DNA from: Methylotenera sp.
Lineage (GTDB): Bacteria; Pseudomonadota; Gammaproteobacteria; Burkholderiales; Methylophilaceae
Assembly (NCBI RefSeq): GCF_029945705.1
Contig: NZ_JAQSDC010000047.1
Coordinates: 41,921 to 105,920 of the forward strand
Direction of reading: 5' to 3'
Length of the DNA: 64,000 nucleotides
In this document: one piece after another, positions 1-64,000 of the stretch
Layout of the letters: every line of letters starts with the position of its first letter
Numbering within the stretch: position 1 is the stretch's first letter
Translations under genes and position numbers: made by a program
The notes under the pieces: generated by a model
Database searches by the model: none
What the model was told of the DNA's origin: nothing
What the model saw: only the letters and a program-made list of their open reading frames with translations

Positions 1-1
1 T

Positions 2-1108
2 CTACTGAGTCTTTCAAATGGCCCTACCTTAGCATTCAAAGACATGGCGATGCAGTTGCTAGGGAATCTGTTCGAATATGTACTTACCAAAACAGGTAAA
101 ACCACTAATATTTTAGGGGCAACTTCTGGCGATACTGGCTCTGCGGCGGAATATGCGATGCGCGGTAAAAAAGGCATACGTGTATTCATGCTTTCGCCCC
201 ATAAAAAAATGAGTCGTTTTCAATCTGCACAAATGTTTAGTTTACAAGACGATAACATCTACAACATCGCCGTGAATGGTGTGTTTGATGATTGCCAGGA
301 TATGGTAAAAGCGGTTTCAAATGACGCTGAGTTTAAAGCACAATACAAAATTGGCGCAGTGAATTCAATTAACTGGGGCCGCATTATTGCGCAAGTGGTT
401 TATTACTTTAAAGGTTACTTTGCCGTGACAAGTAATAATGCACAAAAAGTCAGCTTTGCTGTGCCAAGCGGCAATTTTGGTAATGTGTGTGCTGGCCATA
501 TTGCCCGCATGATGGGTTTGCCGATTGATAAGCTAGTCGTAGCAACGAATGAAAACGACGTGTTAGATGAGTTTTTTAAAACTGGTGTTTACAGCCCACG
601 TGGCTCAGCCAATACTTACCATACTTCTAGTCCGTCAATGGATATCAGCAAGGCCTCTAACTTTGAGCGTTTTGTTTATGACTTAGTTGGACGTGATGGC
701 ACAAAAACGCGTGCACTTTGGAGTAAAGTTGATTCAGGTAGTAGTTTCGATTTAAATGCAGATGGCTATTTTGCCAAAATTGCAGATTATGGATTTCAGT
801 CGGGTAGTAGCTCGCATGCAGACCGCATGAAAACTATTCGTGAAACCGCTGATAAATACCAAGTGATTGTTGACACGCACACCGCAGATGGTATCAAGGT
901 AGCTTTAGAGCTTCGTGATGTAAACGTGCCTATGGTGGTGCTAGAAACTGCATTGCCAGCTAAGTTTGAAGATTCTATTATAGAAGCTTTAGGCAAAGCG
1001 CCTGAGCGTCCTGCCAGCTTGCAAGGTATAGAAAGTTTGCCACAGAAATTTATCGTGATGGATGCAAGTGATGCAGCCATTAAAGATTTTATTGTGAAAA
1101 ACACTTAA
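2..1108 (+). CDS. thrC: Threonine synthase (5' truncated by window edge)
   Basis: Frame is open from position 2 (LLSLSNGPTLAFKDMAMQ, PLP lysine motif); ATSGDTG, INSINWGR-like and PSGNFGN motifs. Confidence 0.96.
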   Translation, partial: LLSLSNGPTLAFKDMAMQLLGNLFEYVLTKTGKTTNILGATSGDTGSAAEYAMRGKKGIRVFMLSPHKKMSRFQSAQMFSLQDDNIYNIAVNGVFDDCQDMVKAVSNDAEFKAQYKIGAVNSINWGRIIAQVVYYFKGYFAVTSNNAQKVSFAVPSGNFGNVCAGHIARMMGLPIDKLVVATNENDVLDEFFKTGVYSPRGSANTYHTSSPSMDISKASNFERFVYDLVGRDGTKTRALWSKVDSGSSFDLNADGYFAKIADYGFQSGSSSHADRMKTIRETADKYQVIVDTHTADGIKVALELRDVNVPMVVLETALPAKFEDSIIEALGKAPERPASLQGIESLPQKFIVMDASDAAIKDFIVKNT

Positions 1109-1257
1109 AGTGAATATTGATTGCAGGGAAAATTTTAATTTGGTCTATCCGAAGAAGTCTGTGAAAAGTTTCGCCAAAGAATTTAGTCGCTGTAGCATAG
1201 TGTGTATTGATTGAGTACTCACTTTTATCAATACCGAAATTATCAACGGATTTAAAA

Positions 1258-2109
1258 ATGAAACAATACCTAGCACTCTGCGAACGAATCATTAGTGAAG
1301 GCGTTTGGATTGAAAATGAAAGAACTGGTAAGCGTTGCCTAACTATCATTAACGCTGACTTAACTTACGATGTTGAACACGGAGAGTTCCCGCTTGTGAC
1401 CACAAGGAAAAGTTATTTCAAGTCAGCAATCGCTGAAATGATTGGCTATATTCGAGGCTACGACAACGCTGCAGACTTTAGAAAAATTGGTACTCGTACT
1501 TGGGATGCCAACGCAAATCAAAATAATGCTTGGCTTTCAAATCCTCATAGAAAAGGGGAGGATGATTGTGGTTTTATTTACGGTAAAATTGGTAGAAACT
1601 TTCCAAAGCCAGATGGTGGTAGTGTAGATTTATTAAGAAAAATTTACCAAGATCTACGTGATGGCGTTGATGATCGTGGAGAAATCTACACTTTCTATCA
1701 TCCTGGTGCCTTCCATATGGGATGTCTACGTCCTTGTATGTATAGCCATCACTTTTCGTTACTTGGTGATACTTTGTACTTAAATAGTACTCAAAGAAGC
1801 TGCGATGTTCCGCTGGGGCTAAACTTCAATATGGTCCAAGTTTACTTTTTATTGGCAATTATGGCTCAAATTACTGGGCATAAAGCAGGTAAAGCCTATC
1901 ATAAGATAGTAAATGCACATATTTATGAAGATCAACTCGATTTGATGAGGGATGTGCAACTCAAACGCGAGCCTTTTCAATCGCCCAAGTTAATTATTAA
2001 TCCAGATATTAAGACGCTAGAAGATTTGGAAACATGGGTTACAGTAGACGATTTTGAAATTGAAGGTTATGAGTATCATGAACCAATTTCGTATCCATTT
2101 TCTGTCTAA
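1258..2109 (+). CDS. thyA: Thymidylate synthase, Vibrio/Haemophilus-type (283 aa; likely start ATG 1258 rather than TTG 1207)
   Basis: MKQYL start, RTGK, catalytic [31 protein letters not shown]. Confidence 0.96.
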
Positions 2110-2155
2110 TGCTTAGTTTCAAATAGTCTCAGAATAAGTCTGTTTCCTTGACTCT

Positions 2156-3520
2156 CTAATCAATAATCAGCTTAACATTCTCCGATTTAGTTCTAACCTT
2201 TAGCCACTCAGTAATTCTATAGCGCTCACTATTACTTATTTTACTGGATGCCGTTGCGTTTAATACGATTAGGTTGTCCTTGAGATCAGAGCTGCCAGCT
2301 TTCCACTGCACTGCGTCAGAAAATAAGACTTCTCTAATCTGCGGATATTGCGCATGTAATTCAGCTGCCATGTTTTTCCATTCAGCTCTGTTTGCAGAAG
2401 TTTTTTGTAATTCGGATTGCAAATTCTGAATGGTTTTATTTTTTTCTTCTAAGCTGTAGAGGTTATCTTTGTATAACTCGCTCACGATATTAGATTTTAA
2501 GGCGGTAATATCAACCGTATTGTCTTTCGATTGGTGAACGATGAGTGAGGCACCAGAAAGGCCGTAACTCTCCATTCGAGCCTCAACGCCGTTTAGTTCT
2601 TTTTTGCTAATTAAATCACCAATTAATGTCACTTCTATTTGTTTTTTTGTCGCGTCAATATTGCGCTCTGTGAGATGGGCATCTTTAAATGTTAATTCTT
2701 TGCTAATAAACTCCCTAGCTTTTGAACTAAATACCTCTTGTTTTACTAATTTGACCGCAAGGTAGACGCTTGGTAACATCGTCAACAAAACTATCGCACT
2801 AAGCGCACGGCGAACACGTATTTCAGTATTTTGATTAACAAATGACTTGCGTGTAGGATTAAGAACCCAAATAATCAGCACAGCAGCAAAGGCAATAAAT
2901 ACGCAGTTGATAGAGTATAAATAGAACGCACCAAAGAAGAAATTCCAATTCCCATTTGCCAAACCATAACCGGCAGTACATAGTGGCGGCATCAAGGCTG
3001 TTGCAATAGCAACACCAGGGATAATGTTGGTTTTTTCAGCTCTAGTGGCACCAATTATGCCTGCAAGCCCACCAAAAAGAGCAATCAGTACATCCCAAAT
3101 AGTAGGTGTGGTTCTTGCTAATAGCTCTGACTGCGCATCAGACAGAGGCGTTAATAGAAAGTAAAGTGTTGAAACCAGTAAGCTAATCAGAGTAGCAATA
3201 CCAAGATTTCTAAATGATTTTCTGATGAGCTGAGTGTCATATATACCTGCGCCATAACCGACACCCATAATGGGCCCCATGAGTGGTGAAATGAGCATGG
3301 CGCCAATAATAACTGCTGTTGAGTTAACATTTAAACCAATAGATGCAACAAAAATTGCAAATATTAATACCCATAAGTTAGTGCCTCTAAGCTCGACACC
3401 AGCTCGGATACTCGTATCAATTTGCTCATCATCAGCCTTATCTTCAATTAAGCTAAAACGATGTCTTGTGGCAGTCATATAACGCTTGAATAGCGATGTT
3501 GTTAAGTTTGCGTCTGACAT
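2156..3520 (-). CDS. DUF389/TIGR00341-type membrane protein
   Basis: IASIGLNVNSTAVIIGAMLISPLMGPI and IPGVAIATALMPPLC motifs, multiple TM helices, soluble C-terminal region. Confidence 0.85.
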   Translation of the reverse strand: MSDANLTTSLFKRYMTATRHRFSLIEDKADDEQIDTSIRAGVELRGTNLWVLIFAIFVASIGLNVNSTAVIIGAMLISPLMGPIMGVGYGAGIYDTQLIRKSFRNLGIATLISLLVSTLYFLLTPLSDAQSELLARTTPTIWDVLIALFGGLAGIIGATRAEKTNIIPGVAIATALMPPLCTAGYGLANGNWNFFFGAFYLYSINCVFIAFAAVLIIWVLNPTRKSFVNQNTEIRVRRALSAIVLLTMLPSVYLAVKLVKQEVFSSKAREFISKELTFKDAHLTERNIDATKKQIEVTLIGDLISKKELNGVEARMESYGLSGASLIVHQSKDNTVDITALKSNIVSELYKDNLYSLEEKNKTIQNLQSELQKTSANRAEWKNMAAELHAQYPQIREVLFSDAVQWKAGSSDLKDNLIVLNATASSKISNSERYRITEWLKVRTKSENVKLIID

Positions 3521-3712
3521 AAAAACCTTATTTAAGTAATGCGTAAGTTATTAACTCTCCATTCCAATTTTGACATTATGATATGTCTATCGAAACGGGT
3601 GAAGTCCATACACTCGAGTCAAGTTGATTGGAGTGCTCCCATCGTGAACCATGTTGCTGATAGCGCTTTATGAAGCAACTCATGCAGTATTTTACTAATA
3701 CCCATCAAAAAT

Positions 3713-4009
3713 CTAAAGCTTAGGAAAGTCTGTAGTTGATTTCTCTATATGTGTTGGCTGCTGTTTCATGGTATTTTCTAGGTCTGAGGCATATTTTTTG
3801 GACTGCTTAGTGGCACGTTTGCTGCGTAAAACAGTTGGTAATACAAGTAGTGCACCAATGAGTATGCCTAATATTAACGAGATGATGATGGCTAGGGCAG
3901 AAACCGTCTGAACAGACCACGTGATGAAGATTAACTCAACAGGATGCATATTCTGGAATGTAAATATTGTAGCTAATACTGTAAGTATAGTTAATATAAT
4001 GTTACGCAT
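3713..4009 (-). CDS. LapA/DUF1049-like small membrane protein
   Basis: TM-FTFQN-x-V-x-L-x-F-x-x-W followed by a second TM and basic tail. Confidence 0.7.
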   Translation of the reverse strand: MRNIILTILTVLATIFTFQNMHPVELIFITWSVQTVSALAIIISLILGILIGALLVLPTVLRSKRATKQSKKYASDLENTMKQQPTHIEKSTTDFPKL

Positions 4010-4157
4010 AAATTTACTATCTCAAAGTTTCCCGAAGCTATTTTGATTATAGCACCACAAACAGCTGGGTGCTTTGCAGCCTAATTTTCAGAATTCTAAA
4101 CTTTAACAAATAATTTTAATAAATAACTAGGGGGAGTTTAGCTAGAATTGTTACGAG

Positions 4158-4190
4158 AAAAAAAAGGGTGCCCTAAAAGATAGGGCACCC
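4158..4190 (-). terminator. Rho-independent terminator of the EF-hand gene
   Basis: Minus strand: GGGTGCCCTA-TCTTT-TAGGGCACCC then T8. Confidence 0.9.
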
Positions 4191-4282
4191 ATTAAAACTT
4201 GTAACTCTAGGGGGAGTGAGTTACAAGTGCTCAAACACTTACTTAATACTGAAGCTCTTTCTCAAGAATTAGAAATAACGAT

Positions 4283-4672
4283 CTAGTTCGTAGTTGTTGC
4301 TGGAGCAGCCTCTGTAGTTTTGGCAGCAGACGCAGTTTTGTAGCTCGTAAACTCATCAGCTGATAGCATGCCATCATGATTTATATCTGCTGCATCAAAT
4401 TGAGTCGCTAACGCTTTATCTTTTACAGCCTCTTTTAGAGATATATTTCCATCTTTATTGGCATCTAATTTGTTAAAGTCATCATTTGAAGGCGCCTTTG
4501 CAGACGTACTAGGTTCCTTCATATCTACAACTTTAACTTCTGCAGTTTTAATCGAGTCTTTTAACGCAGCTGCGTTATCAGCCAATGCTAAATTATTAAG
4601 TCCTGCCATCAATAACAAGGCAACTACACTTGCTGAAATAGGGCGAATGATAGAATTTGTATTTAATTTCAT
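4283..4672 (-). CDS. Secreted small EF-hand (Ca2+-binding) protein
   Basis: Signal peptide ending ALA; two EF loops DANKDGNISLKE and DINHDGMLSADE; AGGAG RBS at 4681-4685. Confidence 0.85.
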   Translation of the reverse strand: MKLNTNSIIRPISASVVALLLMAGLNNLALADNAAALKDSIKTAEVKVVDMKEPSTSAKAPSNDDFNKLDANKDGNISLKEAVKDKALATQFDAADINHDGMLSADEFTSYKTASAAKTTEAAPATTTN

Positions 4673-4719
4673 GGATATTGCTCCTAATGCTAATTAAAAA
4701 GATCTTGCCCTATTATATT

Positions 4720-4735
4720 AGCGATTATCGTGCCA
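4720..4735 (-). promoter_or_regulatory. sigma54 (-24/-12) promoter upstream of the EF-hand gene
   Basis: Minus strand TGGCACGATAATCGCT vs consensus TGGCACG-N4-TTGCW; GG/GC spacing correct, one mismatch. Confidence 0.8.
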
Positions 4736-4753
4736 ACTTTTATTTTTCAATAA

Positions 4754-4766
4754 AATCAATTGCTTA
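4754..4766 (+). promoter_or_regulatory. IHF binding site between enhancer and sigma54 promoter
   Basis: AATCAATTGCTTA is an exact match to WATCAA-N4-TTR. Confidence 0.65.
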
Positions 4767-4798
4767 TGAATTTTTGTGAATTTGTATAAAAAATAATA

Positions 4799-4816
4799 TG
4801 TCGCCTATGCACGACG
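4799..4816. promoter_or_regulatory. GlrR/QseF-type enhancer box (proximal)
   Basis: TGTC-GCCTATGCAC-GACG; one mismatch to TGTC-N10-GACA. Confidence 0.65.
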
Positions 4817-4860
4817 CATAGGGAGTGATTTAGGTAACTGATTGAAATGGTTTAAGTTTT

Positions 4861-4882
4861 TATGTCGCGTTTAAGCGACATA
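4861..4882. promoter_or_regulatory. GlrR/QseF-type enhancer box (distal)
   Basis: TA-TGTC-GCGTTTAAGC-GACA-TA; perfect TGTC-N10-GACA with extended symmetry. Confidence 0.75.
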
Positions 4883-4886
4883 TTAC

Positions 4887-6257
4887 TTAATCGGAGGATT
4901 CGTCTTGGCTAGCGTTCTTGAATGTACGTGCTTGAATATTGTGACGCTCTAATAATCTGTAAAATTCAGTACGGTTTCGTTGAGCAAGTCTTGCAGCTTG
5001 GGTCACATTACCTTCTGTTGTTTTAAGTATATTAATCAGATAATTAAATTCAAATTGCTGGCGAGCAACATCCAGCGGAACCACTGAGTTGCTGCCTTCT
5101 TGTAATGCTTTTTGTACTAAATTGACTGGAATGACTTGGGTAGTCGCAAGCACTACGGTTTGCTCAACAATATTTTGTAGTTGTCTTACATTGCCTGGCC
5201 AAGGCGCTGTAATCAGTGTTTCTATGGCATCTGGTGCAAAGCTATGTAATTTCTTCTTGTATTTCAGACTAAACACTTGCAGAAAATGATTCGCTAAAAG
5301 ACTAACATCTTCACGACGATTAGCCAAGGATGGAATTTCTAAGCTAACCACATTGATGCGATAAAACAAGTCTTCACGAAAGCGACCTTCCTTCATCTCA
5401 TTGACTAAGTTGCGGTGCGTCGCTGAAATTAAGCGTAAATCTATGTCTATATTAGTCGTGCTGCCTACGGGGCGTATTACGCGCTCTTGCAATGCGCGCA
5501 AGACTTTAACCTGCAAGGCTTGAGGCATGTCGCCAATCTCATCTAAGAATAATGTACCGCCTTCAGCACTTTGAAAAAGACCGACATGGTTATTGATAGC
5601 GCCAGTAAAGGCGCCTTTGTTATGACCAAATAACTCTGATTCAAGTAGATTTTCTGGAATGGCGCCACAATTAATTGCCACAAAAGGTCTTGCGCTTCGT
5701 GCGCTGTAGCGATGAATTGCACGTGCCAGCAACTCTTTCCCAGAGCCACTTTCTCCATGAATAAACACGCTAGCATCGGTATTAGCAACGAGCTTGGCTT
5801 GGCCAAGCAGGCTTTCCATTGTTGAGCTGCGCGTTAGAATATCCGCACGCCAACTATCATCTTCATTTGAGGCGGTATGAGTCTGCGTGCCATTCAAACG
5901 CAGTGCAGACGCGACTTGTTGCAATAGCGCTTGGCTATCAAAAGGCTTAGTTAAAAAACTAAATACACCACGCTGAGTTGCATTAACGGCATCTGGTATA
6001 GAGCCATGCGCTGTTAACATGATAACGGGCAGGCTAGGGTGAGATTGTTGAATGGCGTCCAGCAATGCCATGCCATCCATTGCGGGCATGCGTAAGTCGC
6101 TAATCACCAAATCAGGCCGCTGTAGCATGATGGCCGACATGGCCTCAGCACCGTTGTTTGCGGCAACTGTCGCATAACCAGCAGCCTTCAAACGCATGCT
6201 AATGAGCTTGAGTATGTCTTTGTCATCGTCAACGATTAGAATGTTTGGAGTTTGCAT
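4887..6257 (-). CDS. glrR: sigma54-dependent response regulator GlrR/QseF
   Basis: Receiver domain, Walker A GESGSGKE, GAFTGA loop, WPGNVRQL, C-terminal GNVTQAARLAQRNRTEFYRLL typical of GlrR. Confidence 0.88.
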   Translation of the reverse strand: MQTPNILIVDDDKDILKLISMRLKAAGYATVAANNGAEAMSAIMLQRPDLVISDLRMPAMDGMALLDAIQQSHPSLPVIMLTAHGSIPDAVNATQRGVFSFLTKPFDSQALLQQVASALRLNGTQTHTASNEDDSWRADILTRSSTMESLLGQAKLVANTDASVFIHGESGSGKELLARAIHRYSARSARPFVAINCGAIPENLLESELFGHNKGAFTGAINNHVGLFQSAEGGTLFLDEIGDMPQALQVKVLRALQERVIRPVGSTTNIDIDLRLISATHRNLVNEMKEGRFREDLFYRINVVSLEIPSLANRREDVSLLANHFLQVFSLKYKKKLHSFAPDAIETLITAPWPGNVRQLQNIVEQTVVLATTQVIPVNLVQKALQEGSNSVVPLDVARQQFEFNYLINILKTTEGNVTQAARLAQRNRTEFYRLLERHNIQARTFKNASQDESSD

Positions 6258-6270
6258 AGTCTTGTAGTGC

Positions 6271-6879
6271 TTACGGTTTAATCACAGGCTTGCTAATCGC
6301 TTTGCTATCACGATCACTAATCGTTTTTTCAATATTCTTTAAATCATTTAGTTTTTTATCTAAAGCATCATATTTTTGTTGTAAAGCTTCTAACTTTTGT
6401 TGATTCAAATCGAGCTTTTTCAAGTCATCTTTATTTTTTTGAGATTGCTTAATATCGTCAAATACGTACTCATAAAACAAACTTGTTAATGCAGACTCTG
6501 TGGTATTTAGGCTGTTCCCTTGAAGTAAGTCTTGCAGAAGGATTTGAGCCTTTGCTGTGTCACGTAGACGACTGCTCGGTAATGAAAGCATAATGGCAAG
6601 TTTGATGCGCTCTGTTAGATCTAACTTATTTTCTACAAGCGCACGATTCGCTTCATTGAATGATTTTCGTTGCGCATCCAAAGTATCGTTTGAAAAACGG
6701 TCAATAAAAAGCAATAAACTATTCACGCGGTCTTGTTTTGAAGCGGCCGTTTCTATTTTTTTAATCTCTAACACTTTAGTCGCGCTAGGTTCTTTATCTG
6801 AGGGTTTATTCGTCACACTTACGCATGCGCCTAGCGATAGTACTAAAACACTTAAACTGATGAATACTTTGATGCTCAT
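6271..6879 (-). CDS. QseG/YfhG-like lipoprotein
   Basis: Lipobox LGAC, helical body, C-terminal coiled coil (LNDLKNIEKTISDR); lies between the kinase and regulator as qseG does. Confidence 0.7.
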   Translation of the reverse strand: MSIKVFISLSVLVLSLGACVSVTNKPSDKEPSATKVLEIKKIETAASKQDRVNSLLLFIDRFSNDTLDAQRKSFNEANRALVENKLDLTERIKLAIMLSLPSSRLRDTAKAQILLQDLLQGNSLNTTESALTSLFYEYVFDDIKQSQKNKDDLKKLDLNQQKLEALQQKYDALDKKLNDLKNIEKTISDRDSKAISKPVIKP

Positions 6880-8309
6880 TTAATCTCCAATTTAGGAATG
6901 CTAATAATAAAATGCGCGCCTTGACTTGACTCGGCAAGTTTGATGATGCCCTGATGCGCATTCACTAAATCTTTTGCGATGGTAAGCCCTAAACCACTGC
7001 TACCGATCAAGCTTTTATGCAATGTGTTACCCCGATAAAACGGGTCGAATAGTTGCGCTGGATCAAGCTCTGCCAGGCCTGGGCCATTATCTTTGACATC
7101 AATCATCCAAGTTTCTTTTTCAAATCTTGTCTGCACTGAAATTAAGCCTTGTTGCGGGGTGTACTTTACAGCGTTTGAAATAAGATTGTCTAAAATAATG
7201 GTCAATTTTTCTTCATCGGCAATAACAGTCTTAACATTGTAGTTAGTTTCTATTGACAGCTCTTTATTTCTGATACTGAGCGCATGGGCATGAATCACTT
7301 TATTAATGACTACAGACAAGTCTAATTTCTCTAATGTTAATTTGGCTTCAATTGATTCCATGCGCGTGTAATTAAGCAAATTTTCTATCATTCTCTGCAA
7401 GCGGATGCTGTTTTCTCGCAGAATCAAAGTAATCTCAGACTGCTGCGCTGACAGCGTGCCACCAATGCCATCGTATAATAATTCAGTGGCCTCTCTTATT
7501 GCGGTAAGTGGTGTTTTAAGTTCGTGCGATACGTGCCTTAAAAACTGCTGTTTTTGCTCATCTACTTCTTTAAGTTCGGTTCGCAACCAATCTAAGCGCT
7601 GTCCGAGAAGGCGCAGATCACCGGGCCCATCAATGGCAATGGGTTGGTCATATTCTCCTTTACCTAGATGCCTAATGGCCGCATCCATGCGCTTAATAGG
7701 TCTAGCGAGTAAGTAAGTAATTGCACCAGCCACTAATAATGCAAGTGGGATAAGTACTAAGCTTTGCATAAACAGTTTTTTTTGGGTGTGTTGTACGGTG
7801 AGCGTCAGTTGGCTGGATGCAGCATCTATTGCCAAATTGTTTTCCTGCACAATGGATTCTACCAATTGTGTGATTTGACTAAAGCTATTTAAAAAGCCTA
7901 AATCTGCACTATTGGTTGACTTGCTGCCTAGAATGGATTGATGTAATTGAGACGTTTTTGCGCTCAATAACTGTAGATTTTTATGCTGAGATGGGCTATT
8001 AGCCAAAGCTTCAAGCTGAGAAATGGCGTCATCAAACTTAATGTGGGCTTGATTATAGTTATTGAATAGAACATTGTCTTGAAGTACAAAATACTGCTTA
8101 CTACTACGTTCCATTAAGCTTAGTTGTTCTTGTAAGACGCGTCCAGAGCGCGTGGTGATAACCGCGTTTGAAATAGTAATTTGACTTTGCTTTGCTAGGT
8201 GATCAAAAGCAATATTGGCATTCGCGAATACCCATAACAATGGCACAATTGCGAAGGCAAAGCCTACTAATAACAGCTTTAAAAATGAGCTTGGGTACTG
8301 AAATCGCAT
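6876..8309 (-). CDS. glrK: Sensor histidine kinase GlrK/QseE
   Basis: Two TMs, HAMP, FLRHVSHELKTPL H-box, N/G1/F/G2 boxes; N-terminus YPSSFLKLLLVGF. Confidence 0.85.
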   Translation of the reverse strand: MRFQYPSSFLKLLLVGFAFAIVPLLWVFANANIAFDHLAKQSQITISNAVITTRSGRVLQEQLSLMERSSKQYFVLQDNVLFNNYNQAHIKFDDAISQLEALANSPSQHKNLQLLSAKTSQLHQSILGSKSTNSADLGFLNSFSQITQLVESIVQENNLAIDAASSQLTLTVQHTQKKLFMQSLVLIPLALLVAGAITYLLARPIKRMDAAIRHLGKGEYDQPIAIDGPGDLRLLGQRLDWLRTELKEVDEQKQQFLRHVSHELKTPLTAIREATELLYDGIGGTLSAQQSEITLILRENSIRLQRMIENLLNYTRMESIEAKLTLEKLDLSVVINKVIHAHALSIRNKELSIETNYNVKTVIADEEKLTIILDNLISNAVKYTPQQGLISVQTRFEKETWMIDVKDNGPGLAELDPAQLFDPFYRGNTLHKSLIGSSGLGLTIAKDLVNAHQGIIKLAESSQGAHFIISIPKLEIK

Positions 8310-8357
8310 GTTTCTAGTCTAAAAGGTTTCCTTCAAAACATCTAGTATAATAGAGCT

Positions 8358-8840
8358 ATGACTCAACTTTCTATCATCGTGGCTATCGCCAATAACCAAG
8401 TCATCGGTATTAATAACACCTTGCCATGGCACCTGCCAGAGGATTTAAAGCGCTTCCGCGCCTTAACTACTGGGCATCACATCATCATGGGGCGTAAAAC
8501 TTACGAGTCGCTAGGGCGCTTGCTGCCTGGGCGTACTACGGTCATAGTCACGCGTAATAAAAGTTACCAATTAGAAGGTGCGCTCATTGCTCATTCATTA
8601 GAAGCTGCAGTCACTTTATGCCAAAACGATGATGAAGTATTTTTGATTGGTGGTGCGGAGTTGTATCAAGATGCCTTAAAGCTAGCGGATAAACTCTATA
8701 TTACTGAGGTGGATTTAACTGTTGATGGGGATGCATTTTTCCCTGAATTTGATTTAAATTTATGGCAAGAAACCTCGCGCGAGCTGCATATTTCGGCGCA
8801 ATATTTACCGTTTAGCTATATTACTTACATCCGAAAGTAA
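8358..8840 (+). CDS. folA: Dihydrofolate reductase
   Basis: VIGINNTLPWHLPEDLKRF, IMGRKTYES, LPGR, IGGAELY. Confidence 0.97.
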   Translation: MTQLSIIVAIANNQVIGINNTLPWHLPEDLKRFRALTTGHHIIMGRKTYESLGRLLPGRTTVIVTRNKSYQLEGALIAHSLEAAVTLCQNDDEVFLIGGAELYQDALKLADKLYITEVDLTVDGDAFFPEFDLNLWQETSRELHISAQYLPFSYITYIRK

Positions 8841-8842
8841 AT

Positions 8843-8870
8843 AAGGCACAGTGTTGATACGCTGTGCCTT
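8843..8870. terminator. Hairpin between convergent folA and decarboxylase genes
   Basis: AAGGCACAG-N10-CTGTGCCTT. Confidence 0.65.
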
Positions 8871-8925
8871 ACTTAGCTCTAGACTTTTTGAGCCATATTT
8901 GTTGAACTTTATTATTGACCTATAT

Positions 8926-11166
8926 TTACTGCTCTACGCAATCTACAAAGTAAGTCGCTTTACCATCTACAACCTGCTTTACTAAGCCATGATTATCAGC
9001 TTCAAAACCTGGGAATTTTTCATTAAATTCACGCGCGAATTTAAGGTAATTCACAATCACTTTGTTAAAGCGCTCACCTGGAATAAGTAGCGGAATGCCA
9101 GGTGGATAGGGCGTTAACAACACAGCGGTAATGCGACCTTCTAAATCATCAATCGGCACACGATCCATTTTACGGTGCGCCATTTTTGCGAATGCGTCGG
9201 TTGGCTTCATCGCTGGTACCATGTCAGATAGATACATCTCAGTAGTCAAGCGCGCAACATCATTTGCTTTATACACAGCATGGATTTGTTCACATAAGTC
9301 GCGTAGACCAATTTTTTCATATCGTGGCTGTTTTTGTATGAACTCAGGCAATACTTTCCATAGCGGTTGGTTCTTGTCATAGTCATCTTTAAATTGCTGT
9401 AAAGAGGCAACCATGGTATTCCAGCGACCTTTGGTAATGCCAATGGTAAACATGATGAAGAATGAATAAAGTCCAGTCTTCTCAACAATCACACCATGTT
9501 CAGCCAAGTATTTGGTCACAATGGCGGCAGGAATGCCGAACTTATCTGAGAAGTTACCTTTGATATCTAAGCCGGGAGTAATAATAGTAGCTTTGATAGG
9601 ATCAAGCATATTGAAGCCTGGCGCAAGATTGCCAAAGTCATGCCAAGCATCATTGGCTTTAAGCATCCAAGCATCACGCTCTTCTAAACCTTCTTCTGAC
9701 AAATCATCAGGACCCCAAACTTTAAACCACCAGTCAGTACCCCATTCTTCGTCGACCTTGCGCATTGCGCGACGGAAATCAAGCGCTTCCATCAAGCTTT
9801 CTTCGACCAACGCTGTGCCGCCTGGCGCTTCCATCATGGCGGCTGCCACATCAATACTTGCCACGATAGAGTATTGTGGGCTAGTTGATGTGTGCATCAA
9901 ATAAGCTTCGTTGAAGATGTCGCGGTCTAGTTTATTGTTTTCTGCATCTTGTACCAAAATTTGGCTTGCTTGGCTTAAGCCAGCGAGTAATTTATGCGTA
10001 GATTGCGTTGAAAATACCATGCTTTCTTTGCAACGTGGGCGACCTTCGCCGATTGCGTGGTAGTCACCATAGAAATCATGGAAAGTGGCGTGTGGAAGCC
10101 AAGCTTCATCAAAATGTAGCGTATCGATTTTGCCATCTAACATGTCTTTAATTTCTTCTACGTTATACAAAACGCCGTCATAAGTAGATTGTGTAATGGT
10201 TAACACACGTGGTTTAGAGGTTTTATCAATGATGAACGGATTGCGGTCGATTTTCTTTTGAATGTTTTCCCATTCAAACTCGCTTTTTGGAATCGGTCCA
10301 ATAATGCCAAAGTGATTACGTGTTGGCATTAAAAATACGGGAATTGCGCCCGTCATAATTATGGCGTGCAGTATAGATTTATGACAGTTACGATCTACAA
10401 CCACAACGTCACCTGGCGCAACAGTGGAGTTCCACACCATTTTGTTAGAGGTTGAAGTGCCGTTAGTCACAAAGTACAAATGGTCGCAGTTGTAAATGCG
10501 TGCAGCATTTTTTTCAGAAGCCGCCACTGGACCTGTGTGGTCAAGTAATTGACCTAGTTCATCCACCGCATTACAAACGTCTGCGCGGAGCATATTCTCA
10601 CCAAAGAACTGGTGAAACATTTGCCCGACAGGGGATTTCAAAAATGCCACACCACCAGAGTGACCTGGGCAGTGCCAAGAGTATGAGCCATCAGCTGCAT
10701 ACTCGGTCAGCGCTTTAAAGAATGGCGGTGGTAAGCTATCTAAATAAGCTTTAGCCTCACGCAGAATATAGCGAGCAACGAACTCAGGTGTATCTTCATA
10801 CATGTGAATGAAGCCGTTAAGTTCGCGCAAAATTTCATTTGGAATATGGCGTGACGTGCGTGTTTCACCGTGCAAGAAAATAGGAATTTCTTCATTGCGG
10901 TAGCGAATTTCGTCTACGAATTTTCGTAAGTTATCGAGCGCATCACGATTTCCTTCAATGAATTCATTATCATCAATCGACAGGATGAATGCTGACGCAC
11001 GACTTTGTTGCTGTACAAAAGAGGTGAGGTCGCCATAACTAGTGACGCCAAGCACTTCAAAACCTTCAGTTTCGATGGCTTTGGCAAGCATGCGTATGCC
11101 TAAACCAGATGAGTTTTCTGAGCGAAAATCTTCGTCGATAATGACAACGGGGAAACGAAATTTCAT
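8926..11166 (-). CDS. Arginine/lysine/ornithine decarboxylase (PLP, fold I, N-terminal wing domain)
   Basis: WHCPGHSGG, VTNGTSTSNK, DRNCHKS, HFDEAW, STHKLL PLP lysine; substrate not assignable by eye. Confidence 0.93.
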   Translation of the reverse strand: MKFRFPVVIIDEDFRSENSSGLGIRMLAKAIETEGFEVLGVTSYGDLTSFVQQQSRASAFILSIDDNEFIEGNRDALDNLRKFVDEIRYRNEEIPIFLHGETRTSRHIPNEILRELNGFIHMYEDTPEFVARYILREAKAYLDSLPPPFFKALTEYAADGSYSWHCPGHSGGVAFLKSPVGQMFHQFFGENMLRADVCNAVDELGQLLDHTGPVAASEKNAARIYNCDHLYFVTNGTSTSNKMVWNSTVAPGDVVVVDRNCHKSILHAIIMTGAIPVFLMPTRNHFGIIGPIPKSEFEWENIQKKIDRNPFIIDKTSKPRVLTITQSTYDGVLYNVEEIKDMLDGKIDTLHFDEAWLPHATFHDFYGDYHAIGEGRPRCKESMVFSTQSTHKLLAGLSQASQILVQDAENNKLDRDIFNEAYLMHTSTSPQYSIVASIDVAAAMMEAPGGTALVEESLMEALDFRRAMRKVDEEWGTDWWFKVWGPDDLSEEGLEERDAWMLKANDAWHDFGNLAPGFNMLDPIKATIITPGLDIKGNFSDKFGIPAAIVTKYLAEHGVIVEKTGLYSFFIMFTIGITKGRWNTMVASLQQFKDDYDKNQPLWKVLPEFIQKQPRYEKIGLRDLCEQIHAVYKANDVARLTTEMYLSDMVPAMKPTDAFAKMAHRKMDRVPIDDLEGRITAVLLTPYPPGIPLLIPGERFNKVIVNYLKFAREFNEKFPGFEADNHGLVKQVVDGKATYFVDCVEQ

Positions 11167-11215
11167 TAAATAGAAATCCTTAATTAAATCTTACAGGTAT
11201 TGAATACTACAAGTA

Positions 11216-11791
11216 TTAAATCTTAGGCAAGGTCACGCCAACTTGACCTTGGTATTTGCCGCCACGATCTTTGTAGCTAGTTTCGCACACATCATCTTCA
11301 TCAGCTTCAAAAAACAAGACTTGCGCACAGCCTTCATTTGCGTAGATTTTGGCTGGTAGCGGTGTGGTGTTGCTGAACTCTAATGTGACATAGCCTTCCC
11401 ACTCTGGCTCAAATGGTGTGACGTTAACGATAATGCCGCAGCGTGCGTAGGTTGATTTGCCCAGGCAAATCGTGAGTACATTACGTGGAATGCGGAAGTA
11501 CTCTACGGTACGTGCTAGCGCAAATGAATTTGGCGGAATGATGCAGTAATCAGCATTCACTTCAACAAATGAATTTGGATCAAAGTTTTTTGGGTCAACA
11601 ATGGTGCTGTTGATGTTAGTGAACAGCTTAAACTCTTTGCTGCAGCGAATATCGTAACCGTAGCTTGAAGTGCCGTATGACACCATACGCTCGCCATTGG
11701 CATTCTGTTTGACTTGATTTGGCTCGAACGGCTCTATCATGCCATGTTGCTCCGCCATGCGGCGTATCCATTTATCTGATTTTATGCTCAT
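11216..11791 (-). CDS. dcd: dCTP deaminase (likely start ATG 11791)
   Basis: [40 protein letters not shown]. Confidence 0.96.
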
Positions 11792-12230
11792 AGTTATACT
11801 CAAAAAAAATAAAATTACCCAATCAACTTTAGTTGGGCATTATAAAGTGCATTGTGTTATTTTGTGTGAAATAACGCGGATAAAATTGAATCAATTCGCT
11901 CAATATTTGAATGGAATCAAACCGCACTCAACGCTATATTGGATGCATGAAACAACCGTTTAAGCTGGTAAGTTTTGTTAGCGTACAACAAACTTAAACG
12001 CATTAAAACTGCTTAAAAAATAGGCAAAATAAGCTGCATATTATTTAATCAGCCTGCGAGCCTTATTCTGAGCGGCTTCCAGAGGTATTTTTCCGCTCGG
12101 AGCTAATATGGGGGGGTGGTTTTGGTGTTTAAAAATCCTTGAATTGGATACCGGGAACTTCCAATCAATGGAGTCCACATTCATTTATAAAATCATAGAC
12201 CACATTGATTTAATCCTTACATGGCTTTTT

Positions 12231-12308
12231 GTAGGATGGGCAACTCGTTTGCCACACGCTGTGGAATGAAGTTGGCGTCAACGCGTGAGCAGAATCTGCC
12301 CACCCTAC
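12231..12308. repeat. GTAG-family REP doublet (REPIN-like, inverted pair)
   Basis: Left GTAGG-ATGGGCA-ACTCGTT-TGCCACAC-GC; right (reverse complement) GTAGG-GTGGGCAG-ATT-CTGCTCAC-GC; about 23 nt spacer. Confidence 0.7.
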
Positions 12309-12328
12309 TTGGCTGAGTGAGCATATAC

Positions 12329-12940
12329 TTATGCGTGATTAACTTGTGCTATTTCTTTAGCTATTTTTTCTAAATGTGCATCGAGTTCTTTCGCTTTTTT
12401 AGATTTATTTCTGTACCAATTTACACAGTAACAAATTAGCCCAATGTGAATGGCTACAGTCACATAACCACTCGTAAAATTAAGCATTAATATATAAATT
12501 GCTATCGCTATACAAGCTTTTATAAGAAATTTCATCACAGATTGTTCTGGGAAAAACAAAAGATTAATCAACTCTGCTCCACCGAGAATTTGCCAGTGTC
12601 TTTCTGCGTCGTGGTTAAACAATGATGCGTAATATCTGTCTTTACCTACAAACCCTGCTAAAACCAACGTCACTTTTTGACCAACTGCTAACGGAATATC
12701 TTTGCCGCGCAGATTAATCGCATGCTGCTTACCCGCCTCATCTTTAATCCAAAACTCGTGAACAGTGGTCACTGTTGAATGCACGCTTGCCGCAGCTACA
12801 TTTCCACCATATTGAGCATCAACATATCCCCCGCCGCCACTTGAACTTACATGTGTTTCACTGAATTTATGATTACTAAACACTTCACCAGTTTGCTTCG
12901 AAAATTCAATTTTTTTATGTTGCCATGTAAAATTTTCCAA
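12329..12940 (-). CDS. Hypothetical membrane protein, paralog A (TTG start)
   Basis: SETHVSSSGGGG...HEFWIK...DIPL.VGQK motif shared with 13063-13698; C-terminal TM pair. Confidence 0.75.
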   Translation of the reverse strand: MENFTWQHKKIEFSKQTGEVFSNHKFSETHVSSSGGGGYVDAQYGGNVAAASVHSTVTTVHEFWIKDEAGKQHAINLRGKDIPLAVGQKVTLVLAGFVGKDRYYASLFNHDAERHWQILGGAELINLLFFPEQSVMKFLIKACIAIAIYILMLNFTSGYVTVAIHIGLICYCVNWYRNKSKKAKELDAHLEKIAKEIAQVNHA

Positions 12941-13062
12941 ACTATGCCCCTTTTAAAAATGTTTTTAAGTATTAAATAAATGACACTCCCGTACAAATCA
13001 ATGCATGAGTCTGAGTGGACTAACTCTGCTATATTTCAGTGCAATATATTTGGTTCTTGCAC

Positions 13063-13698
13063 CTAAGCTTGATTAGCCTGCGCTATTTCTTTAGCCATTT
13101 TTTCTAATTGCGCGTCCAGCGCGTTTGCACTTTTGCTATCTTTCATCAGTTTTGAAAAAGTACTGTAAATACCCCAAGCGAAAATGGCAAGAGCCACATA
13201 GCCATTAATGTAGTACCACACAAGCAAAGGGACAATCACGTAAGCAATAATTTTAATGTTAAATAGCCATAGTATTAAATCTAGTTCGTAAAGATGCGTT
13301 TTAGGAAAAATATGGTTATATAATCTTGTTGCATCTGAAATAATCCAATGCTTTTTAGCATTATGGTTATACAGCACGACGTAATAGCCTTTTTCTGCAC
13401 CAAGAAGTTTGCCTGCTATGAGTGTAATTTTTTGACCTACCTTTAACGGAATATCATTGTCGTACAGCTGGACAGCACGCTCAGTACCGTCTTCTTCTTT
13501 AATCCAAAACTCATGATTAATAGTCACGGTGCTGCTGACTTGTGCAGCGGCCACATGGCCGCCATATTGCGGGTCAACATGTCCACCGCCACCACTGGAG
13601 CTTACATGCGTTTCGCTCACTTTATTGGTGCTGAGCACTTCACCAGTCTTCGTCCAAAATTCAAACGTTTTACCATCATGCCATGTAAAGTTTTCCAT
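13063..13698 (-). CDS. Hypothetical membrane protein, paralog B
   Basis: Same N-terminal motif and C-terminal LDAxLEKxAKEIAQ as paralog A; TM pair. Confidence 0.75.
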   Translation of the reverse strand: MENFTWHDGKTFEFWTKTGEVLSTNKVSETHVSSSGGGGHVDPQYGGHVAAAQVSSTVTINHEFWIKEEDGTERAVQLYDNDIPLKVGQKITLIAGKLLGAEKGYYVVLYNHNAKKHWIISDATRLYNHIFPKTHLYELDLILWLFNIKIIAYVIVPLLVWYYINGYVALAIFAWGIYSTFSKLMKDSKSANALDAQLEKMAKEIAQANQA

Positions 13699-13757
13699 TA
13701 TTTCCTACCCTTTTATTATTGAGCGATTAAAGTCTTTAGCGTCATTTAATCAGCCAT

Positions 13758-15134
13758 TTAAAGGTTAGGCACGGCGCGGCTTTTGGCTTTTGTGGCATCT
13801 TGATTTGCGGCAGCATCTGATTGCCCGCTAAGATAAGCAAAGCCATCCACAATTGCATTCAAAAATCCATTGTTGTCTATTAATGCAGTTGTTACTACTG
13901 TAGTTGGGCCTTTCAAATTACTTGCCGGATCCATTTCTAATACGCTTCCACAGGCTGGATTTAAACCAAAAATTGGCTGTCCTTTTTTATAAACATTTAT
14001 ATTGTTGAAGATATTGTTAAATTTAGAGTGAGCATCAATAACTTTACAGTTACCTTCTGCCTTAATAGCGCTCGGTGCCTTGATAAGGTTTCCTTTAGAA
14101 TCAAAGAACCATAGCGATCTACCTGTGGTGTTATTAGCTACCCCATACTTGCTGTTCAATTGATCATGTAGATTGCTAACATCAACTTCATTTCCAACAG
14201 CAAACCTTATTAAACGTTTGACTTTTACTACTCGTGCATCTGGTGGTGGAGATAAACTAACGTCTAACCTGTCACTTTGAATTGTTTTGCTAGCACTGTT
14301 GTAAGTGGGGGTTTCTGCTATCAACTGCCAAACAAAGGGGGCTGTTTTGGTCGAAATGGCACCTGTAAATGCTAATTCTGACACTGGATCGCTTTGATTA
14401 TTGTAACTTTTAAAATGAGCAGTCATGATGCGCTTAGCCTCTGCGGCAGTCATACCTAAACTAATCCCTGCAATGCTAGGCGCTGATTTATCTGTTGCTG
14501 AATTGTTTGTTTGTGATGCGGATGAATTAGCAGCAGGCGCAACAATTTCAGTTTTGGCAGTATCAACTGGGGCGCTAGCGTTATTCATCGCATACACCAT
14601 CTGCTTGCCATAAAGCGGTGTGCCTTTTTTATCGGCTACTTGAATGCTGCCATCTTGCATCAAGCCTGCTAACGCGCGATAGTTACCTACTTTTTCATTG
14701 GTTACCGAGAGGCTGCTACCTAAATTTTGTGACAGCAGCGTATAGGTTTTTGTACTGGTGGCGACAGGTTGCTCAATCACCACGGTCAGGCAGCCGCCCG
14801 AGCCACAATTCATAGAATCACTACTTTGCAAGATAATTTCTACACGCCCATCGTCGTTTAAATCGGCGGAGCCTACTAGGTATCTGCCCTCCATCACATC
14901 TCTGGCATCTTCAATTTTTGAGAGCACAGTTTTTAGTTTGGCGTTGCCTTCTTTAAAGATAAGCGGTTTTGTCACTGTGAAAAACTGCTCTGCAACCGCG
15001 TTGAATGTTTGGGTAATTGTTGCAAGCAATACTAGTGTTGATGCTAGTTTGGTGATGGAGCGCACTCTATGGTTATGTTTGATTTCTGGCTGTTTAATAT
15101 GCATCATTGTTATCCTTTTAGTAGATTTAAACAA
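13758..15134 (-). CDS. Hypothetical secreted two-domain protein
   Basis: Signal-peptide-like segment ending AVA; DLNDDG..E and CGSGGC N-domain; Ala/Ser/Thr linker; C-domain starting SIAGISLGMT. Confidence 0.7.
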   Translation of the reverse strand: MFKSTKRITMMHIKQPEIKHNHRVRSITKLASTLVLLATITQTFNAVAEQFFTVTKPLIFKEGNAKLKTVLSKIEDARDVMEGRYLVGSADLNDDGRVEIILQSSDSMNCGSGGCLTVVIEQPVATSTKTYTLLSQNLGSSLSVTNEKVGNYRALAGLMQDGSIQVADKKGTPLYGKQMVYAMNNASAPVDTAKTEIVAPAANSSASQTNNSATDKSAPSIAGISLGMTAAEAKRIMTAHFKSYNNQSDPVSELAFTGAISTKTAPFVWQLIAETPTYNSASKTIQSDRLDVSLSPPPDARVVKVKRLIRFAVGNEVDVSNLHDQLNSKYGVANNTTGRSLWFFDSKGNLIKAPSAIKAEGNCKVIDAHSKFNNIFNNINVYKKGQPIFGLNPACGSVLEMDPASNLKGPTTVVTTALIDNNGFLNAIVDGFAYLSGQSDAAANQDATKAKSRAVPNL

Positions 15135-15337
15135 AAATTTTGATGCAAGTGACCATCGAGCCTAATGCAGCAAATATTCTTTCAAGATAGCATAAAGGCG
15201 TAGCAGAAATCTAGCGCAAGAAGAGCATTTTTGGCAATAAATTTAAGTTTGATTGAACCTAGCTTTTAGAGGCCACTCAGTTATGGAAATCAATGAGTTA
15301 CAAGCCCCATTGATTTCTCAAAACATCAGCAATTCAC

Positions 15338-16843
15338 TTAATGCTTATCCCCACCTAATTCAATACTGTAACGCCAGAATTGATCTTTTGTTTCAAAAAT
15401 CACGCTAGACTCTTCAGGGTCACGGCTGCCAGCGGCGTATTGGTGTAATGGCGTACTGTCTGCAGCCCAAGCTTTAACAATTGGATCAACCAAACGCCAT
15501 TGCGCTTCTACTTCGCTAATGTGTAGATACTGTGATGGATCGCCTTCCATTAGATTCAGCATCAGCGTCTCATAAGAGTCAATAGTTTCATCTTCTTTTT
15601 GACGTTGAGGCGCATCAATACTTAAAGTGCGTGTGGCAATATCTAAACCAGGAATTTTTGATTCGATTTCTAGTTTGATGCATTCACGCGGCTGAATATT
15701 GATCGTTAGCCAGTTTTGGTGTTGACCATCGACTAATTGCAATGGAGATTTTTTGAAGCGAATTGAAATTGCAGTGTTACCTTCATGCATGCGTTTAGCT
15801 GTGCGCACATAAAACGGCACGCCTTGCCAGCGTGGGTTATCAATAAAAAATTTCACTGCGGCATAGGTTTCAGTAATGCTTAAATCAACGCCATCACGTT
15901 TAAGTTCTTCTAAATAGCCTTGTACGTTTTCGCCATGACCATCAGCAGCACATACACGTCCAGCTTTATATTGTGCGCGGAACGCTTGTTTATTGATATT
16001 GCTAACATCAACGGGGCGAATCGATTGAAGTAACTTAACTTTTTCTGCGCGAATACTTTCTGGCTGCAAGTCTTTTGGTTTCTCCATCGCAGTAAGCGCC
16101 AAGGTTTGTAATAAATGGCTTTGCATCATGTCGCGCAATGCGCCAGTGGCATCGTAAAAGGTTGTACGCTCGCCCACACCTAAAGTTTCGTTATTAGTGA
16201 TTTGCACATGGTCAATATGCTCTTTGTTCCATAATGGTTCAAATATCGCGTTGGCAAAACGTGTCAACATTATGCCTTGTACTGCTGATTTACCTAGGTA
16301 ATGGTCAATACGGTAGATTTGACTCTCTTTTAAGTGCTTGGTTAGTCTAGATTGCAAATCTTGAGCAGAAGCTAAATCAGTGCCAAATGGCTTCTCAATC
16401 AACACGCGGCGCCAGTATTGGCTCTCATCCAGCAAGCCTACTTGTGAAAGTTGCTCAACAACTGGTGCAAAGTCAGTAGGACGTACTGATAAGAAGTAAG
16501 CAAAATTTTGCGGAAAGGTCTTCGCATCATTTAAGGTAGCGCTCATTTTTTTGTAAGCATCTGGGTCGCTAGAAGCATTCGCAAAGTAATGGTTACGCGC
16601 GATAAAGCGTTCAAACACTTGTTGATCGTAACCGTTTTTGAATTTGGCATCTAACATGCCTTTAATGTCTGCTAACCAATCTTCGCGTGATACTTCGCTA
16701 CGGCCTACTGAAAGGATAGCCATGTGTTCTGGCAGGCGACCAGCAGCATCTAAGCGGAACAGGCCAGGCATTAATTTGACTCGTGATAGGTTGCCGCTAG
16801 CGCCAAACAATACCAGCGTACAAGGATCTATTTTTTTAACCAT
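15338..16843 (-). CDS. zwf: Glucose-6-phosphate 1-dehydrogenase
   Basis: FGASGNL, IEKPFG, RIDHYLGK, LRDMMQSHLLQ, WQGVPFYVRTAK. Confidence 0.96.
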   Translation of the reverse strand: MVKKIDPCTLVLFGASGNLSRVKLMPGLFRLDAAGRLPEHMAILSVGRSEVSREDWLADIKGMLDAKFKNGYDQQVFERFIARNHYFANASSDPDAYKKMSATLNDAKTFPQNFAYFLSVRPTDFAPVVEQLSQVGLLDESQYWRRVLIEKPFGTDLASAQDLQSRLTKHLKESQIYRIDHYLGKSAVQGIMLTRFANAIFEPLWNKEHIDHVQITNNETLGVGERTTFYDATGALRDMMQSHLLQTLALTAMEKPKDLQPESIRAEKVKLLQSIRPVDVSNINKQAFRAQYKAGRVCAADGHGENVQGYLEELKRDGVDLSITETYAAVKFFIDNPRWQGVPFYVRTAKRMHEGNTAISIRFKKSPLQLVDGQHQNWLTINIQPRECIKLEIESKIPGLDIATRTLSIDAPQRQKEDETIDSYETLMLNLMEGDPSQYLHISEVEAQWRLVDPIVKAWAADSTPLHQYAAGSRDPEESSVIFETKDQFWRYSIELGGDKH

Positions 16844-16933
16844 GATGTGAGAAAAACCTTAAATTGGATTTTAAAAAAGTGTGAAATTTAATTGTGTGTA
16901 TTTAATTAAGTGCATTAGTAAAACTGATTATTT

Positions 16934-17758
16934 CTAATGGCGCGCTTCAGCCGAGACATCTGACTCCATATCCAAATCACCCCAGCCTAAACGGCGATTG
17001 AACAGTTCAAGCAATAAATCCCAGCTTAAACGTGACAGTGCAGGGTCGTAACGGTGACCTTCATCACGCATGAATGCGTGTTGACCATTAAACTCATGCC
17101 ACGTGTAGCGTGTGCCAACCTCATCGAGGCGTGCTTTCACCATATTACGACCTTCTAACGGTACGTGCGGATCTTGGCGTCCCCAGATATGTAATAGCTC
17201 ACCTTTAATTTCGCCAGCACGCTCTAATGAATTATCATTTTTGCCTAAACCTAAGGATTTTTTGTGAATGTCTGTTGCGTAAAAACATACTGCAGCCCGC
17301 ACTTCTGGGTTCATAGCAGCTCGAAAAGCAAGGTGTCCGCCTATGCAGATACCCATCACACCTAAACGGCCTGTACAGTCACTACGTGATTTAAGATAAT
17401 CTAATACAGCCTTAGCGTCACTATCGTAAGCATCTACAGGTTTGGTGGTTTTTAGTTCATTGCCACGTGTCGTGCCAGCCTCATCGTAAGCGAGTACAGT
17501 ACCTAGCGGCTCAAATTCATGATAAATTTCTGGACATGCAACAATAAAGCCGTGACCAGCTAGCATGGCTGCTGTTCGACGAATCGGTGCAGTGATTTGA
17601 AATATTTCAGAAAACATCAAAATAGCAGGGTATTTACCTGGCGCTGCAGGGCGAAATATATGTGCGCGCATTTCACCTGTTGGTGTATTAAGGTCAACAA
17701 CTTCACTGTCTTTAATTAACATTGTGTGTTCCGAATAGAAGCTATTTACAATAGCCAT
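16934..17758 (-). CDS. Dienelactone hydrolase family protein (alternative start 17722)
   Basis: SEIFQ, GICIGG nucleophile Cys, QDPHVP Asp, QHAF His. Confidence 0.9.
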   Translation of the reverse strand: MAIVNSFYSEHTMLIKDSEVVDLNTPTGEMRAHIFRPAAPGKYPAILMFSEIFQITAPIRRTAAMLAGHGFIVACPEIYHEFEPLGTVLAYDEAGTTRGNELKTTKPVDAYDSDAKAVLDYLKSRSDCTGRLGVMGICIGGHLAFRAAMNPEVRAAVCFYATDIHKKSLGLGKNDNSLERAGEIKGELLHIWGRQDPHVPLEGRNMVKARLDEVGTRYTWHEFNGQHAFMRDEGHRYDPALSRLSWDLLLELFNRRLGWGDLDMESDVSAEARH

Positions 17759-17883
17759 ATATGATAAAGCAAGCAGGCAAATTCATACAGTGATTTGATG
17801 GAAAAAGTATAAAAAGCATGACAATTTTCTCGATTTCGTGTCCAATTCGGTCTGATTAATTTTTGATATTGAAATGAGCAATA

Positions 17884-18570
17884 ATGCAGGAAAAAAATAC
17901 TGGCAGATGGCAATCCTTTGAGAGTATAGAGTCGCTAAGGCATGATGTTTGTGACGCTATTGTAAAGAGCGCAAATGAAGCTATTGCTAAGCGTGGTAGG
18001 TTTTTAATTGTTCTCGCTGGCGGCAACACACCTAAAGCAATTTACGGGGCGTTACGTGATTTACCGATGGATTGGTCAAAATGGCATGTATACCATGGCG
18101 ATGAGCGTTGTTTGCCTGTTGACCATGAAGATCGAAATAGCCTGATGGCAAATCAGGTTTGGCTTAATCATGTCGATATTCCCGCACAGCAAGTTCACGA
18201 TATACCTGCGGAATTGGGAGCTATAGAAGGGGCGAAAGCTTATGCTAAAACACTTGCTGGGGCACCAACCTTTGATATGGTTTTGTTAGGCTTGGGTGAG
18301 GACGGCCATACCGCCTCTCTATTTCCAAATCATGTGGTCGATAACAGTGCAGATGCCGTGCCAGTATTTAACTCTCCAAAACCCCCTGCAGAACGCATCA
18401 CCATTAGTCAGAATCGCTTAAATAATACGCATGCAGTGATTTTTATGGTGACAGGTGCTGGTAAGCAAGAGGCTGTGGATAACTGGCGTAAAGGTGTCAA
18501 AATTCCAGCGACTTTAATTTCGCCAGCGAATGGGGTTGATGTTTATTGTTATGAAGTAAAAGTGAGATAA
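17884..18570 (+). CDS. pgl: 6-phosphogluconolactonase
   Basis: LAGGNTP, GDERC, LLGLGEDGHTASLFP, KPPAERIT. Confidence 0.95.
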   Translation: MQEKNTGRWQSFESIESLRHDVCDAIVKSANEAIAKRGRFLIVLAGGNTPKAIYGALRDLPMDWSKWHVYHGDERCLPVDHEDRNSLMANQVWLNHVDIPAQQVHDIPAELGAIEGAKAYAKTLAGAPTFDMVLLGLGEDGHTASLFPNHVVDNSADAVPVFNSPKPPAERITISQNRLNNTHAVIFMVTGAGKQEAVDNWRKGVKIPATLISPANGVDVYCYEVKVR

Positions 18571-18917
18571 TATACAAATTATTTGTATAAAAGTGGGTGG
18601 TTGTGGCTTTTATGTTCTTATAATAGACATATGCCTTTAGATAAGGGTTTGTGTAACATTTTGTAACATATTTTTAGTGTTATTTTTAACTTTCTACTAG
18701 AAAATTCTTGATAACTAGTGCAAATTTGTGGTATTTTTCGTGTTAATGGCATAAATGAATATAGAAAATTTGAATATATTCAATAAAAACAAGCCATACA
18801 TCGTTTGTATCATTTAGTATCGAGTTTATTTAAGTTAATTCTTAAACAAAAATTACTTTGAATATCTAAAGATATAAACACATTAGGGGTTTTATCTTAA
18901 ATATATGGAGTAACCCC

Positions 18918-19418
18918 ATGAGAATTAAATTTCTTACTTTCTGCTTAACTTTGTTCTTGGTTTTAAGCCTACCCGCGGTTGCCGAAGCTAATCAAACTCA
19001 AGCTGCCGATATGGCTTATTTGCCTAACGATATATTCTCTGGGGCCAAAACCTTCATTCCTTTTGCCGATTATTACGCCAATCCAATAACGTTGGATGGT
19101 GGTTTGAATATTAACAATGCCCTTACTCTGTTCGGATATACAAAACCCCGGTCACTTGACGCTAGCAACCTTAGTGACTTTTTTCAGAGTGACGATTCAC
19201 AGGGTACTCCTTCTACTAAGCTGGGTTATGGGCGCACTCATGAAGCATTTTTGAGCGCTATTTCAAGAGTATCTTCAAATGGGAACGATAACTTTGTAAA
19301 TTACGCGGTATCGTCTGTTAGCCGAAACATTGAAGTTGGTTCTGAACCAGAAACCTATAGCATGATGTTTGCGGGGCTAATATTGATGGGGTTTGTTGCA
19401 CGTAGACGTACGAATTAA
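18918..19418 (+). CDS. PEP-CTERM-like sorted protein with variant motif (GSEPET)
   Basis: N-terminal signal peptide; C-terminus EPETYSMMFAGLILMGFVARRR (motif, TM, basic tail). Confidence 0.75.
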   Translation: MRIKFLTFCLTLFLVLSLPAVAEANQTQAADMAYLPNDIFSGAKTFIPFADYYANPITLDGGLNINNALTLFGYTKPRSLDASNLSDFFQSDDSQGTPSTKLGYGRTHEAFLSAISRVSSNGNDNFVNYAVSSVSRNIEVGSEPETYSMMFAGLILMGFVARRRTN

Positions 19419-19452
19419 TTTAGATTGAATGACGCCGCTTTGATTGAAAGTG

Positions 19453-20136
19453 CTAGAAGTAGCCTTTAGCATAGTTATTAATAACCGCTAGCGGTTCGCG
19501 CAATGCGCCCTTGAATGCCATGCCCCAACTAATCCAACATTGACTTGGTGCTGCGGCGTAACCCACATTAATTTTCCTCCCCAAGTGGCCTGCTTCTACT
19601 AGCTTCTTTACTCGCCACATATGGTATGGCTCAGAGACAATGATAATGTTTTTGATACCAGTAGCCTCTAAGATAGGGAGCGAAAATGTTAAATTCTCTA
19701 ATGTAGAGCTAGAGCGTGATTCAAGCAATGTTCTCCCTTGAAAACCTTTGTTTCTGGCGTGAGTCTCCATCGTTAGTGCTTCAATACGATTATCCTCGTA
19801 ATCCAAGCCGCCAGACATTAACAGTGTGCTTACCAAGCCTTGTTGAGCTAGCAACAAGCCTTCATCTACGCGACCAGTGAGGCAGGGGTTAGGTTTGCCG
19901 TATAAATAAGCACGATTGCCTAAAATGAGAGCGGCATCAGCGGATTGTGTGGGTGGGGTTTTGATGAGTTGCTTGGCATAGCTGCCAATGGTGATAAAGA
20001 TGCTTAAATAAACTAATGTTCCAGCTAGAGCGCAAATGTATAGCGATTTGCGCAGCCAGCGGGGCAAAGAAATGAGATTTAGTAACTGCCCCATACTGGT
20101 CAAAATATTCCCTAGAAATTTTGATAGTCTGGACAT
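19453..20136 (-). CDS. YdcF/DUF218 (ElyC/SanA-like) protein
   Basis: ADAALILG, LMSGG, EALTM, ESRSSSTLEN, IVSEPYHMWR. Confidence 0.88.
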   Translation of the reverse strand: MSRLSKFLGNILTSMGQLLNLISLPRWLRKSLYICALAGTLVYLSIFITIGSYAKQLIKTPPTQSADAALILGNRAYLYGKPNPCLTGRVDEGLLLAQQGLVSTLLMSGGLDYEDNRIEALTMETHARNKGFQGRTLLESRSSSTLENLTFSLPILEATGIKNIIIVSEPYHMWRVKKLVEAGHLGRKINVGYAAAPSQCWISWGMAFKGALREPLAVINNYAKGYF

Positions 20137-20154
20137 CGTTACAAGTGCTATAAA

Positions 20155-21573
20155 TTACTTATTAAGTCTTAATCCGCCTAGTAGTGCAGCTACAGGTGCT
20201 TTATTACCAATAATCTGTTTGGTGGTAACGCCAGAACTAGTGGGTGCAATTGAAGCCTCATAAGGCTTGTCAAACCAAGGGTCGCTGCTTTTCTTTTTAG
20301 GAGGCATGCGTTTAGTCGCACTTGCATCTTGCGCATGATTTGATTTATAACTGGGCTCTTTGCTACTTGTTGAGCGTGCTTTACTGCTTGGTTTGTCAAG
20401 CGCAACGGTCTCTTTTGGAATTTGGCGTTTAATCAGTTTTTCGATTTCAACGATATATTTATCTTCTTCTGGGCTCACAAAAGAAATGGCAATACCTAAA
20501 GCGCCAGCGCGGCCTGTACGACCGATACGGTGTACATAATCTTCTGGTGCACTTGGGATTTCATAGTTAATCACCATCGGTAATTCGCTAATATCTAAAC
20601 CACGCGCGGCAACATCGGTTGCAACTAAGGCGGTGATAGTACCTGCTTTAAAACCATCTAAGGCTTTAATACGTTCTTGTTGTGTTTTGTCGCCATGAAT
20701 CGCATCGGCGGCAATGCCTTCACGCGCTAAGCTACGGCTTAGGCGGCTGGCGGTAATTTTGGTTTTGGTGAATATAATCACTTGGCTTGCATTGGCAGCT
20801 TTTAATAGTTGTATTAACAGCGTTTCTTTATCACTTTGCGCGACTTCGTAGACTTTTTGTGTCACGTTATCATTAGTCGCATTGCTACGCGCGACTTCAA
20901 TCAACTGAGGTTTTGTTAAAAACTCATCGGCTAATTTTTTAATGTCGTTTGAAAATGTGGCAGAAAACATTAAATTTTGACGCTGCTTAGGTAGCAACGC
21001 CAAAATTCTTTTTAAATCAGGCATAAAGCCCATGTCTAACATTCTATCGGCTTCATCTAGTACTAAAATTTGTACCTGATTTAGCTGAATAGTTTTTTGC
21101 TCAATATGATCCAACAAACGGCCAGGCGTGGCGACCAAAACCTCTACACCCGTTTTAAGATGCGGCGTTTGGGTTTTGATGTCAACACCACCATAAACTA
21201 CAAGAGAACGTAGTGGCGTATGTTTCGCATACGCTTTTACACTTTCCTCTACCTGAATTGCCAGTTCACGCGTTGGCGTTAAAATCAACGCGCGGACTGG
21301 GTGTTTTGCAGGTGAAGCACTTGCGCTTGCCAGTGGCAGTAATTTTTGTAACAAAGGTAGCGCAAACGCTGCAGTTTTACCTGTGCCAGTTTGTGCGCCC
21401 GCCATTAAGTCGCCCCCCGCCAAAGCCACAGGGATTGCCTGAGCTTGAATTGGCGTAGGTTTGGTGTAACCAGACTCTGTTAGCGCTTTAAGTAATTCTG
21501 GCGCTAAACCTAAATCTGTAAATGCGAGATTGTCTAAAATTACTGTTTCTGTCATTGGTTGGGTACTGTTCAA
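20155..21573 (-). CDS. DEAD-box RNA helicase, RhlE-like
   Basis: Q motif PTPIQ, AQTGTGKT, PTRELA, DEAD, SAT, HRIGRTGR. Confidence 0.95.
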   Translation of the reverse strand: MNSTQPMTETVILDNLAFTDLGLAPELLKALTESGYTKPTPIQAQAIPVALAGGDLMAGAQTGTGKTAAFALPLLQKLLPLASASASPAKHPVRALILTPTRELAIQVEESVKAYAKHTPLRSLVVYGGVDIKTQTPHLKTGVEVLVATPGRLLDHIEQKTIQLNQVQILVLDEADRMLDMGFMPDLKRILALLPKQRQNLMFSATFSNDIKKLADEFLTKPQLIEVARSNATNDNVTQKVYEVAQSDKETLLIQLLKAANASQVIIFTKTKITASRLSRSLAREGIAADAIHGDKTQQERIKALDGFKAGTITALVATDVAARGLDISELPMVINYEIPSAPEDYVHRIGRTGRAGALGIAISFVSPEEDKYIVEIEKLIKRQIPKETVALDKPSSKARSTSSKEPSYKSNHAQDASATKRMPPKKKSSDPWFDKPYEASIAPTSSGVTTKQIIGNKAPVAALLGGLRLNK

Positions 21574-21594
21574 TTAAGGTTGACGTCAAATAAC

Positions 21595-23427
21595 TTAAGC
21601 GAAGCTACGTGGGCGACGTGGAGCACCGCTACCACCAGCATTCGCGTTGCCGAAGCTACGTGAATCGCTATTTGCGCGTGCTGGACGGCTGTCACGTGAA
21701 GGTGCGCTTGAACGATCACCACGAGGTGCGTCATTGCGGCCTTCATAACGAGCGCCTAGCACACGGTTATCACCACGGTTTGCATCTGGGCGGTTACCAC
21801 GGCTATCACGGTTGCCTTCGCTACGTGGAGCACTTGCGCCATCACGTGAGAAAGGTTTTTTGCCGAAAGCTACGCTATCGCCAAAGCTGCGGTTAGGTGC
21901 GCCTGCATTTGCACGGTCACCAAAGCTGCGGTCGCCGCTTGGACGCTCAGAGCGGCTACGATCGCCACTTGAGTTACGATCACCAAAGCTACGTGGACGG
22001 TCACCAGAAGGTCTTTCTGAGCGGTTGAATTCAGGTCTAGCTGAGTTACCATTAGTTTCACGCGGCGCTGAATCACGGTTGCCACGATTTTCATCACGGC
22101 TACTGCTGTCACGGCTAAAGCTTGGACGGTCGCCACGAGGCTCACTATTACGGTTGTTAAAACCACCACGGTCATTACCACCGCGGTCATCACGTGGTTT
22201 AAAGCCTCCGCGACCACCTGGTTTATGTGCATCACGGCGAATATCGCCACGATCACCACGACCATTACTCGGACCATCCATTTTCATTGCACGTTTTGGC
22301 TCAAAACCTTCAACTACACCTGGCTCCATACGGTTGCCAGTGAATTGCTCAATTTTACGTAAGATATGACGATCCATATTTGACGCGAAAGAAATCGCAA
22401 TACCCGTTTTACCAGCACGACCAGTACGACCGATACGGTGTACATAATCTTCAGCAAATTTTGGTAAGTCATAGTTAATCACGTGGCTGATACCATTAAT
22501 ATCAATACCGCGGGCAGCAACATCCGTTGCCACTAATACTTTTACATCGCCTTGACGTAGTTTAGTCAATGTACGGTTACGCGCACCTTGAGTCATGTCG
22601 CCATGTAAAGCGGCTGTTTTGTGACCAGCAGCGTATAAATCTTCAGCTAATACATCACAATGGCGTTTAGTGCTGGTGAAAATAATCACTTGGTTAACTT
22701 CAGGTGCAATCAACAAATGCTCAAGTAATTTGTTTTTATGTGTCATGTCATCAACATAGTGCAAACGTTGCTCAATGTTGGCATGTTTTTCTTTTTGACC
22801 AGCTACTTGGATTGTTTTTGGATTTTTAAGAATTTGTTTCGCTACGCGTGCAATGTCGCCATCTAAGGTTGCAGAGAACAATAGTGTTTGACGCTCAGCT
22901 GATAGTTGCTCACAGATACGCTCAACATCAGGCAAGAAGCCCATGTCTAACATACGGTCTGCTTCATCTAATATCAACATTTGCAAACGTGATAAATCGA
23001 TACGACCACGTTCCATATGGTCAAGTAAACGACCTGGCGTTGCCACTAGAATATCTAATGGTTGTGATAGTAATTTGTTTTGTAATGGGTAAGGCATACC
23101 GCCTACGATACTCACTGTACGTGCGCGGATGAATTTACCGTATTTACGCGCAGCTTCGTTCACTTGTGTAGCAAGTTCACGTGTTGGTACTAATACCAAG
23201 ATACGTGGGCCGCGGCTTTTTAGTTCGTGTGGAGTGGCTAATAAATTTAGCGCTGGCAACATAAATGCTGCAGTTTTACCTGTACCAGTTTGGGCAGAAG
23301 CCATCAAATCGTGGCCTGCAGTCACAACAGGAATGGCTTGTGATTGGATAGCGGTTGGTGTGGTGTAGCCAGATTCTTCAATTGCACGAAGTAAGGCGTT
23401 ATCAAGATTTAGTGATTCAAAAGACAA
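21595..23427 (-). CDS. DEAD-box RNA helicase with long R/G/D/S-rich disordered C-terminus (likely TTG start 23427)
   Basis: All DEAD motifs; GAAAGGGA RBS 5 nt before the in-frame TTG at 23427; about 230 aa low-complexity tail. Confidence 0.93.
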   Translation of the reverse strand: MSFESLNLDNALLRAIEESGYTTPTAIQSQAIPVVTAGHDLMASAQTGTGKTAAFMLPALNLLATPHELKSRGPRILVLVPTRELATQVNEAARKYGKFIRARTVSIVGGMPYPLQNKLLSQPLDILVATPGRLLDHMERGRIDLSRLQMLILDEADRMLDMGFLPDVERICEQLSAERQTLLFSATLDGDIARVAKQILKNPKTIQVAGQKEKHANIEQRLHYVDDMTHKNKLLEHLLIAPEVNQVIIFTSTKRHCDVLAEDLYAAGHKTAALHGDMTQGARNRTLTKLRQGDVKVLVATDVAARGIDINGISHVINYDLPKFAEDYVHRIGRTGRAGKTGIAISFASNMDRHILRKIEQFTGNRMEPGVVEGFEPKRAMKMDGPSNGRGDRGDIRRDAHKPGGRGGFKPRDDRGGNDRGGFNNRNSEPRGDRPSFSRDSSSRDENRGNRDSAPRETNGNSARPEFNRSERPSGDRPRSFGDRNSSGDRSRSERPSGDRSFGDRANAGAPNRSFGDSVAFGKKPFSRDGASAPRSEGNRDSRGNRPDANRGDNRVLGARYEGRNDAPRGDRSSAPSRDSRPARANSDSRSFGNANAGGSGAPRRPRSFA

Positions 23428-23899
23428 AGTAGTCCCTTTCAAAAGCTGTTTCATAAAAACAATAAAAAGGGCGCTAAGTAAAAACGGGCATATCATTTGA
23501 GCACATGCAATTAGTTGAGCATATGTTCAAGAGCAATATAAACGCAGAGAATATTTGGTTTAGTTAAATTAATCACTTAAAGCCGAATGAACGACATTTC
23601 GTTTTAACTTAATAATAAACAAGCTAATATAATCTTTACCAGCGCACGGGCACAGCCGCTAACCAGTAAAAATTAAATTCAAACTTGCGAATTTAACCTT
23701 TTGAATAGTTGCTTCAATATTTCACGAGCAACAGAAGGGTCAGGGCAATGATTCAAGCATTACAAAGTTGCCGTAATGCGAATGAAGCGCGCAGTATAAC
23801 CATTTAAAACAGAATGTCAAATAATAATTGTATTAGTGAAAGGAAATAGGCGTTTATTGTGTTAAAATCGCCGCCTTTCAATAGAACTGGTAGCAATTC

Positions 23900-25708
23900 A
23901 TGTCTCGTAATTTAAGAAATATCGCAATTATCGCCCACGTTGACCATGGTAAAACGACTATGGTTGATAAACTTTTACATCAAGCAGGTACGTTTACAGG
24001 ACACCAAGTAGTGTCTGAACGTGTTATGGATAGTGGTGATATTGAAAAAGAACGCGGCATTACCATCTTGGCTAAAAATACAGCCTTGAACTATGAAGGT
24101 ACGCATATTAACGTGGTAGATACCCCAGGTCATGCTGACTTTGGTGGTGAAGTTGAGCGCGTATTAGGCATGGTGGATGGTGTTGTTTTATTAGTGGATG
24201 CCGTTGAAGGCCCAATGCCGCAAACACGTTTTGTGACGAAAAAAGCTTTAGCGCTTGGTTTAAAACCAATCGTGGTAATTAATAAAGTTGACCGTCCAGG
24301 TGCGCGTACGGATTGGGTTGTGAACCAAACTTTTGATTTGTTTGCTAACTTAGGCGCCACTGATGAGCAGTTAGATTTCCCAGTGGTTTACGCATCTGCA
24401 ATCAATGGTTATGCCATGTTGGACATGAAAACACCAAGCGACAATATGCGCGCTTTGTTTGAAACGATTTTAAGCCACGTAGCGCCACCAGTAGGTGATA
24501 ACAGTGCACCACTTCAATTACAAATTTCTGCATTAGATTACTCTACTTATACAGGTCGTTTAGGCGTTGGTCGTATCACTAACGGTAAAATCAAACCTGG
24601 CCAAGCCGTGACAGTGATGAATGAAGATAAACAAATCGCTGTAGGTAAAATCAACCAAGTGCTTGGTTTCCGTGGTTTAGAGCGTGTTGCGGTTGAAGAA
24701 GCTGAAGCTGGCGATATTGTAATTATTTCTGGTTTAGATGATATTGGTATCGGCTTCACTGTTTGTGACCGTGAAAATCCAAAAGGCTTGCCACATTTAG
24801 GCGTGGATGAGCCAACCTTGACCATGGACTTTATGGTGAACACTTCACCATTAGCTGGTACAGAAGGTAAATTCGTTACTTCACGTCAAATTCGTGACCG
24901 TTTAACTAAAGAGCTTTTAGTGAACGTTGCTTTGCGTGTTGAAGATACTGAAGATGCAGACGTATTCCGCGTTTCAGGTCGTGGTGAGTTGCATTTGACG
25001 ATTTTATTAGAAAATATGCGTCGTGAAGGTTTCGAAATGGCGGTAGGTAAGCCAAAAGTAGTTTACCGTGAAATTAATGGTGAAAAATGTGAGCCGTATG
25101 AAATCCTTACGGTTGACGTAGAAGATGAGCATCAAGGTGCAGCGATGGAGGAATTAGGTCGTCGTCGTGGTGAAATGCAAAATATGGAGTCAGATGGTAA
25201 CGGTCGTACGCGTTTGGAATATAGAATCCCAGCACGTGGTTTGATTGGTTTCCAAGGTGAATTTTTAACAATGACACGCGGTACTGGTTTGATGGGTCAT
25301 GTGTTTGATGACTACGCGCCAGTAAAAGCAGATATGCCAGGCCGTCGTAACGGTGTGTTGATCTCAGCTGAAAGTGGCGAAGCGGTTGCTTACGCCCTTT
25401 GGAAGTTGCAAGATCGCGGTAAAATGTTCACAGTTCCAGGTGATAAATTGTACGAAGGTATGATTATTGGTATTCACAGCCGCGATAACGATTTGATTGT
25501 TAACCCAATCAAAGGTAAACAACTGACTAACATTCGTTCATCAGGTACTGATGAAGCGGTGCGTTTGATTACACCAATCGCGTTGTCATTGGAATCTGCA
25601 GTTGAGTTTATTGATGATGATGAGTTGGTTGAAATTACACCAAAAACTATTCGTATCCGTAAACGTTACTTGTTAGAGCATGAGCGTAAACGTTCAATTA
25701 AAGGTTAA
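23900..25708 (+). CDS. typA: Translational GTPase TypA/BipA
   Basis: [45 protein letters not shown]. Confidence 0.98.
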
Positions 25709-25731
25709 TTCTTATAGAGTTAGCTTTAAAT

Positions 25732-25761
25732 AAAAAAACCCAGCTGAGTGCTGGGTTTTTT
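25732..25761. terminator. Bidirectional rho-independent terminator
   Basis: A7-CCCAGC-TGAGT-GCTGGG-T6 between convergent typA and cytochrome genes. Confidence 0.88.
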
Positions 25762-25826
25762 ATTGTCTTAGTTTTTGGCGGCTTAACCATTAATGATAAA
25801 CAATTGCCAATGATTAAGCTGTTGGT

Positions 25827-27464
25827 TTACTTTGGTACTGGTAAAGACTCATGCATCACATGTGAGTCATGAAAGTCATGGCAAGACATGCAGCTACTCG
25901 CAATGCGTTTAGGCTTTGGGCTATTGCCAGAATGACAGCGTAAGCATGATTGGCGGTCAGGCATTGCGACATCTGCACTGGAGTCAGACTCTTCTACGGC
26001 ATGGCAAGACTGGCATTTTTGAGTTTGATGCGAAGCGTGATTAAAATGCGCCTTGCTGAACCAATCTTGGTTGATATTCAACGGCGCTACGTGCCATGGC
26101 AAGCCATCATCAGAATTGGTCTTAACTTTAGAATCAATCTTTACTTCTGTTTTAGTTTTAGCTTTAAAGTCATTTATCTCATGGCAATATGCGCAACCAT
26201 CTGTTTTTAAAGACTCTGAGTAATGTGCAAGTTGTTTAGGTGCTTGAACCTTTAGGGCATTCATCACGTTTTGCTCTGAGCCATGCGGCACAGTGATGAG
26301 CGCCTCTGGAGGCCCCATTGTTAGCTGGTTGGCATGACACGTCATACAATCGCGATTATAAGAAACTGGTTTAAAGCGCATTTCCTTGCCTTCTTGCTGA
26401 TGGCAATTTGTACACGTCATTTCGCGTACATCCCAAATGCCATTTGGCCCCTGAACTTTACCAAAATGCTGAGAGTGTGGAAATTTGATGCCTGACTTCT
26501 CGACTAGTCGTGCTTTATCAGTTTGTGAGATACGCTCAATTTTCTTCTCTTTATCCCCTGTTAAAAACGTGAGTTTAAAGGCAGGGTGATCACGATCAAA
26601 ATCATGAATGTTCGTTAGCTTGGTATGGCTGTCAACCGCTTTAATATTGCCATGGCACCTCACACAAGTGCTGTTATCTTGTCGCGCCAGTGGATACGGC
26701 GACTTATGTTCGCGGTGACATTCAGCACAGCGTATGCCATCCATAAACAGCTTATTGTGATTAAATACTTGTTCTTGTAACTTTGGATTGGGAATATGTG
26801 GGGCAACATTACTATGACATTTTATGCAGGCTTTGTCGGTCACTTGTTGAGTTAATACCTCATGGCAATTAAAACATTGTGAGCCAAAATGCAGGTGTGA
26901 ATTAGAAATATGTCCAGGGCTCCATGCACGGTCAAAGCCTAAAGGGAGCTTCGCCATTGTTGCATGGAGATTAGGAATCAGATTTTGCGCTAATGGTAAT
27001 GCTAGAAAAATAAGTGCAATAAATGCTACTAGCGCTAGCGCTAGTCTTTTTTTAAAGGTTGATGCGCCTCGAAGTGGTTCGTGTGTTCGTGCTTTTAAGT
27101 CTTGGAAGTCATCGGGCAAAAGATGCACTAATGTTAATGACACTGCAATATTCACATCAGGCGGAGCAGGCTCGACCCTTAATTGAAAAGGGCCAATCAT
27201 CACTTGCGTACCGTGCGTGAGTGCAATATTTTGTAATATCGCACCATCTACTTCAAGCTCACCATTGACCGCCACCAAATGCAGCTGTTCATCATCTAAG
27301 CGTTTGATCACGGCATGATGCATAGAAATACGCGGATCGAGTAAATGAATGCTACATTCGGCACCTCGTCCAATGGATAACTCTTCTGCGGTGAGAGTGC
27401 GATAGCTACGCACGGGCATGCCGCGCTTATTATGTGAAATTTTGATTAAAAGACAATTAATCAT
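25827..27464 (-). CDS. FHA domain - TM - decaheme cytochrome c
   Basis: FHA motifs IGR, D..ISMHHA, NG; TM LALALVAFIALIFLALPLA; ten CxxCH (CFNCH, CIKCH, CAECH, CVRCH, CTNCH, CMTCH, CAYCH, CQSCH, CLRCH, CMSCH). Confidence 0.88.
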   Translation of the reverse strand: MINCLLIKISHNKRGMPVRSYRTLTAEELSIGRGAECSIHLLDPRISMHHAVIKRLDDEQLHLVAVNGELEVDGAILQNIALTHGTQVMIGPFQLRVEPAPPDVNIAVSLTLVHLLPDDFQDLKARTHEPLRGASTFKKRLALALVAFIALIFLALPLAQNLIPNLHATMAKLPLGFDRAWSPGHISNSHLHFGSQCFNCHEVLTQQVTDKACIKCHSNVAPHIPNPKLQEQVFNHNKLFMDGIRCAECHREHKSPYPLARQDNSTCVRCHGNIKAVDSHTKLTNIHDFDRDHPAFKLTFLTGDKEKKIERISQTDKARLVEKSGIKFPHSQHFGKVQGPNGIWDVREMTCTNCHQQEGKEMRFKPVSYNRDCMTCHANQLTMGPPEALITVPHGSEQNVMNALKVQAPKQLAHYSESLKTDGCAYCHEINDFKAKTKTEVKIDSKVKTNSDDGLPWHVAPLNINQDWFSKAHFNHASHQTQKCQSCHAVEESDSSADVAMPDRQSCLRCHSGNSPKPKRIASSCMSCHDFHDSHVMHESLPVPK

Positions 27465-27467
27465 GAC

Positions 27468-28298
27468 TTACCAATAAAGAAATACAGCAATGATATGCAC
27501 TACCATGGCAGCTAGTAGGGCAACTGCAAAGGGTGTGTGAAAGTAAAGCCAAAAGCCAAGTCTGGCTCGGTACATTAAATCTTGTCTAGCGCGTTTGACT
27601 AAAGACTGTCGCCGCACCATGATGGAATATAGCTCGCGATACAACTTACGTTGCTCGCCAGTTAAATGGTTACCAAGTATTGTCAGTTTTTCTACGGCAA
27701 CAGCGGTTGGACAATCTGGTTGATAGCCTCTTAGTTGCTCGAGTAAACCAGTGCCAATATAGGTTTCTCGGCATGCGCGATCTACCGTGAAGTTGATGTC
27801 GTCAGGCATGACTAAAGCAATCTGTCGAGCGAGCTTATCTGTTTCTGCAATCCGCAATAGCAGCCCATCTAAGCTATCTTCACCCATATTTTCGGTCATT
27901 AATCGCGGGTATATCATATATGCATAGTTGCCAAAAAAACCACTGATAACGACAATTATCAATAAAGCATAAGTGAGACTGTGAACATTGATACCAAAAT
28001 GAAAGCCACTGTGGAGCGTGGCGGTGACTGTGAGTGCTGTACCTAGATAAATATGGGCGGATAACCATCCTTGTGTTGAGCCGCTACTTCGATAGCGACG
28101 TTTGCGCACACCATACCATGTCATCCAAAACACTAAAGCGGCCGAAACTGTGCCCAAACCATAACCCAGCCAGCTTCCACCATAATAACCAACAGCGGGT
28201 TCAAATAGCATATAGGCTGTTACCGCAATAGCGATGACGATGATGGCTAGCTTGAAGTAGCGATAGTTTTTGTAGTCGAATATATTGCCGCGCTGCAT
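27468..28298 (-). CDS. Integral membrane protein, putative diheme cytochrome b
   Basis: About 5 TMs; two helices each with His pairs 14 residues apart (HIYLGTALTVTATLH, HTPFAVALLAAMVVH). Confidence 0.7.
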   Translation of the reverse strand: MQRGNIFDYKNYRYFKLAIIVIAIAVTAYMLFEPAVGYYGGSWLGYGLGTVSAALVFWMTWYGVRKRRYRSSGSTQGWLSAHIYLGTALTVTATLHSGFHFGINVHSLTYALLIIVVISGFFGNYAYMIYPRLMTENMGEDSLDGLLLRIAETDKLARQIALVMPDDINFTVDRACRETYIGTGLLEQLRGYQPDCPTAVAVEKLTILGNHLTGEQRKLYRELYSIMVRRQSLVKRARQDLMYRARLGFWLYFHTPFAVALLAAMVVHIIAVFLYW

Positions 28299-28307
28299 GA
28301 AGTTTCT

Positions 28308-30809
28308 CTAATTTCTGTCAGATTCAGTTAAAAAGACTTCATTTGTGACGCTGTCACTATTAGAGCCGCCAGCATAGTTGAGTAACTCTTCAGGGTTCAC
28401 ACGCAGAGCCGCGCCAACTGGGCAGGCACGGACACATACAGGGCCTTCTTTAATGTCTTTGCACATATCACACTTAACTGCAACTTTAGAGCCGCCGACG
28501 ATAGGAACAGCTTTGGGCTGAATGCCCAATAAGATTTGCCATATGCTACGTTCAGGCTGGTCTTGTATCACCGCCATTTGAATCACATCATAAGGGCAAT
28601 TTTGTTGGCAGTTGCCACAGCCAATACAGCTGTCATCGATGTAAACTTCGCCATGCGGTGCGCGGTGAATTGCATCAGGTGGGCAATCTTTCATGCAGTG
28701 CGGATGTTCACAGTGACGACATGAGGTTGGTACGCGAATGTTTGCAAAGATTGGCCCTGCATCTCTATCTAGCCTTGTTGCACCGCCGTGCGTATCAGCG
28801 CAAGCGTCTTCACAGTAGTTGCAGCGCACACAGAGTGACTCATCTATTAGCAATACATCAGTGGCTTCACCCACACCTTGTTGAATCAGAAATGAGATAA
28901 GATTTGATGGGGTTGATTGATTGCTTAATGAGCTTGGGTTGTCAGCAGGTTCGAGTTGCTGACGTTTTTCTTGCTCTTGCAAATGTTTAAGATAGCGCGC
29001 ATCTAGCTCACTACGAATTTCTGGATTGCGCGCAATAATGTCACTCATTCTACTTGCATCAATCAATACGGCTTCTGTAGCTACGGCTGCTCGCACGGTC
29101 GCATAACGCGGTTCTCCAGAAACCAGAGACCATTCGCCCACATAGTTGCCTGCCGCTACGTAATAAAGTACAACCTCTCGACCACCTATGATGCGCGAAA
29201 CAGTGACTGAGCCGCTTTGAATCAAATATAGCCCATCCGCTTGATCACCTTCATGGAATAACTCTTCACCTGCGGCAAAACTTTTCGGCGTTGCATGGCT
29301 CGCTAAATCATTTAGATCTTCTTCACTGAGTGTGAGACCAATACACACGTGTACAACCCACTTAATAGCCACTTCATTAAGTACGCGGCGCATGGATTGT
29401 ACTGAATCAACGAGTTTTTGCATGACTCGTCTTGGCGTTTCTATCAACACGCATTTAGTACTGGCGCGAACTGTACCTGCTCTGCGGCGGCCTGACACAA
29501 GTGCCATTTCACCAAAGAATTGACCCGCATTAAGTTTAGCGTCTGGTTTATCGTCTTCATCAATTAATACATCTAATTCACCTTCGACGATAAAGAAAAA
29601 GGTGGTGCTGTAATCATTACGTTTAAAAATAATATCGCCAGGTTCTGGCTGCAAGATGTTGCTTTGCAGCACTAACTCACGTAGCTGCAAGGTCGTAAGC
29701 ATTTTCAGCAATGGCACGCTTTTGCGTATTTTTTCCAACACATCATCTACGCCACGGTCATTGCAAAAGCTGGCGAACTTATCACGCAATAAAGCCGTAT
29801 CAGCAGGTTCTACTGGGTTGCCTAAGATGTACTCAATGACTTCATAACCTTGATTAATCCCTTGTTTGATTAGCGGATAACCAGCCAGTGCACCAATGAT
29901 GTAAAGACCTGGCACACTAGACTCATAATGTGAGGATAATGAAGGAAGGGCTGCATAGTCATCTGTTGGAAAACCTACGCCAAAGCCTTCAAGTAAAGGT
30001 CTTGAGGGCAGGGCACCTAGCCGCGCAATGACGCGGTGGCATGGAATGCGCTCTATGCCATTGGGCGTGTTGGCAATCACAGTGATAGGAAACTCACCTT
30101 TGGTATTCACTTCAATCGCTTGAGGTTTCGTTTCTAGCAACCAATCTAAAGCGCCTCTTTTTCGCGCCTCTGTTAGTTGGCTAAGGTTGCTTTCCTTACA
30201 ATTGCTAAAGTCATCTGCGCGGTTGAGAATGATAATCTGGTTGCGCCCAGTAAGCGCGAGCGCATTTTCCACGCCGCTATCACCACCACCAATGACTACG
30301 ATAGTTTCATCCTGATAAGCTTGTGGATCATCTAATTGATATTGCACTTGCGGGACATCGCCACCAGGAATCTCTAACTGCCGTAAGTTGCCTTGAACAC
30401 CAATGGCTAGCACTACATGATCTGCGGTGATTTTGCTGCCATCAACTAGCTCTAATTCCAACCATTTTTCGCGGCGGTGTATCCCAATCACTTTTGAACC
30501 GTAACGAATATTTAAGTTGTAATCAATAATCGTCTTTTCCCACGTATCGAGTACGGTTTCGCGCAACGAGGCGGTAAAAGGTAAGGGGCTGCGAATAGGC
30601 AGCGCACGCGGCTCTGACATGACGAGTTTGCCACGAAGATAACTGCGAATAGTGCTCGCTGGCTCCTGTTCGGCTTCGAGCAGTAAGTAAGATAATTTTT
30701 GCTCAGTTGCACGCACAGCCGCGGACAATCCGCTTGGGCCAGAGCCGATAATAATGGTATTGAAATGCTCTAACATTGCGACTTGCTTGCTAATTACGTT
30801 TTTTGACAT
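28308..30809 (-). CDS. FAD/NAD(P) oxidoreductase - 2x cyclic-nucleotide-binding - 4x[4Fe-4S] ferredoxin fusion
   Basis: IIGSGPSG and VIGGGDSG Rossmann motifs; cNMP cassettes FFGEMAL..RRAGTV and YVGEWSL..PRYATV; CVRCNYCEDAC, CRHCEHPHC..CP, CIGCGNCQQNCP, KCDMC..PVC..ACP (DmsB/NrfC-like pattern). Confidence 0.88.
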   Translation of the reverse strand: MSKNVISKQVAMLEHFNTIIIGSGPSGLSAAVRATEQKLSYLLLEAEQEPASTIRSYLRGKLVMSEPRALPIRSPLPFTASLRETVLDTWEKTIIDYNLNIRYGSKVIGIHRREKWLELELVDGSKITADHVVLAIGVQGNLRQLEIPGGDVPQVQYQLDDPQAYQDETIVVIGGGDSGVENALALTGRNQIIILNRADDFSNCKESNLSQLTEARKRGALDWLLETKPQAIEVNTKGEFPITVIANTPNGIERIPCHRVIARLGALPSRPLLEGFGVGFPTDDYAALPSLSSHYESSVPGLYIIGALAGYPLIKQGINQGYEVIEYILGNPVEPADTALLRDKFASFCNDRGVDDVLEKIRKSVPLLKMLTTLQLRELVLQSNILQPEPGDIIFKRNDYSTTFFFIVEGELDVLIDEDDKPDAKLNAGQFFGEMALVSGRRRAGTVRASTKCVLIETPRRVMQKLVDSVQSMRRVLNEVAIKWVVHVCIGLTLSEEDLNDLASHATPKSFAAGEELFHEGDQADGLYLIQSGSVTVSRIIGGREVVLYYVAAGNYVGEWSLVSGEPRYATVRAAVATEAVLIDASRMSDIIARNPEIRSELDARYLKHLQEQEKRQQLEPADNPSSLSNQSTPSNLISFLIQQGVGEATDVLLIDESLCVRCNYCEDACADTHGGATRLDRDAGPIFANIRVPTSCRHCEHPHCMKDCPPDAIHRAPHGEVYIDDSCIGCGNCQQNCPYDVIQMAVIQDQPERSIWQILLGIQPKAVPIVGGSKVAVKCDMCKDIKEGPVCVRACPVGAALRVNPEELLNYAGGSNSDSVTNEVFLTESDRN

Positions 30810-31129
30810 GACGCGGCGACCAAAATTAAAGTCTTAGAATATGTCTGACTGATATACGCTATTGTACGGAAAGTTAGCTTGATTATGACAAATCCATTCT
30901 GAAATTTTCACATAATTTATTTAAATCAGCTACCGAACGATAATGCAATATCTATCAAGCTAGAAGTTGCCAAAAGTTACTGGTTGACTTAAGAAACGGT
31001 AGTATTTTACGGTTTGAATGTTACGTTTTAGTAAAATTTTTACTAAAATATGATGCATAGATAGTGTCATATATGCCGTTATAAGTCAAAATTTGAAGAT
31101 TTCTTTCATGGCATGCTTGCTTACTATTC

Positions 31130-32128
31130 TTAATAGTAACTACACATCATTTCCACTTCATTTTTTGACCCCATAATGACGGGAACTCTTTGATGAAGCG
31201 CGCTAGGTTTGATGTTCACAATTCTTTGGCGGCCACTAGACGATAGTCCGCCAGCCTGTTCAATAATAAAGCTCATTGGATTGGCTTCATACATTAAGCG
31301 TAATTTTCCACCTTTATCTTTTAGCTTGCTATCTATTGGGTACATAAAAATTCCACCGCGTATTAAAATTCTATGAACCTCCGCCACCATGGATGCAACC
31401 CAGCGCATATTGAATTGCTTGCCTCGGGGGCCATCTAGACCTTTTAAGCAATCTTCAATATAGTTTTTAACTGGCGTTTCCCATGACTTTTGATTAGACA
31501 TATTGATTGCAAATTCATGCGTATTTTCTGGAACACGCATATTGAGGTGGGTTAGATAAAACTCACCGACATCGTTATCCAGGGTAAACCCATTCACGCC
31601 AAAGCCAGTCGTAATCACCAGCATTGTTGAAGAGCCATAAAGTGCATAGCCTGAACATACTTGCGTGATACCAGACTGCAGATAATCTTTTACTTTAGGA
31701 TTATCCACACCTTCAGGACAACGGAGTATAGAGAAAATTGTGCCTACCGATATATTCACATTGACGTTAGAAGAGCCATCTAGTGGGTCAAACAACAGCA
31801 GATATTTGCCACTTTTACGAAGATTGACTGGAATTTCATAGGGCTCATCCATCTCTTCTGAAGCCATTCCAGCGTAATAGCCAGCAACCTGATTCACCTC
31901 AATAAAAATATTGTTGGTAATCACATCAAGCTGCTTTTGCGTTTCACCTTGAATGTTTTCAGATTCAAGGCTACCCATAACACCCGTTAAGGCGCCTTTG
32001 CAAACGGCTCTAGAGATTGATTTACAGGCGGTTGCAATGTCATTCAATAGCAGTACAAATTCGTCATCATGAATACCGCGTAGCCGCTGCTCATCTAATA
32101 AGAATTGTGAAAATGTTTGTTTTTCCAT
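31130..32128 (-). CDS. fbp: Fructose-1,6-bisphosphatase class 1
   Basis: GETQKQLDV, ASEE, FDPLDGSSN, RWVASMVAEVHR, GKLRLMYEANP. Confidence 0.96.
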   Translation of the reverse strand: MEKQTFSQFLLDEQRLRGIHDDEFVLLLNDIATACKSISRAVCKGALTGVMGSLESENIQGETQKQLDVITNNIFIEVNQVAGYYAGMASEEMDEPYEIPVNLRKSGKYLLLFDPLDGSSNVNVNISVGTIFSILRCPEGVDNPKVKDYLQSGITQVCSGYALYGSSTMLVITTGFGVNGFTLDNDVGEFYLTHLNMRVPENTHEFAINMSNQKSWETPVKNYIEDCLKGLDGPRGKQFNMRWVASMVAEVHRILIRGGIFMYPIDSKLKDKGGKLRLMYEANPMSFIIEQAGGLSSSGRQRIVNIKPSALHQRVPVIMGSKNEVEMMCSYY

Positions 32129-32173
32129 GTCGAGGGCCTTTTTAGTAGAGTTATTTTCTAGCTTAATTGCACG

Positions 32174-33415
<1,242 letters not shown>

Positions 33416-33455
33416 TTATTTAGTTTTAATAGTTGAAGTGTTTTTCATGCAAGTT

Positions 33456-35198
33456 TTAAGCGACAGCAACTTGAGAAATAGGCTTCTTAAATAGAACGAG
33501 TAATACAGTCGTCAGCAATGTGCCCGACACAATGGCAGCGATATACGCTAACAATGGGCTCACTGCATTGGGAATGGCGAGAACAAAAACCCCGCCGTGA
33601 GGTGCGTGCAATTCACAGCCAAAATACATAGACATTGCACCAGTTAAAGCCGCACCAGCAACACATGATGGAATGACACGCAATGGATCGTTGGCGGCGA
33701 ATGGGATTGCGCCTTCGGTAATAAACGACAAACCTAAAACAGCAGATGCCTTTCCTGCAATCTGTTCATCTGCAGTGAATCGATTTTTAGCCACAAAGGT
33801 AGCCAATCCAAGCGCTAGAGGAGGCACCATGCCTGCAGCCATTACTGCAGCCATCGGCAAGAAGGTATTACTGGCAAGCAGACCAACACCAAAGGTATAG
33901 GCGGCTTTATTGACTGGGCCACCCATATCAACCGCCATCATGCCACCTAATAAAAGTCCGAGTAATACCGCGTTTGCCGAGCCAATATTTTTTAAAAAGC
34001 TGGTAAGTCCATCCATGATCGCTTTTGCTGGCTCGCCAACTACATAAATCATGAATAAACCAACTAGTAATGTTGATAATAGCGGGATAATTAATACAGG
34101 TTTTAGTCCTTCAAAATGAACTGGCAACTTGATGTTGTCGCGCATCCAAAGTGCTACATAACCTGCAAAAAAGCCAGCTAGAATCCCACCTAAAAAGCCG
34201 GCTTGCAGTTGGCTTGCTAACATTCCTCCAATCAAACCTGGTGCTAAACCCGGACGATCCGCAATAGAGTAGGCAATGAAACCTGCAAGTACCGGAATCA
34301 TCAATGCGAACGCTGCGCCGCCGCCGATACTCATCAACGCTGCGGCTAATGTGCCTTTTTCTTTAAATGCCTCGATACCAAAAATAAACGACAGTGCAAT
34401 TATCAAGCCGCCAGCAACAACCAAAGGCAACATATAAGACACACCTGTTAATAAATGTTTGTAAACACCACTGGCCTTTTGTGTGCTTTTAGCAGTTGTT
34501 GCAGCGGCAGTCTGTGCTGTTTGTTTAGGTGCAGAAAAAGCTTCCTGAATCACTTTATCTGTTTCTTTTAATGCACGGCCAACTGAAGTTTTATAGACTA
34601 TCTTACCTGCAAAGCGAGCATCGTCCACATGCGTATCAGCACCAATCACCACGACATCCGCTTCTGCAATTTCTTCATCAGTTAATTGGCTTTTAGCGCC
34701 AACAGAGCCTTGTGTTTCAACGCGAATATCGCAGTTATTAGTCTTAGCCCATTTTTTCAAAGCCTCTGCGGCCATAAAAGTGTGCGCTATGCCTGTTGGG
34801 CAGGCAGTAATGGCGACAATTTTTTTACGTGCTGTTGAGTTGTCTGGAGCTTCAACTGCTGGCGCTGCAACGGTAGATTTAGCTGCTTGAGTTTCAGTTA
34901 ATGCAAGTGCAGCTTCTAGCACTTGCTCAGTATCTCGAATCGCATCACTGGTGCTGACTGCATGTATTACTTTTCCTTCGAATCGGTTCATTTCGAGATG
35001 CACATCAGATGCAATAATTACAATCTCTGCAGTTCGAATCTCTTCTTCGCTTAAGGTATTTTCACCACCAGTTGCACCTCGGGTCTCAACCCTTATGCTG
35101 TGCCCCATCGTAATTGCCGTTTTCTTTAATGCTTCTGCTGCCATGTAGGTATGCGCAATACCTGTGGGGCATGCTGTTACCGCAATAATATTAGCCAT
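33456..35198 (-). CDS. fruA: PTS fructose-specific EIIBBC
   Basis: Two ACPTGIAHT EIIB domains; EIIC with HLLTGVSYMLP, DMGGPVNKAA, FITEGAIPFAA. Confidence 0.95.
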   Translation of the reverse strand: MANIIAVTACPTGIAHTYMAAEALKKTAITMGHSIRVETRGATGGENTLSEEEIRTAEIVIIASDVHLEMNRFEGKVIHAVSTSDAIRDTEQVLEAALALTETQAAKSTVAAPAVEAPDNSTARKKIVAITACPTGIAHTFMAAEALKKWAKTNNCDIRVETQGSVGAKSQLTDEEIAEADVVVIGADTHVDDARFAGKIVYKTSVGRALKETDKVIQEAFSAPKQTAQTAAATTAKSTQKASGVYKHLLTGVSYMLPLVVAGGLIIALSFIFGIEAFKEKGTLAAALMSIGGGAAFALMIPVLAGFIAYSIADRPGLAPGLIGGMLASQLQAGFLGGILAGFFAGYVALWMRDNIKLPVHFEGLKPVLIIPLLSTLLVGLFMIYVVGEPAKAIMDGLTSFLKNIGSANAVLLGLLLGGMMAVDMGGPVNKAAYTFGVGLLASNTFLPMAAVMAAGMVPPLALGLATFVAKNRFTADEQIAGKASAVLGLSFITEGAIPFAANDPLRVIPSCVAGAALTGAMSMYFGCELHAPHGGVFVLAIPNAVSPLLAYIAAIVSGTLLTTVLLVLFKKPISQVAVA

Positions 35199-35234
35199 TT
35201 TGCTTCTCCATTGAACATTAAGCGTGGGATAGTT

Positions 35235-36197
35235 CTAATCGACTATTTTCCGCACACTGATTTGTTGCATATAGGATTCGAGCACTTGCGTTTCTGCCAG
35301 TTTAGGACCGAGCTGGGTTAAGGCACCCATAGCGGTTGCTGTAGATAATCTGGCACAATCTTCAAGTGAAAATCCCTTTATTTTGGCCGCTATAAATCCA
35401 GCAACCATTGCGTCACCCGCACCAACCGTACTCTTTACTACAATCGGCGGCGGTACTGCTACTGCTGATTCAGCGCCACTTACAAACATGGCACCGTCTT
35501 TACCCATCGAGATAATCACATACTCAATGCCTGTATTCACTAACGTTCTAGCTGCGTTTAAAACATCTTGCTCAGTGGTTAACGTTCTTCCTAGCAATTC
35601 TTCAAGTTCAGCAATATTCGGCTTAATGGCATACGGCACTTCATGTATCGAATCTCTTAAAGCCTCGCCGCTTGTGTCTAACACGACATGTTTACCTGCA
35701 TTTTTTAGATACTTAATTACTGCCGCATAAAACTCGGTTGGGATGCCACTTGGAAGGCTACCTGATAATACAAACCAATCATGGTCAAATACCAGATTAT
35801 GAATTTTCTTTTTTAGATCAATAAGATCCTGCTCGGTGGGTGACTGTCCAGAGTAATTTACATCGGTGATTGTTTTCTTTACTTCATCGATAATTTTGAC
35901 GTTAACTCTAGTTCTACCAGGGATACGCACAAAGTGATCTGTCATATTTTTTTGATTAAACAACTTCTCAAAAATTGAGGCATTATCAATTCCAATAAAG
36001 CCTGTCACAGATGTGCTGAAACCTAAATCTGCTAAAAAAGAAGCGACATTCACGCCTTTTCCACCTGGGTCAGATTGCTCCCAGCTCACGCGATTCACTT
36101 CTCCTGCAGTAAAGTTTGAAATTGCTACACTTTTATCAATGGCAGGGTTTAAAGTAATTGTTGCGATATTGCTTAATTGCACCATTTCGGTCTCCAT
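35235..36197 (-). CDS. fruK: 1-phosphofructokinase
   Basis: TLNPAID, GGKGVNVA, SGSLP, IKPNIAEL, STVGAGDAM. Confidence 0.93.
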   Translation of the reverse strand: METEMVQLSNIATITLNPAIDKSVAISNFTAGEVNRVSWEQSDPGGKGVNVASFLADLGFSTSVTGFIGIDNASIFEKLFNQKNMTDHFVRIPGRTRVNVKIIDEVKKTITDVNYSGQSPTEQDLIDLKKKIHNLVFDHDWFVLSGSLPSGIPTEFYAAVIKYLKNAGKHVVLDTSGEALRDSIHEVPYAIKPNIAELEELLGRTLTTEQDVLNAARTLVNTGIEYVIISMGKDGAMFVSGAESAVAVPPPIVVKSTVGAGDAMVAGFIAAKIKGFSLEDCARLSTATAMGALTQLGPKLAETQVLESYMQQISVRKIVD

Positions 36198-36228
36198 GTA
36201 TGCTGTACGAATATTTAATGCAAACTGA

Positions 36229-38712
36229 TTAAAGCGCGCGGACTTCTGTGGCTGTAGAGCAAGACAATGCTCGCTTGGCTAATGCAACACTCTCTGCATA
36301 TGACATCTTTCTTACTTTAGCTTTAACGGCGGCCACACTAGGAATGCTCATGCTAAGCTCAGTTACACCAAGGCCAGTTAAAATGGCTGCACCTTTTGGG
36401 TCACCCGCAATGCCACCGCAAACGCCTACCCAAATGCCTGCGGATTTAGCAGCTTTTACAGTTAGGTCTATCATGCGCAATACCGCTGGATGTAAGGCAT
36501 CTGCTTGGCGAGATAAACTAGGATGCAACCTATCCATTGCTAATACATACTGTGTCAGGTCATTCGTACCCACTGAGAAGAAATCCACATGACGAGCTAG
36601 TTCTGGTGCCATCAGAACTGCAGACGGCACTTCTATCATGATGCCGATTTCAATTGGGTTGGCATTCATCTCTTTACGCACTTCTTCGGCCATGGCTTTA
36701 GCTGTTAGCAGTTCTTCAACGGTGGCAATCATAGGAAACATAATTTTGATTGGGCCTGTCATGCCAGTACGATAGATAGCACGTAGTTGCGGCCTGAATA
36801 AGTCAGGTCTGGCTAAGCATAAGCGAATACCACGTACACCTAAAAATGGATTCTGCTCACTGGGAAGGGATAGGTAGGGCACTTCTTTATCGCCACCAAT
36901 ATCCAGTGTTCTAATGATAAGCGGCAGACCATTTAAAGCTTTAGTCATCTCACAATAGGATGTGTACTGCTCTTCTTCACTTGGCGGTTCTGCACGCTGT
37001 AAAAATAAAAACTCAGTACGTAATAAACCAATACCTTCTGATCCAGCATTCACGGCTTGTTCGGCTTCAGCAGCAGAGCCAATATTGGCTACCACCTCAA
37101 CACGATGACCATCAGTCGTCATGGCCGGCTCATAGCAAGCAAGATTTTCAGCTAAACGCTGAGCTTGTTGATCTTGTTGTGCGTTGCATGCAATCACAAG
37201 GTCGTCTTCACTTGGATTTAAATATAAATTACCTGAATGACCGTCTAAGATTGCAATGACGCCATCTTGATGGTTAAGCACAGCAGGGCCAGCGCCAACA
37301 ATGGCTGGAATATCAAGCGAACGAGCGATGATAGCTGTATGTGAAGTTGGTCCTCCAGCAGCGGTGCAAATACCAAGTACCATTTTTGGATCAAGTTTAG
37401 CTGTGTCAGAAGGGGATAAGTCCTCAGCTACTAATATGGCTGGTGTCGTCATGGCGGTGGGCGACTCTTCTAAAGCATCTGACAGTAGTCGTAATACTCT
37501 GCGCCCAATATCTAAAATATCATTGGCGCGCTCTTTCAATAAAGCATCTTCTAAACCAGCTACTTCAGAGGCTCTTTTGCCATAGCTGTCGCGCCACGCC
37601 CAGCCTGCACTATGCCCAATGCTAATGTTGTAAATTGCGGCTTCGAGTAAATCTGGGTCAGATAAAAATTCTATGTGGGCTAGAAAAATTGCAGCATGTG
37701 CAGCGCCGCTACGTTCTTTGACTTCATCATGTAAGTTTTGTAATTGTATTTTTGCCGATGCAATGGCATGGTTTAGGCGAGTCTCTTCTATTTCTGGAGA
37801 TTGTGCAGTTACTGCAACAACAATTTTCTCATGACGGAAATGACGAATTGGACCGATCGCAATACCAATTGAACCTGCAATACCTGCGATTGGTGGCGCT
37901 GCAAAATTTAATAGCACTTGCGATGTGCTAATTGGTAACGCATGTCCAGATTCAGCTTCATCTTCTAAACCTAATTTCACTGCATCAACTAAGGCTTTTA
38001 ATGCTGAGTCTTCATCGCTACCACTCACCATAATACGAATAGTTACACGCTTATTAGCGCCTAACTTTAATAGCGAAACTAGGCTTTTACCATTGGCAAT
38101 TTTACTGCCATGGCGTACACGTATTTCTGATTGAAACTGCTTAGCAATTTCCACAAACGCAGTAGCAGGGCGGGCATGCAGACCACCATCACTGTTTAAT
38201 TCAACATCAATCGATTTCTCAAAGTCATCAATATGTGCGTTGTTGCTTGCATTACTTTCGATTGCTTGAGTGTTGCTGTCACGTGATTTTGTTAAGCATT
38301 CAACGATGTCCATCGCATTTGTTGTTTTTGCTAGGCGCTGAATAATCGTCTCATCGTCCAAAACGTCAGTTAAGTTTGCAAGTAACTCAATGTGTTCATC
38401 AGACCGTGCGGCAATACCCACCACTAAGTAGACAACTTCTCCACTATTCCACTCTACGCCTTCAGGAAACTGCGCAACGGCGATACCTGTTTGTAAAATT
38501 AATTCTCTATCTTTTGGTAGGCCATGTGGAATTGCAATGCCATTCCCCAGATAAGTATTTGCTATCTTTTCGCGTTGCTGCATGCTGTCTGAGTAGGCGG
38601 CTTGCATATTGCCATTGGCCACTAATAAGCTGGCAACCAATTTAATAGCCTCTGATTTGTTGCTTGCCTGCCCACGTAACTGAATGCTTTGAATACCTAA
38701 CTGAATCATCAC
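36229..38712 (-). CDS. fruB: Multiphosphoryl transfer protein EIIA(Fru)-HPr-EI
   Basis: EIIA GNGIAIPHG, HPr GLHARPA, EI GGPTSHTAI, GLLRTE, RTLDIGGDK, NPFLGVRG. Confidence 0.92.
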   Translation of the reverse strand: MMIQLGIQSIQLRGQASNKSEAIKLVASLLVANGNMQAAYSDSMQQREKIANTYLGNGIAIPHGLPKDRELILQTGIAVAQFPEGVEWNSGEVVYLVVGIAARSDEHIELLANLTDVLDDETIIQRLAKTTNAMDIVECLTKSRDSNTQAIESNASNNAHIDDFEKSIDVELNSDGGLHARPATAFVEIAKQFQSEIRVRHGSKIANGKSLVSLLKLGANKRVTIRIMVSGSDEDSALKALVDAVKLGLEDEAESGHALPISTSQVLLNFAAPPIAGIAGSIGIAIGPIRHFRHEKIVVAVTAQSPEIEETRLNHAIASAKIQLQNLHDEVKERSGAAHAAIFLAHIEFLSDPDLLEAAIYNISIGHSAGWAWRDSYGKRASEVAGLEDALLKERANDILDIGRRVLRLLSDALEESPTAMTTPAILVAEDLSPSDTAKLDPKMVLGICTAAGGPTSHTAIIARSLDIPAIVGAGPAVLNHQDGVIAILDGHSGNLYLNPSEDDLVIACNAQQDQQAQRLAENLACYEPAMTTDGHRVEVVANIGSAAEAEQAVNAGSEGIGLLRTEFLFLQRAEPPSEEEQYTSYCEMTKALNGLPLIIRTLDIGGDKEVPYLSLPSEQNPFLGVRGIRLCLARPDLFRPQLRAIYRTGMTGPIKIMFPMIATVEELLTAKAMAEEVRKEMNANPIEIGIMIEVPSAVLMAPELARHVDFFSVGTNDLTQYVLAMDRLHPSLSRQADALHPAVLRMIDLTVKAAKSAGIWVGVCGGIAGDPKGAAILTGLGVTELSMSIPSVAAVKAKVRKMSYAESVALAKRALSCSTATEVRAL

Positions 38713-38775
38713 GGTCTCTCCTAATTTATTACATTAGCGAAAAATTATTTGCGCTACTTTTATTATCAATAATAC

Positions 38776-39564
38776 TTAAGTGCCACTTGCAAACATCATG
38801 GTAATTTTTGCCGTTTTTGCTGCATCAATTGCTTCCTGATTCAAACCATGATTTACAATCCATTTTGAAACTGCACCTAAGCTGACAATTGGCGCGTAAG
38901 ATTCCTGTCCCCATTTAGAGCTATCAACTAATGCACATACTTGCTTGCTATGCTCAATAACGGCACGCTTAACCACAGCTTCCACATGGTTTGAATTACC
39001 CCAGCCTTGCGCCTGATTGACTGCAACTGAACCCATAAAGAACGTATCAATGTGTAGGTTGTTAATTTGTGCTAATGCGATTGGACCAACCGTACTCAAC
39101 GCATTCTGATAAACGTCACCACCAATCAATTGCACGTTATAGGGTGTTTGCCCAGCTAACTCAGAGGCAATTGTCAGGCCATGCGTCACAATTTGTAGAT
39201 GAGTGACATTTGGCAAACCTTGTTTAATTGCACGCGCCATTTCTAGTGTTGTAGTACCAGCATCTATGTAAATAGTTTGTCCGCTTTTAAGTAAAGTGGT
39301 CGCCATTCTGCCGATTGCCTGCTTTTGAATTTGCTCATATTCAAGTCGTTGTGAGTAATTAACATCACTATTGAGTAAAACTGCGCCGCCATGAACGCGC
39401 CTTAATAAACCACGCTTTTCCAAAGTGTGGAAATCACGTCGCAAAGTCATTTCAGAAAGATTAAATTGCTCAGCTAGCTGTCTGGTGCGACATTCACCTC
39501 TTGCATGCAATACAGCGGTAATCATTTCTAATCTGCGTTCTGCCAAATGATCTTTCATCACCAA
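38776..39564 (-). CDS. DeoR/GlpR-family transcriptional regulator of the fructose operon
   Basis: SEMTLRRD HTH, RRVHGGA, IDAGTTT; first gene of the operon. Confidence 0.9.
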   Translation of the reverse strand: MVMKDHLAERRLEMITAVLHARGECRTRQLAEQFNLSEMTLRRDFHTLEKRGLLRRVHGGAVLLNSDVNYSQRLEYEQIQKQAIGRMATTLLKSGQTIYIDAGTTTLEMARAIKQGLPNVTHLQIVTHGLTIASELAGQTPYNVQLIGGDVYQNALSTVGPIALAQINNLHIDTFFMGSVAVNQAQGWGNSNHVEAVVKRAVIEHSKQVCALVDSSKWGQESYAPIVSLGAVSKWIVNHGLNQEAIDAAKTAKITMMFASGT

Positions 39565-39589
39565 CTCCTTAAACCTTAATGTTATTAAA

Positions 39590-39613
39590 CAAAACGATTA
39601 GTTAATCGTTTTG
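39590..39613. promoter_or_regulatory. Palindromic operator candidate upstream of the fru operon
   Basis: CAAAACGATTA-GT-TAATCGTTTTG, perfect 11-bp arms. Confidence 0.55.
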
Positions 39614-40094
39614 CTATTAAACACGTAATGTTAAATATGCACTTGCTTAAATGTTACTTTGTTTCATTAGTAAACATAATCGCACATTATCGAACATGTT
39701 GCAAAATGTTTTTTCACTAAAATTTAATATTTTTACAATAAATATTAAATTAATATTTAAAAACAGTAGGTTGAGTATTAATTTAAATCGAGATTTAACA
39801 GGTGAAGTTGTTTGTAATTCGTTGGTAATGATGTGTAAATGAACATTTCAATCGGATATTAATGCTAATTAGCTATAAGTTGACTGGCATAAACAGCTAA
39901 ATATTAATCTAAAAATTGTTAATTTGCAGGGTGAGGACGAAACATTCTAAGTGGTGTAAAGTTTAACCGTAACATTGTTAGGTAGTTAAAACGTTTAGTT
40001 GGATGTTAAAGGCTTAAGACGTAAGAGGGCAGAAAGTAAGGTTATCTTTTTGCAAAGCTAAAGCCATCACGCCTATCGATGGCTTTATAGGTCA

Positions 40095-40265
40095 CTATTT
40101 TAACTGACTCATTTTTTTCTCATCAGCATTAGCTTTTTTAGTGTCTTCATCGATATGGCGTTTGAAATACAAAGCAAACCAAACACACATTCCTAAAATA
40201 AAGACAATAACGGCAAGGCTTTGCAGACCATAATCGGTAGAAAAAAGATTGATGAGCAATTGCAT
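40095..40265 (-). CDS. DUF3149-like small membrane protein (start ATG 40265)
   Basis: LFSTDYGLQSLAVIVF..M.VWF..YFKRHIDED. Confidence 0.75.
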   Translation of the reverse strand: MQLLINLFSTDYGLQSLAVIVFILGMCVWFALYFKRHIDEDTKKANADEKKMSQLK

Positions 40266-40362
40266 GATGAATACCCTTTCAGCTGAAATTAACAAAGCTA
40301 GATTGATTAGCTTCCTGTTGTTAATATGCGCTTCAAGGTCTTTACTTGCATTGATACAGGTC

Positions 40363-40391
40363 AAATCGCCTTAACATTGATAAGGCGATTT
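40363..40391. terminator. Hairpin, probable terminator
   Basis: AAATCGCCTTA-ACATTGA-TAAGGCGATTT. Confidence 0.55.
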
Positions 40392-40431
40392 CTAAGTGGG
40401 CTTAGTGCATGATGAACTAGTCAAACTTTAC

Positions 40432-40842
40432 TTAAGCATCGCGACCCAACACACGGTTTTTGGCTTGATGAGATTCAATGATGTTTTTTGCGATTAAGGG
40501 CAATACGCCAACAAATATCAGAATAAAAGCGAGCGCTACAACTCCAATAACACTTCTAGGAATGAATCGCAGCCAGTGCGCGTATTCCTGCTGGTTTGGA
40601 ATCATATCTAGCATGCGTATGCAGCCAATCGCATAGCCGAGTAGCATTGCCCAAGCAGTATCGCTAATACGAGATTGCTCAAGCCATAAGCCAGCCAAAT
40701 AAATCAGCCAGAAAATCCCTAGCAAAATGGCTAGCCACTCAATTCCACCATCTTTAAACGCTATGGCATGCGCTACAAAAGATAAAAACCAAATCACAGC
40801 GAGCCAGATGACCCAGAGCGTTGTGATTAGGCCTTTAGGCAT
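40432..40842 (-). CDS. Hypothetical membrane protein (about 4 TMs)
   Basis: Hydrophobic ORF whose start overlaps the stop of the ABC-F gene. Confidence 0.6.
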   Translation of the reverse strand: MPKGLITTLWVIWLAVIWFLSFVAHAIAFKDGGIEWLAILLGIFWLIYLAGLWLEQSRISDTAWAMLLGYAIGCIRMLDMIPNQQEYAHWLRFIPRSVIGVVALAFILIFVGVLPLIAKNIIESHQAKNRVLGRDA

Positions 40843-42437
40843 TACTCTACGCCTTGACTCGCCAAGTAATCTTCGTAGTTGCCAGTAAAGTCTACAATGC
40901 CATCCGCTTTAATTTCAATGATGCGCGTCGCGATTGAGCTTACAAACTCACGGTCATGGCTGACAAAGAACAGGGTGCCTTTGTATTTATCTAAAGCCGT
41001 GTTTAACGCTTCGATAGACTCCATGTCCATATGGTTAGTTGGCTCATCCATCAGCATGACATTGGTTCTAGCCAGCATCATTTTGCCGTAAAGCATGCGG
41101 CCTTTTTCACCACCAGAGAGTACTTTAACTGATTTTTTAGTGTCATCACCACCAAATAGCAAACGGCCTAGCATGCTGCGAACCACTTGGTCATCATCAC
41201 CAGGTTGTCTGAACTTTGTCATCCAATCAAACAATTCTTCACCATCTTCAAATTCGTATTCATGGTCTTGCGCAAAGTAACCGATATTGGCTTTCTCTGC
41301 CCATTTTACTTCACCAAATTTAGGCTGCAAATCACCTGCCAAGCAACGCAAGAAGGTTGTTTTACCAATACCATTCTCACCAATAATGGCGACTTTTTCA
41401 CCCGCTTCAAACATCATATCCACATCGTTAAATAGCGGTTTGTCAAAGGCATGGCTGAGTTTTTTCAACTCAACTGCATTGCGGTAAAGTTTCTCACGTT
41501 CATCGTAGTCAAAGCGAATGAATGGATACTGGCGGCTTGAAGGTTTAAATTCTTCAATTTTAATTTTATCGATTTTCTTGGCACGGCTAGTAGCCTGCTT
41601 AGCTTTAGAGGCATTGGCAGAGAAGCGGCGTACAAAATCTTGTAAATCCGCCACCATTTGTTTGGCTTTATCATTATCTTTGGTTGCTTGCGCACGCGCT
41701 GCGGTGCTGGCTTCCATGTAATCATCATAGTTGCCTGGATACATCGAAATTTTGCCATAATCCATGTCGCAAGTATGCGTACATACTTGGTTTAAAAAGT
41801 GACGGTCATGCGAAATAATGACCATGGTGCAATCACGATTGTTCAGCACATCTTCTAACCAGCGAATGGTATTAATGTCCAAGTTGTTGGTTGGCTCATC
41901 CAGTAACAAAATGTCTGGGTTAGAGAACAGCGCTTGCACAAGCAATACACGTAATTTCCAACCTGGTGCAACAGCGCTCATTAATCCATTATGCTGCTCA
42001 ATAGGAATACCTACGCCCATTAACAACTCGCCAGCACGTGCCTCAGCTGTGTAGCCATCATACTCAGCAAATACGCCTTCTAACTCAGCCGCACGCATGT
42101 AGTCGTCTTCGGTTGCCTCTAAGTTTGCGTAGATGGCATTTTTTTCTACATTAGCATTCCACATTTGCTCATGCCCCATCATCACGACGTCGAGTACACG
42201 CTGATCTTCGTAAGCAAATTGATCTTGTTTCAAAAACGCCATACGTTCATGGCTATCAATTGAAATATTGCCTGCGCTTGGTGTTAAAACGCCCGCCAGC
42301 ACTTTCATGTAGGTTGATTTTCCGCAACCATTAGCACCAATTAAACCATAGCGGTTGTTGTCGCCAAATTTAACGGAAACGTTTTCAAAAAGCGGCTTTG
42401 CGCCAAATTGCACGGTGATATTGTTGCTAATTAACAC
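40842..42437 (-). CDS. ABC-F family ATPase, YbiT-like
   Basis: Two NBDs ([18 protein letters not shown]), DEPTNNLD and DEPTNHMD, no TM domain. Confidence 0.95.
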
Positions 42438-42497
42438 GGTTGAATCCTTAAGTGTATTTCTTAAAAGTTTACTTTTTAAAAGTATAGATTTTCTAGA

Positions 42498-43100
42498 CTA
42501 AAATGTATTGCTAATCACGACTTCATTCATGGCTAGTTGGCCGCTACGTGGCTGCGCTTCTTTTAACGCTTTACCTACTACCACGAACATGGTTGGTGTA
42601 TGGTCGGCAGGCAGATTAAGTAATTTACCCACAGCATCAAAGTCAAAACCATCCATAGGGCAGGTGTCATAGCCCATTTCTTTTGCCGCGAGCATAATCG
42701 TCATCGCAGCCATGCCACAAGAGCGCATGGCTTCATCACGCTGAAGCTGATTGTTATTTGCGTAATAATGACCAATCATTGGTACTAAAATATCTGAAGC
42801 CGCTTTAGGTGCATTTTTCCAGTAGCGTTCAGGCTGTTTTTCCCATGCTTTTAAATCTGCGGTTAATACAATCAGCAAAGAAGCTTCTTCCACTTGCGCT
42901 TGATTCCAGCTCACGGCACGTATTTGGTGACGTAATACAGCATCTGTGACTAACACAAAGCGCCAGTTTTGAATATTAAACGCTGTGGGTGACAGCATGG
43001 CTAAAGTCATTAACTGATCAATTTCAGTTTGCGTCATTTTATGATGCGGGTCAAAACTCTTGACTGAGCGACGTGTTTCAATCGCGGTATTCACGTTCAT
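42498..43100 (-). CDS. Nitroreductase family protein
   Basis: RRSVKSF, SPTAFNIQNWRF, GYDTCPMDGFD. Confidence 0.92.
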   Translation of the reverse strand: MNVNTAIETRRSVKSFDPHHKMTQTEIDQLMTLAMLSPTAFNIQNWRFVLVTDAVLRHQIRAVSWNQAQVEEASLLIVLTADLKAWEKQPERYWKNAPKAASDILVPMIGHYYANNNQLQRDEAMRSCGMAAMTIMLAAKEMGYDTCPMDGFDFDAVGKLLNLPADHTPTMFVVVGKALKEAQPRSGQLAMNEVVISNTF

Positions 43101-43124
43101 TTAATATACTTTCTTTGAAGAGAT

Positions 43125-43637
43125 TCAGTCATTAATAACTAGGTAATTAATGGCTAGAATCTCTAGATTTAAATTGCCAGCTGGGCGTTGCCAACTGACT
43201 GTTTCACCAACCTTGTGTCCAATTAACGCCTTTGCAATTGGCGAAACCCAGCTGACTTTATTTAATGCAATGTCTGCTTCATCCTCACCTACAATAGTGA
43301 AGTAATGAGCCTTACCTTCTTCATCTTCAACATTCACCGTCGCGCCAAATAGAACTGTTTCTTTTGACTGTGTAGCTGGGTCGATTAAAATCACACTTTC
43401 CAAACGGGTTTCTAAATAACGCAAATCTCGCTTTAAAGGTGCCAAAGTTTGCTGCGTGACAGGGTCATCTTTATTAGGTAGCAGCGCTTGTTGTTGCTGT
43501 TCTAAAGCAGTGGCTTGCGTTTGTAACTGCGCTAAGCCAAATGGAGTGACATAGTTAGGAAACTCACTTACCCGACGTTCAGGTAAATCAGTGCCAGCTC
43601 TTTCTACATCATCCTCTTTGACAAAGCCGCGACTCAA
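43125..43637 (-). CDS. GreA/GreB family protein (likely TTG start 43637, MSRGFVKEDD)
   Basis: NYVTP.G, VLFGATV, IVGEDEAD, VSWVSPIAKALIG. Confidence 0.85.
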   Translation of the reverse strand: MSRGFVKEDDVERAGTDLPERRVSEFPNYVTPFGLAQLQTQATALEQQQQALLPNKDDPVTQQTLAPLKRDLRYLETRLESVILIDPATQSKETVLFGATVNVEDEEGKAHYFTIVGEDEADIALNKVSWVSPIAKALIGHKVGETVSWQRPAGNLNLEILAINYLVIND

Positions 43638-43638
43638 G

Positions 43639-45243
43639 TTATTCCCATTCAATCGTTGCTGGTGGTTTGCCAGAAACGTCGTATACCACACGGTTAATGC
43701 CACGCACTTCATTAATGATGCGGTTTGAAACGCGACCTAAAAGTGAGTAGGGTAGTTCCGCCCAATGTGCCGTCATAAAGTCGCTAGTGACCACTGCGCG
43801 TAACGCCACAACGTAATCATAAGTGCGACCATCGCCCATTACGCCTACAGACTTTACTGGTAAGAACACAGTAAAAGCTTGGCTAGTCAGTTCATACCAA
43901 GTTTTGCCGGTTGCTTCGTCTTTGGTATTGCGTAGTTCTTCGATAAAGATTGCGTCGGCACGACGGAGTAAATCAGCAAAGTCTTTTTTGATTTCGCCTA
44001 AAATACGTACGCCTAAACCTGGTCCTGGGAACGGGTGACGATATACCATATCAGCTGGCAAGCCAAGCGCTACGCCAAGTTCACGTACTTCATCTTTAAA
44101 TAAGTCGCGTAGCGGCTCTAATAATTTCAAGCCTAATTGCTCAGGTAAGCCGCCTACGTTGTGATGGCTTTTAATCGTCACGGCTTTTTTAGATTTTGCG
44201 CCACCAGACTCAATCACGTCAGGATAAATTGTACCTTGTGCGAGGAATGTTGCACCTTTATGGCCGCCAGTGCCAGCTTTGAGTTTAGCTGCTTCATCTT
44301 TAAATACTTCTACAAACTCACGACCAATAATTTTGCGCTTAGCTTCTGGGTCGCTCACTCCCGCTAAATGCCCCATGAACTGATCTGCCGCATCAACGCG
44401 AATTACGTTCACATTTAAGCGACCTGCAAACATCTCCATCACCAAATCACCTTCATTCAGACGAAGTAGGCCATGGTCAACAAACACGCAAGTAAGCTGA
44501 TCGCCAATTGCGCGATGAATCAATGCTGCAGCTACACTAGAATCTACACCACCTGATAAACCAAGAATGACTTCCTCATCGCCGACTTGTGCTTTGATTT
44601 TTGCCACAGCTTCAGCAATGTAGTCGCCCATAATCCAGTCAGATTTGGCGCCACAAATATCTAACACAAAGCGGTTAAGCATGACTTGACCTTGCTTAGT
44701 GTGTGTCACTTCTGGGTGAAATTGTACGGCGTAGAATTTACGTGTTTCGTCAGCCATTGCTGCAATTGGCGTAGTGTCATTGCTAGCAATCACTTTAAAC
44801 CCAGCTGGTATTTCAGTCACTTTATCACCGTGACTCATCCATACATCAATAAAGCCATGGCCTTCAGCATTTGTACTATCTTGAATGTCGCGGAATAGGG
44901 CTGAGTGGCCGCGAGCGCGCACTTGTGCGTAACCAAACTCACGTTTATGGCCAGCCTCTACTTTACCGCCGAGTTGCTGCGCCATGGTTTGCATACCGTA
45001 ACAGATGCCCAACACAGGTACACCAAGCTCGAATACAGCTTGGGGAGCACTGTCAGACTCTTCTTCGTAAGCACTAGCATGGCTACCTGAAAGGATGATG
45101 CCATCAGCACCAAAGTTACGTACAAACTCGTCAGACACTTCACATGAGTGAATTTCGCAATACACGTGCGCTTCGCGTACGCGTCGCGCGATAAGTTGAG
45201 TGACTTGAGAGCCGAAATCTAAAATGAGGATTTTTGAGTGCAT
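43639..45243 (-). CDS. guaA: GMP synthase (glutamine-hydrolysing)
   Basis: [38 protein letters not shown]. Confidence 0.98.
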
Positions 45244-45317
45244 AGCGTGCGCTTAATGGAGAAGGTTAAAAAAATAAGAGTGGTTAAAATAACCACTCTT
45301 ATTTCAAGCAAGGTTGT

Positions 45318-46805
<1,488 letters not shown>

Positions 46806-46895
46806 TTATACAGATTTAAGGCAAAAGGCGCGAGTGTTAGCTATAAAAATTCTTAAATTGTTAAATACTGTTAGCTGCATATTCATCAGTGATTA

Positions 46896-47726
46896 ATGCT
46901 TGTATCATCAATTTTGAAATATTTTACAAAATTGATGATAGTTATGAAAGTTAAGCGCCAAAAATTAACTGCACGAGAAATCATTGACAGATTAACTGTT
47001 GATGATAAAACATCAGAGCCTTATTACAAGCAACTGATTCGTCATATCGTACACTTGATAGACACTGGAGAAATCGCTCACGGCTTGGGTTTGCCATCTG
47101 AGAGGGATTTGGCTGATGCGCTGAACTTAAGTCGTACCACTATTAAGCGTTGTTATGACGAGCTTAGGCAAGCTGGCTTGTTAAGCGCAAATGGTAGAGG
47201 TGGAACCTCAGTGAATAAACCGCTTGGAATGAGCACTCCATTGGGTCGCTTAAAAGGCTTCACTGAAGAAATGCTAGAAATGGGAAAAACGCCTTCTAGT
47301 AGACTTGAAAGCCATGACGTAATCTCAGATAGAACAATTGCCTCTATTTTTCAGAGGCCTTCTAATGCATCATTCTTGCGCTTAGTACGGGTGAGGCTGG
47401 CAGATGAAGTGCCTATGACGAGAGAAGTTGCTTGGTATGATTTAGCTGTAGCGCCGAAGTTAGCTGATTGGGATGCGAAAGGCTCAATTTATGCTTTTCT
47501 GCAAGATGTGTGTGAAATTAGGCTAAGCTGGGCAGAGCAGTCGATGGAAGCCATGCTAAGCTCAGAAGTCGAAACCAAAACGTTTGGTTTTGAGGAAAGC
47601 GCACCATGTTTACTCCAAAAGCGACGTATATATTCGGGCGAAAATAAATTGATAGAGTACGTTGAAGGGGCATTTAGAGGCGATGCATACATTCATCATA
47701 TGAAGCTGGATGTTAAGTACGATTAA
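46896..47726 (+). CDS. GntR family regulator, HutC/UTRA subfamily (start may be ATG 46944)
   Basis: LPSERDLA..L.LSRTT HTH; UTRA-like C-domain (GFTEEM, RVRLAD..P). Confidence 0.88.
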   Translation: MLVSSILKYFTKLMIVMKVKRQKLTAREIIDRLTVDDKTSEPYYKQLIRHIVHLIDTGEIAHGLGLPSERDLADALNLSRTTIKRCYDELRQAGLLSANGRGGTSVNKPLGMSTPLGRLKGFTEEMLEMGKTPSSRLESHDVISDRTIASIFQRPSNASFLRLVRVRLADEVPMTREVAWYDLAVAPKLADWDAKGSIYAFLQDVCEIRLSWAEQSMEAMLSSEVETKTFGFEESAPCLLQKRRIYSGENKLIEYVEGAFRGDAYIHHMKLDVKYD

Positions 47727-47872
47727 ATATATCCTGTAGCTCGATTTAATTTATTCAGCATGCTTCAAATAAAGCTTGCTTGAACGAATAACTGGCAATA
47801 CTATTATTTTAAATGAGTAGTATCAGCAATGCGTTGAGCTAAACTGCAAAGTAGTTACCTAAAGGATAGGCT

Positions 47873-48433
47873 ATGAGATTACGTATTTTATTATTATGTG
47901 TTGTTTTATTGCCGACTTTAGCTTCGGCCGAAATCTACAAATGGAAGGATAAAAATGGTGTCATTCGTTATAGCGATGTGCCGCCACCTTCTAACGTAAA
48001 GCAAGAGGCCTTGTATGGTAAAAAAATTGCGAAGCCCACAGGTCTTGCGCCTTTAGCTCCTGTTGAGGGTGATGTGACTGCAGCACTTAATCGCGATAAG
48101 GCGGCAACTTTAGCCAAAGATAAAGCTAAGTCTGATGGAAAAGCTGTTGATGCTAAAACTAAAGATGACAAGGCGCCGTTAAGCAAAGAAGACGCTGCAC
48201 AAAAACGTGCTCAGGATGCTGAAAAACAAAAGCAGGTTGATCTACAAAAGAAAGCCGAATTAGATACTAAACAAGCGAACTGTACTGCGGCAAAACAAAA
48301 CTTAGCGACATTTACGAATGGTGGCAGAATTGCAAAAACCGATGAAAACGGTAATAAGCAATATTTAGGTGATGCTGATATTGGTCAAGGCAAAGCGGAT
48401 GCGCAAAGAGATGTAGAAAAGTATTGCGATTGA
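47873..48433 (+). CDS. DUF4124 domain protein
   Basis: Signal peptide then AEIYKWKDKNGVIRYSDVPPP. Confidence 0.88.
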   Translation: MRLRILLLCVVLLPTLASAEIYKWKDKNGVIRYSDVPPPSNVKQEALYGKKIAKPTGLAPLAPVEGDVTAALNRDKAATLAKDKAKSDGKAVDAKTKDDKAPLSKEDAAQKRAQDAEKQKQVDLQKKAELDTKQANCTAAKQNLATFTNGGRIAKTDENGNKQYLGDADIGQGKADAQRDVEKYCD

Positions 48434-48632
48434 AGTGTATATTCTGGTAGAGAGAGCCACTCATTCCAGTTCAAAATCGCCCCCATAACTACACGAAGCT
48501 ACCATTTAAATTTACTACCGCTAGAGAGTAACTCCCCCTAAGCGGTCCAATAGTCTTAGCCGTTATCAGGACTTGGCACATTGCTGAATGGCAAAGATGA
48601 CTTAATAACTTATATCGAAGTTTAAGCTGACT

Positions 48633-49037
48633 TTATTTTTTTAGAGTTTTATTATCATAACTCTGTCGAGATGCTTCTATATTTGGCCATTCATTAGTCA
48701 TCCAATTTACTAAATTTTTTACTGGAATCAAAAAACCTTGACCACGCTCGGTCAGCGTATATTCAACTTTTGGTGGTACTTCAGGGTAAAGATGACGGGT
48801 AACAATACCGTCTCTTTCAAAATTTTTTAGCGTTGTTGATAGCATTCTTTGCGAAATTCCGCTTACACCGCGCTGTAATTCAGAGAATCGTAAGCAGTTA
48901 TTGTCTGCATTCGCCAATTCGACGATAACAAGCATGCTCCATTTATCCCCCAATCTAGATAATAAGTCTTGAACTGGACAACCCCTGTGGTCTTGGCTTG
49001 AGTCTTTATCTATATTGTTTTCTGCGTATTTCATCAC
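48633..49037 (-). CDS. HxlR/DUF24 winged-helix regulator
   Basis: GCPV..LL..LGDKW, LRFSEL, ISQRML..TLK..ERDG, VPPKVEYTLT. Confidence 0.92.
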   Translation of the reverse strand: MMKYAENNIDKDSSQDHRGCPVQDLLSRLGDKWSMLVIVELANADNNCLRFSELQRGVSGISQRMLSTTLKNFERDGIVTRHLYPEVPPKVEYTLTERGQGFLIPVKNLVNWMTNEWPNIEASRQSYDNKTLKK

Positions 49038-49136
49038 TTACCTTTACGTAACCAAGTAAACAAAATGTGCCTTCTTGTTTTCAATTTAGTAATTATATAT
49101 TATTAGGTTACTTTTTTATACTAATGAGGAGATAAA

Positions 49137-49763
49137 ATGTCACATACCGTTCTAAACGTTGAAACCAGTCCACTTGGCGATTACTCTGTATCGCGCAAAC
49201 TGTCTGCAAAAGTTCTCGCTGAGCTCAAGGAAAAGTATGTGGAAACACAGATAGTAACGAGAGATTTAACCACATCGCCATTGCCGCATTTAAGTGGTTT
49301 AACCGTGGGTGCGTTCTTTACGCCACCTGAACAACGTAATGAGGCACAAATTGAAGCGCTTAAACTTTCTGATGAGCTGGTTGATGAATTATTCGCAGCT
49401 GATATAGTTGTGATCGGAGCACCTATGTGGAATTTTGGTATTCCTTCGTCACTAAAAGCGTGGATAGATCATATTGCACGTGCTGGTCGTACATTTAAAT
49501 ACGGCGCAAATGGGCCAGAAAGTTTATTGCCTCCTGGTAAAAAAGTCTTTATCACATCTTCACGCGGTGGTGTTTATACCTCTGGTCCAATGGAAGTGAT
49601 GGACCATCAAGAGTCTTATCTAAAAGCAGTTCTAGGATTTATTGGTTTACACGATGTTACATTCATCCGTGCTGAAGGTGTAGCAAAAGGTGAAGATGCT
49701 GTAAAAAATGCAATGGAGACAGCAGATGGACAACTTAAAAAAGCCATTAAGCTTATTGCCTAA
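49137..49763 (+). CDS. azoR: FMN-dependent NADH-azoreductase/quinone reductase
   Basis: SP.G..S.SR, APMWNFGIPSSLKAWID, RAGRTFKY, SSRGG. Confidence 0.93.
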   Translation: MSHTVLNVETSPLGDYSVSRKLSAKVLAELKEKYVETQIVTRDLTTSPLPHLSGLTVGAFFTPPEQRNEAQIEALKLSDELVDELFAADIVVIGAPMWNFGIPSSLKAWIDHIARAGRTFKYGANGPESLLPPGKKVFITSSRGGVYTSGPMEVMDHQESYLKAVLGFIGLHDVTFIRAEGVAKGEDAVKNAMETADGQLKKAIKLIA

Positions 49764-49844
49764 GTACAACTCTTAAGCGCCATAGTTATTCAATTATTAA
49801 TAGATTAAATAACGTATCTTAAGTTACGTTGTGCTGATTTTGGA

Positions 49845-50702
49845 GTGATAAACATGTTAAATATAGCTGAAAGAAAAGAAACCTTAGAACGTAAGGTTCT
49901 CCATAGAACTAAAGGCCATCAACATGGACCAGTCACTCGATTGGTGAGCCCGGGAGATTTGGGTGAACTTATTAAGCCATTTGTGTTTTTAGATATGTTT
50001 AACATGGATGCCAGCAGAGAAAATCTATTCGGTTATCATCCACATTCTGGCATCGTGACCGTGACCGTTATTATTGAAGGTAATGTGAAATATGAGGATT
50101 CAACAGGTAAAGCTGGATTATTGACGGCAGGCACTGTCGAATGGATGCAGGCGGGCGGTGGTGTATGGCACACTGCTGATCCAGTACCTCAAGTGGGAAC
50201 ACGTTTGCGAGGCTTTCAGCTTTGGCTTGCACTACCAGCAGCGATTGAGAATGCTGAACCTGAAAGCCTTTACATTGAGCCGCACGAGATACCAAAAACT
50301 GGCCCAGCTAGAGTGATTATTGGTGAGTATCAGGGTGTCAGTAGCCCGCTACCAAAGATAGCGTCAATAACTTATCTGCATGTTAGCTTGGCTGATGGAG
50401 AACAATGGACGTTTGATCCCCCAGCAAATCATGATGTGCTATGGATAGCGCTTAACGAGGGTAGTGTTCGTGTTTCTGGTGAGCAGCTATCGAATGAAAT
50501 AGCAATCTTTGATTCAAAATCGACTTCACTGACTATTGAAGCGCAAGGGTCTGTTAGCTTTGTGCTTGGTTCAGCAGAGCGGCATCCTCATCCATTAATT
50601 ACAGGTAGCTACTCGGTGCACACTACTGAAGATGCACTGAGAATAGGCGAAGAAGGCATTAAAAAGGTAGGAAAAAGACTGAAAGCTGAAGGACGTATTT
50701 AA
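49845..50702 (+). CDS. Pirin family protein
   Basis: [29 protein letters not shown]. Confidence 0.9.
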
Positions 50703-50703
50703 A

Positions 50704-51069
50704 TTGATAGCCACCGAATTAAAATCTATTCATAAACTTAAGTTTGTTGATGCTTGCAAATTACCTACGAAATGGGCTAATTTTACCTTACATGCTTTTT
50801 TGGAGAGTGACACTGGAAAAGAGCATTTAGTGCTCACTTTGGGCAAACTCTCAAGTGATAGCCCTGTCCTTGTAAGAGTACATTCCGAATGCCTGACTGG
50901 TGACGCTTTATTTAGCCAGCGTTGTGACTGCGGAGCTCAGTTGAAAAAAGCTATGCAAAACATTGCTGCACAAGGTAGCGGGATGGTTGTTTATTTACGC
51001 CAAGAAGGTCGTGGTATTGGTTTGTTAAATAAAATTAAAGCTTATCATTTACAAGATGAAGGTGCTGAT
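50704..51069 (+). pseudogene. ribA: Truncated GTP cyclohydrolase II (C-terminal third missing)
   Basis: [44 protein letters not shown], then unrelated sequence; no TVEAN, ERD or TNNP. Confidence 0.85.
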
Positions 51070-51111
51070 CAGTCAATATTATTGAAAATTGTAGACAGGT
51101 TAAAATATATG

Positions 51112-51130
51112 TGTAATAGTATCAGCTACA
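51112..51130. promoter_or_regulatory. Rrf2 (SifR/YwnA-type) operator candidate upstream of the rrf2 gene
   Basis: TGTAA-TAGTATCAG-CTACA (TGTAA-N9-TTACA, one mismatch). Confidence 0.6.
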
Positions 51131-51149
51131 CAGTAATAAATAAACAATT

Positions 51150-51596
51150 ATGCCAACTAGTTCTCGCTTTGCCGTTGCCGTTCATACACTTGTCTCCATT
51201 GCAGTGATGGGAGGTAAGCCAGTACGTTCAGAAGATATTGCCCATTCAGCTAATACTGGTGCAGTGGTCATTCGTAGATTGTTATCGCAATTGAATAATG
51301 CGGGACTGACGACCTCTCAAATGGGCGTGGGCGGTGGTGCTTTACTAGCAAAACCAAGTGAGAACATTCTACTTCTAGATGTTTATGAGGCAGTCGAGGA
51401 TACTGAAATATTTACTTTACATCGTGAGGCGCCTTTCGAGGGTTGTGCGGTTGGCGGGAATATACAAGAAGCCATTCAACCAACTTTAGAAAAAGCGCGA
51501 TTGGCATTGGAGAGTGAGCTTTCAAAAGTCACTATCGCTGATATTGCCTCAGAAGTGGCAAGGTTAGGGAAGTTCACACTTCCTTTGGTGTGGTAG
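51150..51596 (+). CDS. Rrf2 family regulator, YwnA/SifR-like
   Basis: [26 protein letters not shown], single Cys in GCAVGGNI. Confidence 0.88.
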
Positions 51597-51616
51597 GACC
51601 TTTTTTTATAGCAATA

Positions 51617-51635
51617 TGTAACTATGTAATTAACA
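51617..51635. promoter_or_regulatory. Second Rrf2 operator candidate upstream of the oxidoreductase
   Basis: TGTAA-CTATGTAAT-TAACA (TGTAA-N9-TTACA, one mismatch). Confidence 0.6.
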
Positions 51636-51739
51636 CACAAACTTAAAGCAGCAGGTCAGATTTTAGCTTTTTGCAAGCGTCAGTCTTAGGGGCACTGATC
51701 GCTTAAATATGAATGCCCCATTTATTAAAGGAAAATAAA

Positions 51740-52381
51740 ATGAAAATCGGTATTATTGGTTCTGGTGCTCTAGGTTCTAACGTGGCTCGCGCCCTTGCAA
51801 AGAAAGGTCTTTCGGCAACAATCGCGACCAGATCTGGTCCTGAGTCTTTGGCATCACTAGTCGCTGAGCTTGGCCCTACTATTACAGCAGTTACAATTGA
51901 ACAAGCAGCAAGTCAAGACATCGTTGTTATCGCGGTGCCTTGGGTGGCGCTTGAATCGTTATTAGGTAACTTGCCTGCATGGAATAATCGTATTGTGATC
52001 GATGCAACAAATCCAGTACTTTTCTTAGACCCTAACTCGGCTGATGCAAAAGACCCAACTAACCCACTCGCTGCTTATGGCATCAAGGCGATTAACCTTG
52101 ATAAGTATTCGAGCGCAGTATTCCGCGATTTAGTGCCAGGCGCACGCGTGGTTAAGGCGTTCAATCACTTAGATGCAAACTTATTATCAACACCAGAAAC
52201 TTCAGGTGGGCATCGTACATTGTTCCTTTCAGGTGACAATGCTGACGCAAAAGCGGAGGTTAGAAACTTACTTGAAACCACAGGCTATTTCCCTGTTGAT
52301 TTAGGTGCACTAGATGTAGGCGGCCCACTGATGCAACTACCGTTTGGTGCGTTGGCAATGAGTAATTTTATAAAAATCTAA
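51740..52381 (+). CDS. NADPH-dependent F420-reductase-like oxidoreductase (start ATG 51740)
   Basis: MKIGIIGSGALG, VVIAVPW, IVIDATNP, VVKAFN, DLGAL. Confidence 0.88.
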   Translation: MKIGIIGSGALGSNVARALAKKGLSATIATRSGPESLASLVAELGPTITAVTIEQAASQDIVVIAVPWVALESLLGNLPAWNNRIVIDATNPVLFLDPNSADAKDPTNPLAAYGIKAINLDKYSSAVFRDLVPGARVVKAFNHLDANLLSTPETSGGHRTLFLSGDNADAKAEVRNLLETTGYFPVDLGALDVGGPLMQLPFGALAMSNFIKI

Positions 52382-52490
52382 CCCTAGGTTAAGCATGACC
52401 ATCATCTGAAGTGGTTATGATGGCCATGTATGCGAATGGTGACTTTCTACTTTGAGCTATTAAATGCGAATGAATTAGTAAGTTGGTATG

Positions 52491-53420
52491 TCACTGATGC
52501 TTATTGTTCACCAACAAATCAACAAAAGCTCTTACCTTTGCTGGCCTAAATCGTGCTGACGGAAAAACGGCATGAATGCCACCAGTAGGTAAGCTCCATT
52601 GGGGTAGCACGTGCATGAGTCTGCCAGACTTGAGATCGTCTGCGATGGCATAGTCAGGGAATACAGCGAGTCCTGCACCTTTTAACACAGCTTCACGCAC
52701 CGCAAGCGTAGCATCCAAAAAGATAGAAGTTTGCATACTGACATTTTTGTGCTCAATATCATTCAACGAGAAATTCCAACGCAACGGCTCACGCAAAGCC
52801 GAGTTGGCAATAAAAGGAAGTTTAGTAAGGTCTTCTGGGTCACTAAGTTGTTCGATCTGTGATTGCATACTTGGTGATGCAACTAATAATTGTCGGAATG
52901 AGCCTATTTTTCGCCCTTGTAAACCAGTTTGCGTCAGCCACCCAACGCGGATTGCAAGTTCAAACTCACTCGACATCATGTCTAGCGTTTTATCACTAAA
53001 TACAGCATCTACTTTACAGTCAGGGTAGCGTCGGGTATAGGCGACTATCGCAGGTACGATAATATTGATGCCATAATCAAATGGGGCCGTTAAACGTAAC
53101 ACACCAGATGGCTCCGCAACTCCGTCAGACAGTTCATCAAACGCAGTTTCAGCATCACGTAAAATCAGCATACAACGTTGATAAAAAGCCAAGCCCGCTT
53201 CAGTGGCTTGTACTTTTCGTGTAGTACGAATCAGTAGCGAGGTTCTGAACTCTTGTTCAAGCCTAGCGACCTGCTGGCTAACCACAGCTTTGGTGATACC
53301 AAGCCTATCTGCGGCTGCCGTAAAGGAGCCCGTCTCAACCACCGCTACAAAGTAAACAAGGCGCCTTAGGTTGCCTAAATCACCCAAACTACCAGAAGCC
53401 TTATTGTATGCATTTAACAT
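52491..53420 (-). CDS. LysR family regulator
   Basis: FVAVVETGSFTAAADRLG, RTTRKV..TEAG, P.G.LR.TAP. Confidence 0.95.
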   Translation of the reverse strand: MLNAYNKASGSLGDLGNLRRLVYFVAVVETGSFTAAADRLGITKAVVSQQVARLEQEFRTSLLIRTTRKVQATEAGLAFYQRCMLILRDAETAFDELSDGVAEPSGVLRLTAPFDYGINIIVPAIVAYTRRYPDCKVDAVFSDKTLDMMSSEFELAIRVGWLTQTGLQGRKIGSFRQLLVASPSMQSQIEQLSDPEDLTKLPFIANSALREPLRWNFSLNDIEHKNVSMQTSIFLDATLAVREAVLKGAGLAVFPDYAIADDLKSGRLMHVLPQWSLPTGGIHAVFPSARFRPAKVRAFVDLLVNNKHQ

Positions 53421-53497
53421 ACAGTATATTTACCATGTATGTATTTAAATATCAATAGGCAACACCTATAATATGTCACATCAATATAGGAATTGCT

Positions 53498-54157
53498 ATG
53501 AAAAAGACCCTAATCTACTTGTATGATCCATTATGTGGTTGGTGTTACGGCATCACACCAACGCTTTCAAGTATTGCCAATGATCCAGACATTGCGATTG
53601 AAATGCTACCGACAGGCCTGTTTTCTAGTAAACAGCCAAAATTAATAGATGATGACTTTGCTGCATTTGCATGGAGCAATGATCAGCGCATTGCCCGCTT
53701 AACGGGGCAAACATTCACTGAGCGCTATCGAGAGCTTGTTCTTGGTGATCGCCTACAACGTATCGATAGCGGTCCAGCTACGCTAGCACTTACCGCAGTA
53801 TCATTAACAGAACCCACTAGAGAGTTTGAAACCCTAAAAGCAATACAGCATGCACGATACGTGGATGGTCAAGATATAACTAACTTATCAACACTCGCTT
53901 CTATCTTGGAAAGGCTTGAGCTGAACGAGGCAGCTATGATGATGGCGAATGTTAACTCAAACTTACTCGAAGCTAAGAGTATACGTATTGGTCGAGCGCA
54001 AGTTCTTTTACAAACATTTAGCGCGCGCGGTGTTCCAACTTTTATTGCGGACTCAGGTAAAGAACGCTGGAAGATCGATACGAGAGAAATCTACACAAAT
54101 TCTGAGGCATTGATTAACCAATTGAATGCAACAGAACTTGCATTAAGTGCTGGTTAG
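53498..54157 (+). CDS. DsbA/FrnE-like thioredoxin-fold protein, no signal peptide
   Basis: YLYDPLCGWCYG CxxC; cis-Pro motif GVPTF. Confidence 0.85.
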   Translation: MKKTLIYLYDPLCGWCYGITPTLSSIANDPDIAIEMLPTGLFSSKQPKLIDDDFAAFAWSNDQRIARLTGQTFTERYRELVLGDRLQRIDSGPATLALTAVSLTEPTREFETLKAIQHARYVDGQDITNLSTLASILERLELNEAAMMMANVNSNLLEAKSIRIGRAQVLLQTFSARGVPTFIADSGKERWKIDTREIYTNSEALINQLNATELALSAG

Positions 54158-54201
54158 CACACTTATTAACATATTTTAATATTATAGAAAGCGAGAAAAC
54201 C

Positions 54202-55101
54202 ATGACAACAAGACGTGATGTGCTTAAAACTATAGCAGCAACAGGTGTTGCGATGGCCATGACAGCCAGCGAAAGTGTCTTTGCCGCAAATACAGGCCTG
54301 AGCTGGAAGCATTTTCCTGCGGGAGAGCATGGATTCTTTCGTGCGCCAGTGTTAATTACAGGTCAAAGTGACGCAATATTAATCGATGCTGGCTTCACAT
54401 TCCCGGACGGTAAAGCTTTAGTTGAGTCGATCAAAGCCACAGGCAAAACATTAACGACTATCTACATCAGTCAAAGTGATCCTGATTATTACTTCAGCCT
54501 GCTGCCGATTAAAGCAGCATTCCCAAATGCGAAAGTGATTGCGGCTTCAGCAACTATTGCGGCAATTAAAGCCAGTATAGATAAGAAATTGGCGACGTGG
54601 GGGCCACAACTTAAGGAAAATGGCCCACAAACCTTAGCTGACGTTGTGATGCCAGAAGCATTTGATGGTACAGAACTGCACTTGGAGGGCAAAGCGATTG
54701 AGATTATTAATGCCAATGGTTTAGCTAATCGCCGTTATCTCTGGGTACCTTCAATAAATGCCATTTTTGGCGGTGTGATGGTGTTCTCAGGCGTGCATGT
54801 ATGGACAGCTGATACCAACAGTGCTGAAGCCCGTGCTGCATGGATAAAAACACTGGATACGATGGCCGGACACAAGCCAGTGGTTGTGATTCCTGGGCAT
54901 ATGAACATAGGTGCATCGATCGACGTATTCGCGATTACTTATACCAAGAACTATCTATTAGCTTTTGAAGAAGAGCTAGCAAAAGCAGCGAACAGTGCCG
55001 ATCTTATCGTAGCAATGACCAAACGTTATCCAGATGCAGGTATGGGGATTGCGTTACAAATTGGCGCAAAAGTCGCCACAGGTGAAATGAAGTGGGGTTA
55101 A
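54202..55101 (+). CDS. Tat-exported MBL-fold metallo-hydrolase
   Basis: TRRDVLK twin-arginine signal; LIDAGF; metal motif variant ISQSDPDYYF; VIPGH. Confidence 0.8.
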   Translation: MTTRRDVLKTIAATGVAMAMTASESVFAANTGLSWKHFPAGEHGFFRAPVLITGQSDAILIDAGFTFPDGKALVESIKATGKTLTTIYISQSDPDYYFSLLPIKAAFPNAKVIAASATIAAIKASIDKKLATWGPQLKENGPQTLADVVMPEAFDGTELHLEGKAIEIINANGLANRRYLWVPSINAIFGGVMVFSGVHVWTADTNSAEARAAWIKTLDTMAGHKPVVVIPGHMNIGASIDVFAITYTKNYLLAFEEELAKAANSADLIVAMTKRYPDAGMGIALQIGAKVATGEMKWG

Positions 55102-55105
55102 TACC

Positions 55106-55495
55106 ATGCCAACCAACTTAGACATCATTCGCTCAACCTACGAAGGAGTCTCAGAAGAGAATGGCAAAAATCTTCTCGCTGCCCTAGATCCGTATGTTAA
55201 GTGGACCGAGGCAGCAGGTTTCCCATATGCAGGAACCTACACAGGCCCAGATGAGATTATGGCTAACGTGTTCCAAAGGCTAGCGACAGAATGGATAGAC
55301 TATAAAGCTCAGGTGCATACCTATTTGGCAGACGGTGATCAAGTCTCGGCCTTTGGTGTGTACTCGGGAACCTACCGAAAAACGGGAAAATCCATGTCGG
55401 CGACCTTTGCGCACCTCTACAAGCTCAGAGATAGCAAAATCATCCAAATGGAGCAGTATGTAGATAGCGCGATAGTGCGAGATGCTATTGCGTAG
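55106..55495 (+). CDS. SnoaL/NTF2-like protein
   Basis: WTEAAGFPYAGTYTGPD, FAHLYKL, QYVDS. Confidence 0.85.
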   Translation: MPTNLDIIRSTYEGVSEENGKNLLAALDPYVKWTEAAGFPYAGTYTGPDEIMANVFQRLATEWIDYKAQVHTYLADGDQVSAFGVYSGTYRKTGKSMSATFAHLYKLRDSKIIQMEQYVDSAIVRDAIA

Positions 55496-55547
55496 TAGTC
55501 ATATTAAGCTTGAATTTTATAAACTAAAAGCTTTATATTAATCACCA

Positions 55548-55874
55548 TCAAACTTCTGGCTGTGCATCTCCGCCGCCTTTTTTCATTACTTTCCCATCGG
55601 CAACACGTTGTTTACGCACTTCTTTTGGGTCGGCAATCAATACGCGGTAGATCTCCACACGGTCTAGATGACGCAATGGTGTGTCTAATTTAGTTAGCTT
55701 ACCAAAGATGCCGATTTTGTTGACGGCTAAATCAATTTCTGGGTACTTAGCCATCATTCCAGAAGATTTGATTGCCTGCTCGGCAGTAATGCCTTCAGTG
55801 ACCTTAATCGGTATGATTAATTGTTCTTTAGGCAGCGCATAAGCGACTTCTACAATCATTTCACTGTTGGTCAT
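55548..55874 (-). CDS. ratB: RnfH/RatB family ubiquitin-like protein
   Basis: VEVAYALP, GIFGK, DRVEIYR.LIADPKEVR. Confidence 0.92.
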   Translation of the reverse strand: MTNSEMIVEVAYALPKEQLIIPIKVTEGITAEQAIKSSGMMAKYPEIDLAVNKIGIFGKLTKLDTPLRHLDRVEIYRVLIADPKEVRKQRVADGKVMKKGGGDAQPEV

Positions 55875-55926
55875 TTCATTTTCCCAATATTTCTAATACG
55901 TTGATTCTAATTGATTGATTTTTATA

Positions 55927-56364
55927 CTATTTAGTTTTGTACACGACATCCGCACGTGCTACAAAGCTATCGACAAAGGTATTGGCAATATGGCTAAACA
56001 CTGGCGCGATGATTTTCTCTAAAAAACTATTGGCAAACTCATAGCTGAGCATGAACTCTATTTTGCAAGCGTCTTCACTTAATTCTATAAAACGCCACAT
56101 GCCCTCAAGCTGCTTGAATGGACCATCTTTAAGTTTAATGTCCATCGCGCTAGGGTAGGTTTTATGGTTTTCTGTGGTGAATTTTTGGTGTATGCCATGA
56201 TAAGCAATATGCAGAGTGGCAATGGTTGATACTTCATCTTGCTTGATTAAATCGACACCGCCGCACCATGGCAAAAATGCAGGATACTTGGTCACGTCAT
56301 CCACCAGCGCATACATGCGGCTTGCAGAGTGGTTGATTAGTACTGATTTCTGAACTTGCGCCAT
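55927..56364 (-). CDS. ratA: RatA/PasT (Coq10-like START domain) protein
   Basis: MYALVDDV..YP.FLPWC, GPFK.L.G.WRF, F..IANTFVDSF. Confidence 0.93.
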   Translation of the reverse strand: MAQVQKSVLINHSASRMYALVDDVTKYPAFLPWCGGVDLIKQDEVSTIATLHIAYHGIHQKFTTENHKTYPSAMDIKLKDGPFKQLEGMWRFIELSEDACKIEFMLSYEFANSFLEKIIAPVFSHIANTFVDSFVARADVVYKTK

Positions 56365-56494
56365 ATGTTTCCAAAAGTTTCCTAAATGTTAAATCAAGCT
56401 GTTACGTAAAATTGACAAATAAATCGGATTAGTTCTAAACCAGAACTAGAGTAAAATGTTATTTTAAGTCATTCGACAAGAAATATTTAGTTTT

Positions 56495-56944
56495 ATGAGC
56501 ATTGCACAAAATAAAAAGGCCTTTTTTGATTACTTTATTGAAGATAAGTACGAGGCGGGCGTTGTTTTAGAGGGCTGGGAAGTTAAAGCCATCCGTGAAA
56601 ACCGCGTCAATATTAAAGAGGCTTACGTCATTATTCAGCGTGGTGAGATTTATATCATCGGCTGCCATGTCACGCCGCTAGGTGCAGCGTCTACACATAT
56701 CCGTCCAGATGCTATTAGAACCCGTAAGCTATTGTTACATAGTGAAGAAATTCTAAAATTAATTGCTAAAGTTGAGCGTGCAGGTTACACCATAGTGCCG
56801 CTAGATATGCATTTTTCAAAAGGCCGCGTAAAACTACAAATTGGCCTAGCCAAAGGTAAAAAGCAGCACGATAAACGCGATACAGAAAAAGAGCGTGATT
56901 GGGAACGCGAAAAAGGCAGAATTATGCGAGCGCATAATAAGTAA
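56495..56944 (+). CDS. smpB: SsrA-binding protein
   Basis: [34 protein letters not shown]. Confidence 0.98.
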
Positions 56945-57113
56945 AACTCATTAAGGCTTCTAAACCCAGTCAAACTTGCTAAGTTAACTATGCGGCAGTC
57001 GGGTTTTTAAATAGCTTAGTCCAACACTTGATAGCGCCACATTAGCCCCCATGATAAAAGTGCTGTATTAAAATTCGCACATATTTTTGTTTAATAATTG
57101 AATTAAGGTAACC

Positions 57114-57980
57114 ATGAAAAAGTTTTTAACGTTCTTAATGATTGCACTGATGGCCACGAGCCTACTGGCAACGGTAGCAGAGGCTAAGCGTTTTGGTGGT
57201 GGAAGTAGTTTTGGTAAACAGCGCTCTATGCAAAGCCAACAGCCGCGTAAAGCGCAAAATACACAAGACGCGCAAGCTGCGCCAGCAACTAAACCAGCAG
57301 GCAATAAGTGGATGGGCCCATTAGCAGGCTTGGCCATTGGTGCGGGTTTAATGTCGATGTTTTCGGGCGGAATGGGTGGCATGGGCGGTGGTTTCAGCAG
57401 CATTTTAATGGCGTTGCTTGCTGCAGGCGTGGTGATGTTTTTGATTTCCAAATTCAAAAAACCTCAGCCAGCAAATAGCTTTAATCCTTCAACTGTGATG
57501 CAGTATGCTGGAGAATCTGCTTATCAAACACAGGATTCGCAGTCACAGGCTCGAAGCGGAGCGTCAGGTTTTGGTGCAGCTAATTCTGTTAATAGTAATA
57601 TCCCAGAAAACTTTCCTGTAGATAGTTTTATTCGTAGTGCAAAAGCCTCATTTATTCGCCTGCAAGCGGCAAATGACAACAAAGATAGTAACGATATTCG
57701 TGAGTACACCACGCCTGAAGTGTTTGCCGAAATTACTATGCAAATGCAAGAACGTGGCAATGCGGTACAAAAAACTGAAGTCATAGCCATTCAAGCTGAG
57801 CTACTCGAAGTGAATGATGATGCGGTATTCTCAGTCGCTAGCGTACGCTTCACCGGTCAGCTCAGTGAGAATAACGGTACGCCAGAAAACATAGATGAAG
57901 TGTGGCACATACAAAAACATCTGCATGATGAAAATGCCAAATGGTTACTAGCAGGTATTCAGCAAACAAATCTTCAGTGA
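57114..57980 (+). CDS. Tim44-like domain protein
   Basis: AEAKRFGGGSSFG N-terminus, WMGPLAGLA.G TM, FIRLQAAND, E.WH, WLLAGIQQ. Confidence 0.88.
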   Translation: MKKFLTFLMIALMATSLLATVAEAKRFGGGSSFGKQRSMQSQQPRKAQNTQDAQAAPATKPAGNKWMGPLAGLAIGAGLMSMFSGGMGGMGGGFSSILMALLAAGVVMFLISKFKKPQPANSFNPSTVMQYAGESAYQTQDSQSQARSGASGFGAANSVNSNIPENFPVDSFIRSAKASFIRLQAANDNKDSNDIREYTTPEVFAEITMQMQERGNAVQKTEVIAIQAELLEVNDDAVFSVASVRFTGQLSENNGTPENIDEVWHIQKHLHDENAKWLLAGIQQTNLQ

Positions 57981-58023
57981 GCTAGATTTCAGTAGCATGT
58001 AGAGTTTGCTGGTAAATATATAG

Positions 58024-58053
58024 AGCCTAGTCAGAAATGACTAGGCTTTTTTT
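58024..58053 (+). terminator. Rho-independent terminator
   Basis: AGCCTAGTCA-GAAA-TGACTAGGCT then T-run. Confidence 0.88.
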
Positions 58054-58217
58054 ATTAGCATTATTGTTCACATACCTAACTAAAAACTAAACTAAGAATA
58101 TCAATGCCTATGTTGCCTGCCGCACAGAGTGTTTAAGCATGCGTAAGTATTATGCATACAACTACTCATGCTGAGTTAAACACAAACACCATCACTTTAA
58201 AATAAAGGCAAATTAAT

Positions 58218-59351
58218 ATGAACAACAGGCTTATTCAAATCGCAGTCGTAGCTACATTAGGTTTAACTGCACTTTCTGCTTCAGCGGAAGATATGTATCG
58301 CGGTGCTTGGTATGCTTTACCAGGCATTAGTTATATGGATACTGACAATGACCTAAATGCTGGTAATGGCGGTGGTGCATTTATCAAGTTTGGTAAAGAA
58401 GTAAGTCCTAGCTGGGATATTCAAGGTGGTTTAGGCTATAACACTTCAAATGAAAACGGCATTACTGGCGCGAGTGGTCGATACAAACAAACTACATTGG
58501 GTTTGGATGCTTTATACATGCTGAGTCGTGATAAATTCCGTCCGTTTGTATTAGTAGGTGCTGGCGTAGCGCGCAATAAACTTGGCTATTCTATTCCTGC
58601 TCCCAACAATGACTTGAGTAACACTAAAACTGGCTGGATGGCGAATGTGGGTTTAGGCGCACAATATTTAGTGAGCGACACTTTTGGTTTGCAAGCTGAC
58701 CTACGTCAGCAATGGAGTCGCGCTAAAGGCGGCTTGGATAATAATTTAGACGGAACGAATGTTAGCCACAGTGAAACAGTCAGCAATACCTTGTTAAGCT
58801 TAGGCGGTATTTTCCGCTTTGGTGCGCCAACGCCTATGCCAGTGGTTGCAGCGGCGGAACCAGTAGCTGCCCCATATGTAGCACCTGAGCCAGTGGCTGA
58901 AGTGGCTCCAGCACCAGCTCCTTTGCCAGTGGCAGAGCCGTGTAAACCTAAATTTGAAACGGTAACAATTTCAGCTGAAAAGCTATTTGGTTTTGACAAG
59001 TCTAAATTGCAAGATGGCTCTAAGCCAATTCTTGATGGCGTTGTGGCTAAACTTAAAGAGCATTCAGAATTCAAATTAGTGATGGTGAGCGGCTATACCG
59101 ACCGTATTGGTTCAGAAGCTTACAACCAAAAACTATCTGAAAAACGTGCTAATCAAGTGAAAGAGTACATCGTTTCGCAAGGTATTGATGCAAGTCGCCT
59201 ACAAGTAATTGGTAAAGGTGAGTCAGAGCCAGTAGTTGACTGTAAAGGCGTTAAAGGCAAAAAATTGGTTGAATGTTTAGCGCCTAACCGTCGTGTTGTA
59301 ATTTTAGATGAAGAGCAGCATAAAGTTGAAGGTCAAGCAGCATGTAATTAA
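58218..59351 (+). CDS. OmpA-family outer membrane protein
   Basis: Signal peptide, 8-strand barrel ending IFRFG, Pro/Ala linker, LFGFDKS..GYTDRIGS.AYN..LS..RA..V, PNRRV. Confidence 0.93.
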   Translation: MNNRLIQIAVVATLGLTALSASAEDMYRGAWYALPGISYMDTDNDLNAGNGGGAFIKFGKEVSPSWDIQGGLGYNTSNENGITGASGRYKQTTLGLDALYMLSRDKFRPFVLVGAGVARNKLGYSIPAPNNDLSNTKTGWMANVGLGAQYLVSDTFGLQADLRQQWSRAKGGLDNNLDGTNVSHSETVSNTLLSLGGIFRFGAPTPMPVVAAAEPVAAPYVAPEPVAEVAPAPAPLPVAEPCKPKFETVTISAEKLFGFDKSKLQDGSKPILDGVVAKLKEHSEFKLVMVSGYTDRIGSEAYNQKLSEKRANQVKEYIVSQGIDASRLQVIGKGESEPVVDCKGVKGKKLVECLAPNRRVVILDEEQHKVEGQAACN

Positions 59352-59457
59352 GTTTTAGCTTGCTTCTAAATTCGCGGTTTTAGCCGTTAACATAATGATG
59401 ATGCTACTAAGCAACGTTGCATCATCATTAAAATGATCAGTCACTACATAAATTGAA

Positions 59458-59832
59458 ATGCCAATAGACACTAAATCAATCATCGAATTAGCTAATGCTG
59501 CATGGAATAAAGCATTAAACAGCGGACACATAAAGACGCTCGCTAGTTTTTATACTGAAAATGCTACGGTATCTCCAGGCAACGGCATAACCCTTGCGGG
59601 GCGCGGCGAAATAGAGGCGTTGTTTAATGGTTTTTTGGAAAATGGTGTGCATAATCATACTTTAGAGATTATTGAGTTTGGTGGATCAGATAAAGTGATC
59701 TACCAAATTTCTAAATGGAGTGCCAGCGGCGCAGAGTCATCTTCTTTCGGTGGCATTACAATGAGTGTGCTGGAGCAGGGTTCTGACGGACAGTGGCATA
59801 CCAACTCGCATGTGTGGAATATGAAGGCTTAA
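59458..59832 (+). CDS. DUF4440/SnoaL-like (NTF2 fold) protein
   Basis: ANAAWNKALNSG, FYTENA, GR.EIEALF, HVWN. Confidence 0.75.
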   Translation: MPIDTKSIIELANAAWNKALNSGHIKTLASFYTENATVSPGNGITLAGRGEIEALFNGFLENGVHNHTLEIIEFGGSDKVIYQISKWSASGAESSSFGGITMSVLEQGSDGQWHTNSHVWNMKA

Positions 59833-59869
59833 TAACTATTATTAGCAACAGACTTAGATATAACCTTAT

Positions 59870-59899
59870 AAGGTGGGTAACTTGTTACTCACCTTTTTT
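59870..59899 (+). terminator. Rho-independent terminator
   Basis: AGGTGGGTAA-CTTG-TTACTCACCT then T5. Confidence 0.75.
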
Positions 59900-59960
59900 A
59901 TGATCACGATTTGTAGAATCGTCGGCTAACGTCAATCCTGCGCGGTGTACAATACCGCCC

Positions 59961-61790
59961 ATGTCAAATATTCCCGCATTACAAACCCTACAAGACGTTT
60001 TTGGTTATTCAACTTTTCGCGGTGAGCAACAGGCCATTGTCGAACATGTTACGACTGGTGGCGATGCGCTAGTATTGATGCCAACTGGCGGCGGTAAATC
60101 TTTGTGTTACCAATTGCCAGCTTTGCTGCGTGAGGGCGTTGGTATTGTGGTCTCGCCACTCATCGCCTTAATGCAAGACCAAGTCGATGCGCTTAAGCAG
60201 TTAGGCGTACGCGCAGCGTTTTTGAATTCTAGTCAAGATGCCGATGAAGCGCGCGAAATCACAGCGCAGCTGATGCGTGGACACTTGCAGATTGTGTATG
60301 TAGCGCCTGAGCGACTTTTAATGTCTAGTTTTTTATCGTTGTTAGACGAAATAGAAGAGGGCGCTGGCATTGCGCTTTTTGCGATTGATGAGGCGCATTG
60401 CGTTTCGCAGTGGGGGCATGATTTCCGTCCCGAGTATCGTAAACTTACTGTATTGCACGAACGTTTTCCGCATGTGCCACGTATTGCGCTGACTGCCACG
60501 GCGGATGCACCGACGCGCGCTGAAATTGTTGAACGGCTAAAGCTTGAAGAAGCACGGCAGTTTGTTTCTAGTTTTGACCGCCCAAACATTAAATACCGCG
60601 TCACGCAAAAGGCTAACGCACGGCAACAATTGGAAGCTTTTTTAGATAGCGAACATGCCAATGACGCTGGCATTATCTATTGTTTAAGTCGTAAAAAAGT
60701 AGAGGAAACTGCCGAGTGGCTAAAGTCACGCGGCTGGGATGCATTGCCTTATCATGCTGGATTAGATGCTAGTGTGCGCAATCAAAATCAGCGCCGATTT
60801 TTACGTGAAGAAGGCGTGATTATGGTCGCTACTGTGGCATTCGGCATGGGCATAGATAAGCCCAATGTTCGATTTGTTGCGCATTTGGATTTACCTAAAA
60901 GTATGGAAGGCTATTATCAAGAAACAGGCCGTGCGGGACGCGATGGCTTGCCAGCAAATGCTTGGATGACTTATGGCTTGGGCGATGTAGTCAGTATGCG
61001 CAAAATGTTAGACTCAGGCGATGCGCCAGAAGAACGCAAAGCTGTCGAGCGACAAAAGCTAGATGCCTTATTAGGCTTTTGTGAGTCTACCAGCTGCCGC
61101 CACCAAACCTTGTTGCGCTATTTCGGCGAAACCCACGCTGGCCATTGCGAGCAATGCGATAACTGTCTAAGCCCAGTGGATACATGGGATGCCACACAAG
61201 CCTCTCGAATGGCACTTTCATGCGTATATCGCACAGGGCAACGCTTTGGCGTCGTACATTTAATCGATGTGTTATTGGGCAAAAGTACGCCAAAAATTCA
61301 ACAATTCAATCATCAAAGCTTAAGCACATTTGGCATTGGAAAAGGCATAACGCAATCACAATGGAGCAGTGTTTATCGGCAGTTAGTCGCAGGTGGTTAT
61401 TTGGAAAGCGATATTGAAGCATACGGCGGTTTGAAGTTAGCCGAGTCTGCAAAACCTGTACTAAAAGGCGAGGCGGAAGTTTGGTTACGCCAAGATGTAG
61501 AAGTCGTTGCTACCCGTAAAGTCAGCAAGGCAGAACGTGGCACTCGTGCCAAAGAAGGCTACGAAGAGGTGGCTGATGACCCATTATGGCATGCACTGAA
61601 AGCCAAGCGTATGGAGCTGGCCAAAGAACAAGGCGTGCCGCCCTATGTGATATTCCATGACAGTACGCTGCTAGAAATACTCAATCAAAAACCAGGTAGC
61701 CTCACTGAAATGAGCCAAATTACAGGGGTTGGGCAGGCTAAGCTTGAGCGATATGGCGATGCGTTTTTAGAAGTGCTGGAAAATAGATAA
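59961..61790 (+). CDS. recQ: ATP-dependent DNA helicase RecQ
   Basis: [35 protein letters not shown], Zn-binding CR..CDNC, RQC and HRDC domains. Confidence 0.98.
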
Positions 61791-61861
61791 CACGTTAACC
61801 AGTTAGCTTAAAACACCCACCCTGCAAAGCCCGTCCCTATTGACTTGCACGGTGTTTTTTA

Positions 61862-61963
61862 GTTGATCTGGATAGTACGGAACATTACCAAAAAACTATT
61901 TATGACCTCTATGAAACTTACCGCTTAATGGCAGAGGTGGATAACATTCTACAAGATTCATAG
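61862..61963 (+). pseudogene. Possible relic of the C-terminus of a Type ISP restriction-modification enzyme
   Basis: Translates to VDLDSTEHYQKTIYDLYETYRLMAEVDNILQDS*, resembling HYQKI..AL.ET.RLM.EID recalled for Type ISP C-termini; not searched. Confidence 0.45.
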
Positions 61964-61967
61964 CCGC

Positions 61968-61994
61968 AAAAAAGCCCGCATTAAGCGGGCTTTT
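61968..61994. terminator. Bidirectional terminator downstream of pqqA
   Basis: A6-GCCCGC-ATTAA-GCGGGC-T4. Confidence 0.85.
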
Positions 61995-62010
61995 GATTAA
62001 GCGTTAAAGC

Positions 62011-62082
62011 TTATTTGTTCATTACGTACATTGTAACTTCAAAGCCAAAACGCATTTCTGTAGCTGCTGGTGTTGTCCACAT
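62011..62082 (-). CDS. pqqA: PQQ precursor peptide PqqA (23 aa, absent from ORF track)
   Basis: MWTTPAATEMRFGFEVTMYVMNK with E-x3-Y; AAGGA RBS upstream; own terminator. Confidence 0.96.
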   Translation of the reverse strand: MWTTPAATEMRFGFEVTMYVMNK

Positions 62083-62300
62083 GATATTAATCCTTTTTAT
62101 CAGTTTGGCGATTCAGAATGATTCGCTCCATCTGTTGCATTATGCGCCGCCCTTAAAAATCAACCCTATGCGTGCTGCGTAAATCAAGCTAGTGAATTTG
62201 CTTAAATACGCATAGTGCTTTTAGAGGCGCGGCTTTAAGCGTATAATTCATTCATTGATGAACTTAGCGTTATGTAAGTACGTCATAGTAAGACTGATTT

Positions 62301-62667
62301 GGGGCTGACCAGGTTTCGACGTGGGTTACAAAGCAGTGCAGGGCATACCGAGGCTCAGATTACCTCGTAAATACAGCTGAAACAAGTATAGTCGCAAACG
62401 ACGAAACTTACTCTCTAGCAGCTTAGTTCTGCTGGACGCTACACCAGCTCTCCCGTGGGTTGGATTGGGGTAACCCATACGTAGTGTCATATACACGGGA
62501 TACGTGTTGTGTTGGGTTACTTAGCACTGCATTAACCTTAATGTAACTCGCGTGCAAACTGCTTGTCTGTTGGTGTGTTGCACGTTAAATTAAACAACAA
62601 GGCTAAGTATGTAGAACTGTCTGTGGAGGATTTGCGGACGCGGGTTCGATTCCCGCCAGCTCCACCA
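62301..62667 (+). ncRNA. ssrA: tmRNA
   Basis: 5' GGGGCTGACCAGGTTTCGAC; tag ORF 62394-62426 ANDETYSLAA*; 3' GGTTCGATTCCCGCCAGCTCCACCA. Confidence 0.97.
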
Positions 62668-62681
62668 TTTTATTGTAATAA

Positions 62682-62769
62682 AATCAATGACTTAGTGTTT
62701 TATGTTGTCAAAAAATATGACATTATTTGGTGCTATTTAGGGCTGAAATGACAACATTTTTGACAACAT
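62682..62769. promoter_or_regulatory. att arm: IHF site plus integrase arm-type repeats
   Basis: AATCAATGACTTA (62682-62694); ATGTTGTCA (62702-62710, inverted); TGACAACAT at 62749-62757 and 62761-62769. Confidence 0.7.
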
Positions 62770-63913
62770 TTGCGCTAAACATTTGAACGGCTTTGTTGCC
62801 CGCATCTGGGATTGAGTCTTTGATGAATTTTGCGTATACCTTGCGTAACATTCCCCAATCGCTATGTCCCATTTGCGAGGCCAACCAAGTAATAGACTCA
62901 CCAGCGGTAAGCATCATGCTGGCATAGGTGTGTCTGGTTTGGTAAGGTCTGCGATATCTAACTTTTGCGCGTTTTAAAGCGTAAATCCAAACATTTTTTC
63001 TGATGGCTTGATCCCCACTCCAGCGCTCAAAGGTAGCTGGGTTCTGAAATATCTCTGCATTTTTCAAATAAGTGTACTGTTTTTGTTGGTTTAATGCTTG
63101 CAACGCTGGCGCGAGTATTTTAACTTCCCTATTTCCAGACCTTGTTTTTGGTTGCTCACAATCATCGGCAGCTTGAGTAAGTGCCTTATTTATAACTATA
63201 GTGCCACGCTTCCAGTCAATGTCGCCCCAATCCAATGCAACTAACTCACTGGTGCGTAATCCTGTCCAAAAGAAAAATTGCACCATATTTTTACCTTGCC
63301 CCTCAAGTGCGCTTAAAATTGCAGTTTGTTCTATTTGGCTGAATGGCTGAACGTCATCCTCTTTCTTTGGTGCTTCTTTGTTTTCATACTTCCAGCCATA
63401 CATGGGATTGGTTTCGATTAATTCATCATCGACTGCATCTTGAAGTGCGGTTCTAAGTATGCTTTGAATGTTACTTAACCGCTTATTTCCACATGTCATT
63501 TCTAGTAGCCATTTTTTTATAGCGGGTCGTTTGATCTCCGTCAGTGTTTTACCGATAAATTTAGGAATAACTAAGTTGTTGACTACTTTTGTGTAGTCTA
63601 GGAGAGAAGACGCCTTCAGTTTTCTAGCTTTTTCTTGGAGCCAATTATCTAAGTAATCTTCAACTAAGAGGGTCTCACCTTGGTGAGATGTAAACTTAAA
63701 TCTAAGTTTTGATTCAGGAAATGTAATGCTGTAATCAAATGTTTCTTTATCGATTGCATCGTTAATTGCAGCAAGATGATTTTTTATTCTTTTTAGGTTA
63801 GCGGGAGTGGGCTTGAGTTTAACCCTTTCTCGACACCTAACACCTTTGTAGGTAAAGGCGATTTCATAGCTCGTTGCGGACGCCACCTTGATGCCAGTGC
63901 TAATTCCACCCAT
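62723..63913 (-). CDS. int: Phage tyrosine integrase with N-terminal arm-binding domain
   Basis: IAFTYKGVRCRE arm domain; GLRTSEL (R), PKT (K), YQTRHTYA, QMGH, VY (catalytic Y). Confidence 0.95.
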   Translation of the reverse strand: MGGISTGIKVASATSYEIAFTYKGVRCRERVKLKPTPANLKRIKNHLAAINDAIDKETFDYSITFPESKLRFKFTSHQGETLLVEDYLDNWLQEKARKLKASSLLDYTKVVNNLVIPKFIGKTLTEIKRPAIKKWLLEMTCGNKRLSNIQSILRTALQDAVDDELIETNPMYGWKYENKEAPKKEDDVQPFSQIEQTAILSALEGQGKNMVQFFFWTGLRTSELVALDWGDIDWKRGTIVINKALTQAADDCEQPKTRSGNREVKILAPALQALNQQKQYTYLKNAEIFQNPATFERWSGDQAIRKNVWIYALKRAKVRYRRPYQTRHTYASMMLTAGESITWLASQMGHSDWGMLRKVYAKFIKDSIPDAGNKAVQMFSANVVKNVVISALNSTK

Positions 63914-63999
63914 TCGTTATACCCCTCAATAATAATTAAAATTCTTCCATCCAGAGCTTTGATCCAAACTTTATTTTCGAACCAAACACCATCACGAAT
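63793..63999 (-). CDS. Excisionase-family protein (5' truncated; overlaps integrase start)
   Basis: IRDGVWFENKVWIKALDGRILIIIEGYNEWVE... resembles the KAPDGRI...GY..WV excisionase pattern; absent from ORF track. Confidence 0.7.
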   Translation of the reverse strand: MRDGVWFENKVWIKALDGRILIIIEGYNEWVELALASRWRPQRAMKSPLPTKVLGVEKGLNSSPLPLT

Positions 64000-64000
64000 T

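What the first reader, a model, noticed from the sequence alone, without database searches (positions are those of the whole stretch)
4283..8309. GlrK/QseG/GlrR rewired: complete GlrR-IHF-sigma54 promoter drives an EF-hand protein instead of GlmY
Seen: directly after the glrR stop lie two TGTC-N10-GAC(A/G) boxes (4863-4880, 4799-4816), an exact IHF site (4754-4766) and a -24/-12 element (4720-4735) pointing at a 129-aa secreted EF-hand gene. Known: in enterobacteria GlrR/QseF binds TGTC-N10-GACA and activates the sigma54, IHF-assisted promoter of the sRNA GlmY. Inference: the same promoter architecture outputs a periplasmic Ca2+- or possibly lanthanide-binding protein. This is notable in a probable methylotroph, although the loops lack the Pro typical of lanmodulin.
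Basis: partly seen in the sequence, partly recalled or inferred. Interest (0 to 1): 0.75.

Follow-up and report, generated by a model that had tools for sequence, protein, structure and literature searches.

The report
GlrR-controlled secreted EF-hand protein gene
In this Methylotenera genome, an envelope sensor system that in E. coli switches on a small RNA appears to switch on one gene for a small exported calcium-binding-type protein, and the same wiring recurs in many unrelated bacteria, hinting at an older, undescribed job for the sensor.

Summary
The composite site is unique in the 2.93-Mb genome. The three upstream genes are relatives of GlrK(QseE), QseG and GlrR(QseF). RpoN and both IHF subunits are present; GlmY is absent.

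In 36 of 36 Methylophilaceae loci the operon is followed by two boxes 64-66 bp apart, IHF-like sites, a -24/-12 element 81-82 bp after box 2, and the EF-hand gene. Within the genus the EF-hand gene occurs only in the 7 genomes that have glrR, and in none of the other 18.

I found small secreted two-EF-hand genes beside 11 of 49 glrK-glrR loci from other families, sometimes in the position glmY holds in E. coli. Other loci have BON, glycine-zipper or OpgG genes there. "Rewired" is therefore probably backwards: envelope proteins look like the common output and GlmY like an enterobacterial speciality.

The lanthanide idea is not supported. The protein fails every lanmodulin criterion tested except short loop spacing.

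The mRNA also ends in a conserved, covarying hairpin with a C-rich loop, which could be a 3'UTR sRNA.

No transcript data could be obtained, so regulation is inferred. I found no published description of this output.

The parts
6876..8309 (-). glrK/qseE-like sensor histidine kinase, 477 aa
   Evidence: 31% identity over 441 aa to E. coli GlrK, including the periplasmic part, E 5e-66. Pfam HAMP, HisKA and HATPase_c. The MERS motif holding the QseG-contacting Arg (R70 in PMC12691602) is kept, and R73 is Lys. The stop codon overlaps the next start (ATGA).
6271..6879 (-). qseG-like lipoprotein, 202 aa, lipobox LGAC
   Evidence: It lies between the kinase and regulator genes. No Pfam or NCBIfam hit. 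BLASTP against E. coli QseG matches only a 16-aa C-terminal stretch (E 0.07). A profile of 50 such proteins against QseG gives hhalign probability 88.6%, E 2.6e-6, over the C-terminal 47 columns. That is the part of QseG shown to bind QseE (PMC12691602).
4887..6257 (-). glrR/qseF-like sigma-54-dependent response regulator, 456 aa
   Evidence: Best NCBIfam hit is GlrR PRK15115 at 622.7 bits. This is below the 763-bit cut-off but 200 bits above the next family. 58% identity over the full length of E. coli GlrR, with D54 aligned to D56, GAFTGA present, and RNRTEFY.LL shared in the C-terminal HTH. Pfam Response_reg, Sigma54_activat and HTH_8.
4863..4880 (-). distal GlrR-type operator (box 1), TGTCGCTTAAACGCGACA
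   Evidence: GTC and GAC are invariant in 20 aligned Methylophilaceae promoters.
4835..4847 (-). IHF-like site between the boxes, TTTCAATCAGTTA, one mismatch to WATCAANNNNTTR
   Evidence: A conserved block in alignment A5. E. coli glmY has an equivalent site between ABS2 and ABS3 (PMC3045617).
4799..4816 (-). proximal GlrR-type operator (box 2), CGTCGTGCATAGGCGACA
   Evidence: It starts 64 bp after box 1 and 81 bp before the -24 element. These spacings are 64-66 and 81-82 bp in the relatives.
4754..4766 (+). IHF site, AATCAATTGCTTA, exact consensus
   Evidence: The exact consensus is present in 17 of 36 related loci. In the others I inspected the same position carries a close variant such as AAACAATAAGTTA.
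4720..4735 (-). sigma-54 -24/-12 element, TGGCACGATAATCGCT; predicted start near 4709
   Evidence: TGG..A and GC are invariant in A5. rpoN is present in the genome.
4283..4672 (-). gene for a 129-aa exported protein with two EF-hand loops 14 residues apart; SD AGGAG at 4681-4685
   Evidence: Pfam EF-hand families above cut-off. The 32 orthologues aligned keep LD.N......SLKEAVKD...L...FD..D...DG.....E. In the AlphaFold2 model, residues 63-120 have pLDDT 71-87 and superpose on canonical EF-hand pairs.
4197..4228 (-). 3'UTR hairpin: 11-bp stem with the C-rich loop ACUCCCCCUA
   Evidence: Fold z-score -5.9. 19 of 20 predicted pairs show compensatory changes across 25 loci. The covariance model hits only sites directly behind EF-hand genes, with one copy in this genome.
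4166..4190 (-). intrinsic terminator of the EF-hand transcript
   Evidence: 10-bp stem with 7 G-C pairs, followed by T8. It covaries across relatives.

Best explanation
The segment is one self-contained signalling module. The operon glrK(qseE)-qseG-glrR(qseF) encodes an inner-membrane kinase, an outer-membrane-type lipoprotein partner and a sigma-54 enhancer-binding response regulator.

Directly behind it lies the regulator's only recognisable target in this genome. Phosphorylated GlrR would bind the two TGTC-N10-GAC(A/G) operators. IHF would bend the DNA at the two flanking sites. The GlrR ATPase would then open the sigma-54 complex at TGGCAC-N5-TCGC, starting a monocistronic RNA near 4709.

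That RNA encodes a Sec-exported protein of about 98 aa with one compact EF-hand pair, most likely binding Ca2+ in the periplasm. It ends in a conserved hairpin with a C-rich loop followed by a terminator.

My reading is that the system is an envelope or divalent-cation homeostasis circuit. The EF-hand protein would be its effector, possibly also a feedback partner of the sensor in the way ZraP and CpxP act on their kinases. The 3' end may add a small-RNA output.

Shown here: the sequence elements, their homology to the E. coli system, their conservation and their co-occurrence. Inferred: binding, sigma-54 and GlrR dependence, export, metal binding and physiological role.
For: - Homology to E. 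coli GlrR, GlrK and QseG, including the interface residues defined in PMC12691602.
- GlrR binds TGTCN10GACA and needs sigma-54 and IHF at glmY (PMC3045617).
- The composite site is unique in the genome.
- rpoN, ihfA and ihfB are present. GlmY is absent, and the control search found it in E. coli.
- 36 of 36 Methylophilaceae loci keep the operon, two boxes, IHF-like sites, the -24/-12 element and the EF-hand gene, with fixed spacing.
- Within the genus, the EF-hand orthologue is present in 7 of 7 genomes with glrR and in 0 of 18 without it.
- One relative (G018) has two tandem EF-hand genes, each with its own boxes and promoter.
- The same output class lies next to glrK-glrR in 11 of 49 loci from other families. 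Other loci have BON, glycine-zipper or MdoG genes there.
- EF-hand Pfam hits and an EF-hand-pair fold.
- The 3' hairpin covaries and is exclusive to these transcripts.
Against: - The start site and the dependence on RpoN and GlrR are predictions.
- The regulator scores below NCBIfam's GlrR equivalog cut-off, 622.7 against 763 bits.
- Box 2 departs from the strict consensus by one base.
- The first EF loop is degenerate (D.N.DK or D.NGNT) in about half of the orthologues. Two-site Ca2+ binding is therefore not universal in the family.
- The N-terminal 60 residues of the model are low-confidence.
- Export is judged from the sequence only.
- Nothing here shows what the kinase senses.
Confidence: 0.72

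Rival explanations
1. The main regulatory product is an RNA rather than the protein. The conserved 3'UTR hairpin with its C-rich loop, plus the terminator, would be released as a small RNA that base-pairs with G-rich ribosome-binding sites. The GlrR output would then be an sRNA here too, as in E. coli, and the EF-hand ORF would be a co-passenger. The cpxP mRNA and its CpxQ sRNA are a known parallel.
For: - The hairpin and terminator are conserved across Methylophilaceae, with compensatory changes in 19 of 20 pairs and a conserved CCCCU(U)AG loop.
- The covariance model finds the element only directly behind EF-hand genes, including both copies in G018 and the G016 and G017 loci, which were not among the 25 training sequences.
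- C-rich tracts just before the terminator also occur in EF-hand 3'UTRs of distant families.
Against: - The ORF is itself strongly conserved, with 16 invariant columns in 32 sequences. It is not a mere carrier.
- No processing or RNA-abundance data exist.
- No Rfam family matches; the best hit is below its gathering score.
- The only long complementary site I found at a start codon, in front of a transporter-like membrane protein gene on contig C36, was not tested for conservation.
- The hairpin could simply stabilise the mRNA.
Confidence: 0.3
2. The EF-hand protein is a lanthanide-binding protein, a "half-lanmodulin", serving lanthanide-dependent methanol oxidation. The GlrK/GlrR system would then be part of the lanthanide response of this methylotroph.
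For: - The organism's nearest relatives are labelled Methylotenera.
- The two loops are 14 residues apart. The profile aligns with lanmodulin 6mi5 without a gap across both loops, while canonical EF-hand pairs need an insert of about 10 residues.
- There is a weak NCBIfam LanM hit, E 1e-5.
- In one relative, the next gene downstream of the EF-hand gene resembles, by eye, a PQQ methanol dehydrogenase. I did not test this.
Against: - LanM scores 25.6 bits against a 135-bit cut-off.
- There are two loops, not four. Loop position 2 is Ala or Ile, not Pro. Loop position 9 is Ser, not Asp.
- The model matches canonical EF-hand pairs at 2-2.5 A rmsd but lanmodulin 8fns at TM 0.15.
- The same gene class sits behind GlrR-type promoters in many other families with G+C from 44 to 74%, which argues for a general role.
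- 18 of 25 genomes of the same genus lack the gene.
Confidence: 0.05
3. The resemblance to GlrR sites is incidental. The promoter would be activated by another of the genome's enhancer-binding proteins, and the palindromes would serve mainly as weak terminators of the glrK-qseG-glrR operon.
For: - The genome encodes at least five other NtrC-family activators.
- The terminator scan lists box 2 as a 5-bp hairpin followed by a T-rich run.
Against: - Both palindromes keep exactly the TGTC/GACA ends, while their centres and 3' flanks vary across 36 loci. That pattern fits a protein-binding site, not a stem.
- The spacing to the -24 element is fixed.
- The boxes follow the EF-hand gene when it lies upstream of glrK in other taxa, and they are duplicated with the second EF-hand gene in G018.
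- Presence and absence match glrR exactly within the genus.
Confidence: 0.05

Closest known systems
glmY (and glmZ) promoters under QseE/GlrK-QseG-QseF/GlrR in Enterobacteriaceae (PMC3045617, PMC6075780, PMC12691602)
   Same: - The same three-gene operon order.
- The regulator is 58% identical, with the recognition-helix segment shared.
- The same operator consensus, TGTC-N10-GACA.
- Two operators 63-64 bp apart (E. coli ABS2 and ABS3 at -197 and -134).
- IHF-like sites on both sides of the proximal operator.
- A sigma-54 -24/-12 promoter.
   Different: - The output is an mRNA for an exported EF-hand protein, not GlmY. No GlmY is present in this genome.
- The target lies downstream of glrR, not upstream of glrK.
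- There are two operators instead of three.
- The proximal operator lies 81 bp from the -24 element, against 107 bp in E. coli.
- The promoter scan found no overlapping sigma-70 promoter here.
- QseG is alike only in its C-terminal, kinase-binding part.
ZraS/ZraR with ZraP (from my own knowledge: a sigma-54 two-component system whose adjacent target encodes a periplasmic Zn-binding protein that feeds back on the kinase)
   Same: An NtrC-family sigma-54 activator and its kinase lie next to a single small periplasmic metal-binding-type protein gene that the activator switches on. ZraR is among the related NCBIfam hits.
   Different: ZraP has a different fold and binds a different metal. There is no lipoprotein partner. 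Feedback by the EF-hand protein is only a hypothesis here.
CpxAR-cpxP-CpxQ (from my own knowledge: an envelope-stress system whose target mRNA encodes a periplasmic modulator and yields a 3'UTR sRNA)
   Same: An envelope two-component system has a neighbouring small periplasmic protein gene whose mRNA ends in a conserved structured 3'UTR.
   Different: That system uses a sigma-70 promoter and an OmpR-family regulator. Release of an sRNA is not shown here.
Lanmodulin LanM (NCBIfam NF053806; PDB 6mi5, 8fns)
   Same: An exported small protein with short spacing between adjacent EF loops, found in a methylotroph.
   Different: This protein has two loops instead of four, no Pro at loop position 2 and Ser rather than Asp at position 9. 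It scores far below the family cut-off, and the predicted fold does not superpose on lanmodulin.
Other periplasmic bacterial EF-hand proteins, e.g. Caulobacter CaBP (PMC13171946) and P. aeruginosa EfhP (from my own knowledge)
   Same: Sec-exported small EF-hand proteins linked to stress adaptation.
   Different: Their regulators are different (an ECF sigma circuit in Caulobacter). No sigma-54 or GlrR link has been described for them.

Membership tests
GlrR/QseF (NCBIfam PRK15115) | Receiver, sigma-54 AAA+ (GAFTGA) and HTH_8 domain architecture | tested here: met
   Pfam Response_reg, Sigma54_activat, AAA_lid_14 and HTH_8. GAFTGA and the D54 phospho-acceptor align with E. coli.
GlrR/QseF (NCBIfam PRK15115) | Score above the curated equivalog cut-off | tested here: not met
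   622.7 bits against a 763-bit cut-off. GlrR is still the best family by 200 bits over NtrC. This fits a distant orthologue.
GlrR/QseF (NCBIfam PRK15115) | Encoded as the third gene of a kinase-lipoprotein-regulator operon | tested here: met
   Gene order and overlapping or near-abutting ORFs. The same order is seen in E. coli and is reported as widespread (PMC12691602).
GlrR/QseF (NCBIfam PRK15115) | Binds TGTC-N10-GACA upstream of a sigma-54 promoter | not testable with these tools
   The sites are present, unique in the genome and conserved. The recognition-helix segment is shared with E. coli. Binding itself needs an EMSA or ChIP.
QseE/GlrK | Two-TM kinase with a periplasmic helical sensor bearing the QseG-contacting Arg, then HAMP-HisKA-HATPase | tested here: met
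   31% identity over 441 aa, including the sensor region. The MERS motif (R70) is kept and R73 is Lys. Domains. No NCBIfam GlrK model appeared among the best 25 hits.
QseG/YfhG | Lipoprotein encoded between kinase and regulator, with the C-terminal helix that binds QseE | tested here: inconclusive
   A lipobox LGAC is present and the gene position is right. The C-terminal L..IEK....R matches the L209, E213, R214 and R219 interface of PMC12691602. hhalign gives 88.6% probability over 47 columns. There is no family hit, and pairwise BLAST gives only E 0.07.
glmY-type sigma-54 promoter | GlrR operators, IHF sites and a -24/-12 element in register | tested here: met
glmY-type sigma-54 promoter | Drives a GlmY/GlmZ-family sRNA | tested here: not met
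   The next feature is a 129-aa ORF. Rfam finds no GlmY in the region or in the genome.
EF-hand pair (Pfam PF13202, PF00036, PF13499) | Two 12-residue D-x-[DN]-x-[DN]-G-x-[ILV]-x3-E loops, each flanked by helices | tested here: met
   All three Pfam models score above their cut-offs. Foldseek matches canonical EF-hand pairs with probability 0.97-1.00 and rmsd 2-2.5 A.
Lanmodulin | Four EF loops with Pro at loop position 2, and a family score above cut-off | tested here: not met
   Two loops, with Ala and Ile at position 2. 25.6 bits against a 135-bit cut-off. TM 0.15 to 8fns.
Lanmodulin | Selective picomolar lanthanide binding | not testable with these tools
   This needs metal titrations.

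The most novel reading that the evidence does not exclude
QseE/GlrK-QseG-QseF/GlrR would be, ancestrally and in most lineages, a sigma-54 circuit for periplasmic divalent-cation and outer-membrane homeostasis.

- Its original direct output would be a short-spaced two-EF-hand periplasmic protein. BON, SlyB-like glycine-zipper and OpgG proteins would be alternative outputs.
- The EF-hand protein would also report Ca2+ back to the QseE-QseG sensor complex.
- Its mRNA would carry a C-rich-loop 3'UTR sRNA.
- The enterobacterial GlmY output would be a later replacement of this protein-plus-RNA output.
Probability: 0.2. Interest if true: 0.8.

Novelty: new variant of a known kind. Interest (0 to 1): 0.6.

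Why it matters
QseEF/GlrKR is studied almost only in enteric bacteria. There it controls GlmY, rpoE and virulence, and what the kinase responds to is still debated. A 2025 structural paper concludes that QseG keeps QseE largely "on" (PMC12691602).

That paper shows the three-gene cluster is widespread in Beta- and Gammaproteobacteria and Acidithiobacillia but treats the flanking genes as non-conserved. The evidence here points the other way. The flank holds the system's direct target. That target is repeatedly a small exported EF-hand protein or another envelope protein, and in this genome it is the only recognisable one.

This gives a concrete, testable lead on the system's physiological role: calcium or envelope integrity. 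It also suggests a simple single-output organism in which to study the system.

The conserved 3'UTR element adds a candidate sRNA tied to the same signal.

Tried and rejected
- **Lanmodulin in the whole genome.** The search failed because the tool looked for the NCBIfam accession in another library. The protein-level LanM test was enough.
- **Lanmodulin-like fold.** Rejected by Foldseek.
- **GlmY-like RNA.** None in the region or the genome. Folding E. coli GlmY beside the 3'UTR element showed no obvious likeness.
- **Overlapping sigma-70 promoter, as at E. coli glmY.** A TATAAT follows the -12 element, but the only good -35-like hexamer (TTGGCA) is 13 nt away. The promoter scan lists nothing there.
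- **Targets of the C-rich loop.** A genome scan gave one 9-10-nt complement at the ribosome-binding site of a transporter-like membrane protein gene at C36:127683. It is a single hit, I did not check its conservation, and I do not rely on it.
- **Literature.** Five searches found no paper describing GlrR/QseF targets outside Enterobacteriaceae, or any sigma-54-driven EF-hand gene. The library lacks most subscription journals.
- **Regulators at 50-53% identity without a GlrK neighbour.** These have an HPt-like gene next to them. I set them aside as a different subfamily.

Full report
**What is there.** On the minus strand the window carries three tightly packed genes at 8309-4887. They encode a 477-aa histidine kinase, a 202-aa lipoprotein whose start overlaps the kinase stop, and a 456-aa sigma-54-dependent response regulator.
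- box 1, TGTCGCTTAAACGCGACA (4880-4863);
- box 2, CGTCGTGCATAGGCGACA (4816-4799);
- an exact IHF consensus (4754-4766);
- TGGCACGATAATCGCT (4735-4720).

Next come a 37-nt leader with AGGAG and a 129-aa ORF (4672-4283). The ORF has a signal-peptide-like N-terminus and two canonical EF-hand loops. An intrinsic terminator lies at 4190-4166.

**Is it more than chance?** The assembly is 2.93 Mb with 42% G+C. It holds only 10 strict TGTC-N10-GACA sites, against about 40 expected from composition. The only two boxes lying within 150 bp of each other are these. Of 55 strict -24/-12 matches, only this one has boxes within the 300 bp upstream. The composite site is therefore unique, and by this criterion the regulator has a single recognisable target.

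**Identity of the three genes.**
- *Regulator.* Its best NCBIfam family is GlrR, at 622.7 bits. The next family, NtrC, scores 422 bits, and the curated GlrR cut-off is 763. The protein is 58% identical to E. coli K-12 GlrR over the full length. The phospho-acceptor Asp, GAFTGA and the recognition-helix segment RNRTEFY.LL are all conserved.
- *Kinase.* It is 31% identical to GlrK over 441 residues, including the periplasmic sensor.
- *Lipoprotein.* It has no family hit. Pairwise, it matches QseG only in 16 C-terminal residues. A profile of 50 such middle-gene products aligns with the QseG C-terminus at 88.6% probability.
- *Link to published work.* A 2025 cryo-EM study shows that this C-terminal part of QseG (L209, E213, R214, R219, K220) binds the four-helix sensor of QseE (R70, R73). 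It also shows that qseE-qseG-qseF clusters are widespread in Beta- and Gammaproteobacteria and Acidithiobacillia (PMC12691602). Here the motif L..IEK....R and the kinase's MERS arginine are kept.
- *Accessory factors.* rpoN (438 bits), ihfA and ihfB are present. No GlmY is found, and the control search found it in E. coli.

**Conservation.** Names of related contigs place the window in Methylotenera, family Methylophilaceae.
- *Across the family.* All 36 Methylophilaceae loci that encode a relative of the EF-hand protein have glrK-lipoprotein-glrR upstream. In the few loci cut at a contig end, only the part still present could be seen. Two boxes lie 64-66 bp apart, with an IHF-like site after box 2 and a -24/-12 element 81-82 bp after box 2.
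- *Footprint.* An alignment of 20 promoters shows invariant GTC/GAC in both boxes, invariant TGG..A/GC, and the Shine-Dalgarno sequence. It also shows a second conserved IHF-like block between the boxes (TTTCAATCAGTTA, 4847-4835).
- *Comparison with glmY.* IHF-like sites on both sides of the proximal operator are what is described for E. coli glmY. There ABS2 and ABS3 lie 63 bp apart (PMC3045617).
- *Within the genus.* Only 7 of 25 genomes have the GlrR orthologue. The same 7, and none of the other 18, have the EF-hand orthologue.
- *Duplication.* One relative has two tandem EF-hand genes, each with its own boxes and promoter.

**Beyond the family.** In a sample of 300 genomes of the GTDB class, 58 have a regulator at least about 50% identical.
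- *Sample.* After fetching the flanks, 49 loci also had a GlrK-like kinase beside the regulator.
- *EF-hand outputs.* In 11 of these 49 loci, a small secreted protein with two EF loops in the same loop-14 residues-loop layout lies next to the operon. Eight of the 11 show both a box and a -24/-12 match under my patterns.
- *Position of the EF-hand gene.* It lies downstream of glrR in seven loci. It lies upstream of glrK in four. In two of those four it has the same orientation as glrK, which is the position glmY has in E. coli.
- *Other outputs.* Elsewhere the promoter faces a BON-domain protein, glycine-zipper (Rick_17kDa_Anti) membrane proteins, MdoG/OpgG, lipoproteins, or proteins that by eye resemble Pal/OmpA. 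The named families are all envelope proteins.
- *Earlier notes of this scan.* Notes read after I had made these observations describe the same pattern in at least seven other genomes. They are not independent proof, but they agree.
- *Conclusion on direction.* The "rewiring" is therefore not a peculiarity of this methylotroph. The protein output looks like the common state and GlmY like the enterobacterial exception.

**The protein.**
- *Conservation.* The 32 aligned orthologues keep LD.N......SLKEAVKD...L...FD..D...DG.....E. In about half of them the first loop is degenerate.
- *Model.* AlphaFold2 gives a confident C-terminal domain (residues 63-120, pLDDT 71-87) after a low-confidence linker.
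- *Fold.* The domain superposes on canonical EF-hand pairs at 2-2.5 A but on lanmodulin only at TM 0.15.
- *Lanmodulin criteria.* The short loop spacing is lanmodulin-like, since the profile aligns with 6mi5 without a gap. The number of loops, the residues at loop positions 2 and 9, and the family score (25.6 against 135 bits) all fail.
- *Verdict.* Together with the occurrence of the same gene class in other families with G+C from 44 to 74%, this makes the lanthanide reading unlikely.

**An unexpected extra.**
- *Structure.* The 3'UTR is better conserved than its surroundings. It forms an 11-bp hairpin (4228-4197) with the loop ACUCCCCCUA, followed by the terminator.
- *Covariation.* Across 25 loci the stem sequence changes completely (CTTGTGA, CCTACAA, CCTGCAA, TTGTGGC) while pairing is kept. 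Compensatory changes occur in 19 of 20 pairs, and the loop keeps CCCCU(U)AG.
- *Distribution.* A covariance model built from these loci finds the element once in this genome. In relatives it finds it only directly behind EF-hand genes, including two genomes not used to build the model.
- *Distant families.* C-rich tracts before the terminator also appear in EF-hand 3'UTRs of distant families.
- *Interpretation.* This fits a 3'UTR-derived sRNA or an mRNA-stabilising element. I cannot tell which.

**Mechanism and limits.** The most likely working is as follows. GlrK, with its lipoprotein partner, phosphorylates GlrR. GlrR binds the two operators, IHF bends the DNA, and sigma-54 polymerase starts near 4709. 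The product is a periplasmic EF-hand protein acting in envelope or cation homeostasis, perhaps feeding back on the sensor as ZraP and CpxP do in their systems.

The sequence elements, their homology, conservation and co-occurrence are shown. Binding, dependence on RpoN and GlrR, export, metal binding and the signal are inferred.

**Novelty.** Five literature searches found GlrR/QseF targets described only for glmY, glmZ and rpoE in Enterobacteriaceae. They found no sigma-54-driven EF-hand gene. I class this as a new variant of a known kind. The signalling system and the promoter architecture are known. The output class is undescribed but widely conserved, and it bears on the open question of what this system is for.

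Noticed in passing
window 4157-4233 (minus strand): A conserved 3'UTR element of the EF-hand mRNA: an 11-bp hairpin with a C-rich loop, then a terminator. It covaries strongly and occurs only behind EF-hand genes in the genus. It could be a 3'UTR-derived sRNA or an mRNA stabiliser.
   Followed up: yes
window 4127-4137 and 4207-4217 (minus strand): The 11-mer ACTCCCCCTAG occurs twice in the window (0 expected): once in the hairpin loop and once about 30 nt beyond the terminator. The 10-mer CTCCCCCTAG within it occurs at one further place in the genome (contig C29).
   Followed up: partly
L002 (handle G018), reverse strand, about 3020-4368: This close relative has two tandem EF-hand genes. Each has its own pair of boxes, -24/-12 element and 3' hairpin.
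   Followed up: partly
L005 and L006 (handles G017, G016), between glrR and the boxes: An extra gene for a 136-156-aa secreted protein with no Pfam hit lies on the opposite strand. It has a -24/-12-like TGGCAT(A/G)GATCATGCA pointing away from the same box pair, so the palindromic operators may serve two divergent sigma-54 promoters there.
   Followed up: no
own genome C43:33099 (minus strand) and C55:4971 (plus strand), outside the window: Two paralogous secreted proteins fuse the same kind of short-spaced EF-hand pair to a BON domain. In another family the GlrR-type promoter drives a BON-only protein. This links the two domain types.
   Followed up: partly
L147, L151, L156 (other families): L147 and L156 have a box pair plus a -24/-12 element downstream of glrR. 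L151 has a box pair, but my pattern found no -24/-12 match. In all three, no obvious ORF follows before a ybgC- or tolQ-like gene. This could be a short ORF, an sRNA or control of tol-pal.
   Followed up: no
L003 3744-4253 (handle G001): In this relative, the gene converging on the EF-hand gene looks by eye like the C-terminal part of a PQQ-dependent methanol or alcohol dehydrogenase. I ran no family search on it, and the window has no such neighbour.
   Followed up: no
window 3713-4009 (minus strand): The next gene downstream encodes a 98-aa membrane protein with a LapA (LPS assembly protein A) domain, another envelope function beside the module. I did not check whether this neighbour is conserved.
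   Followed up: no
own genome C36:127667-127685: The sequence TCTAGGGGGT at the ribosome-binding site of a transporter-like membrane protein gene is complementary over 9-10 nt to the 3'UTR hairpin loop. It is a single hit and its conservation was not tested.
   Followed up: partly

What the first reader, a model, noticed from the sequence alone, without database searches (positions are those of the whole stretch)
25827..27464. FHA domain fused across the membrane to a decaheme cytochrome c
Seen: N-terminal FHA retaining the G-R, S-x-x-H and NG residues, one TM, then exactly ten CxxCH motifs in a 4+3+3-like arrangement with many spare His (H-x-x-H, FNHASH, FPHSQH). Known: FHA binds pThr; Mtr/Dms decahemes are exported by signal peptides and have no cytoplasmic domain. 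Inference: either a periplasmic redox sensor signalling inward or a phosphorylation-recruited electron sink.
Basis: partly seen in the sequence, partly recalled or inferred. Interest (0 to 1): 0.7.

Follow-up and report, generated by a model that had tools for sequence, protein, structure and literature searches.

The report
FHA-anchored decaheme cytochrome in electron-wire operon
The FHA–membrane–ten-heme cytochrome is real, and it is the outer arm of a conserved but never-tested three-gene "wire" that probably carries electrons from NAD(P)H inside the cell, through iron-sulfur clusters and two membrane hemes, to ten hemes in the periplasm under cyclic-nucleotide control and possibly phospho-threonine control.

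Summary
ORF 25827-27464 (-) encodes a 545-aa protein with a genuine N-terminal FHA fold, one TM helix and exactly ten CxxCH motifs. Ten further His are invariant across 143 distant relatives, which fits ten bis-His hemes.

It is not a stand-alone oddity. It is the last gene of a tight operon. The first gene encodes an 833-aa cytoplasmic protein: a TrxR-like FAD/NAD(P)H domain without CxxC, two cNMP-binding domains and four [4Fe-4S] clusters. The second encodes a 276-aa five-TM protein with two invariant W-x3-H-x13-H motifs, predicted to bind two b hemes.

The three genes co-occur in the same 16 of 401 sampled genomes of the class and in every Methylotenera locus examined. In this genome the decaheme is the only cytochrome with three or more hemes.

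The FHA keeps Arg33, Ser47, His50 and Asn67 here, but Ser and Asn are not conserved across the family. In two distant lineages a PP2C phosphatase gene and a Hanks kinase gene follow the cytochrome gene directly.

The trio was already catalogued bioinformatically: He 2017 (Suppl. Table 6 and PCC4), the ptdEFG preprint (2023-24), and the Ferrigenium "NHC" preprint (2026). It has never been tested.

Best reading: a gated NAD(P)H-to-periplasm electron conduit. Verdict: a new member of a known, uncharacterised kind.

The parts
30882..30911 (-). Promoter-like site (GTGAAA-18-CATAAT with TG) upstream of the first gene of the operon
   Evidence: Consensus scan. It is a weak pattern match only. The 320-nt gap to the upstream fbp gene makes an own promoter plausible.
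28308..30809 (-). Gene 1: 833-aa cytoplasmic flavo-FeS protein (FAD/NAD(P)H domain + two cNMP-binding domains + four [4Fe-4S])
   Evidence: Pfam Pyr_redox_2/3, cNMP_binding x2 and Fer4 families. PDB sequence hits to YpdA/Bdr, the PKA-R/PKG tandem CNB domains and HycB polyferredoxins. There is no hydrophobic segment.
29805..30761 (-). TrxR/YpdA-like FAD + NAD(P)H domain (residues ~17-335), without a redox CxxC
   Evidence: Both GxGxxG motifs are invariant (G22/G24/G27 and G174/G176). No Cys is invariant before residue 453. Best NCBIfam hit is YpdA at 106.6 bits, below its cut-off.
28965..29744 (-). Tandem cyclic-nucleotide-binding domains (residues ~356-615)
   Evidence: cNMP_binding 127 bits. 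The phosphate-binding cassettes are invariant: FFGE...RRxxT (431-446) and YxGE...RxxT (556-571). PKA-R/PKG-like by PDB sequence search.
28377..28856 (-). Four-cluster [4Fe-4S] ferredoxin domain (residues ~652-811)
   Evidence: Sixteen Cys are invariant, in four CxxCxxCxxxC(P)-type groups: 660/663/666/670, 697/700/705/709, 728/731/734/738 and 780/783/792/796. HycB3/HycB4/HydN-like.
27468..28298 (-). Gene 2: 276-aa five-TM inner-membrane protein, predicted di-heme b, with a ~110-aa cytoplasmic helical insert (131-245)
   Evidence: Invariant W78-x3-H82-x13-H96 on TM3, S119-G120-x-x-G123 on TM4, and W250-x3-H254-x13-H268 on TM5, in 16 sequences at 35-78% identity. Hydropathy. Sub-threshold PF01292 hit, 28.3 bits against 30.1, matched in 7 of 16 members. 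The motifs match the 'IMP' of PCC3/PCC4 in He et al. 2017.
25827..27464 (-). Gene 3: the finding, a 545-aa FHA-TM-decaheme cytochrome c
27129..27464 (-). FHA domain (residues 1-112), cytoplasmic
   Evidence: Pfam FHA 32.2 bits. pLDDT about 90 with 11 strands. Foldseek hits to FHA structures. G32, R33, H50 and A51 are conserved family-wide; S47 and N67 are not.
26982..27050 (-). Single TM helix / signal anchor (residues ~139-161)
   Evidence: Kyte-Doolittle peak of 2.9, with a KKR flank on the N-terminal side. Predicted helix 134-162. P157 is invariant.
25851..26912 (-). Periplasmic ten-heme domain (residues ~185-538)
   Evidence: Ten CxxCH, plus ten non-motif His conserved in at least 142 of 144 sequences: 190, 223, 253, 293, 330, 333, 394, 476, 479 and 532. 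Pfam Cytochrom_c3_2, Cytochrome_C7, Paired_CXXCH_1 and MtrC-MtrF_II-IV are all above their cut-offs.
25733..25761 (.). Bidirectional terminator-like hairpin (A6-stem-loop-stem-T6) between the convergent typA and the decaheme gene
   Evidence: 12-bp stem flanked by an A-run and a T-run.

Best explanation
The FHA-TM-decaheme protein is the periplasmic arm of a three-subunit inner-membrane electron-transfer complex encoded by window 25827-30809 (-).

Proposed electron path (inferred). NAD(P)H is oxidised at the TrxR-like FAD domain of the 833-aa cytoplasmic subunit. Electrons then pass along its four [4Fe-4S] clusters. They cross the membrane through two b hemes held by the H82/H254 and H96/H268 pairs of the 276-aa five-TM subunit. 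They enter a chain of ten bis-His c hemes anchored in the periplasm by the single TM helix of the 545-aa subunit.

Proposed acceptors (inferred). In Methylotenera there is no porin or second multiheme partner. The likely acceptors are therefore soluble periplasmic carriers or enzymes, such as c4, c5 or CcoP, or small oxidants.

Proposed gating (inferred). Outward flow is favoured both by redox potential and by the membrane potential, so it would drain reductant and proton-motive force. It therefore needs gating. The tandem cNMP-binding domains sit between the flavin and FeS modules. The cytoplasmic FHA domain would dock or regulate the cytoplasmic partners, phospho-dependently in at least some lineages.

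Shown here: the cofactor motifs and their conservation, the predicted topology, the operon structure and the strict co-occurrence of the three genes.

Inferred only: that a complex forms, the direction of flow, the acceptor, and what the FHA binds.
For: Cofactor chain:
- Ten CxxCH plus ten invariant distal His.
- Two W-x3-H-x13-H motifs and an SGxxG motif, all invariant, in the five-TM protein.
- Sixteen invariant FeS Cys, both GxGxxG motifs and both cNMP phosphate-binding cassettes invariant in the 833-aa protein.

Topology and heme maturation:
- Basic residues (KKR) flank the TM helix on its N-terminal side and there is no signal peptide.
- The flavo-FeS protein has no hydrophobic segment.
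- Ccm genes (CcmF- and CcmC-like) are present in the genome.

One functional unit:
- Gaps of 9 and 3 nt, with a single terminator.
- Same gene order in all 40+ Methylotenera loci whose contigs extend far enough, while the flanking genes change.
- Same order in distant genera at 24-30% (decaheme), 35-48% (b protein) and 44-53% (flavo-FeS) identity.
- Phyletic co-occurrence in 401 genomes of the class: the decaheme in 16, the b-type protein in the same 16 plus 2 marginal cases, and full-length flavo-FeS in the same 16 plus 1.
- Larger versions of the cluster elsewhere add further multiheme cytochromes, which fits electron transfer.

Gating:
- A class III cyclase is present in the genome.
- Two Hanks kinases, three PP2C phosphatases and only one other FHA protein are present.
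- PP2C and kinase genes lie immediately downstream of the decaheme gene in two unrelated lineages.

Retention: the gene is kept in streamlined 1.6-1.8 Mb genomes of the genus.
Against: - There is no experimental datum anywhere for this family.
- The b-heme assignment rests on motifs only. The AlphaFold model of the TM bundle has low confidence and finds no PDB fold match. PF01292 is below its cut-off.
- The heme domain is also modelled poorly (pLDDT below 50), so heme-to-heme geometry and the contact with the b subunit are unknown.
- The direction of flow is a thermodynamic argument, not an observation.
- The five-TM protein could react with quinone instead, as He et al. 2017 proposed.
- The FHA phosphate-binding Ser is Ser in only 10 of 144 representatives, and the Asn is present in only 7 of 144.
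- Two module-bearing genomes (93% and 99% complete) have no Hanks kinase above the cut-off.
- One lineage has lost the FHA altogether but keeps the partner genes.
- No transcript data could be obtained.
Confidence: 0.6

Rival explanations
1. Quinone-coupled module. The five-TM di-heme b protein is a quinol/quinone-active cytochrome b. The decaheme exchanges electrons between the quinone pool and periplasmic partners, in the manner of CbcL, CbcBA or CymA. The flavo-FeS subunit would be an NAD(P)H:quinone feeder or a redox regulator, not an obligatory donor to the hemes.
For: The weak Pfam similarity is to the quinone-reactive cytochrome b family PF01292 (HyaC/FdnI type). He et al. 2017 proposed quinone activity for this family of inner-membrane proteins. 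The Ferrigenium preprint proposes quinone reduction via the cytochrome. Some lineages encode the flavo-FeS gene on a different contig or several kb from the other two.
Against: No quinone-site motif was identified. The flavo-FeS protein co-occurs strictly with the other two genes in 401 genomes, which argues that it is an integral partner. A cytoplasmic chain of four FeS clusters that ends at a membrane di-heme protein is what a through-membrane wire needs.
Confidence: 0.2
2. Inward electron uptake. Electrons from a periplasmic donor, such as Fe(II)-derived electrons or reduced cytochromes, enter through the ten hemes. They cross the membrane and reduce cytoplasmic NAD(P)+ or another acceptor through the FeS/flavin subunit.
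For: The module is frequent in Fe(II)-oxidising Gallionellaceae. All the redox centres are in principle reversible.
Against: Inward electron movement runs against the membrane potential. It is also uphill from any donor more positive than NAD(P)H. Methylotenera is a methylotroph whose periplasmic dehydrogenases deliver high-potential electrons (general knowledge). No energy-coupling subunit is encoded in the operon.
Confidence: 0.08
3. Periplasmic redox sensor. The redox state of the decaheme is transmitted through the TM helix to the FHA domain, which changes its binding to a phospho-protein and thereby signals into the cell.
For: FHA domains are signalling modules. Kinase and phosphatase genes are adjacent in two lineages. 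cNMP-binding domains are present in the operon.
Against: No output domain (kinase, cyclase or DNA-binding) exists in the operon. Ten hemes, two b hemes, four FeS clusters and a flavin are far more than a sensor needs. An FHA-less variant keeps both partner genes. The pThr-contacting Ser and Asn are poorly conserved.
Confidence: 0.07

Closest known systems
[quoted passage not shown] 2017, PMC5566968, Suppl. Table 6), equivalent to the 'NHC' cluster of Ferrigenium straubiae (bioRxiv 10.64898/2026.01.22.701106)
   Same: Same three genes with the same sizes: 796-805, 308-310 and 544-556 aa there, against 833, 276 and 545 aa here. Five-TM protein with two HX13H motifs, no porin gene, and an FHA on the cytoplasmic side of the cytochrome. 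Also Betaproteobacteria.
   Different: Those cytochromes were counted as nine-heme; this one, and 137 of the 149 best representatives, have ten CxxCH. The 2026 preprint found no redox motif in the TM protein, whereas the motifs are clear here. The host here is a methylotroph, not an Fe(II) oxidiser, and the protein is the only multiheme cytochrome in the genome.
ptdEFG core of the ptdABCDEFG operon (bioRxiv 10.1101/2023.11.21.568154), equivalent to the 'PCC4' porin-cytochrome cluster (He et al. 2017)
   Same: A cNMP-binding FeS protein, a ferric-reductase-like five-TM protein with W-x3-H-x13-H on TM3 and TM5 and SGxxG on TM4, and a decaheme.
   Different: Ptd/PCC4 clusters add a porin, a pentaheme, a tetraheme and a separate FAD/NAD(P) oxidoreductase. 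Here those are absent, and the flavin domain is fused to the cNMP/FeS protein.
Eukaryotic NOX / ferric reductase (FRD domain + FNR-like dehydrogenase)
   Same: Same logic: cytoplasmic NAD(P)H to flavin, then two b hemes on HX13H pairs of two TM helices, then the outside. Activity is tightly regulated. He et al. 2017 drew this parallel.
   Different: Unrelated flavin domain (TrxR-like rather than FNR-like). A four-cluster FeS wire is inserted. The acceptor is a ten-heme c chain, not O2 or Fe(III). Pfam FRD (PF01794) was not hit.
Geobacter CbcL/CbcBA and Desulfovibrio Tmc/Hmc transmembrane redox complexes (from general knowledge, not tested here)
   Same: Combination of a periplasmic multiheme c, a membrane cytochrome b and, in Tmc/Hmc, a cytoplasmic FeS protein.
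   Different: None of them has an NAD(P)H flavin domain, cNMP-binding domains or an FHA. CbcL and CbcBA are quinol oxidases.
MtrA/DmsE decaheme cytochromes (TIGR03508)
   Same: Ten CxxCH with bis-His ligation. Weak local similarity over the last hemes (37 bits).
   Different: The score is far below the cut-off of 192. MtrA/DmsE proteins are soluble, have signal peptides and pair with an MtrB porin. This protein has an N-terminal FHA and a TM anchor, and no such porin partner.
FHA domains of membrane machines: T3SS YscD/PrgH cytoplasmic domain, T6SS TagH/Fha, mycobacterial FhaA/FhaB
   Same: An FHA fold tethered to the cytoplasmic face of the inner membrane by a single TM helix. Weak Pfam Yop-YscD_cpl and NCBIfam TagH hits. 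Many relatives are scored as Yop-YscD_cpl rather than FHA.
   Different: Those domains regulate secretion or cell-wall machines. None is fused to a redox domain.

Membership tests
FHA domain (PF00498) | Profile score at or above the Pfam gathering threshold | tested here: met
   32.2 bits against 20.7, residues 30-91.
FHA domain (PF00498) | Eleven-stranded beta-sandwich fold | tested here: met
   AlphaFold2 pLDDT about 90 over residues 1-112 with 11 strands. The top 30 or more Foldseek PDB hits are FHA domains, with TM-score normalised to the target up to 0.72.
FHA domain (PF00498) | pThr-contacting residues: Arg of G-R, Ser of S-x-x-H, His, and Asn of N-G | tested here: inconclusive
   This protein has R33, S47, H50 and N67. 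Across 143 relatives Arg is 92% and His 79% conserved, but Ser is present in only 10 of 144 (Ala in 63) and Asn in 7 of 144. The residue after Ser is Met or Leu rather than a polar or basic residue.
FHA domain (PF00498) | Binds phospho-threonine peptides | not testable with these tools
   Indirect evidence only. PP2C and Hanks kinase genes lie directly downstream in two lineages. This genome has two kinases and three PP2C phosphatases.
MtrA/DmsE decaheme family (TIGR03508) | Profile score at or above the curated cut-off | tested here: not met
   37.2 bits against 192.2.
MtrA/DmsE decaheme family (TIGR03508) | Signal peptide, soluble periplasmic protein, adjacent MtrB-type porin | tested here: not met
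   The N-terminus is an FHA domain followed by a TM anchor. The nearby LamB porin (32174-33400) belongs to the fructose PTS cluster and is not conserved with the trio.
NapC/NirT/CymA/NrfH quinol dehydrogenases | Match to the family profile; N-terminal TM helix plus a tetraheme | tested here: not met
   No NapC/NirT-family model appears among the Pfam hits at E <= 0.1. The protein has ten hemes and a cytoplasmic domain.
Inner-membrane protein ('IMP') family of PCC3/PCC4 (He et al. 2017), for the 276-aa partner | Five TM helices | tested here: met
   Hydropathy. AlphaFold helices 10-31, 43-66, 76-98, 105-138 and 214-275.
Inner-membrane protein ('IMP') family of PCC3/PCC4 (He et al. 2017), for the 276-aa partner | W-x3-H-x13-H on TM3 and on TM5, and SGxxG on TM4 | tested here: met
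   W78/H82/H96, S119/G120/G123 and W250/H254/H268 are all invariant in 16 sequences from at least 12 genera. The motif definition was read.
Inner-membrane protein ('IMP') family of PCC3/PCC4 (He et al. 2017), for the 276-aa partner | Binds two b-type hemes | not testable with these tools
   Prediction only. PF01292 is sub-threshold (28.3 against 30.1; matched in 7 of 16 members at E < 0.01). There is no PDB fold match.
Porin-less MHC + IMP + redox-protein trio (He 2017 Suppl. Table 6; Ferrigenium NHC cluster) | Three adjacent genes: ~800-aa FeS redox protein, ~300-aa five-TM HX13H protein, ~550-aa multiheme cytochrome; no porin | tested here: met
   833, 276 and 545 aa, with gaps of 9 and 3 nt. 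The published sizes were read and the architecture.
Porin-less MHC + IMP + redox-protein trio (He 2017 Suppl. Table 6; Ferrigenium NHC cluster) | Sequence homology to the named Gallionella/Ferrigenium proteins | not tested
The link rests on identical architecture, on the Gallionellaceae table entry 'Forkhead-associated protein, 10 CXXCH', and on the wide beta/gammaproteobacterial spread of the family.
ptdABCDEFG / PCC4 porin-cytochrome cluster | Porin plus pentaheme and tetraheme cytochromes alongside the EFG core | tested here: not met
   The decaheme is the only ORF in the 2.93-Mb genome with three or more CxxCH. Only the core trio is present.

The most novel reading that the evidence does not exclude
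The trio is a quinone-independent, NOX-like NAD(P)H:periplasmic-cytochrome oxidoreductase. It would be a regulated 'electron valve' that short-circuits cytoplasmic reductant and membrane potential to the periplasm. A cyclic nucleotide would switch it through the tandem cNMP-binding domains. Ser/Thr phosphorylation, read by the FHA domain, would control docking of the cytoplasmic subunit. In Methylotenera, where it is the sole multiheme cytochrome and is kept even in 1.6-Mb genomes, it would be a so-far unrecognised respiratory branch of methylotrophs. Possible roles are redox balancing under O2 limitation, or feeding periplasmic N-oxide, metal or humic-substance reduction.
Probability: 0.35. 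Interest if true: 0.8.

Novelty: new member of a known kind. Interest (0 to 1): 0.55.

Why it matters
If the model holds, this is a widespread route for moving electrons across the bacterial inner membrane without the quinone pool. The search found hundreds of 50%-identity clusters, spanning Beta- and Gammaproteobacteria. In larger versions the core is found in other phyla too, according to the literature. The route would be controlled by second-messenger domains and possibly by phospho-signalling domains, which is unusual for respiratory complexes.

For methylotroph ecology it would add a regulated reductant outlet to Methylotenera, a key freshwater methanol and methylamine consumer that is active at oxic-anoxic interfaces.

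The Methylotenera version is the minimal form: three genes and no other multiheme cytochrome in the genome. That makes it an attractive system for biochemical reconstitution and for settling what the PCC4/ptd/NHC core does.

Tried and rejected
- PDB sequence searches. The single protein found nothing. The family profile gave only marginal c3/c7-type and FHA hits. The b-type protein profile found nothing.
- AlphaFold2 of the whole cytochrome. The heme domain came out below pLDDT 50, as expected without hemes, so only the FHA part of the fold search is meaningful.
- AlphaFold2 plus Foldseek of the five-TM protein. No PDB match at E < 0.2 and low confidence in TM1-3, so the fold gives no support for or against a cytochrome b.
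- Rfam scan of 25000-32000. Nothing found, so no riboswitch or leader RNA.
- MtrAB-like extracellular conduit. Rejected for this genome, which has no second multiheme cytochrome. The neighbouring LamB porin belongs to a fructose PTS cluster.
- Membership in MtrA/DmsE. Rejected.
- NapC/NirT type. Rejected.
- 'FHA degenerate and inert'. Not adopted. The fold is intact, Arg33 is 92% conserved, and kinase and phosphatase genes are adjacent in two lineages.
- 'FHA canonical pThr reader throughout the family'. Also not adopted, because Ser and Asn are not conserved and an FHA-less variant exists.
Full report
**Observation**

The ORF at 25827-27464 (-) is intact and encodes 545 aa.
- A regex count finds exactly ten CxxCH motifs, at residues 197, 213, 246, 267, 351, 373, 424, 484, 507 and 525.
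- All 20 periplasmic Cys lie in these motifs.
- 2000 shuffles of the same composition never gave more than one motif.

Pfam places an FHA domain at residues 30-91, at 32.2 bits against a gathering score of 20.7. It also places several class III / c7 / MtrC-type multiheme models over residues 190-534.

One hydrophobic segment at about 139-161 is preceded by KKR. This predicts an N-in, C-out signal anchor, with the FHA in the cytoplasm and the hemes in the periplasm.

AlphaFold2, run with a 37-sequence alignment, gives pLDDT of about 90 for residues 1-112 as an 11-stranded sandwich. The heme-free heme domain comes out below pLDDT 50. Foldseek against the PDB returns only FHA domains at the top: GarA, Ki67, FhaA and OdhI, with TM-scores normalised to the target of 0.6-0.72.

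**Heme ligation**

I aligned the protein with 143 representatives at 28-42% identity. These come from an exhaustive search of 1.84 billion cluster representatives, which found 448 hits at E <= 1e-30.
- Exactly ten non-motif His are conserved in at least 142 of 144 sequences: H190, H223, H253, H293, H330, H333, H394, H476, H479 and H532.
- The other eleven periplasmic His are not conserved.
- 137 of the 149 best representatives have ten CxxCH and 9 have nine.

This is the signature of ten bis-His, low-spin hemes. It points to an electron-transfer chain rather than a catalytic site.

**The operon**

Two genes lie directly upstream on the same strand, with gaps of 9 and 3 nt.

Gene 1 (28308-30809) encodes 833 aa with four parts:
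- a TrxR/YpdA-like FAD/NAD(P)H domain;
- two cNMP-binding domains resembling the PKA-R/PKG tandem;
- a four-cluster ferredoxin of the HycB/HydN type.

In ten homologues down to 45% identity the following are invariant:
- both GxGxxG motifs;
- both cNMP phosphate-binding cassettes (FFGE...RRxxT and YxGE...RxxT);
- all sixteen FeS cysteines.

No redox CxxC is conserved in the flavin domain. It therefore looks like a TrxR-type ferredoxin:NAD(P) reductase rather than a disulfide reductase.

Gene 2 (27468-28298) encodes a 276-aa protein with five TM helices and a confidently modelled cytoplasmic helical insert of about 110 aa. In 16 sequences at 35-78% identity the following are invariant:
- W78-x3-H82-x13-H96 on TM3;
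- S119-G120-x-x-G123 on TM4;
- W250-x3-H254-x13-H268 on TM5.

With the predicted topology, H82 and H254 lie near the cytoplasmic face and H96 and H268 near the periplasmic face. That is the classical two-b-heme arrangement.

Support from profiles is weak. PF01292 scores 28.3 bits against 30.1, and 7 of 16 members match at E < 0.01. The fold search found nothing. The b-heme assignment therefore rests on motifs.

A bidirectional terminator-like hairpin at 25733-25761 closes the operon against the convergent typA. A weak promoter-like site lies at 30911-30882.

**Are the three genes one system?**

- In 53 Methylotenera/Methylophilaceae loci the order flavo-FeS, b-type protein, decaheme is kept wherever the contig extends. 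The flanking genes (typA, fbp, porin) are kept only in the closest relatives.
- In a sample of 401 genomes drawn evenly from the class, the decaheme occurs in 16 genomes of 14 genera.
- The b-type protein occurs in the same 16, plus one fragmentary genome and one weak paralogue.
- Full-length flavo-FeS homologues (45-53% identity over residues ~10-814) occur in the same 16 plus the same fragmentary genome, and in none of the other ~384.
- In most of these genomes the genes are adjacent, at 24-30%, 35-48% and 44-53% identity respectively.

This is about as strong as comparative genomics gets for a functional triad.

Within the family Methylophilaceae the decaheme is found in 24 of 151 genomes and 7 of 29 genera. 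These include five genomes of only 1.6-1.8 Mb in the window's own genus.

**Wider context**

- Named relatives come from Sulfuritalea, Usitatibacteraceae, Lysobacteraceae and Arenimonas.
- In non-Methylotenera lineages the cluster is often larger. Added genes encode an HbpS-like triple-domain protein of about 700 aa, an unannotated protein of about 630-740 aa, a c554-like multiheme of about 450 aa and, in a Lysobacteraceae MAG, a 1252-aa multiheme/LVIVD protein. One cluster sits next to a ccm operon.
- In the window's own 2.93-Mb genome the decaheme is the only ORF with three or more CxxCH.
- The four dihemes are c4-like, a tandem c5-like protein, CcoP and a DHC-like protein.
- An MtrAB-type extracellular conduit is therefore excluded here. 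The periplasmic acceptors must be small carriers, enzymes or solutes.
- Ccm-type maturation genes are present.

**The FHA domain**

The fold markers are conserved across the family: G32 97%, R33 92%, H50 79%, A51 86% and G91 93%. The FHA is present in 142 of 144 long representatives.

The phosphate-contacting residues are not conserved:
- the Ser is Ser in only 10 of 144 and Ala in 63;
- the residue after it is Leu or Met;
- the Asn of N-G is present in only 7 of 144.

The Methylotenera clade keeps N67 in at least 90% of sequences and has either Ser or Ala at position 47. This protein has all four canonical residues. One lineage (L085) has lost the FHA but keeps both partner genes.

On the other side, two unrelated lineages (G039 and G215) carry a PP2C phosphatase gene and a Hanks kinase gene immediately downstream of the decaheme gene on the same strand. 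From the kinase counts I expect about 0.2 such adjacencies by chance across the 15 genomes; this is my own estimate from the data. One of the two lineages has Ala at the Ser position.

Hanks kinases above the cut-off are present in 12 of 15 module-bearing genomes. They are absent in two genomes that are 93% and 99% complete.

The window's genome has:
- two Hanks kinases, one paired with a PP2C and one a PP2C-kinase fusion inside a nitrate-assimilation cluster;
- a third PP2C next to the only other FHA protein;
- a class III nucleotide cyclase.

My reading is that the FHA is a real cytoplasmic interaction module. Its partner is most likely the flavo-FeS subunit or the cytoplasmic insert of the b subunit. 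Its dependence on phosphorylation is plausible for this protein and for some lineages, but it is not a family-wide constraint.

**Mechanism**

The cofactor inventory forms an uninterrupted chain: NAD(P)H site, FAD, four [4Fe-4S] clusters, heme b on the cytoplasmic (N) side, heme b on the periplasmic (P) side, then ten c hemes. Outward flow is downhill in potential and is also favoured by the membrane potential. An ungated complex would drain both reductant and proton-motive force. That gives a rationale for the two cNMP-binding domains inserted between the flavin and FeS modules, and for the FHA.

These steps are inferred, not shown: complex formation, direction of flow, the acceptor, and the ligands of the regulatory domains.

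Rival readings:
- The five-TM protein is quinone-active, so the module connects to the quinone pool. This is the hypothesis of He et al. 2017 and of the Ferrigenium preprint. I give it about 0.2.
- Inward electron uptake, at about 0.08. It runs against the membrane potential, is uphill to NAD(P)+, and the operon has no coupling subunit.
- A pure redox sensor, at about 0.07. The operon has no output domain, and the cofactor load far exceeds what a sensor needs.

**Comparison with what is known**

Earlier notes from this scan pointed to two papers, which I read and checked.
- He et al. 2017 (PMC5566968) defined the inner-membrane protein of the 'PCC3/PCC4' clusters by five TM helices, SGxxG on TM4 and W-x3-H-x13-H on TM3 and TM5. 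They predicted two b hemes by analogy with ferric reductase/NOX domains. The window's 276-aa protein meets all three sequence criteria.
- Their Supplementary Table 6 lists a porin-less trio in Gallionella capsiferriformans ES-2, in Gallionella sp. AAA018-N21 and in the Gallionellaceae member of a nitrate-dependent Fe(II)-oxidising enrichment. Sizes there are 544-556, 308-310 and 796-805 aa, against 545, 276 and 833 aa here.
- The ptdABCDEFG preprint (10.1101/2023.11.21.568154) names the same core. PtdE is a cNMP/FeS protein, PtdF a ferric-reductase-like membrane protein and PtdG a decaheme. That cluster also has a porin, penta- and tetraheme proteins and a separate flavoprotein, and its function is described as 'completely unknown'.
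- The Gallionellaceae pangenome paper lists a 'Forkhead-associated protein' with 10 CXXCH in 27 genomes.
- The 2026 Ferrigenium preprint describes the trio as a novel nonaheme 'NHC' with a cytosolic FHA. It states that FHA-multiheme fusions had not been reported, and it found no redox motif in the TM protein.

The protein is not a member of the MtrA/DmsE family (37 bits against 192). It is not a NapC/NirT-type quinol dehydrogenase either, since no such profile was hit.

**Verdict**

The system is a new member, in a methylotroph and in its minimal three-gene form, of a kind that has been catalogued bioinformatically since 2017 but has never been tested.

This analysis adds five points:
- the strict three-way co-occurrence of the genes;
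- the ten invariant distal His;
- the invariance of every cofactor and cNMP-cassette residue in the flavo-FeS subunit;
- the family-wide non-conservation of the pThr-contacting Ser and Asn, set against the kinase/phosphatase adjacency in two lineages;
- the fact that in Methylotenera this is the sole multiheme cytochrome.

Interest is moderate, 0.55. Reconstitution would make the function of a widespread orphan respiratory module directly testable.

Limits:
- no multimer modelling;
- low-confidence models for both heme-binding parts.

Noticed in passing
window 31130-39564 (-): A complete fructose utilisation cluster sits directly upstream of the operon, in a methylotroph. It comprises a DeoR regulator, a FruB-like EIIA-HPr-EI fusion (827 aa), a PfkB-type kinase likely to be 1-phosphofructokinase, a FruA-like EIIB'BC, a LamB-type porin and a class I FBPase. 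Only the closest relatives share fbp and the porin next to the trio.
   Followed up: partly
window 20155-23496 (-): Two DEAD-box helicase genes lie in tandem. The second (633 aa) carries a C-terminal tail of about 240 aa that is extremely rich in R, G, D, S and N, with a repetitive RGD/SR-like composition.
   Followed up: no
L055 (own genome, contig C36 ~109 kb): One of the genome's two Hanks kinases is a PP2C-kinase fusion with a C-terminal TM helix (564 aa). It lies between a NarK-like transporter and nirD plus an assimilatory nitrate reductase gene, so it sits inside a nitrate-assimilation cluster.
   Followed up: no
L056 (own genome, contig C54 ~49.8 kb): The only other FHA protein of the genome (256 aa) follows a PP2C phosphatase gene. 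It precedes a GAF/HD-type signalling protein.
   Followed up: no
L079 5335-7449, L084 5426-7519, L093 6562-8454, L094 10746-12632: In many non-Methylotenera lineages the decaheme gene is followed by a protein of about 630-700 aa with three HbpS-like (PF03928) stretches. After that comes a protein of about 630-740 aa with no Pfam hit, or with SH3 domains. Both are absent from the window. Their role is unknown.
   Followed up: partly
L085 7579-9009 (-): A natural FHA-less variant of the decaheme: 476 aa, still with ten CxxCH. It keeps the b-type and flavo-FeS partner genes directly upstream.
   Followed up: partly
L082 and L083 (genome G155, contigs C12 and C14): One 2.8-Mb genome carries two diverged copies of the module. 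In both, Arg replaces the FHA Ser, and the genome has no Hanks kinase above the cut-off.
   Followed up: no
L080 6697-7950 (+): In the lineage with the adjacent PP2C and kinase genes, the b-type protein ORF is 417 aa. It has an N-terminal extension of about 100 aa with no Pfam hit, and the flavo-FeS gene lies on another contig.
   Followed up: no
window 27468-28298, residue T179 of the 276-aa protein: A nearly invariant Thr sits in an E-x-T-x-x-G loop of the cytoplasmic helical insert of the b-type subunit. It is a possible phospho-site for the neighbouring FHA domain; this is pure speculation.
   Followed up: no

What the first reader, a model, noticed from the sequence alone, without database searches (positions are those of the whole stretch)
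28308..30809. Tandem cNMP-binding domains inserted between flavin and FeS modules of one polypeptide
Seen: the flavin domain is TrxR/YpdA-like but has no redox CxxC, suggesting a ferredoxin:NAD(P)+ reductase role. Both phosphate-binding cassettes keep G-E and R, and the residue after R is Ala or Tyr rather than the Thr/Ser linked to cGMP preference. Inference: a PKA-R-like tandem acts as a cAMP-driven hinge controlling the flavin-FeS distance.
Basis: partly seen in the sequence, partly recalled or inferred. Interest (0 to 1): 0.7.

Follow-up and report, generated by a model that had tools for sequence, protein, structure and literature searches.

The report
Cyclic-nucleotide-sensing flavin/iron-sulfur head of haem wire
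This gene encodes a real but never-tested protein that joins an NAD(P)H-flavin enzyme, two cyclic-nucleotide sensor domains and a four-cluster iron-sulfur wire; with the two genes after it, it looks built to carry electrons across the inner membrane under second-messenger control, and it belongs to a widespread family already noticed in the literature.

Summary
ORF 28308-30809 (minus strand, 833 aa) has four parts:
- a TrxR/YpdA-fold flavin domain with no CxxC and no YpdA cysteine;
- two cNMP-binding domains with intact G-E...R cassettes (Arg followed by Ala, then Tyr);
- a flexible linker;
- a HycB-type module with 16 invariant Cys, enough for four [4Fe-4S] clusters.

It heads a tightly spaced three-gene set. 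The second gene encodes a 5-TM protein with two invariant W-x3-H-x13-H motifs, probably holding two b haems. The third encodes an FHA-anchored decahaem cytochrome c. This A-B-C order recurs across Pseudomonadota and Acidobacteriota, and A and B are sometimes fused.

New evidence ties the family to cyclic nucleotides. The cassette residues are invariant in the main clade. Class III cyclase genes, mostly adenylate-type, lie within 26 kb of A in 9 of 16 genomes against about 1 expected.

- The Ala/Tyr argument for cAMP does not hold, because relatives mostly have Ser/Thr there.
- The "hinge setting the flavin-FeS distance" could not be tested.
- Two congeners keep intact cassettes with no detectable class III or CYTH (class IV) cyclase.

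The family matches the PCC4 "Fe-S protein + IMP" genes, ptdEFG and the Ferrigenium NHC cluster. This is a new member of a known, uncharacterised kind.

The parts
28308..30809 (-). Gene A: 833-aa flavin / CNB-A / CNB-B / 4x[4Fe-4S] protein. It has no signal peptide and no TM segment, so it is cytoplasmic. The start could be M1 (30809) or M12 (30776).
   Evidence: relatives align from about residue 11-14
29820..30767 (-). Flavin domain (residues 15-330). It has the FAD GxGxxG motif (G22-G27) and the NAD(P)H Rossmann motif GGGDSGVE (G174-E181). It has no CxxC (YQLDDP), and Ser26 sits where YpdA has its Cys.
   Evidence: (7a7b TM 0.86)
29715..29819 (-). Connector from flavin to CNB-A (residues 331-365). 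It contains the conserved P335-A336-D337 and is modelled with high confidence.
   Evidence: pLDDT 90-98 over residues 321-400
29355..29714 (-). cNMP-binding domain A (residues 366-485)
29463..29516 (-). Phosphate-binding cassette A, FGEMALVSGRRRAGTVRA (G433, E434, R443, A444, T446)
   Evidence: G/E/R/T are invariant in 119/119 near orthologues; G/E/R are invariant in 89/89 main-clade members, with T446 in 85/89.
28965..29354 (-). cNMP-binding domain B (residues 486-615)
29088..29141 (-). Phosphate-binding cassette B, VGEWSLVSGEPRYATVRA (G558, E559, R568, Y569, T571)
   Evidence: conservation
28860..28964 (-). Linker from CNB-B to FeS (residues 616-650). It is low-complexity and predicted to be flexible.
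   Evidence: pLDDT 49-70; lowest conservation among the named segments apart from the C-terminal tail in the near-orthologue set
28374..28859 (-). HycB/HydN-type ferredoxin module (residues 651-812). Its four Cys motifs start at C660, C697, C728 and C780, giving 16 invariant Cys.
27468..28298 (-). Gene B: 276-aa membrane protein with 5 TM helices. It carries W78-x3-H82-x13-H96 on TM3, S119-G-x-x-G123 on TM4 and W250-x3-H254-x13-H268 on TM5, plus a cytoplasmic helical domain (139-245). It is probably a dihaem b. It starts 9 nt after the stop of A.
25827..27464 (-). Gene C: 545-aa protein with an N-terminal FHA domain, one TM helix (136-166) and a periplasmic domain with ten CxxCH motifs and ten conserved distal His. 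It starts 3 nt after the stop of B.
30882..30911 (-). Sigma-70-like promoter candidate (GTGAAA, 18 nt spacer, TG-CATAAT) in the 320-bp AT-rich region upstream of A
   Evidence: This is a consensus match only; the number of such sites in the region is no higher than in shuffles.
25733..25761 (.). 12-bp hairpin flanked by an A-run and a T-run, lying between the convergent genes C and typA. It is a likely bidirectional terminator ending the A-B-C unit.

Best explanation
Gene A encodes the cytoplasmic entry subunit of a three-protein electron conduit (A-B-C) that bypasses the quinone pool.

Proposed path: NAD(P)H reduces the FAD of the TrxR-fold domain, which works like a TrxR-type ferredoxin-NAD(P)+ reductase because it has no disulfide. 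Electrons then pass along four [4Fe-4S] clusters in the C-terminal HycB-like module. They cross the membrane through two b haems held by the four invariant His of protein B. They end in the ten c haems of the periplasmic domain of protein C. I favour outward flow (NAD(P)H to periplasm), because it runs downhill in redox potential and with the membrane potential.

The two CNB domains are most likely real 3',5'-cNMP sensors, most probably for cAMP. They would gate this flow allosterically. The first CNB packs rigidly against the segment that follows the FAD domain. In TrxR-type FNRs (from prior knowledge) that segment caps the flavin. The second CNB carries the FeS module on a floppy tether of about 35 residues. 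Ligand binding would therefore change either flavin accessibility or where the tethered FeS module docks.

Shown here: the domain content, the cofactor-ligand residues, their conservation, the gene linkage, and the enrichment of cyclase genes nearby.

Inferred: every cofactor, the direction of flow, ligand identity, and the gating mechanism.
For: Architecture and motifs.

Structure: the AlphaFold model has pLDDT 83.5 and pTM 0.74. The flavin/CNB-A junction is confident and the CNB-B/FeS linker has low confidence. Foldseek best hits are YpdA/Bdr, TrxR in the flavin-reducing conformation, and TrxR-type FNRs. For the CNB part the hits are PKA-R.

Operon and synteny:
- The stop-start gaps are 9 nt and 3 nt.
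- A-B-C order holds in about 27 of 31 loci from Gamma- and Alphaproteobacteria and Acidobacteriota, and in three more congeners.
- A and B are fused into one ORF of 1118-1135 aa in one family. This fits a cytoplasmic FeS module joined to the cytoplasmic N-terminus of B.

Protein B: H82, H96, H254 and H268 are invariant in 23/23 relatives. The SGxxG and 2x W-x3-H-x13-H motifs are the signature that He et al. 2017 described for PCC3/PCC4 inner-membrane proteins.

Protein C: ten CxxCH motifs plus ten conserved His.

CNB function:
- The CNB domains are as conserved as the flavin domain.
- In 119/119 near orthologues G, E, R and T are all invariant. In 89/89 main-clade members G and R are invariant in both cassettes; E434 is 89/89, E559 88/89, T446 85/89 and T571 81/89.
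- The genome has a 416-aa membrane class III cyclase with the K...D adenylate signature.
- Class III cyclase genes, mostly CHASE2-linked with Lys at the specificity position, lie within 26 kb of A in 9 of 16 genomes against 1.03 expected. By family the count is 5 of 7 against 0.97 expected.
Against: - Nothing has been tested biochemically in any member of the family.
- B has no significant structural match in the PDB. Its Pfam cytochrome-b561 hit is below the cut-off (28.3 against 30.1 bits).
- Within the genus, the cyclase orthologue does not co-occur with A (9/7/8/1 table).
- Two near-complete congeners (G006, G017) keep an intact A-B-C set and intact cassettes but have no PF00211 or CYTH match.
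- The most divergent family members have lost the cassette Arg or Glu, so the tandem also has a role that does not need ligand.
- In this genome the cyclase is on another contig, and C is the only cytochrome with more than two haems. The periplasmic acceptor is therefore unknown.
- The 26-kb threshold for the cyclase statistic was chosen after seeing the data.
Confidence: 0.55

Rival explanations
1. The module is the same, but the CNB tandem binds no ligand. It would be a scaffold or dimerisation unit that holds the flavin and FeS modules together, like the cyclic-nucleotide-binding-homology domains of KCNH channels. The electron flow would then not be controlled by a second messenger.
For: The cassettes are degenerate in the most divergent representatives (P0159, P0161, P0167, P0171, P0180). 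Congeners G006 and G017 have no detectable class III or CYTH cyclase. The cyclase orthologue does not co-occur with A within the genus.
Against: The ribose-phosphate ligands G-E...R-x-x-T are invariant in both cassettes in the near orthologues. In the main clade G and R are invariant in both cassettes (89/89), and E and T are kept in 81-89 of 89. The cassettes are also intact in the genomes without a detectable cyclase. Cyclase genes are strongly enriched next to A in at least five families.
Confidence: 0.15
2. The tandem senses a nucleotide other than cAMP, such as cGMP, a 2',3'-cyclic nucleotide or another small molecule.
For: The residue after the cassette Arg is Ser/Thr in most relatives. 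The neighbouring FIST-cyclase in L027 has Glu at the Lys specificity position. The cyclase-less congeners would need a ligand from another source. From prior knowledge, the CRP/FNR superfamily binds many kinds of effector.
Against: This genome's cyclase and most cyclases next to A have the Lys, and Asp or Thr where that position could be read, typical of adenylate cyclases. In the PDB search with the isolated tandem, many of the sequence relatives are cAMP receptors (PKA-R, CRP), although the top hits are cGMP-dependent kinases.
Confidence: 0.2
3. Electrons flow inward. The decahaem collects periplasmic electrons, for example from methanol-oxidation cytochromes or Fe(II). A then reduces NAD(P)+ or a cytoplasmic acceptor, as the PCC4 and Ferrigenium papers proposed for uptake towards the membrane.
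For: He et al. 2017 and the Ferrigenium preprint place homologous clusters in Fe(II) oxidisers and draw inward flow. FNR-type enzymes are reversible (prior knowledge).
Against: Inward electron transfer through two b haems works against the membrane potential, and c-haem donors sit far above the NAD(P)+ couple. No energy-coupling subunit is encoded. This host is a methylotroph with no other multihaem or porin-cytochrome genes. From prior knowledge, its NAD(P)H comes from the RuMP cycle.
Confidence: 0.12
4. One reading: cAMP closes or opens a hinge formed by the tandem, which changes the FAD-to-first-cluster distance within one polypeptide.
For: The tandem does lie between the two redox modules. 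From prior knowledge, PKA-R tandems undergo large ligand-driven rearrangements of the B/C helix.
Against: Confidence is low only in the CNB-B/FeS linker and not within the tandem. Split forms lack the flavin domain. In L053 the flavin sits on a different polypeptide while CNB-CNB-FeS stays together. The constant pairing is therefore CNB with FeS, not flavin-CNB-FeS. No distances could be measured.
Confidence: 0.2

Closest known systems
PCC4 (subgroup II) and porin-less 'MHC + IMP + redox protein' clusters of He et al. 2017, Front Microbiol 8:1584 (PMC5566968)
   Same: The inner-membrane protein has 5 TM helices, SGxxG on TM4 and W-x3-H-x13-H on TM3 and TM5. B has exactly these motifs, and they are invariant. 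An Fe-S (pfam13247) gene lies directly upstream of the IMP, and a decahaem cytochrome is in the cluster. The authors also noted one genome where the Fe-S and IMP genes were annotated as one gene, which matches the A-B fusions seen here.
   Different: PCC4 also has a porin, a tetrahaem and a pentahaem cytochrome. None of these is in the window, and this genome has no other multihaem cytochrome. The paper proposed electron uptake to the quinone pool. In the text I read, it did not discuss the cNMP domains. Nothing was tested experimentally.
ptdABCDEFG cluster (bioRxiv 10.1101/2023.11.21.568154): PtdE, PtdF, PtdG
   Same: As described there, PtdE is a cNMP-binding protein with 4Fe-4S clusters, PtdF is a ferric-reductase-like membrane protein and PtdG is a decahaem, in the same order as A-B-C.
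   Different: The paper describes PtdE with two clusters, and a separate FAD/NAD(P) protein (PtdC) that is flavohaemoprotein-like. Here the flavin domain is TrxR-fold and fused, and there are four Cys motifs. PtdA, PtdB and PtdD have no counterparts in the window. I could not compare sequences directly, because the held supplements contained nothing usable. Function is stated to be unknown.
Ferrigenium straubiae 'NHC' cluster (bioRxiv 10.64898/2026.01.22.701106)
   Same: It has an FHA-anchored multihaem cytochrome, a 5-TM protein and a cytosolic [4Fe-4S] protein encoded together, in a betaproteobacterium.
   Different: It is a nonahaem rather than a decahaem. The authors found no redox motif in the TM protein and did not mention flavin or cNMP domains. 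Function is unknown.
TrxR-type ferredoxin-NADP+ reductases (e.g. 2zbw, 3lzw, 3ab1) and YpdA/Bdr (7a7b)
   Same: Two-Rossmann TrxR fold with no redox disulfide. Foldseek TM scores are 0.55-0.86.
   Different: Those are stand-alone proteins of about 330 aa that act on soluble ferredoxin or bacillithiol disulfide. Here the acceptor module is fused, and the YpdA Cys is Ser.
PKA regulatory subunit / PKG tandem CNB domains; cAMP-regulated enzymes such as mycobacterial acetyltransferase Pat
   Same: Two collinear CNB domains with canonical cassettes. A CNB domain fused to an enzyme as an allosteric switch is an established principle (prior knowledge). NCBIfam picks up the Pat CNB domain.
   Different: There is no docking/dimerisation domain or inhibitor segment, and no kinase partner. 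The regulated output would be an electron-transfer chain, for which I found no characterised precedent.
NADPH oxidase / ferric reductase (NOX/FRE) family
   Same: The logic is the same: cytoplasmic NAD(P)H-flavin, two transmembrane b haems on His pairs in TM3 and TM5, electrons delivered outside, with a built-in regulatory domain in some members. This is a working analogy, also drawn by He et al..
   Different: The flavin fold is unrelated. This system has an extra four-cluster FeS wire and a ten-haem c-type output. B gives no Pfam FRD hit and no structural hit.

Membership tests
Thioredoxin-disulfide reductase (TIGR01292) | Redox-active CxxC in the NADPH domain | tested here: not met
   The position aligned to CAVC of L. 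lactis TrxR reads QLDD. None of 32 diverse relatives has it. There is no CxxC before residue 660.
Thioredoxin-disulfide reductase (TIGR01292) | Score above the curated equivalog cut-off | tested here: not met
   57.3 bits against a cut-off of 343
YpdA/Bdr bacillithiol disulfide reductase (TIGR04018) | Conserved Cys within GGGPCG (Cys14 of S. aureus YpdA, recalled from prior knowledge; the position is visible in the 7a7b alignment) | tested here: not met
   GGGPCGLSAA in 7a7b against GSGPSGLSAA here. The family has A, G or S at this position. The score is 106.6 bits against a cut-off of 339.9.
TrxR-type ferredoxin-NAD(P)+ reductase | TrxR two-Rossmann fold with FAD and NAD(P)H motifs and no disulfide | tested here: met
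   G22-G27 and G174/G176/D177/E181 are invariant. Foldseek hits include 2zbw, 3ab1, 3lzw and 6gar.
TrxR-type ferredoxin-NAD(P)+ reductase | C-terminal extension stacking on the flavin; NAD(P)H:ferredoxin activity | not testable with these tools
There are no biochemical data.
Cyclic-nucleotide-binding domain (PF00027), PKA-R-like tandem | Two domains above the gathering score that align collinearly with the PKA-RI A/B tandem | tested here: met
   127.3 bits against 27.5, in two stretches. Residues 391-593 align with PKA RI-alpha 66-265 in one stretch.
Cyclic-nucleotide-binding domain (PF00027), PKA-R-like tandem | Phosphate-binding cassette G-E-x-A/S-L...R-x-A/G-T in both domains | tested here: met
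   Invariant in the near orthologues; in the main clade G and R are invariant and E and T nearly so.
Cyclic-nucleotide-binding domain (PF00027), PKA-R-like tandem | Actual binding of cAMP/cGMP and its selectivity | not testable with these tools
   Only indirect evidence: adenylate-type cyclases in the genome and next to relatives.
PKA regulatory subunit proper | N-terminal docking/dimerisation domain and inhibitor site | tested here: not met
   The region N-terminal to the tandem is the flavin domain.
HycB/HydN-type four-cluster ferredoxin | Four Cys motifs (16 Cys) collinear with HycB | tested here: met
   All 16 Cys align with HycB3/HycB4 of 7qv7 and are invariant in 32 and 89 relatives. It is not an equivalog of HydN (47.7 bits against a cut-off of 260).
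PCC3/PCC4-type inner-membrane protein (He et al. 2017), for neighbour B | Five TM helices, SGxxG on TM4, and W-x3-H-x13-H on TM3 and TM5 | tested here: met
   compared with the description read
ptd / PCC4 full cluster | Porin plus tetra- and pentahaem cytochromes encoded alongside | tested here: not met
   There are none in the window. C is the only ORF in the 100%-complete genome with more than two CxxCH motifs.

The most novel reading that the evidence does not exclude
A-B-C is a second-messenger-gated, quinone-independent valve that sends cytoplasmic NAD(P)H electrons straight to the periplasm. From there they could reach the c4/c5 cytochromes and the cbb3 oxidase of this methylotroph. It would be a bacterial functional counterpart of regulated NADPH oxidases, built from unrelated parts. 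cAMP, made by membrane sensor cyclases often encoded nearby, would act directly on an intramolecular electron wire and not through transcription. I know of no characterised example of that mode of control.
Probability: 0.3. Interest if true: 0.85.

Novelty: new member of a known kind. Interest (0 to 1): 0.5.

Why it matters
If a cyclic nucleotide directly switches a flavin-FeS-haem wire, that would be a new way for bacteria to control redox balance and respiration on a fast time-scale. The family is large: more than 5000 clusters at 90% identity, across several phyla. It occurs in methylotrophs, iron oxidisers, marine oxygen-minimum-zone bacteria and soil Acidobacteriota, where its clusters have been proposed to carry out extracellular electron transfer. 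A minimal three-gene version in a small methylotroph genome with no other multihaem cytochrome is a clean system for testing what the core module does. A ligand-switchable electron conduit would also interest bioelectrochemistry.

Tried and rejected
- Measuring the FAD-to-cluster distance: structure prediction returns no coordinates to the Python box, so the hinge idea could not be tested geometrically.
- Structural assignment of B: Foldseek against the PDB gave only generic helical bundles with E > 0.1. The dihaem reading rests on the His motifs alone.
- Direct sequence comparison with Ptd proteins: the held supplements of the preprint contain no such data.
- Genus-level co-occurrence of A with the orthologue of this genome's cyclase: no positive association, and if anything the opposite (A+Cyc+ 9, A+Cyc- 7, A-Cyc+ 8, A-Cyc- 1). 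I therefore dropped it as support and report it as a caveat.
- A CRP-type operator upstream of A: TGTGA-N5-TCAGA near 30905 has the wrong spacing and a poor right half. Rejected.
- HdrA-like flavin-based bifurcation: considered from prior knowledge of HdrA. The NAD(P)H Rossmann motif is conserved and no HdrA family appeared among the 25 best NCBIfam matches shown. I did not pursue it.
- A periplasmic (Tat-exported) location, as for NrfC/DmsB: rejected, because there is no twin-arginine or signal sequence and no TM segment, and the NAD(P)H and cNMP domains are cytoplasmic.
- Literature searches for any characterised member returned only descriptive mentions.
Full report
**1. The observation**

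The window has an 833-aa ORF at 28308-30809 on the minus strand.

Pfam places Pyr_redox_2/3 on residues 17-321, two cNMP_binding domains (127 bits against a cut-off of 27.5), and 4Fe-4S dicluster families on residues 650-810. NCBIfam's best hits are YpdA, CRP and HydN/AegA-type ferredoxins. All are far below their equivalog cut-offs, so the protein is not a member of any curated functional family.

The only CxxC motifs are the four FeS motifs starting at C660, C697, C728 and C780. Translating the two cassette stretches gives FGEMALVSGRRRAGTVRA and VGEWSLVSGEPRYATVRA.

**2. The four parts**

*Flavin domain.*
- The alignment to L. lactis TrxR puts Q-L-D-D where TrxR has C-A-V-C.
- The alignment to S. 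aureus YpdA puts Ser26 where YpdA has the Cys of GGGPCG.
- Both absences hold in all 32 diverse relatives.
- The FAD and NAD(P)H Rossmann glycines, D177 and E181 are invariant.
- An AlphaFold model built on 89 sequences has pLDDT 83.5 and pTM 0.74.
- Foldseek's best PDB matches for the model are YpdA/Bdr (TM 0.86), TrxR in the flavin-reducing conformation (0.83) and the TrxR-type ferredoxin-NADP+ reductases.
- The domain therefore works like an FNR. It fails the defining tests for TrxR and for Bdr.

*CNB tandem.* One collinear alignment covers both domains of PKA RI-alpha, and PKG and CRP also match.

*FeS module.* All 16 Cys align with HycB3/HycB4 of the HDCR filament and with E. coli HycB. 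From prior knowledge these are four-cluster ferredoxins. The Cys are invariant.

*Linkers.* Model confidence is 90-98 across the flavin/CNB-A junction (residues 321-400). It drops to 49-70 in the CNB-B/FeS linker at 611-650. That linker is also the least conserved segment apart from the C-terminal tail in the near-orthologue set.

**3. Context**

Gene B starts 9 nt after the stop of A, and gene C starts 3 nt after the stop of B. A strong hairpin with A- and T-runs closes the unit against the convergent typA gene.

*Protein B* (276 aa) has five predicted TM helices and a cytoplasmic helical domain.
- H82 and H96 on TM3, and H254 and H268 on TM5, are each 14 residues apart and are invariant in 23/23 relatives.
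- W78 and W250 are also conserved (23/23 and 22/23), and in S119-G-x-x-G123 the two Gly are invariant (23/23) and S119 is 20/23.
- He et al. 2017 described this same signature for the inner-membrane proteins of their PCC3 and PCC4 clusters. They interpreted it as a dihaem b, by analogy with ferric-reductase domains and cytochrome b.
- By the positive-inside rule, H82/H254 lie near the cytoplasmic face and H96/H268 near the periplasmic face. This is my inference.
- B has no significant structural neighbour in the PDB. Its Pfam b561 hit is just below the cut-off.

*Protein C* has an FHA domain, one TM helix, ten CxxCH motifs and ten further conserved His.

**4. Distribution and linkage**

- Hits at 79-95% identity are named only "cyclic nucleotide-binding domain-containing protein", and those that carry an organism name are mostly from Methylotenera MAGs. 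The host is therefore a Methylotenera-like member of the Methylophilaceae.
- About 16 of 25 genomes of the genus carry the gene.
- So do 13 of 401 sampled genomes of the phylum.
- The library of representatives holds 770 proteins at E <= 1e-30. Dozens are full-length at 34-56% identity. There are also split forms of about 450-510 aa that cover only the CNB tandem and FeS module.
- A profile search found more than 5000 clusters at 90% identity.
- Named hosts include Lysobacter, Chromatiales, Steroidobacteraceae, Fontimonas, Usitatibacter, Rhizomicrobium, Rubrimonas, Sulfotelmatobacter and Thermoanaerobaculia.
- In my ORF and phmmer survey of the fetched loci, A-B-C order holds in about 27 of 31, and in three further congeners.
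- A and B are fused in one family.
- A Kofleriaceae locus reshuffles the same domains: [CNB-CNB-FeS-B] in one ORF, followed by [4xFHA-multihaem-Fer4-flavin] in the next.
- The set of modules is thus conserved as a functional unit. The constant covalent pairing is CNB with FeS.

**5. Are the CNB domains sensors, and of what?**

*Evidence for sensing.*
- The CNB domains are as conserved as the flavin domain. Identity among near orthologues is 84% for the CNB domains and 80% for the flavin domain.
- G, E, R and T of both cassettes are invariant in 119/119 near orthologues. In the 89 main-clade members G and R are invariant, E is kept in 88-89 and T in 81-85.
- The genome encodes a 416-aa membrane class III cyclase (213 bits). 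It carries KTIGDAYM and YDLWGDTVN, the Lys/Asp pair typical of adenylate cyclases (the rule is prior knowledge).
- No class I cyclase was found in this genome.

*A new link to cyclases.* Class III cyclase genes lie close to A in many lineages:

| Genome or locus | Distance from A | Notes |
|---|---|---|
| G020, paralogous A-B-C cluster | 1 kb | orthologue of this genome's cyclase |
| G026 | 2 kb | CHASE2-cyclase |
| G041 | 4 kb | FIST-cyclase |
| Chromatiales MAG (L041) | 4 kb | CHASE2-cyclase |
| G410 | 10 kb | CHASE2-cyclase, next to a calcineurin-like phosphoesterase |
| Five genomes of family f64 | 15-26 kb | in three of them it is the only PF00211 gene in the genome |

The count is 9 of 16 genomes within 26 kb against 1.03 expected (Poisson-binomial P about 5e-8). 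By family it is 5 of 7 against 0.97 expected (P about 4e-4). The threshold was chosen after seeing the data, so the P values are optimistic, but the effect is large. The neighbouring cyclases mostly carry the Lys.

*Evidence against.*
The residue after the Arg is A/P/S/T (cassette A) and Y (cassette B) only in the Methylophilaceae orthologues. In the family at large it is Ser/Thr in 67/89 and 72/89.
- Within the genus, the cyclase orthologue does not track A.
- G006 (one contig, 98% complete) and G017 (96% complete) have an intact A-B-C set and intact cassettes but no PF00211 or CYTH hit.
- The most divergent representatives have lost the cassette Arg or Glu.

My reading is that the tandem is a genuine cNMP sensor in the main clade, probably for cAMP. 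It also has a structural role that persists where ligand binding has been lost. The cyclase-less congeners remain unexplained.

**6. Mechanism**

The cofactor-binding residues give a continuous path: NAD(P)H, FAD, four [4Fe-4S] clusters, two b haems, ten c haems.

I favour export of electrons. It runs downhill in potential and with the membrane potential, and no energy-coupling subunit is present.

C is the only cytochrome with more than two haems in this complete genome. There is therefore no porin-cytochrome partner. From reading their sequences, the other c-type cytochromes look like c4- and c5-like dihaems, CcoP and DUF1924-type proteins. These are candidate periplasmic acceptors.

For gating I propose the following. 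CNB-A is rigidly packed on the segment that follows the FAD domain, and that segment contains the conserved P-A-D motif. CNB-A would transmit ligand binding to the flavin face. The FeS module hangs from CNB-B on a flexible tether, and its docking would change. This proposal is inference. The literal "hinge distance" model could not be tested, because no coordinates were available.

**7. Comparison with what is known**

Three sources describe the same kind of cluster without experiments:
- PCC4 subgroup II and the porin-less MHC/IMP/redox-protein clusters (He et al. 2017);
- ptdEFG;
- the Ferrigenium NHC cluster.

Earlier notes of this scan record the same family in many other genomes. One of them led me to the PCC4 paper, which I then read and checked against B.

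The window's copy is therefore a new member of a known but uncharacterised kind. It is notable as a minimal three-gene version in a small methylotroph genome.

**8. Limits**

- There are no model coordinates.
- No Ptd sequences were available for comparison.
- Cyclase classes II, V and VI were not searched, and class I was searched only in this genome.
- The start codon of A (M1 or M12) is not settled.

Noticed in passing
window 25827-27464 (gene C), residues 30-70: The FHA domain of C keeps G32-R33, S47-x-x-H50 and N66-G67 in this genome. Across the family the Ser of S-x-x-H is often Ala, Gly, Glu or Asp, and the Asn varies. Phosphothreonine binding may therefore not be general in the family.
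   Followed up: partly
G000 whole genome (C47:67747-69384 = gene C): Gene C is the only ORF in the 2.93-Mb, 100%-complete genome with more than two CxxCH motifs. The other c-type candidates each have two such motifs and read as c4-like, tandem c5-like, CcoP and one further dihaem; separate single-haem DUF1924 homologues also exist. The decahaem has no porin or outer-membrane partner.
   Followed up: partly
L025, L038, L039 (genomes G058, G221, G082): A and B are fused into single ORFs of 1118-1135 aa (flavin-CNB-CNB-FeS-5TM). This is a Rosetta-stone link between the FeS module and the membrane protein.
   Followed up: yes
L053:6869-12909 (Kofleriaceae MAG): The same domain set is reshuffled. 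One ORF is CNB-CNB-FeS-TM. The next is 4xFHA + multihaem + Fer4 + C-terminal Pyr_redox_3 flavin domain.
   Followed up: partly
L036:7735-9923 (G020:C56): A second, 53%-identical A-B-C cluster in a congener is preceded on the same strand by a DUF1924 monohaem cytochrome gene, which abuts A. One gene further up is the orthologue (80% identity) of this genome's class III cyclase.
   Followed up: partly
L124:7944-10670 (G410:C42): A calcineurin-like phosphoesterase (a possible cNMP phosphodiesterase) sits directly upstream of a CHASE2-cyclase, about 10 kb from the A-B-C cluster.
   Followed up: no
L123:3940-7251 (G072:C1): A 1103-aa protein with three HbpS-like (haem-degrading protein-like) stretches lies between the CHASE2-cyclase and a very large multihaem cytochrome gene. 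That cytochrome gene is convergent with C-B-A.
   Followed up: no
window 25733-25761: A 12-bp GC-rich hairpin flanked by A6 and T6 lies between typA (+) and gene C (-). It looks like a shared bidirectional terminator.
   Followed up: no
G006 and G017 (L120, L121): Two near-complete congeners keep A-B-C with intact cNMP cassettes but have no PF00211 or CYTH match anywhere in the genome. The source of the presumed ligand there is unexplained.
   Followed up: partly
window 30774-30809: Two in-frame ATG codons (M1 and M12) could start gene A, and neither has a clear Shine-Dalgarno sequence. Relatives align only from about residue 11-14.
   Followed up: no
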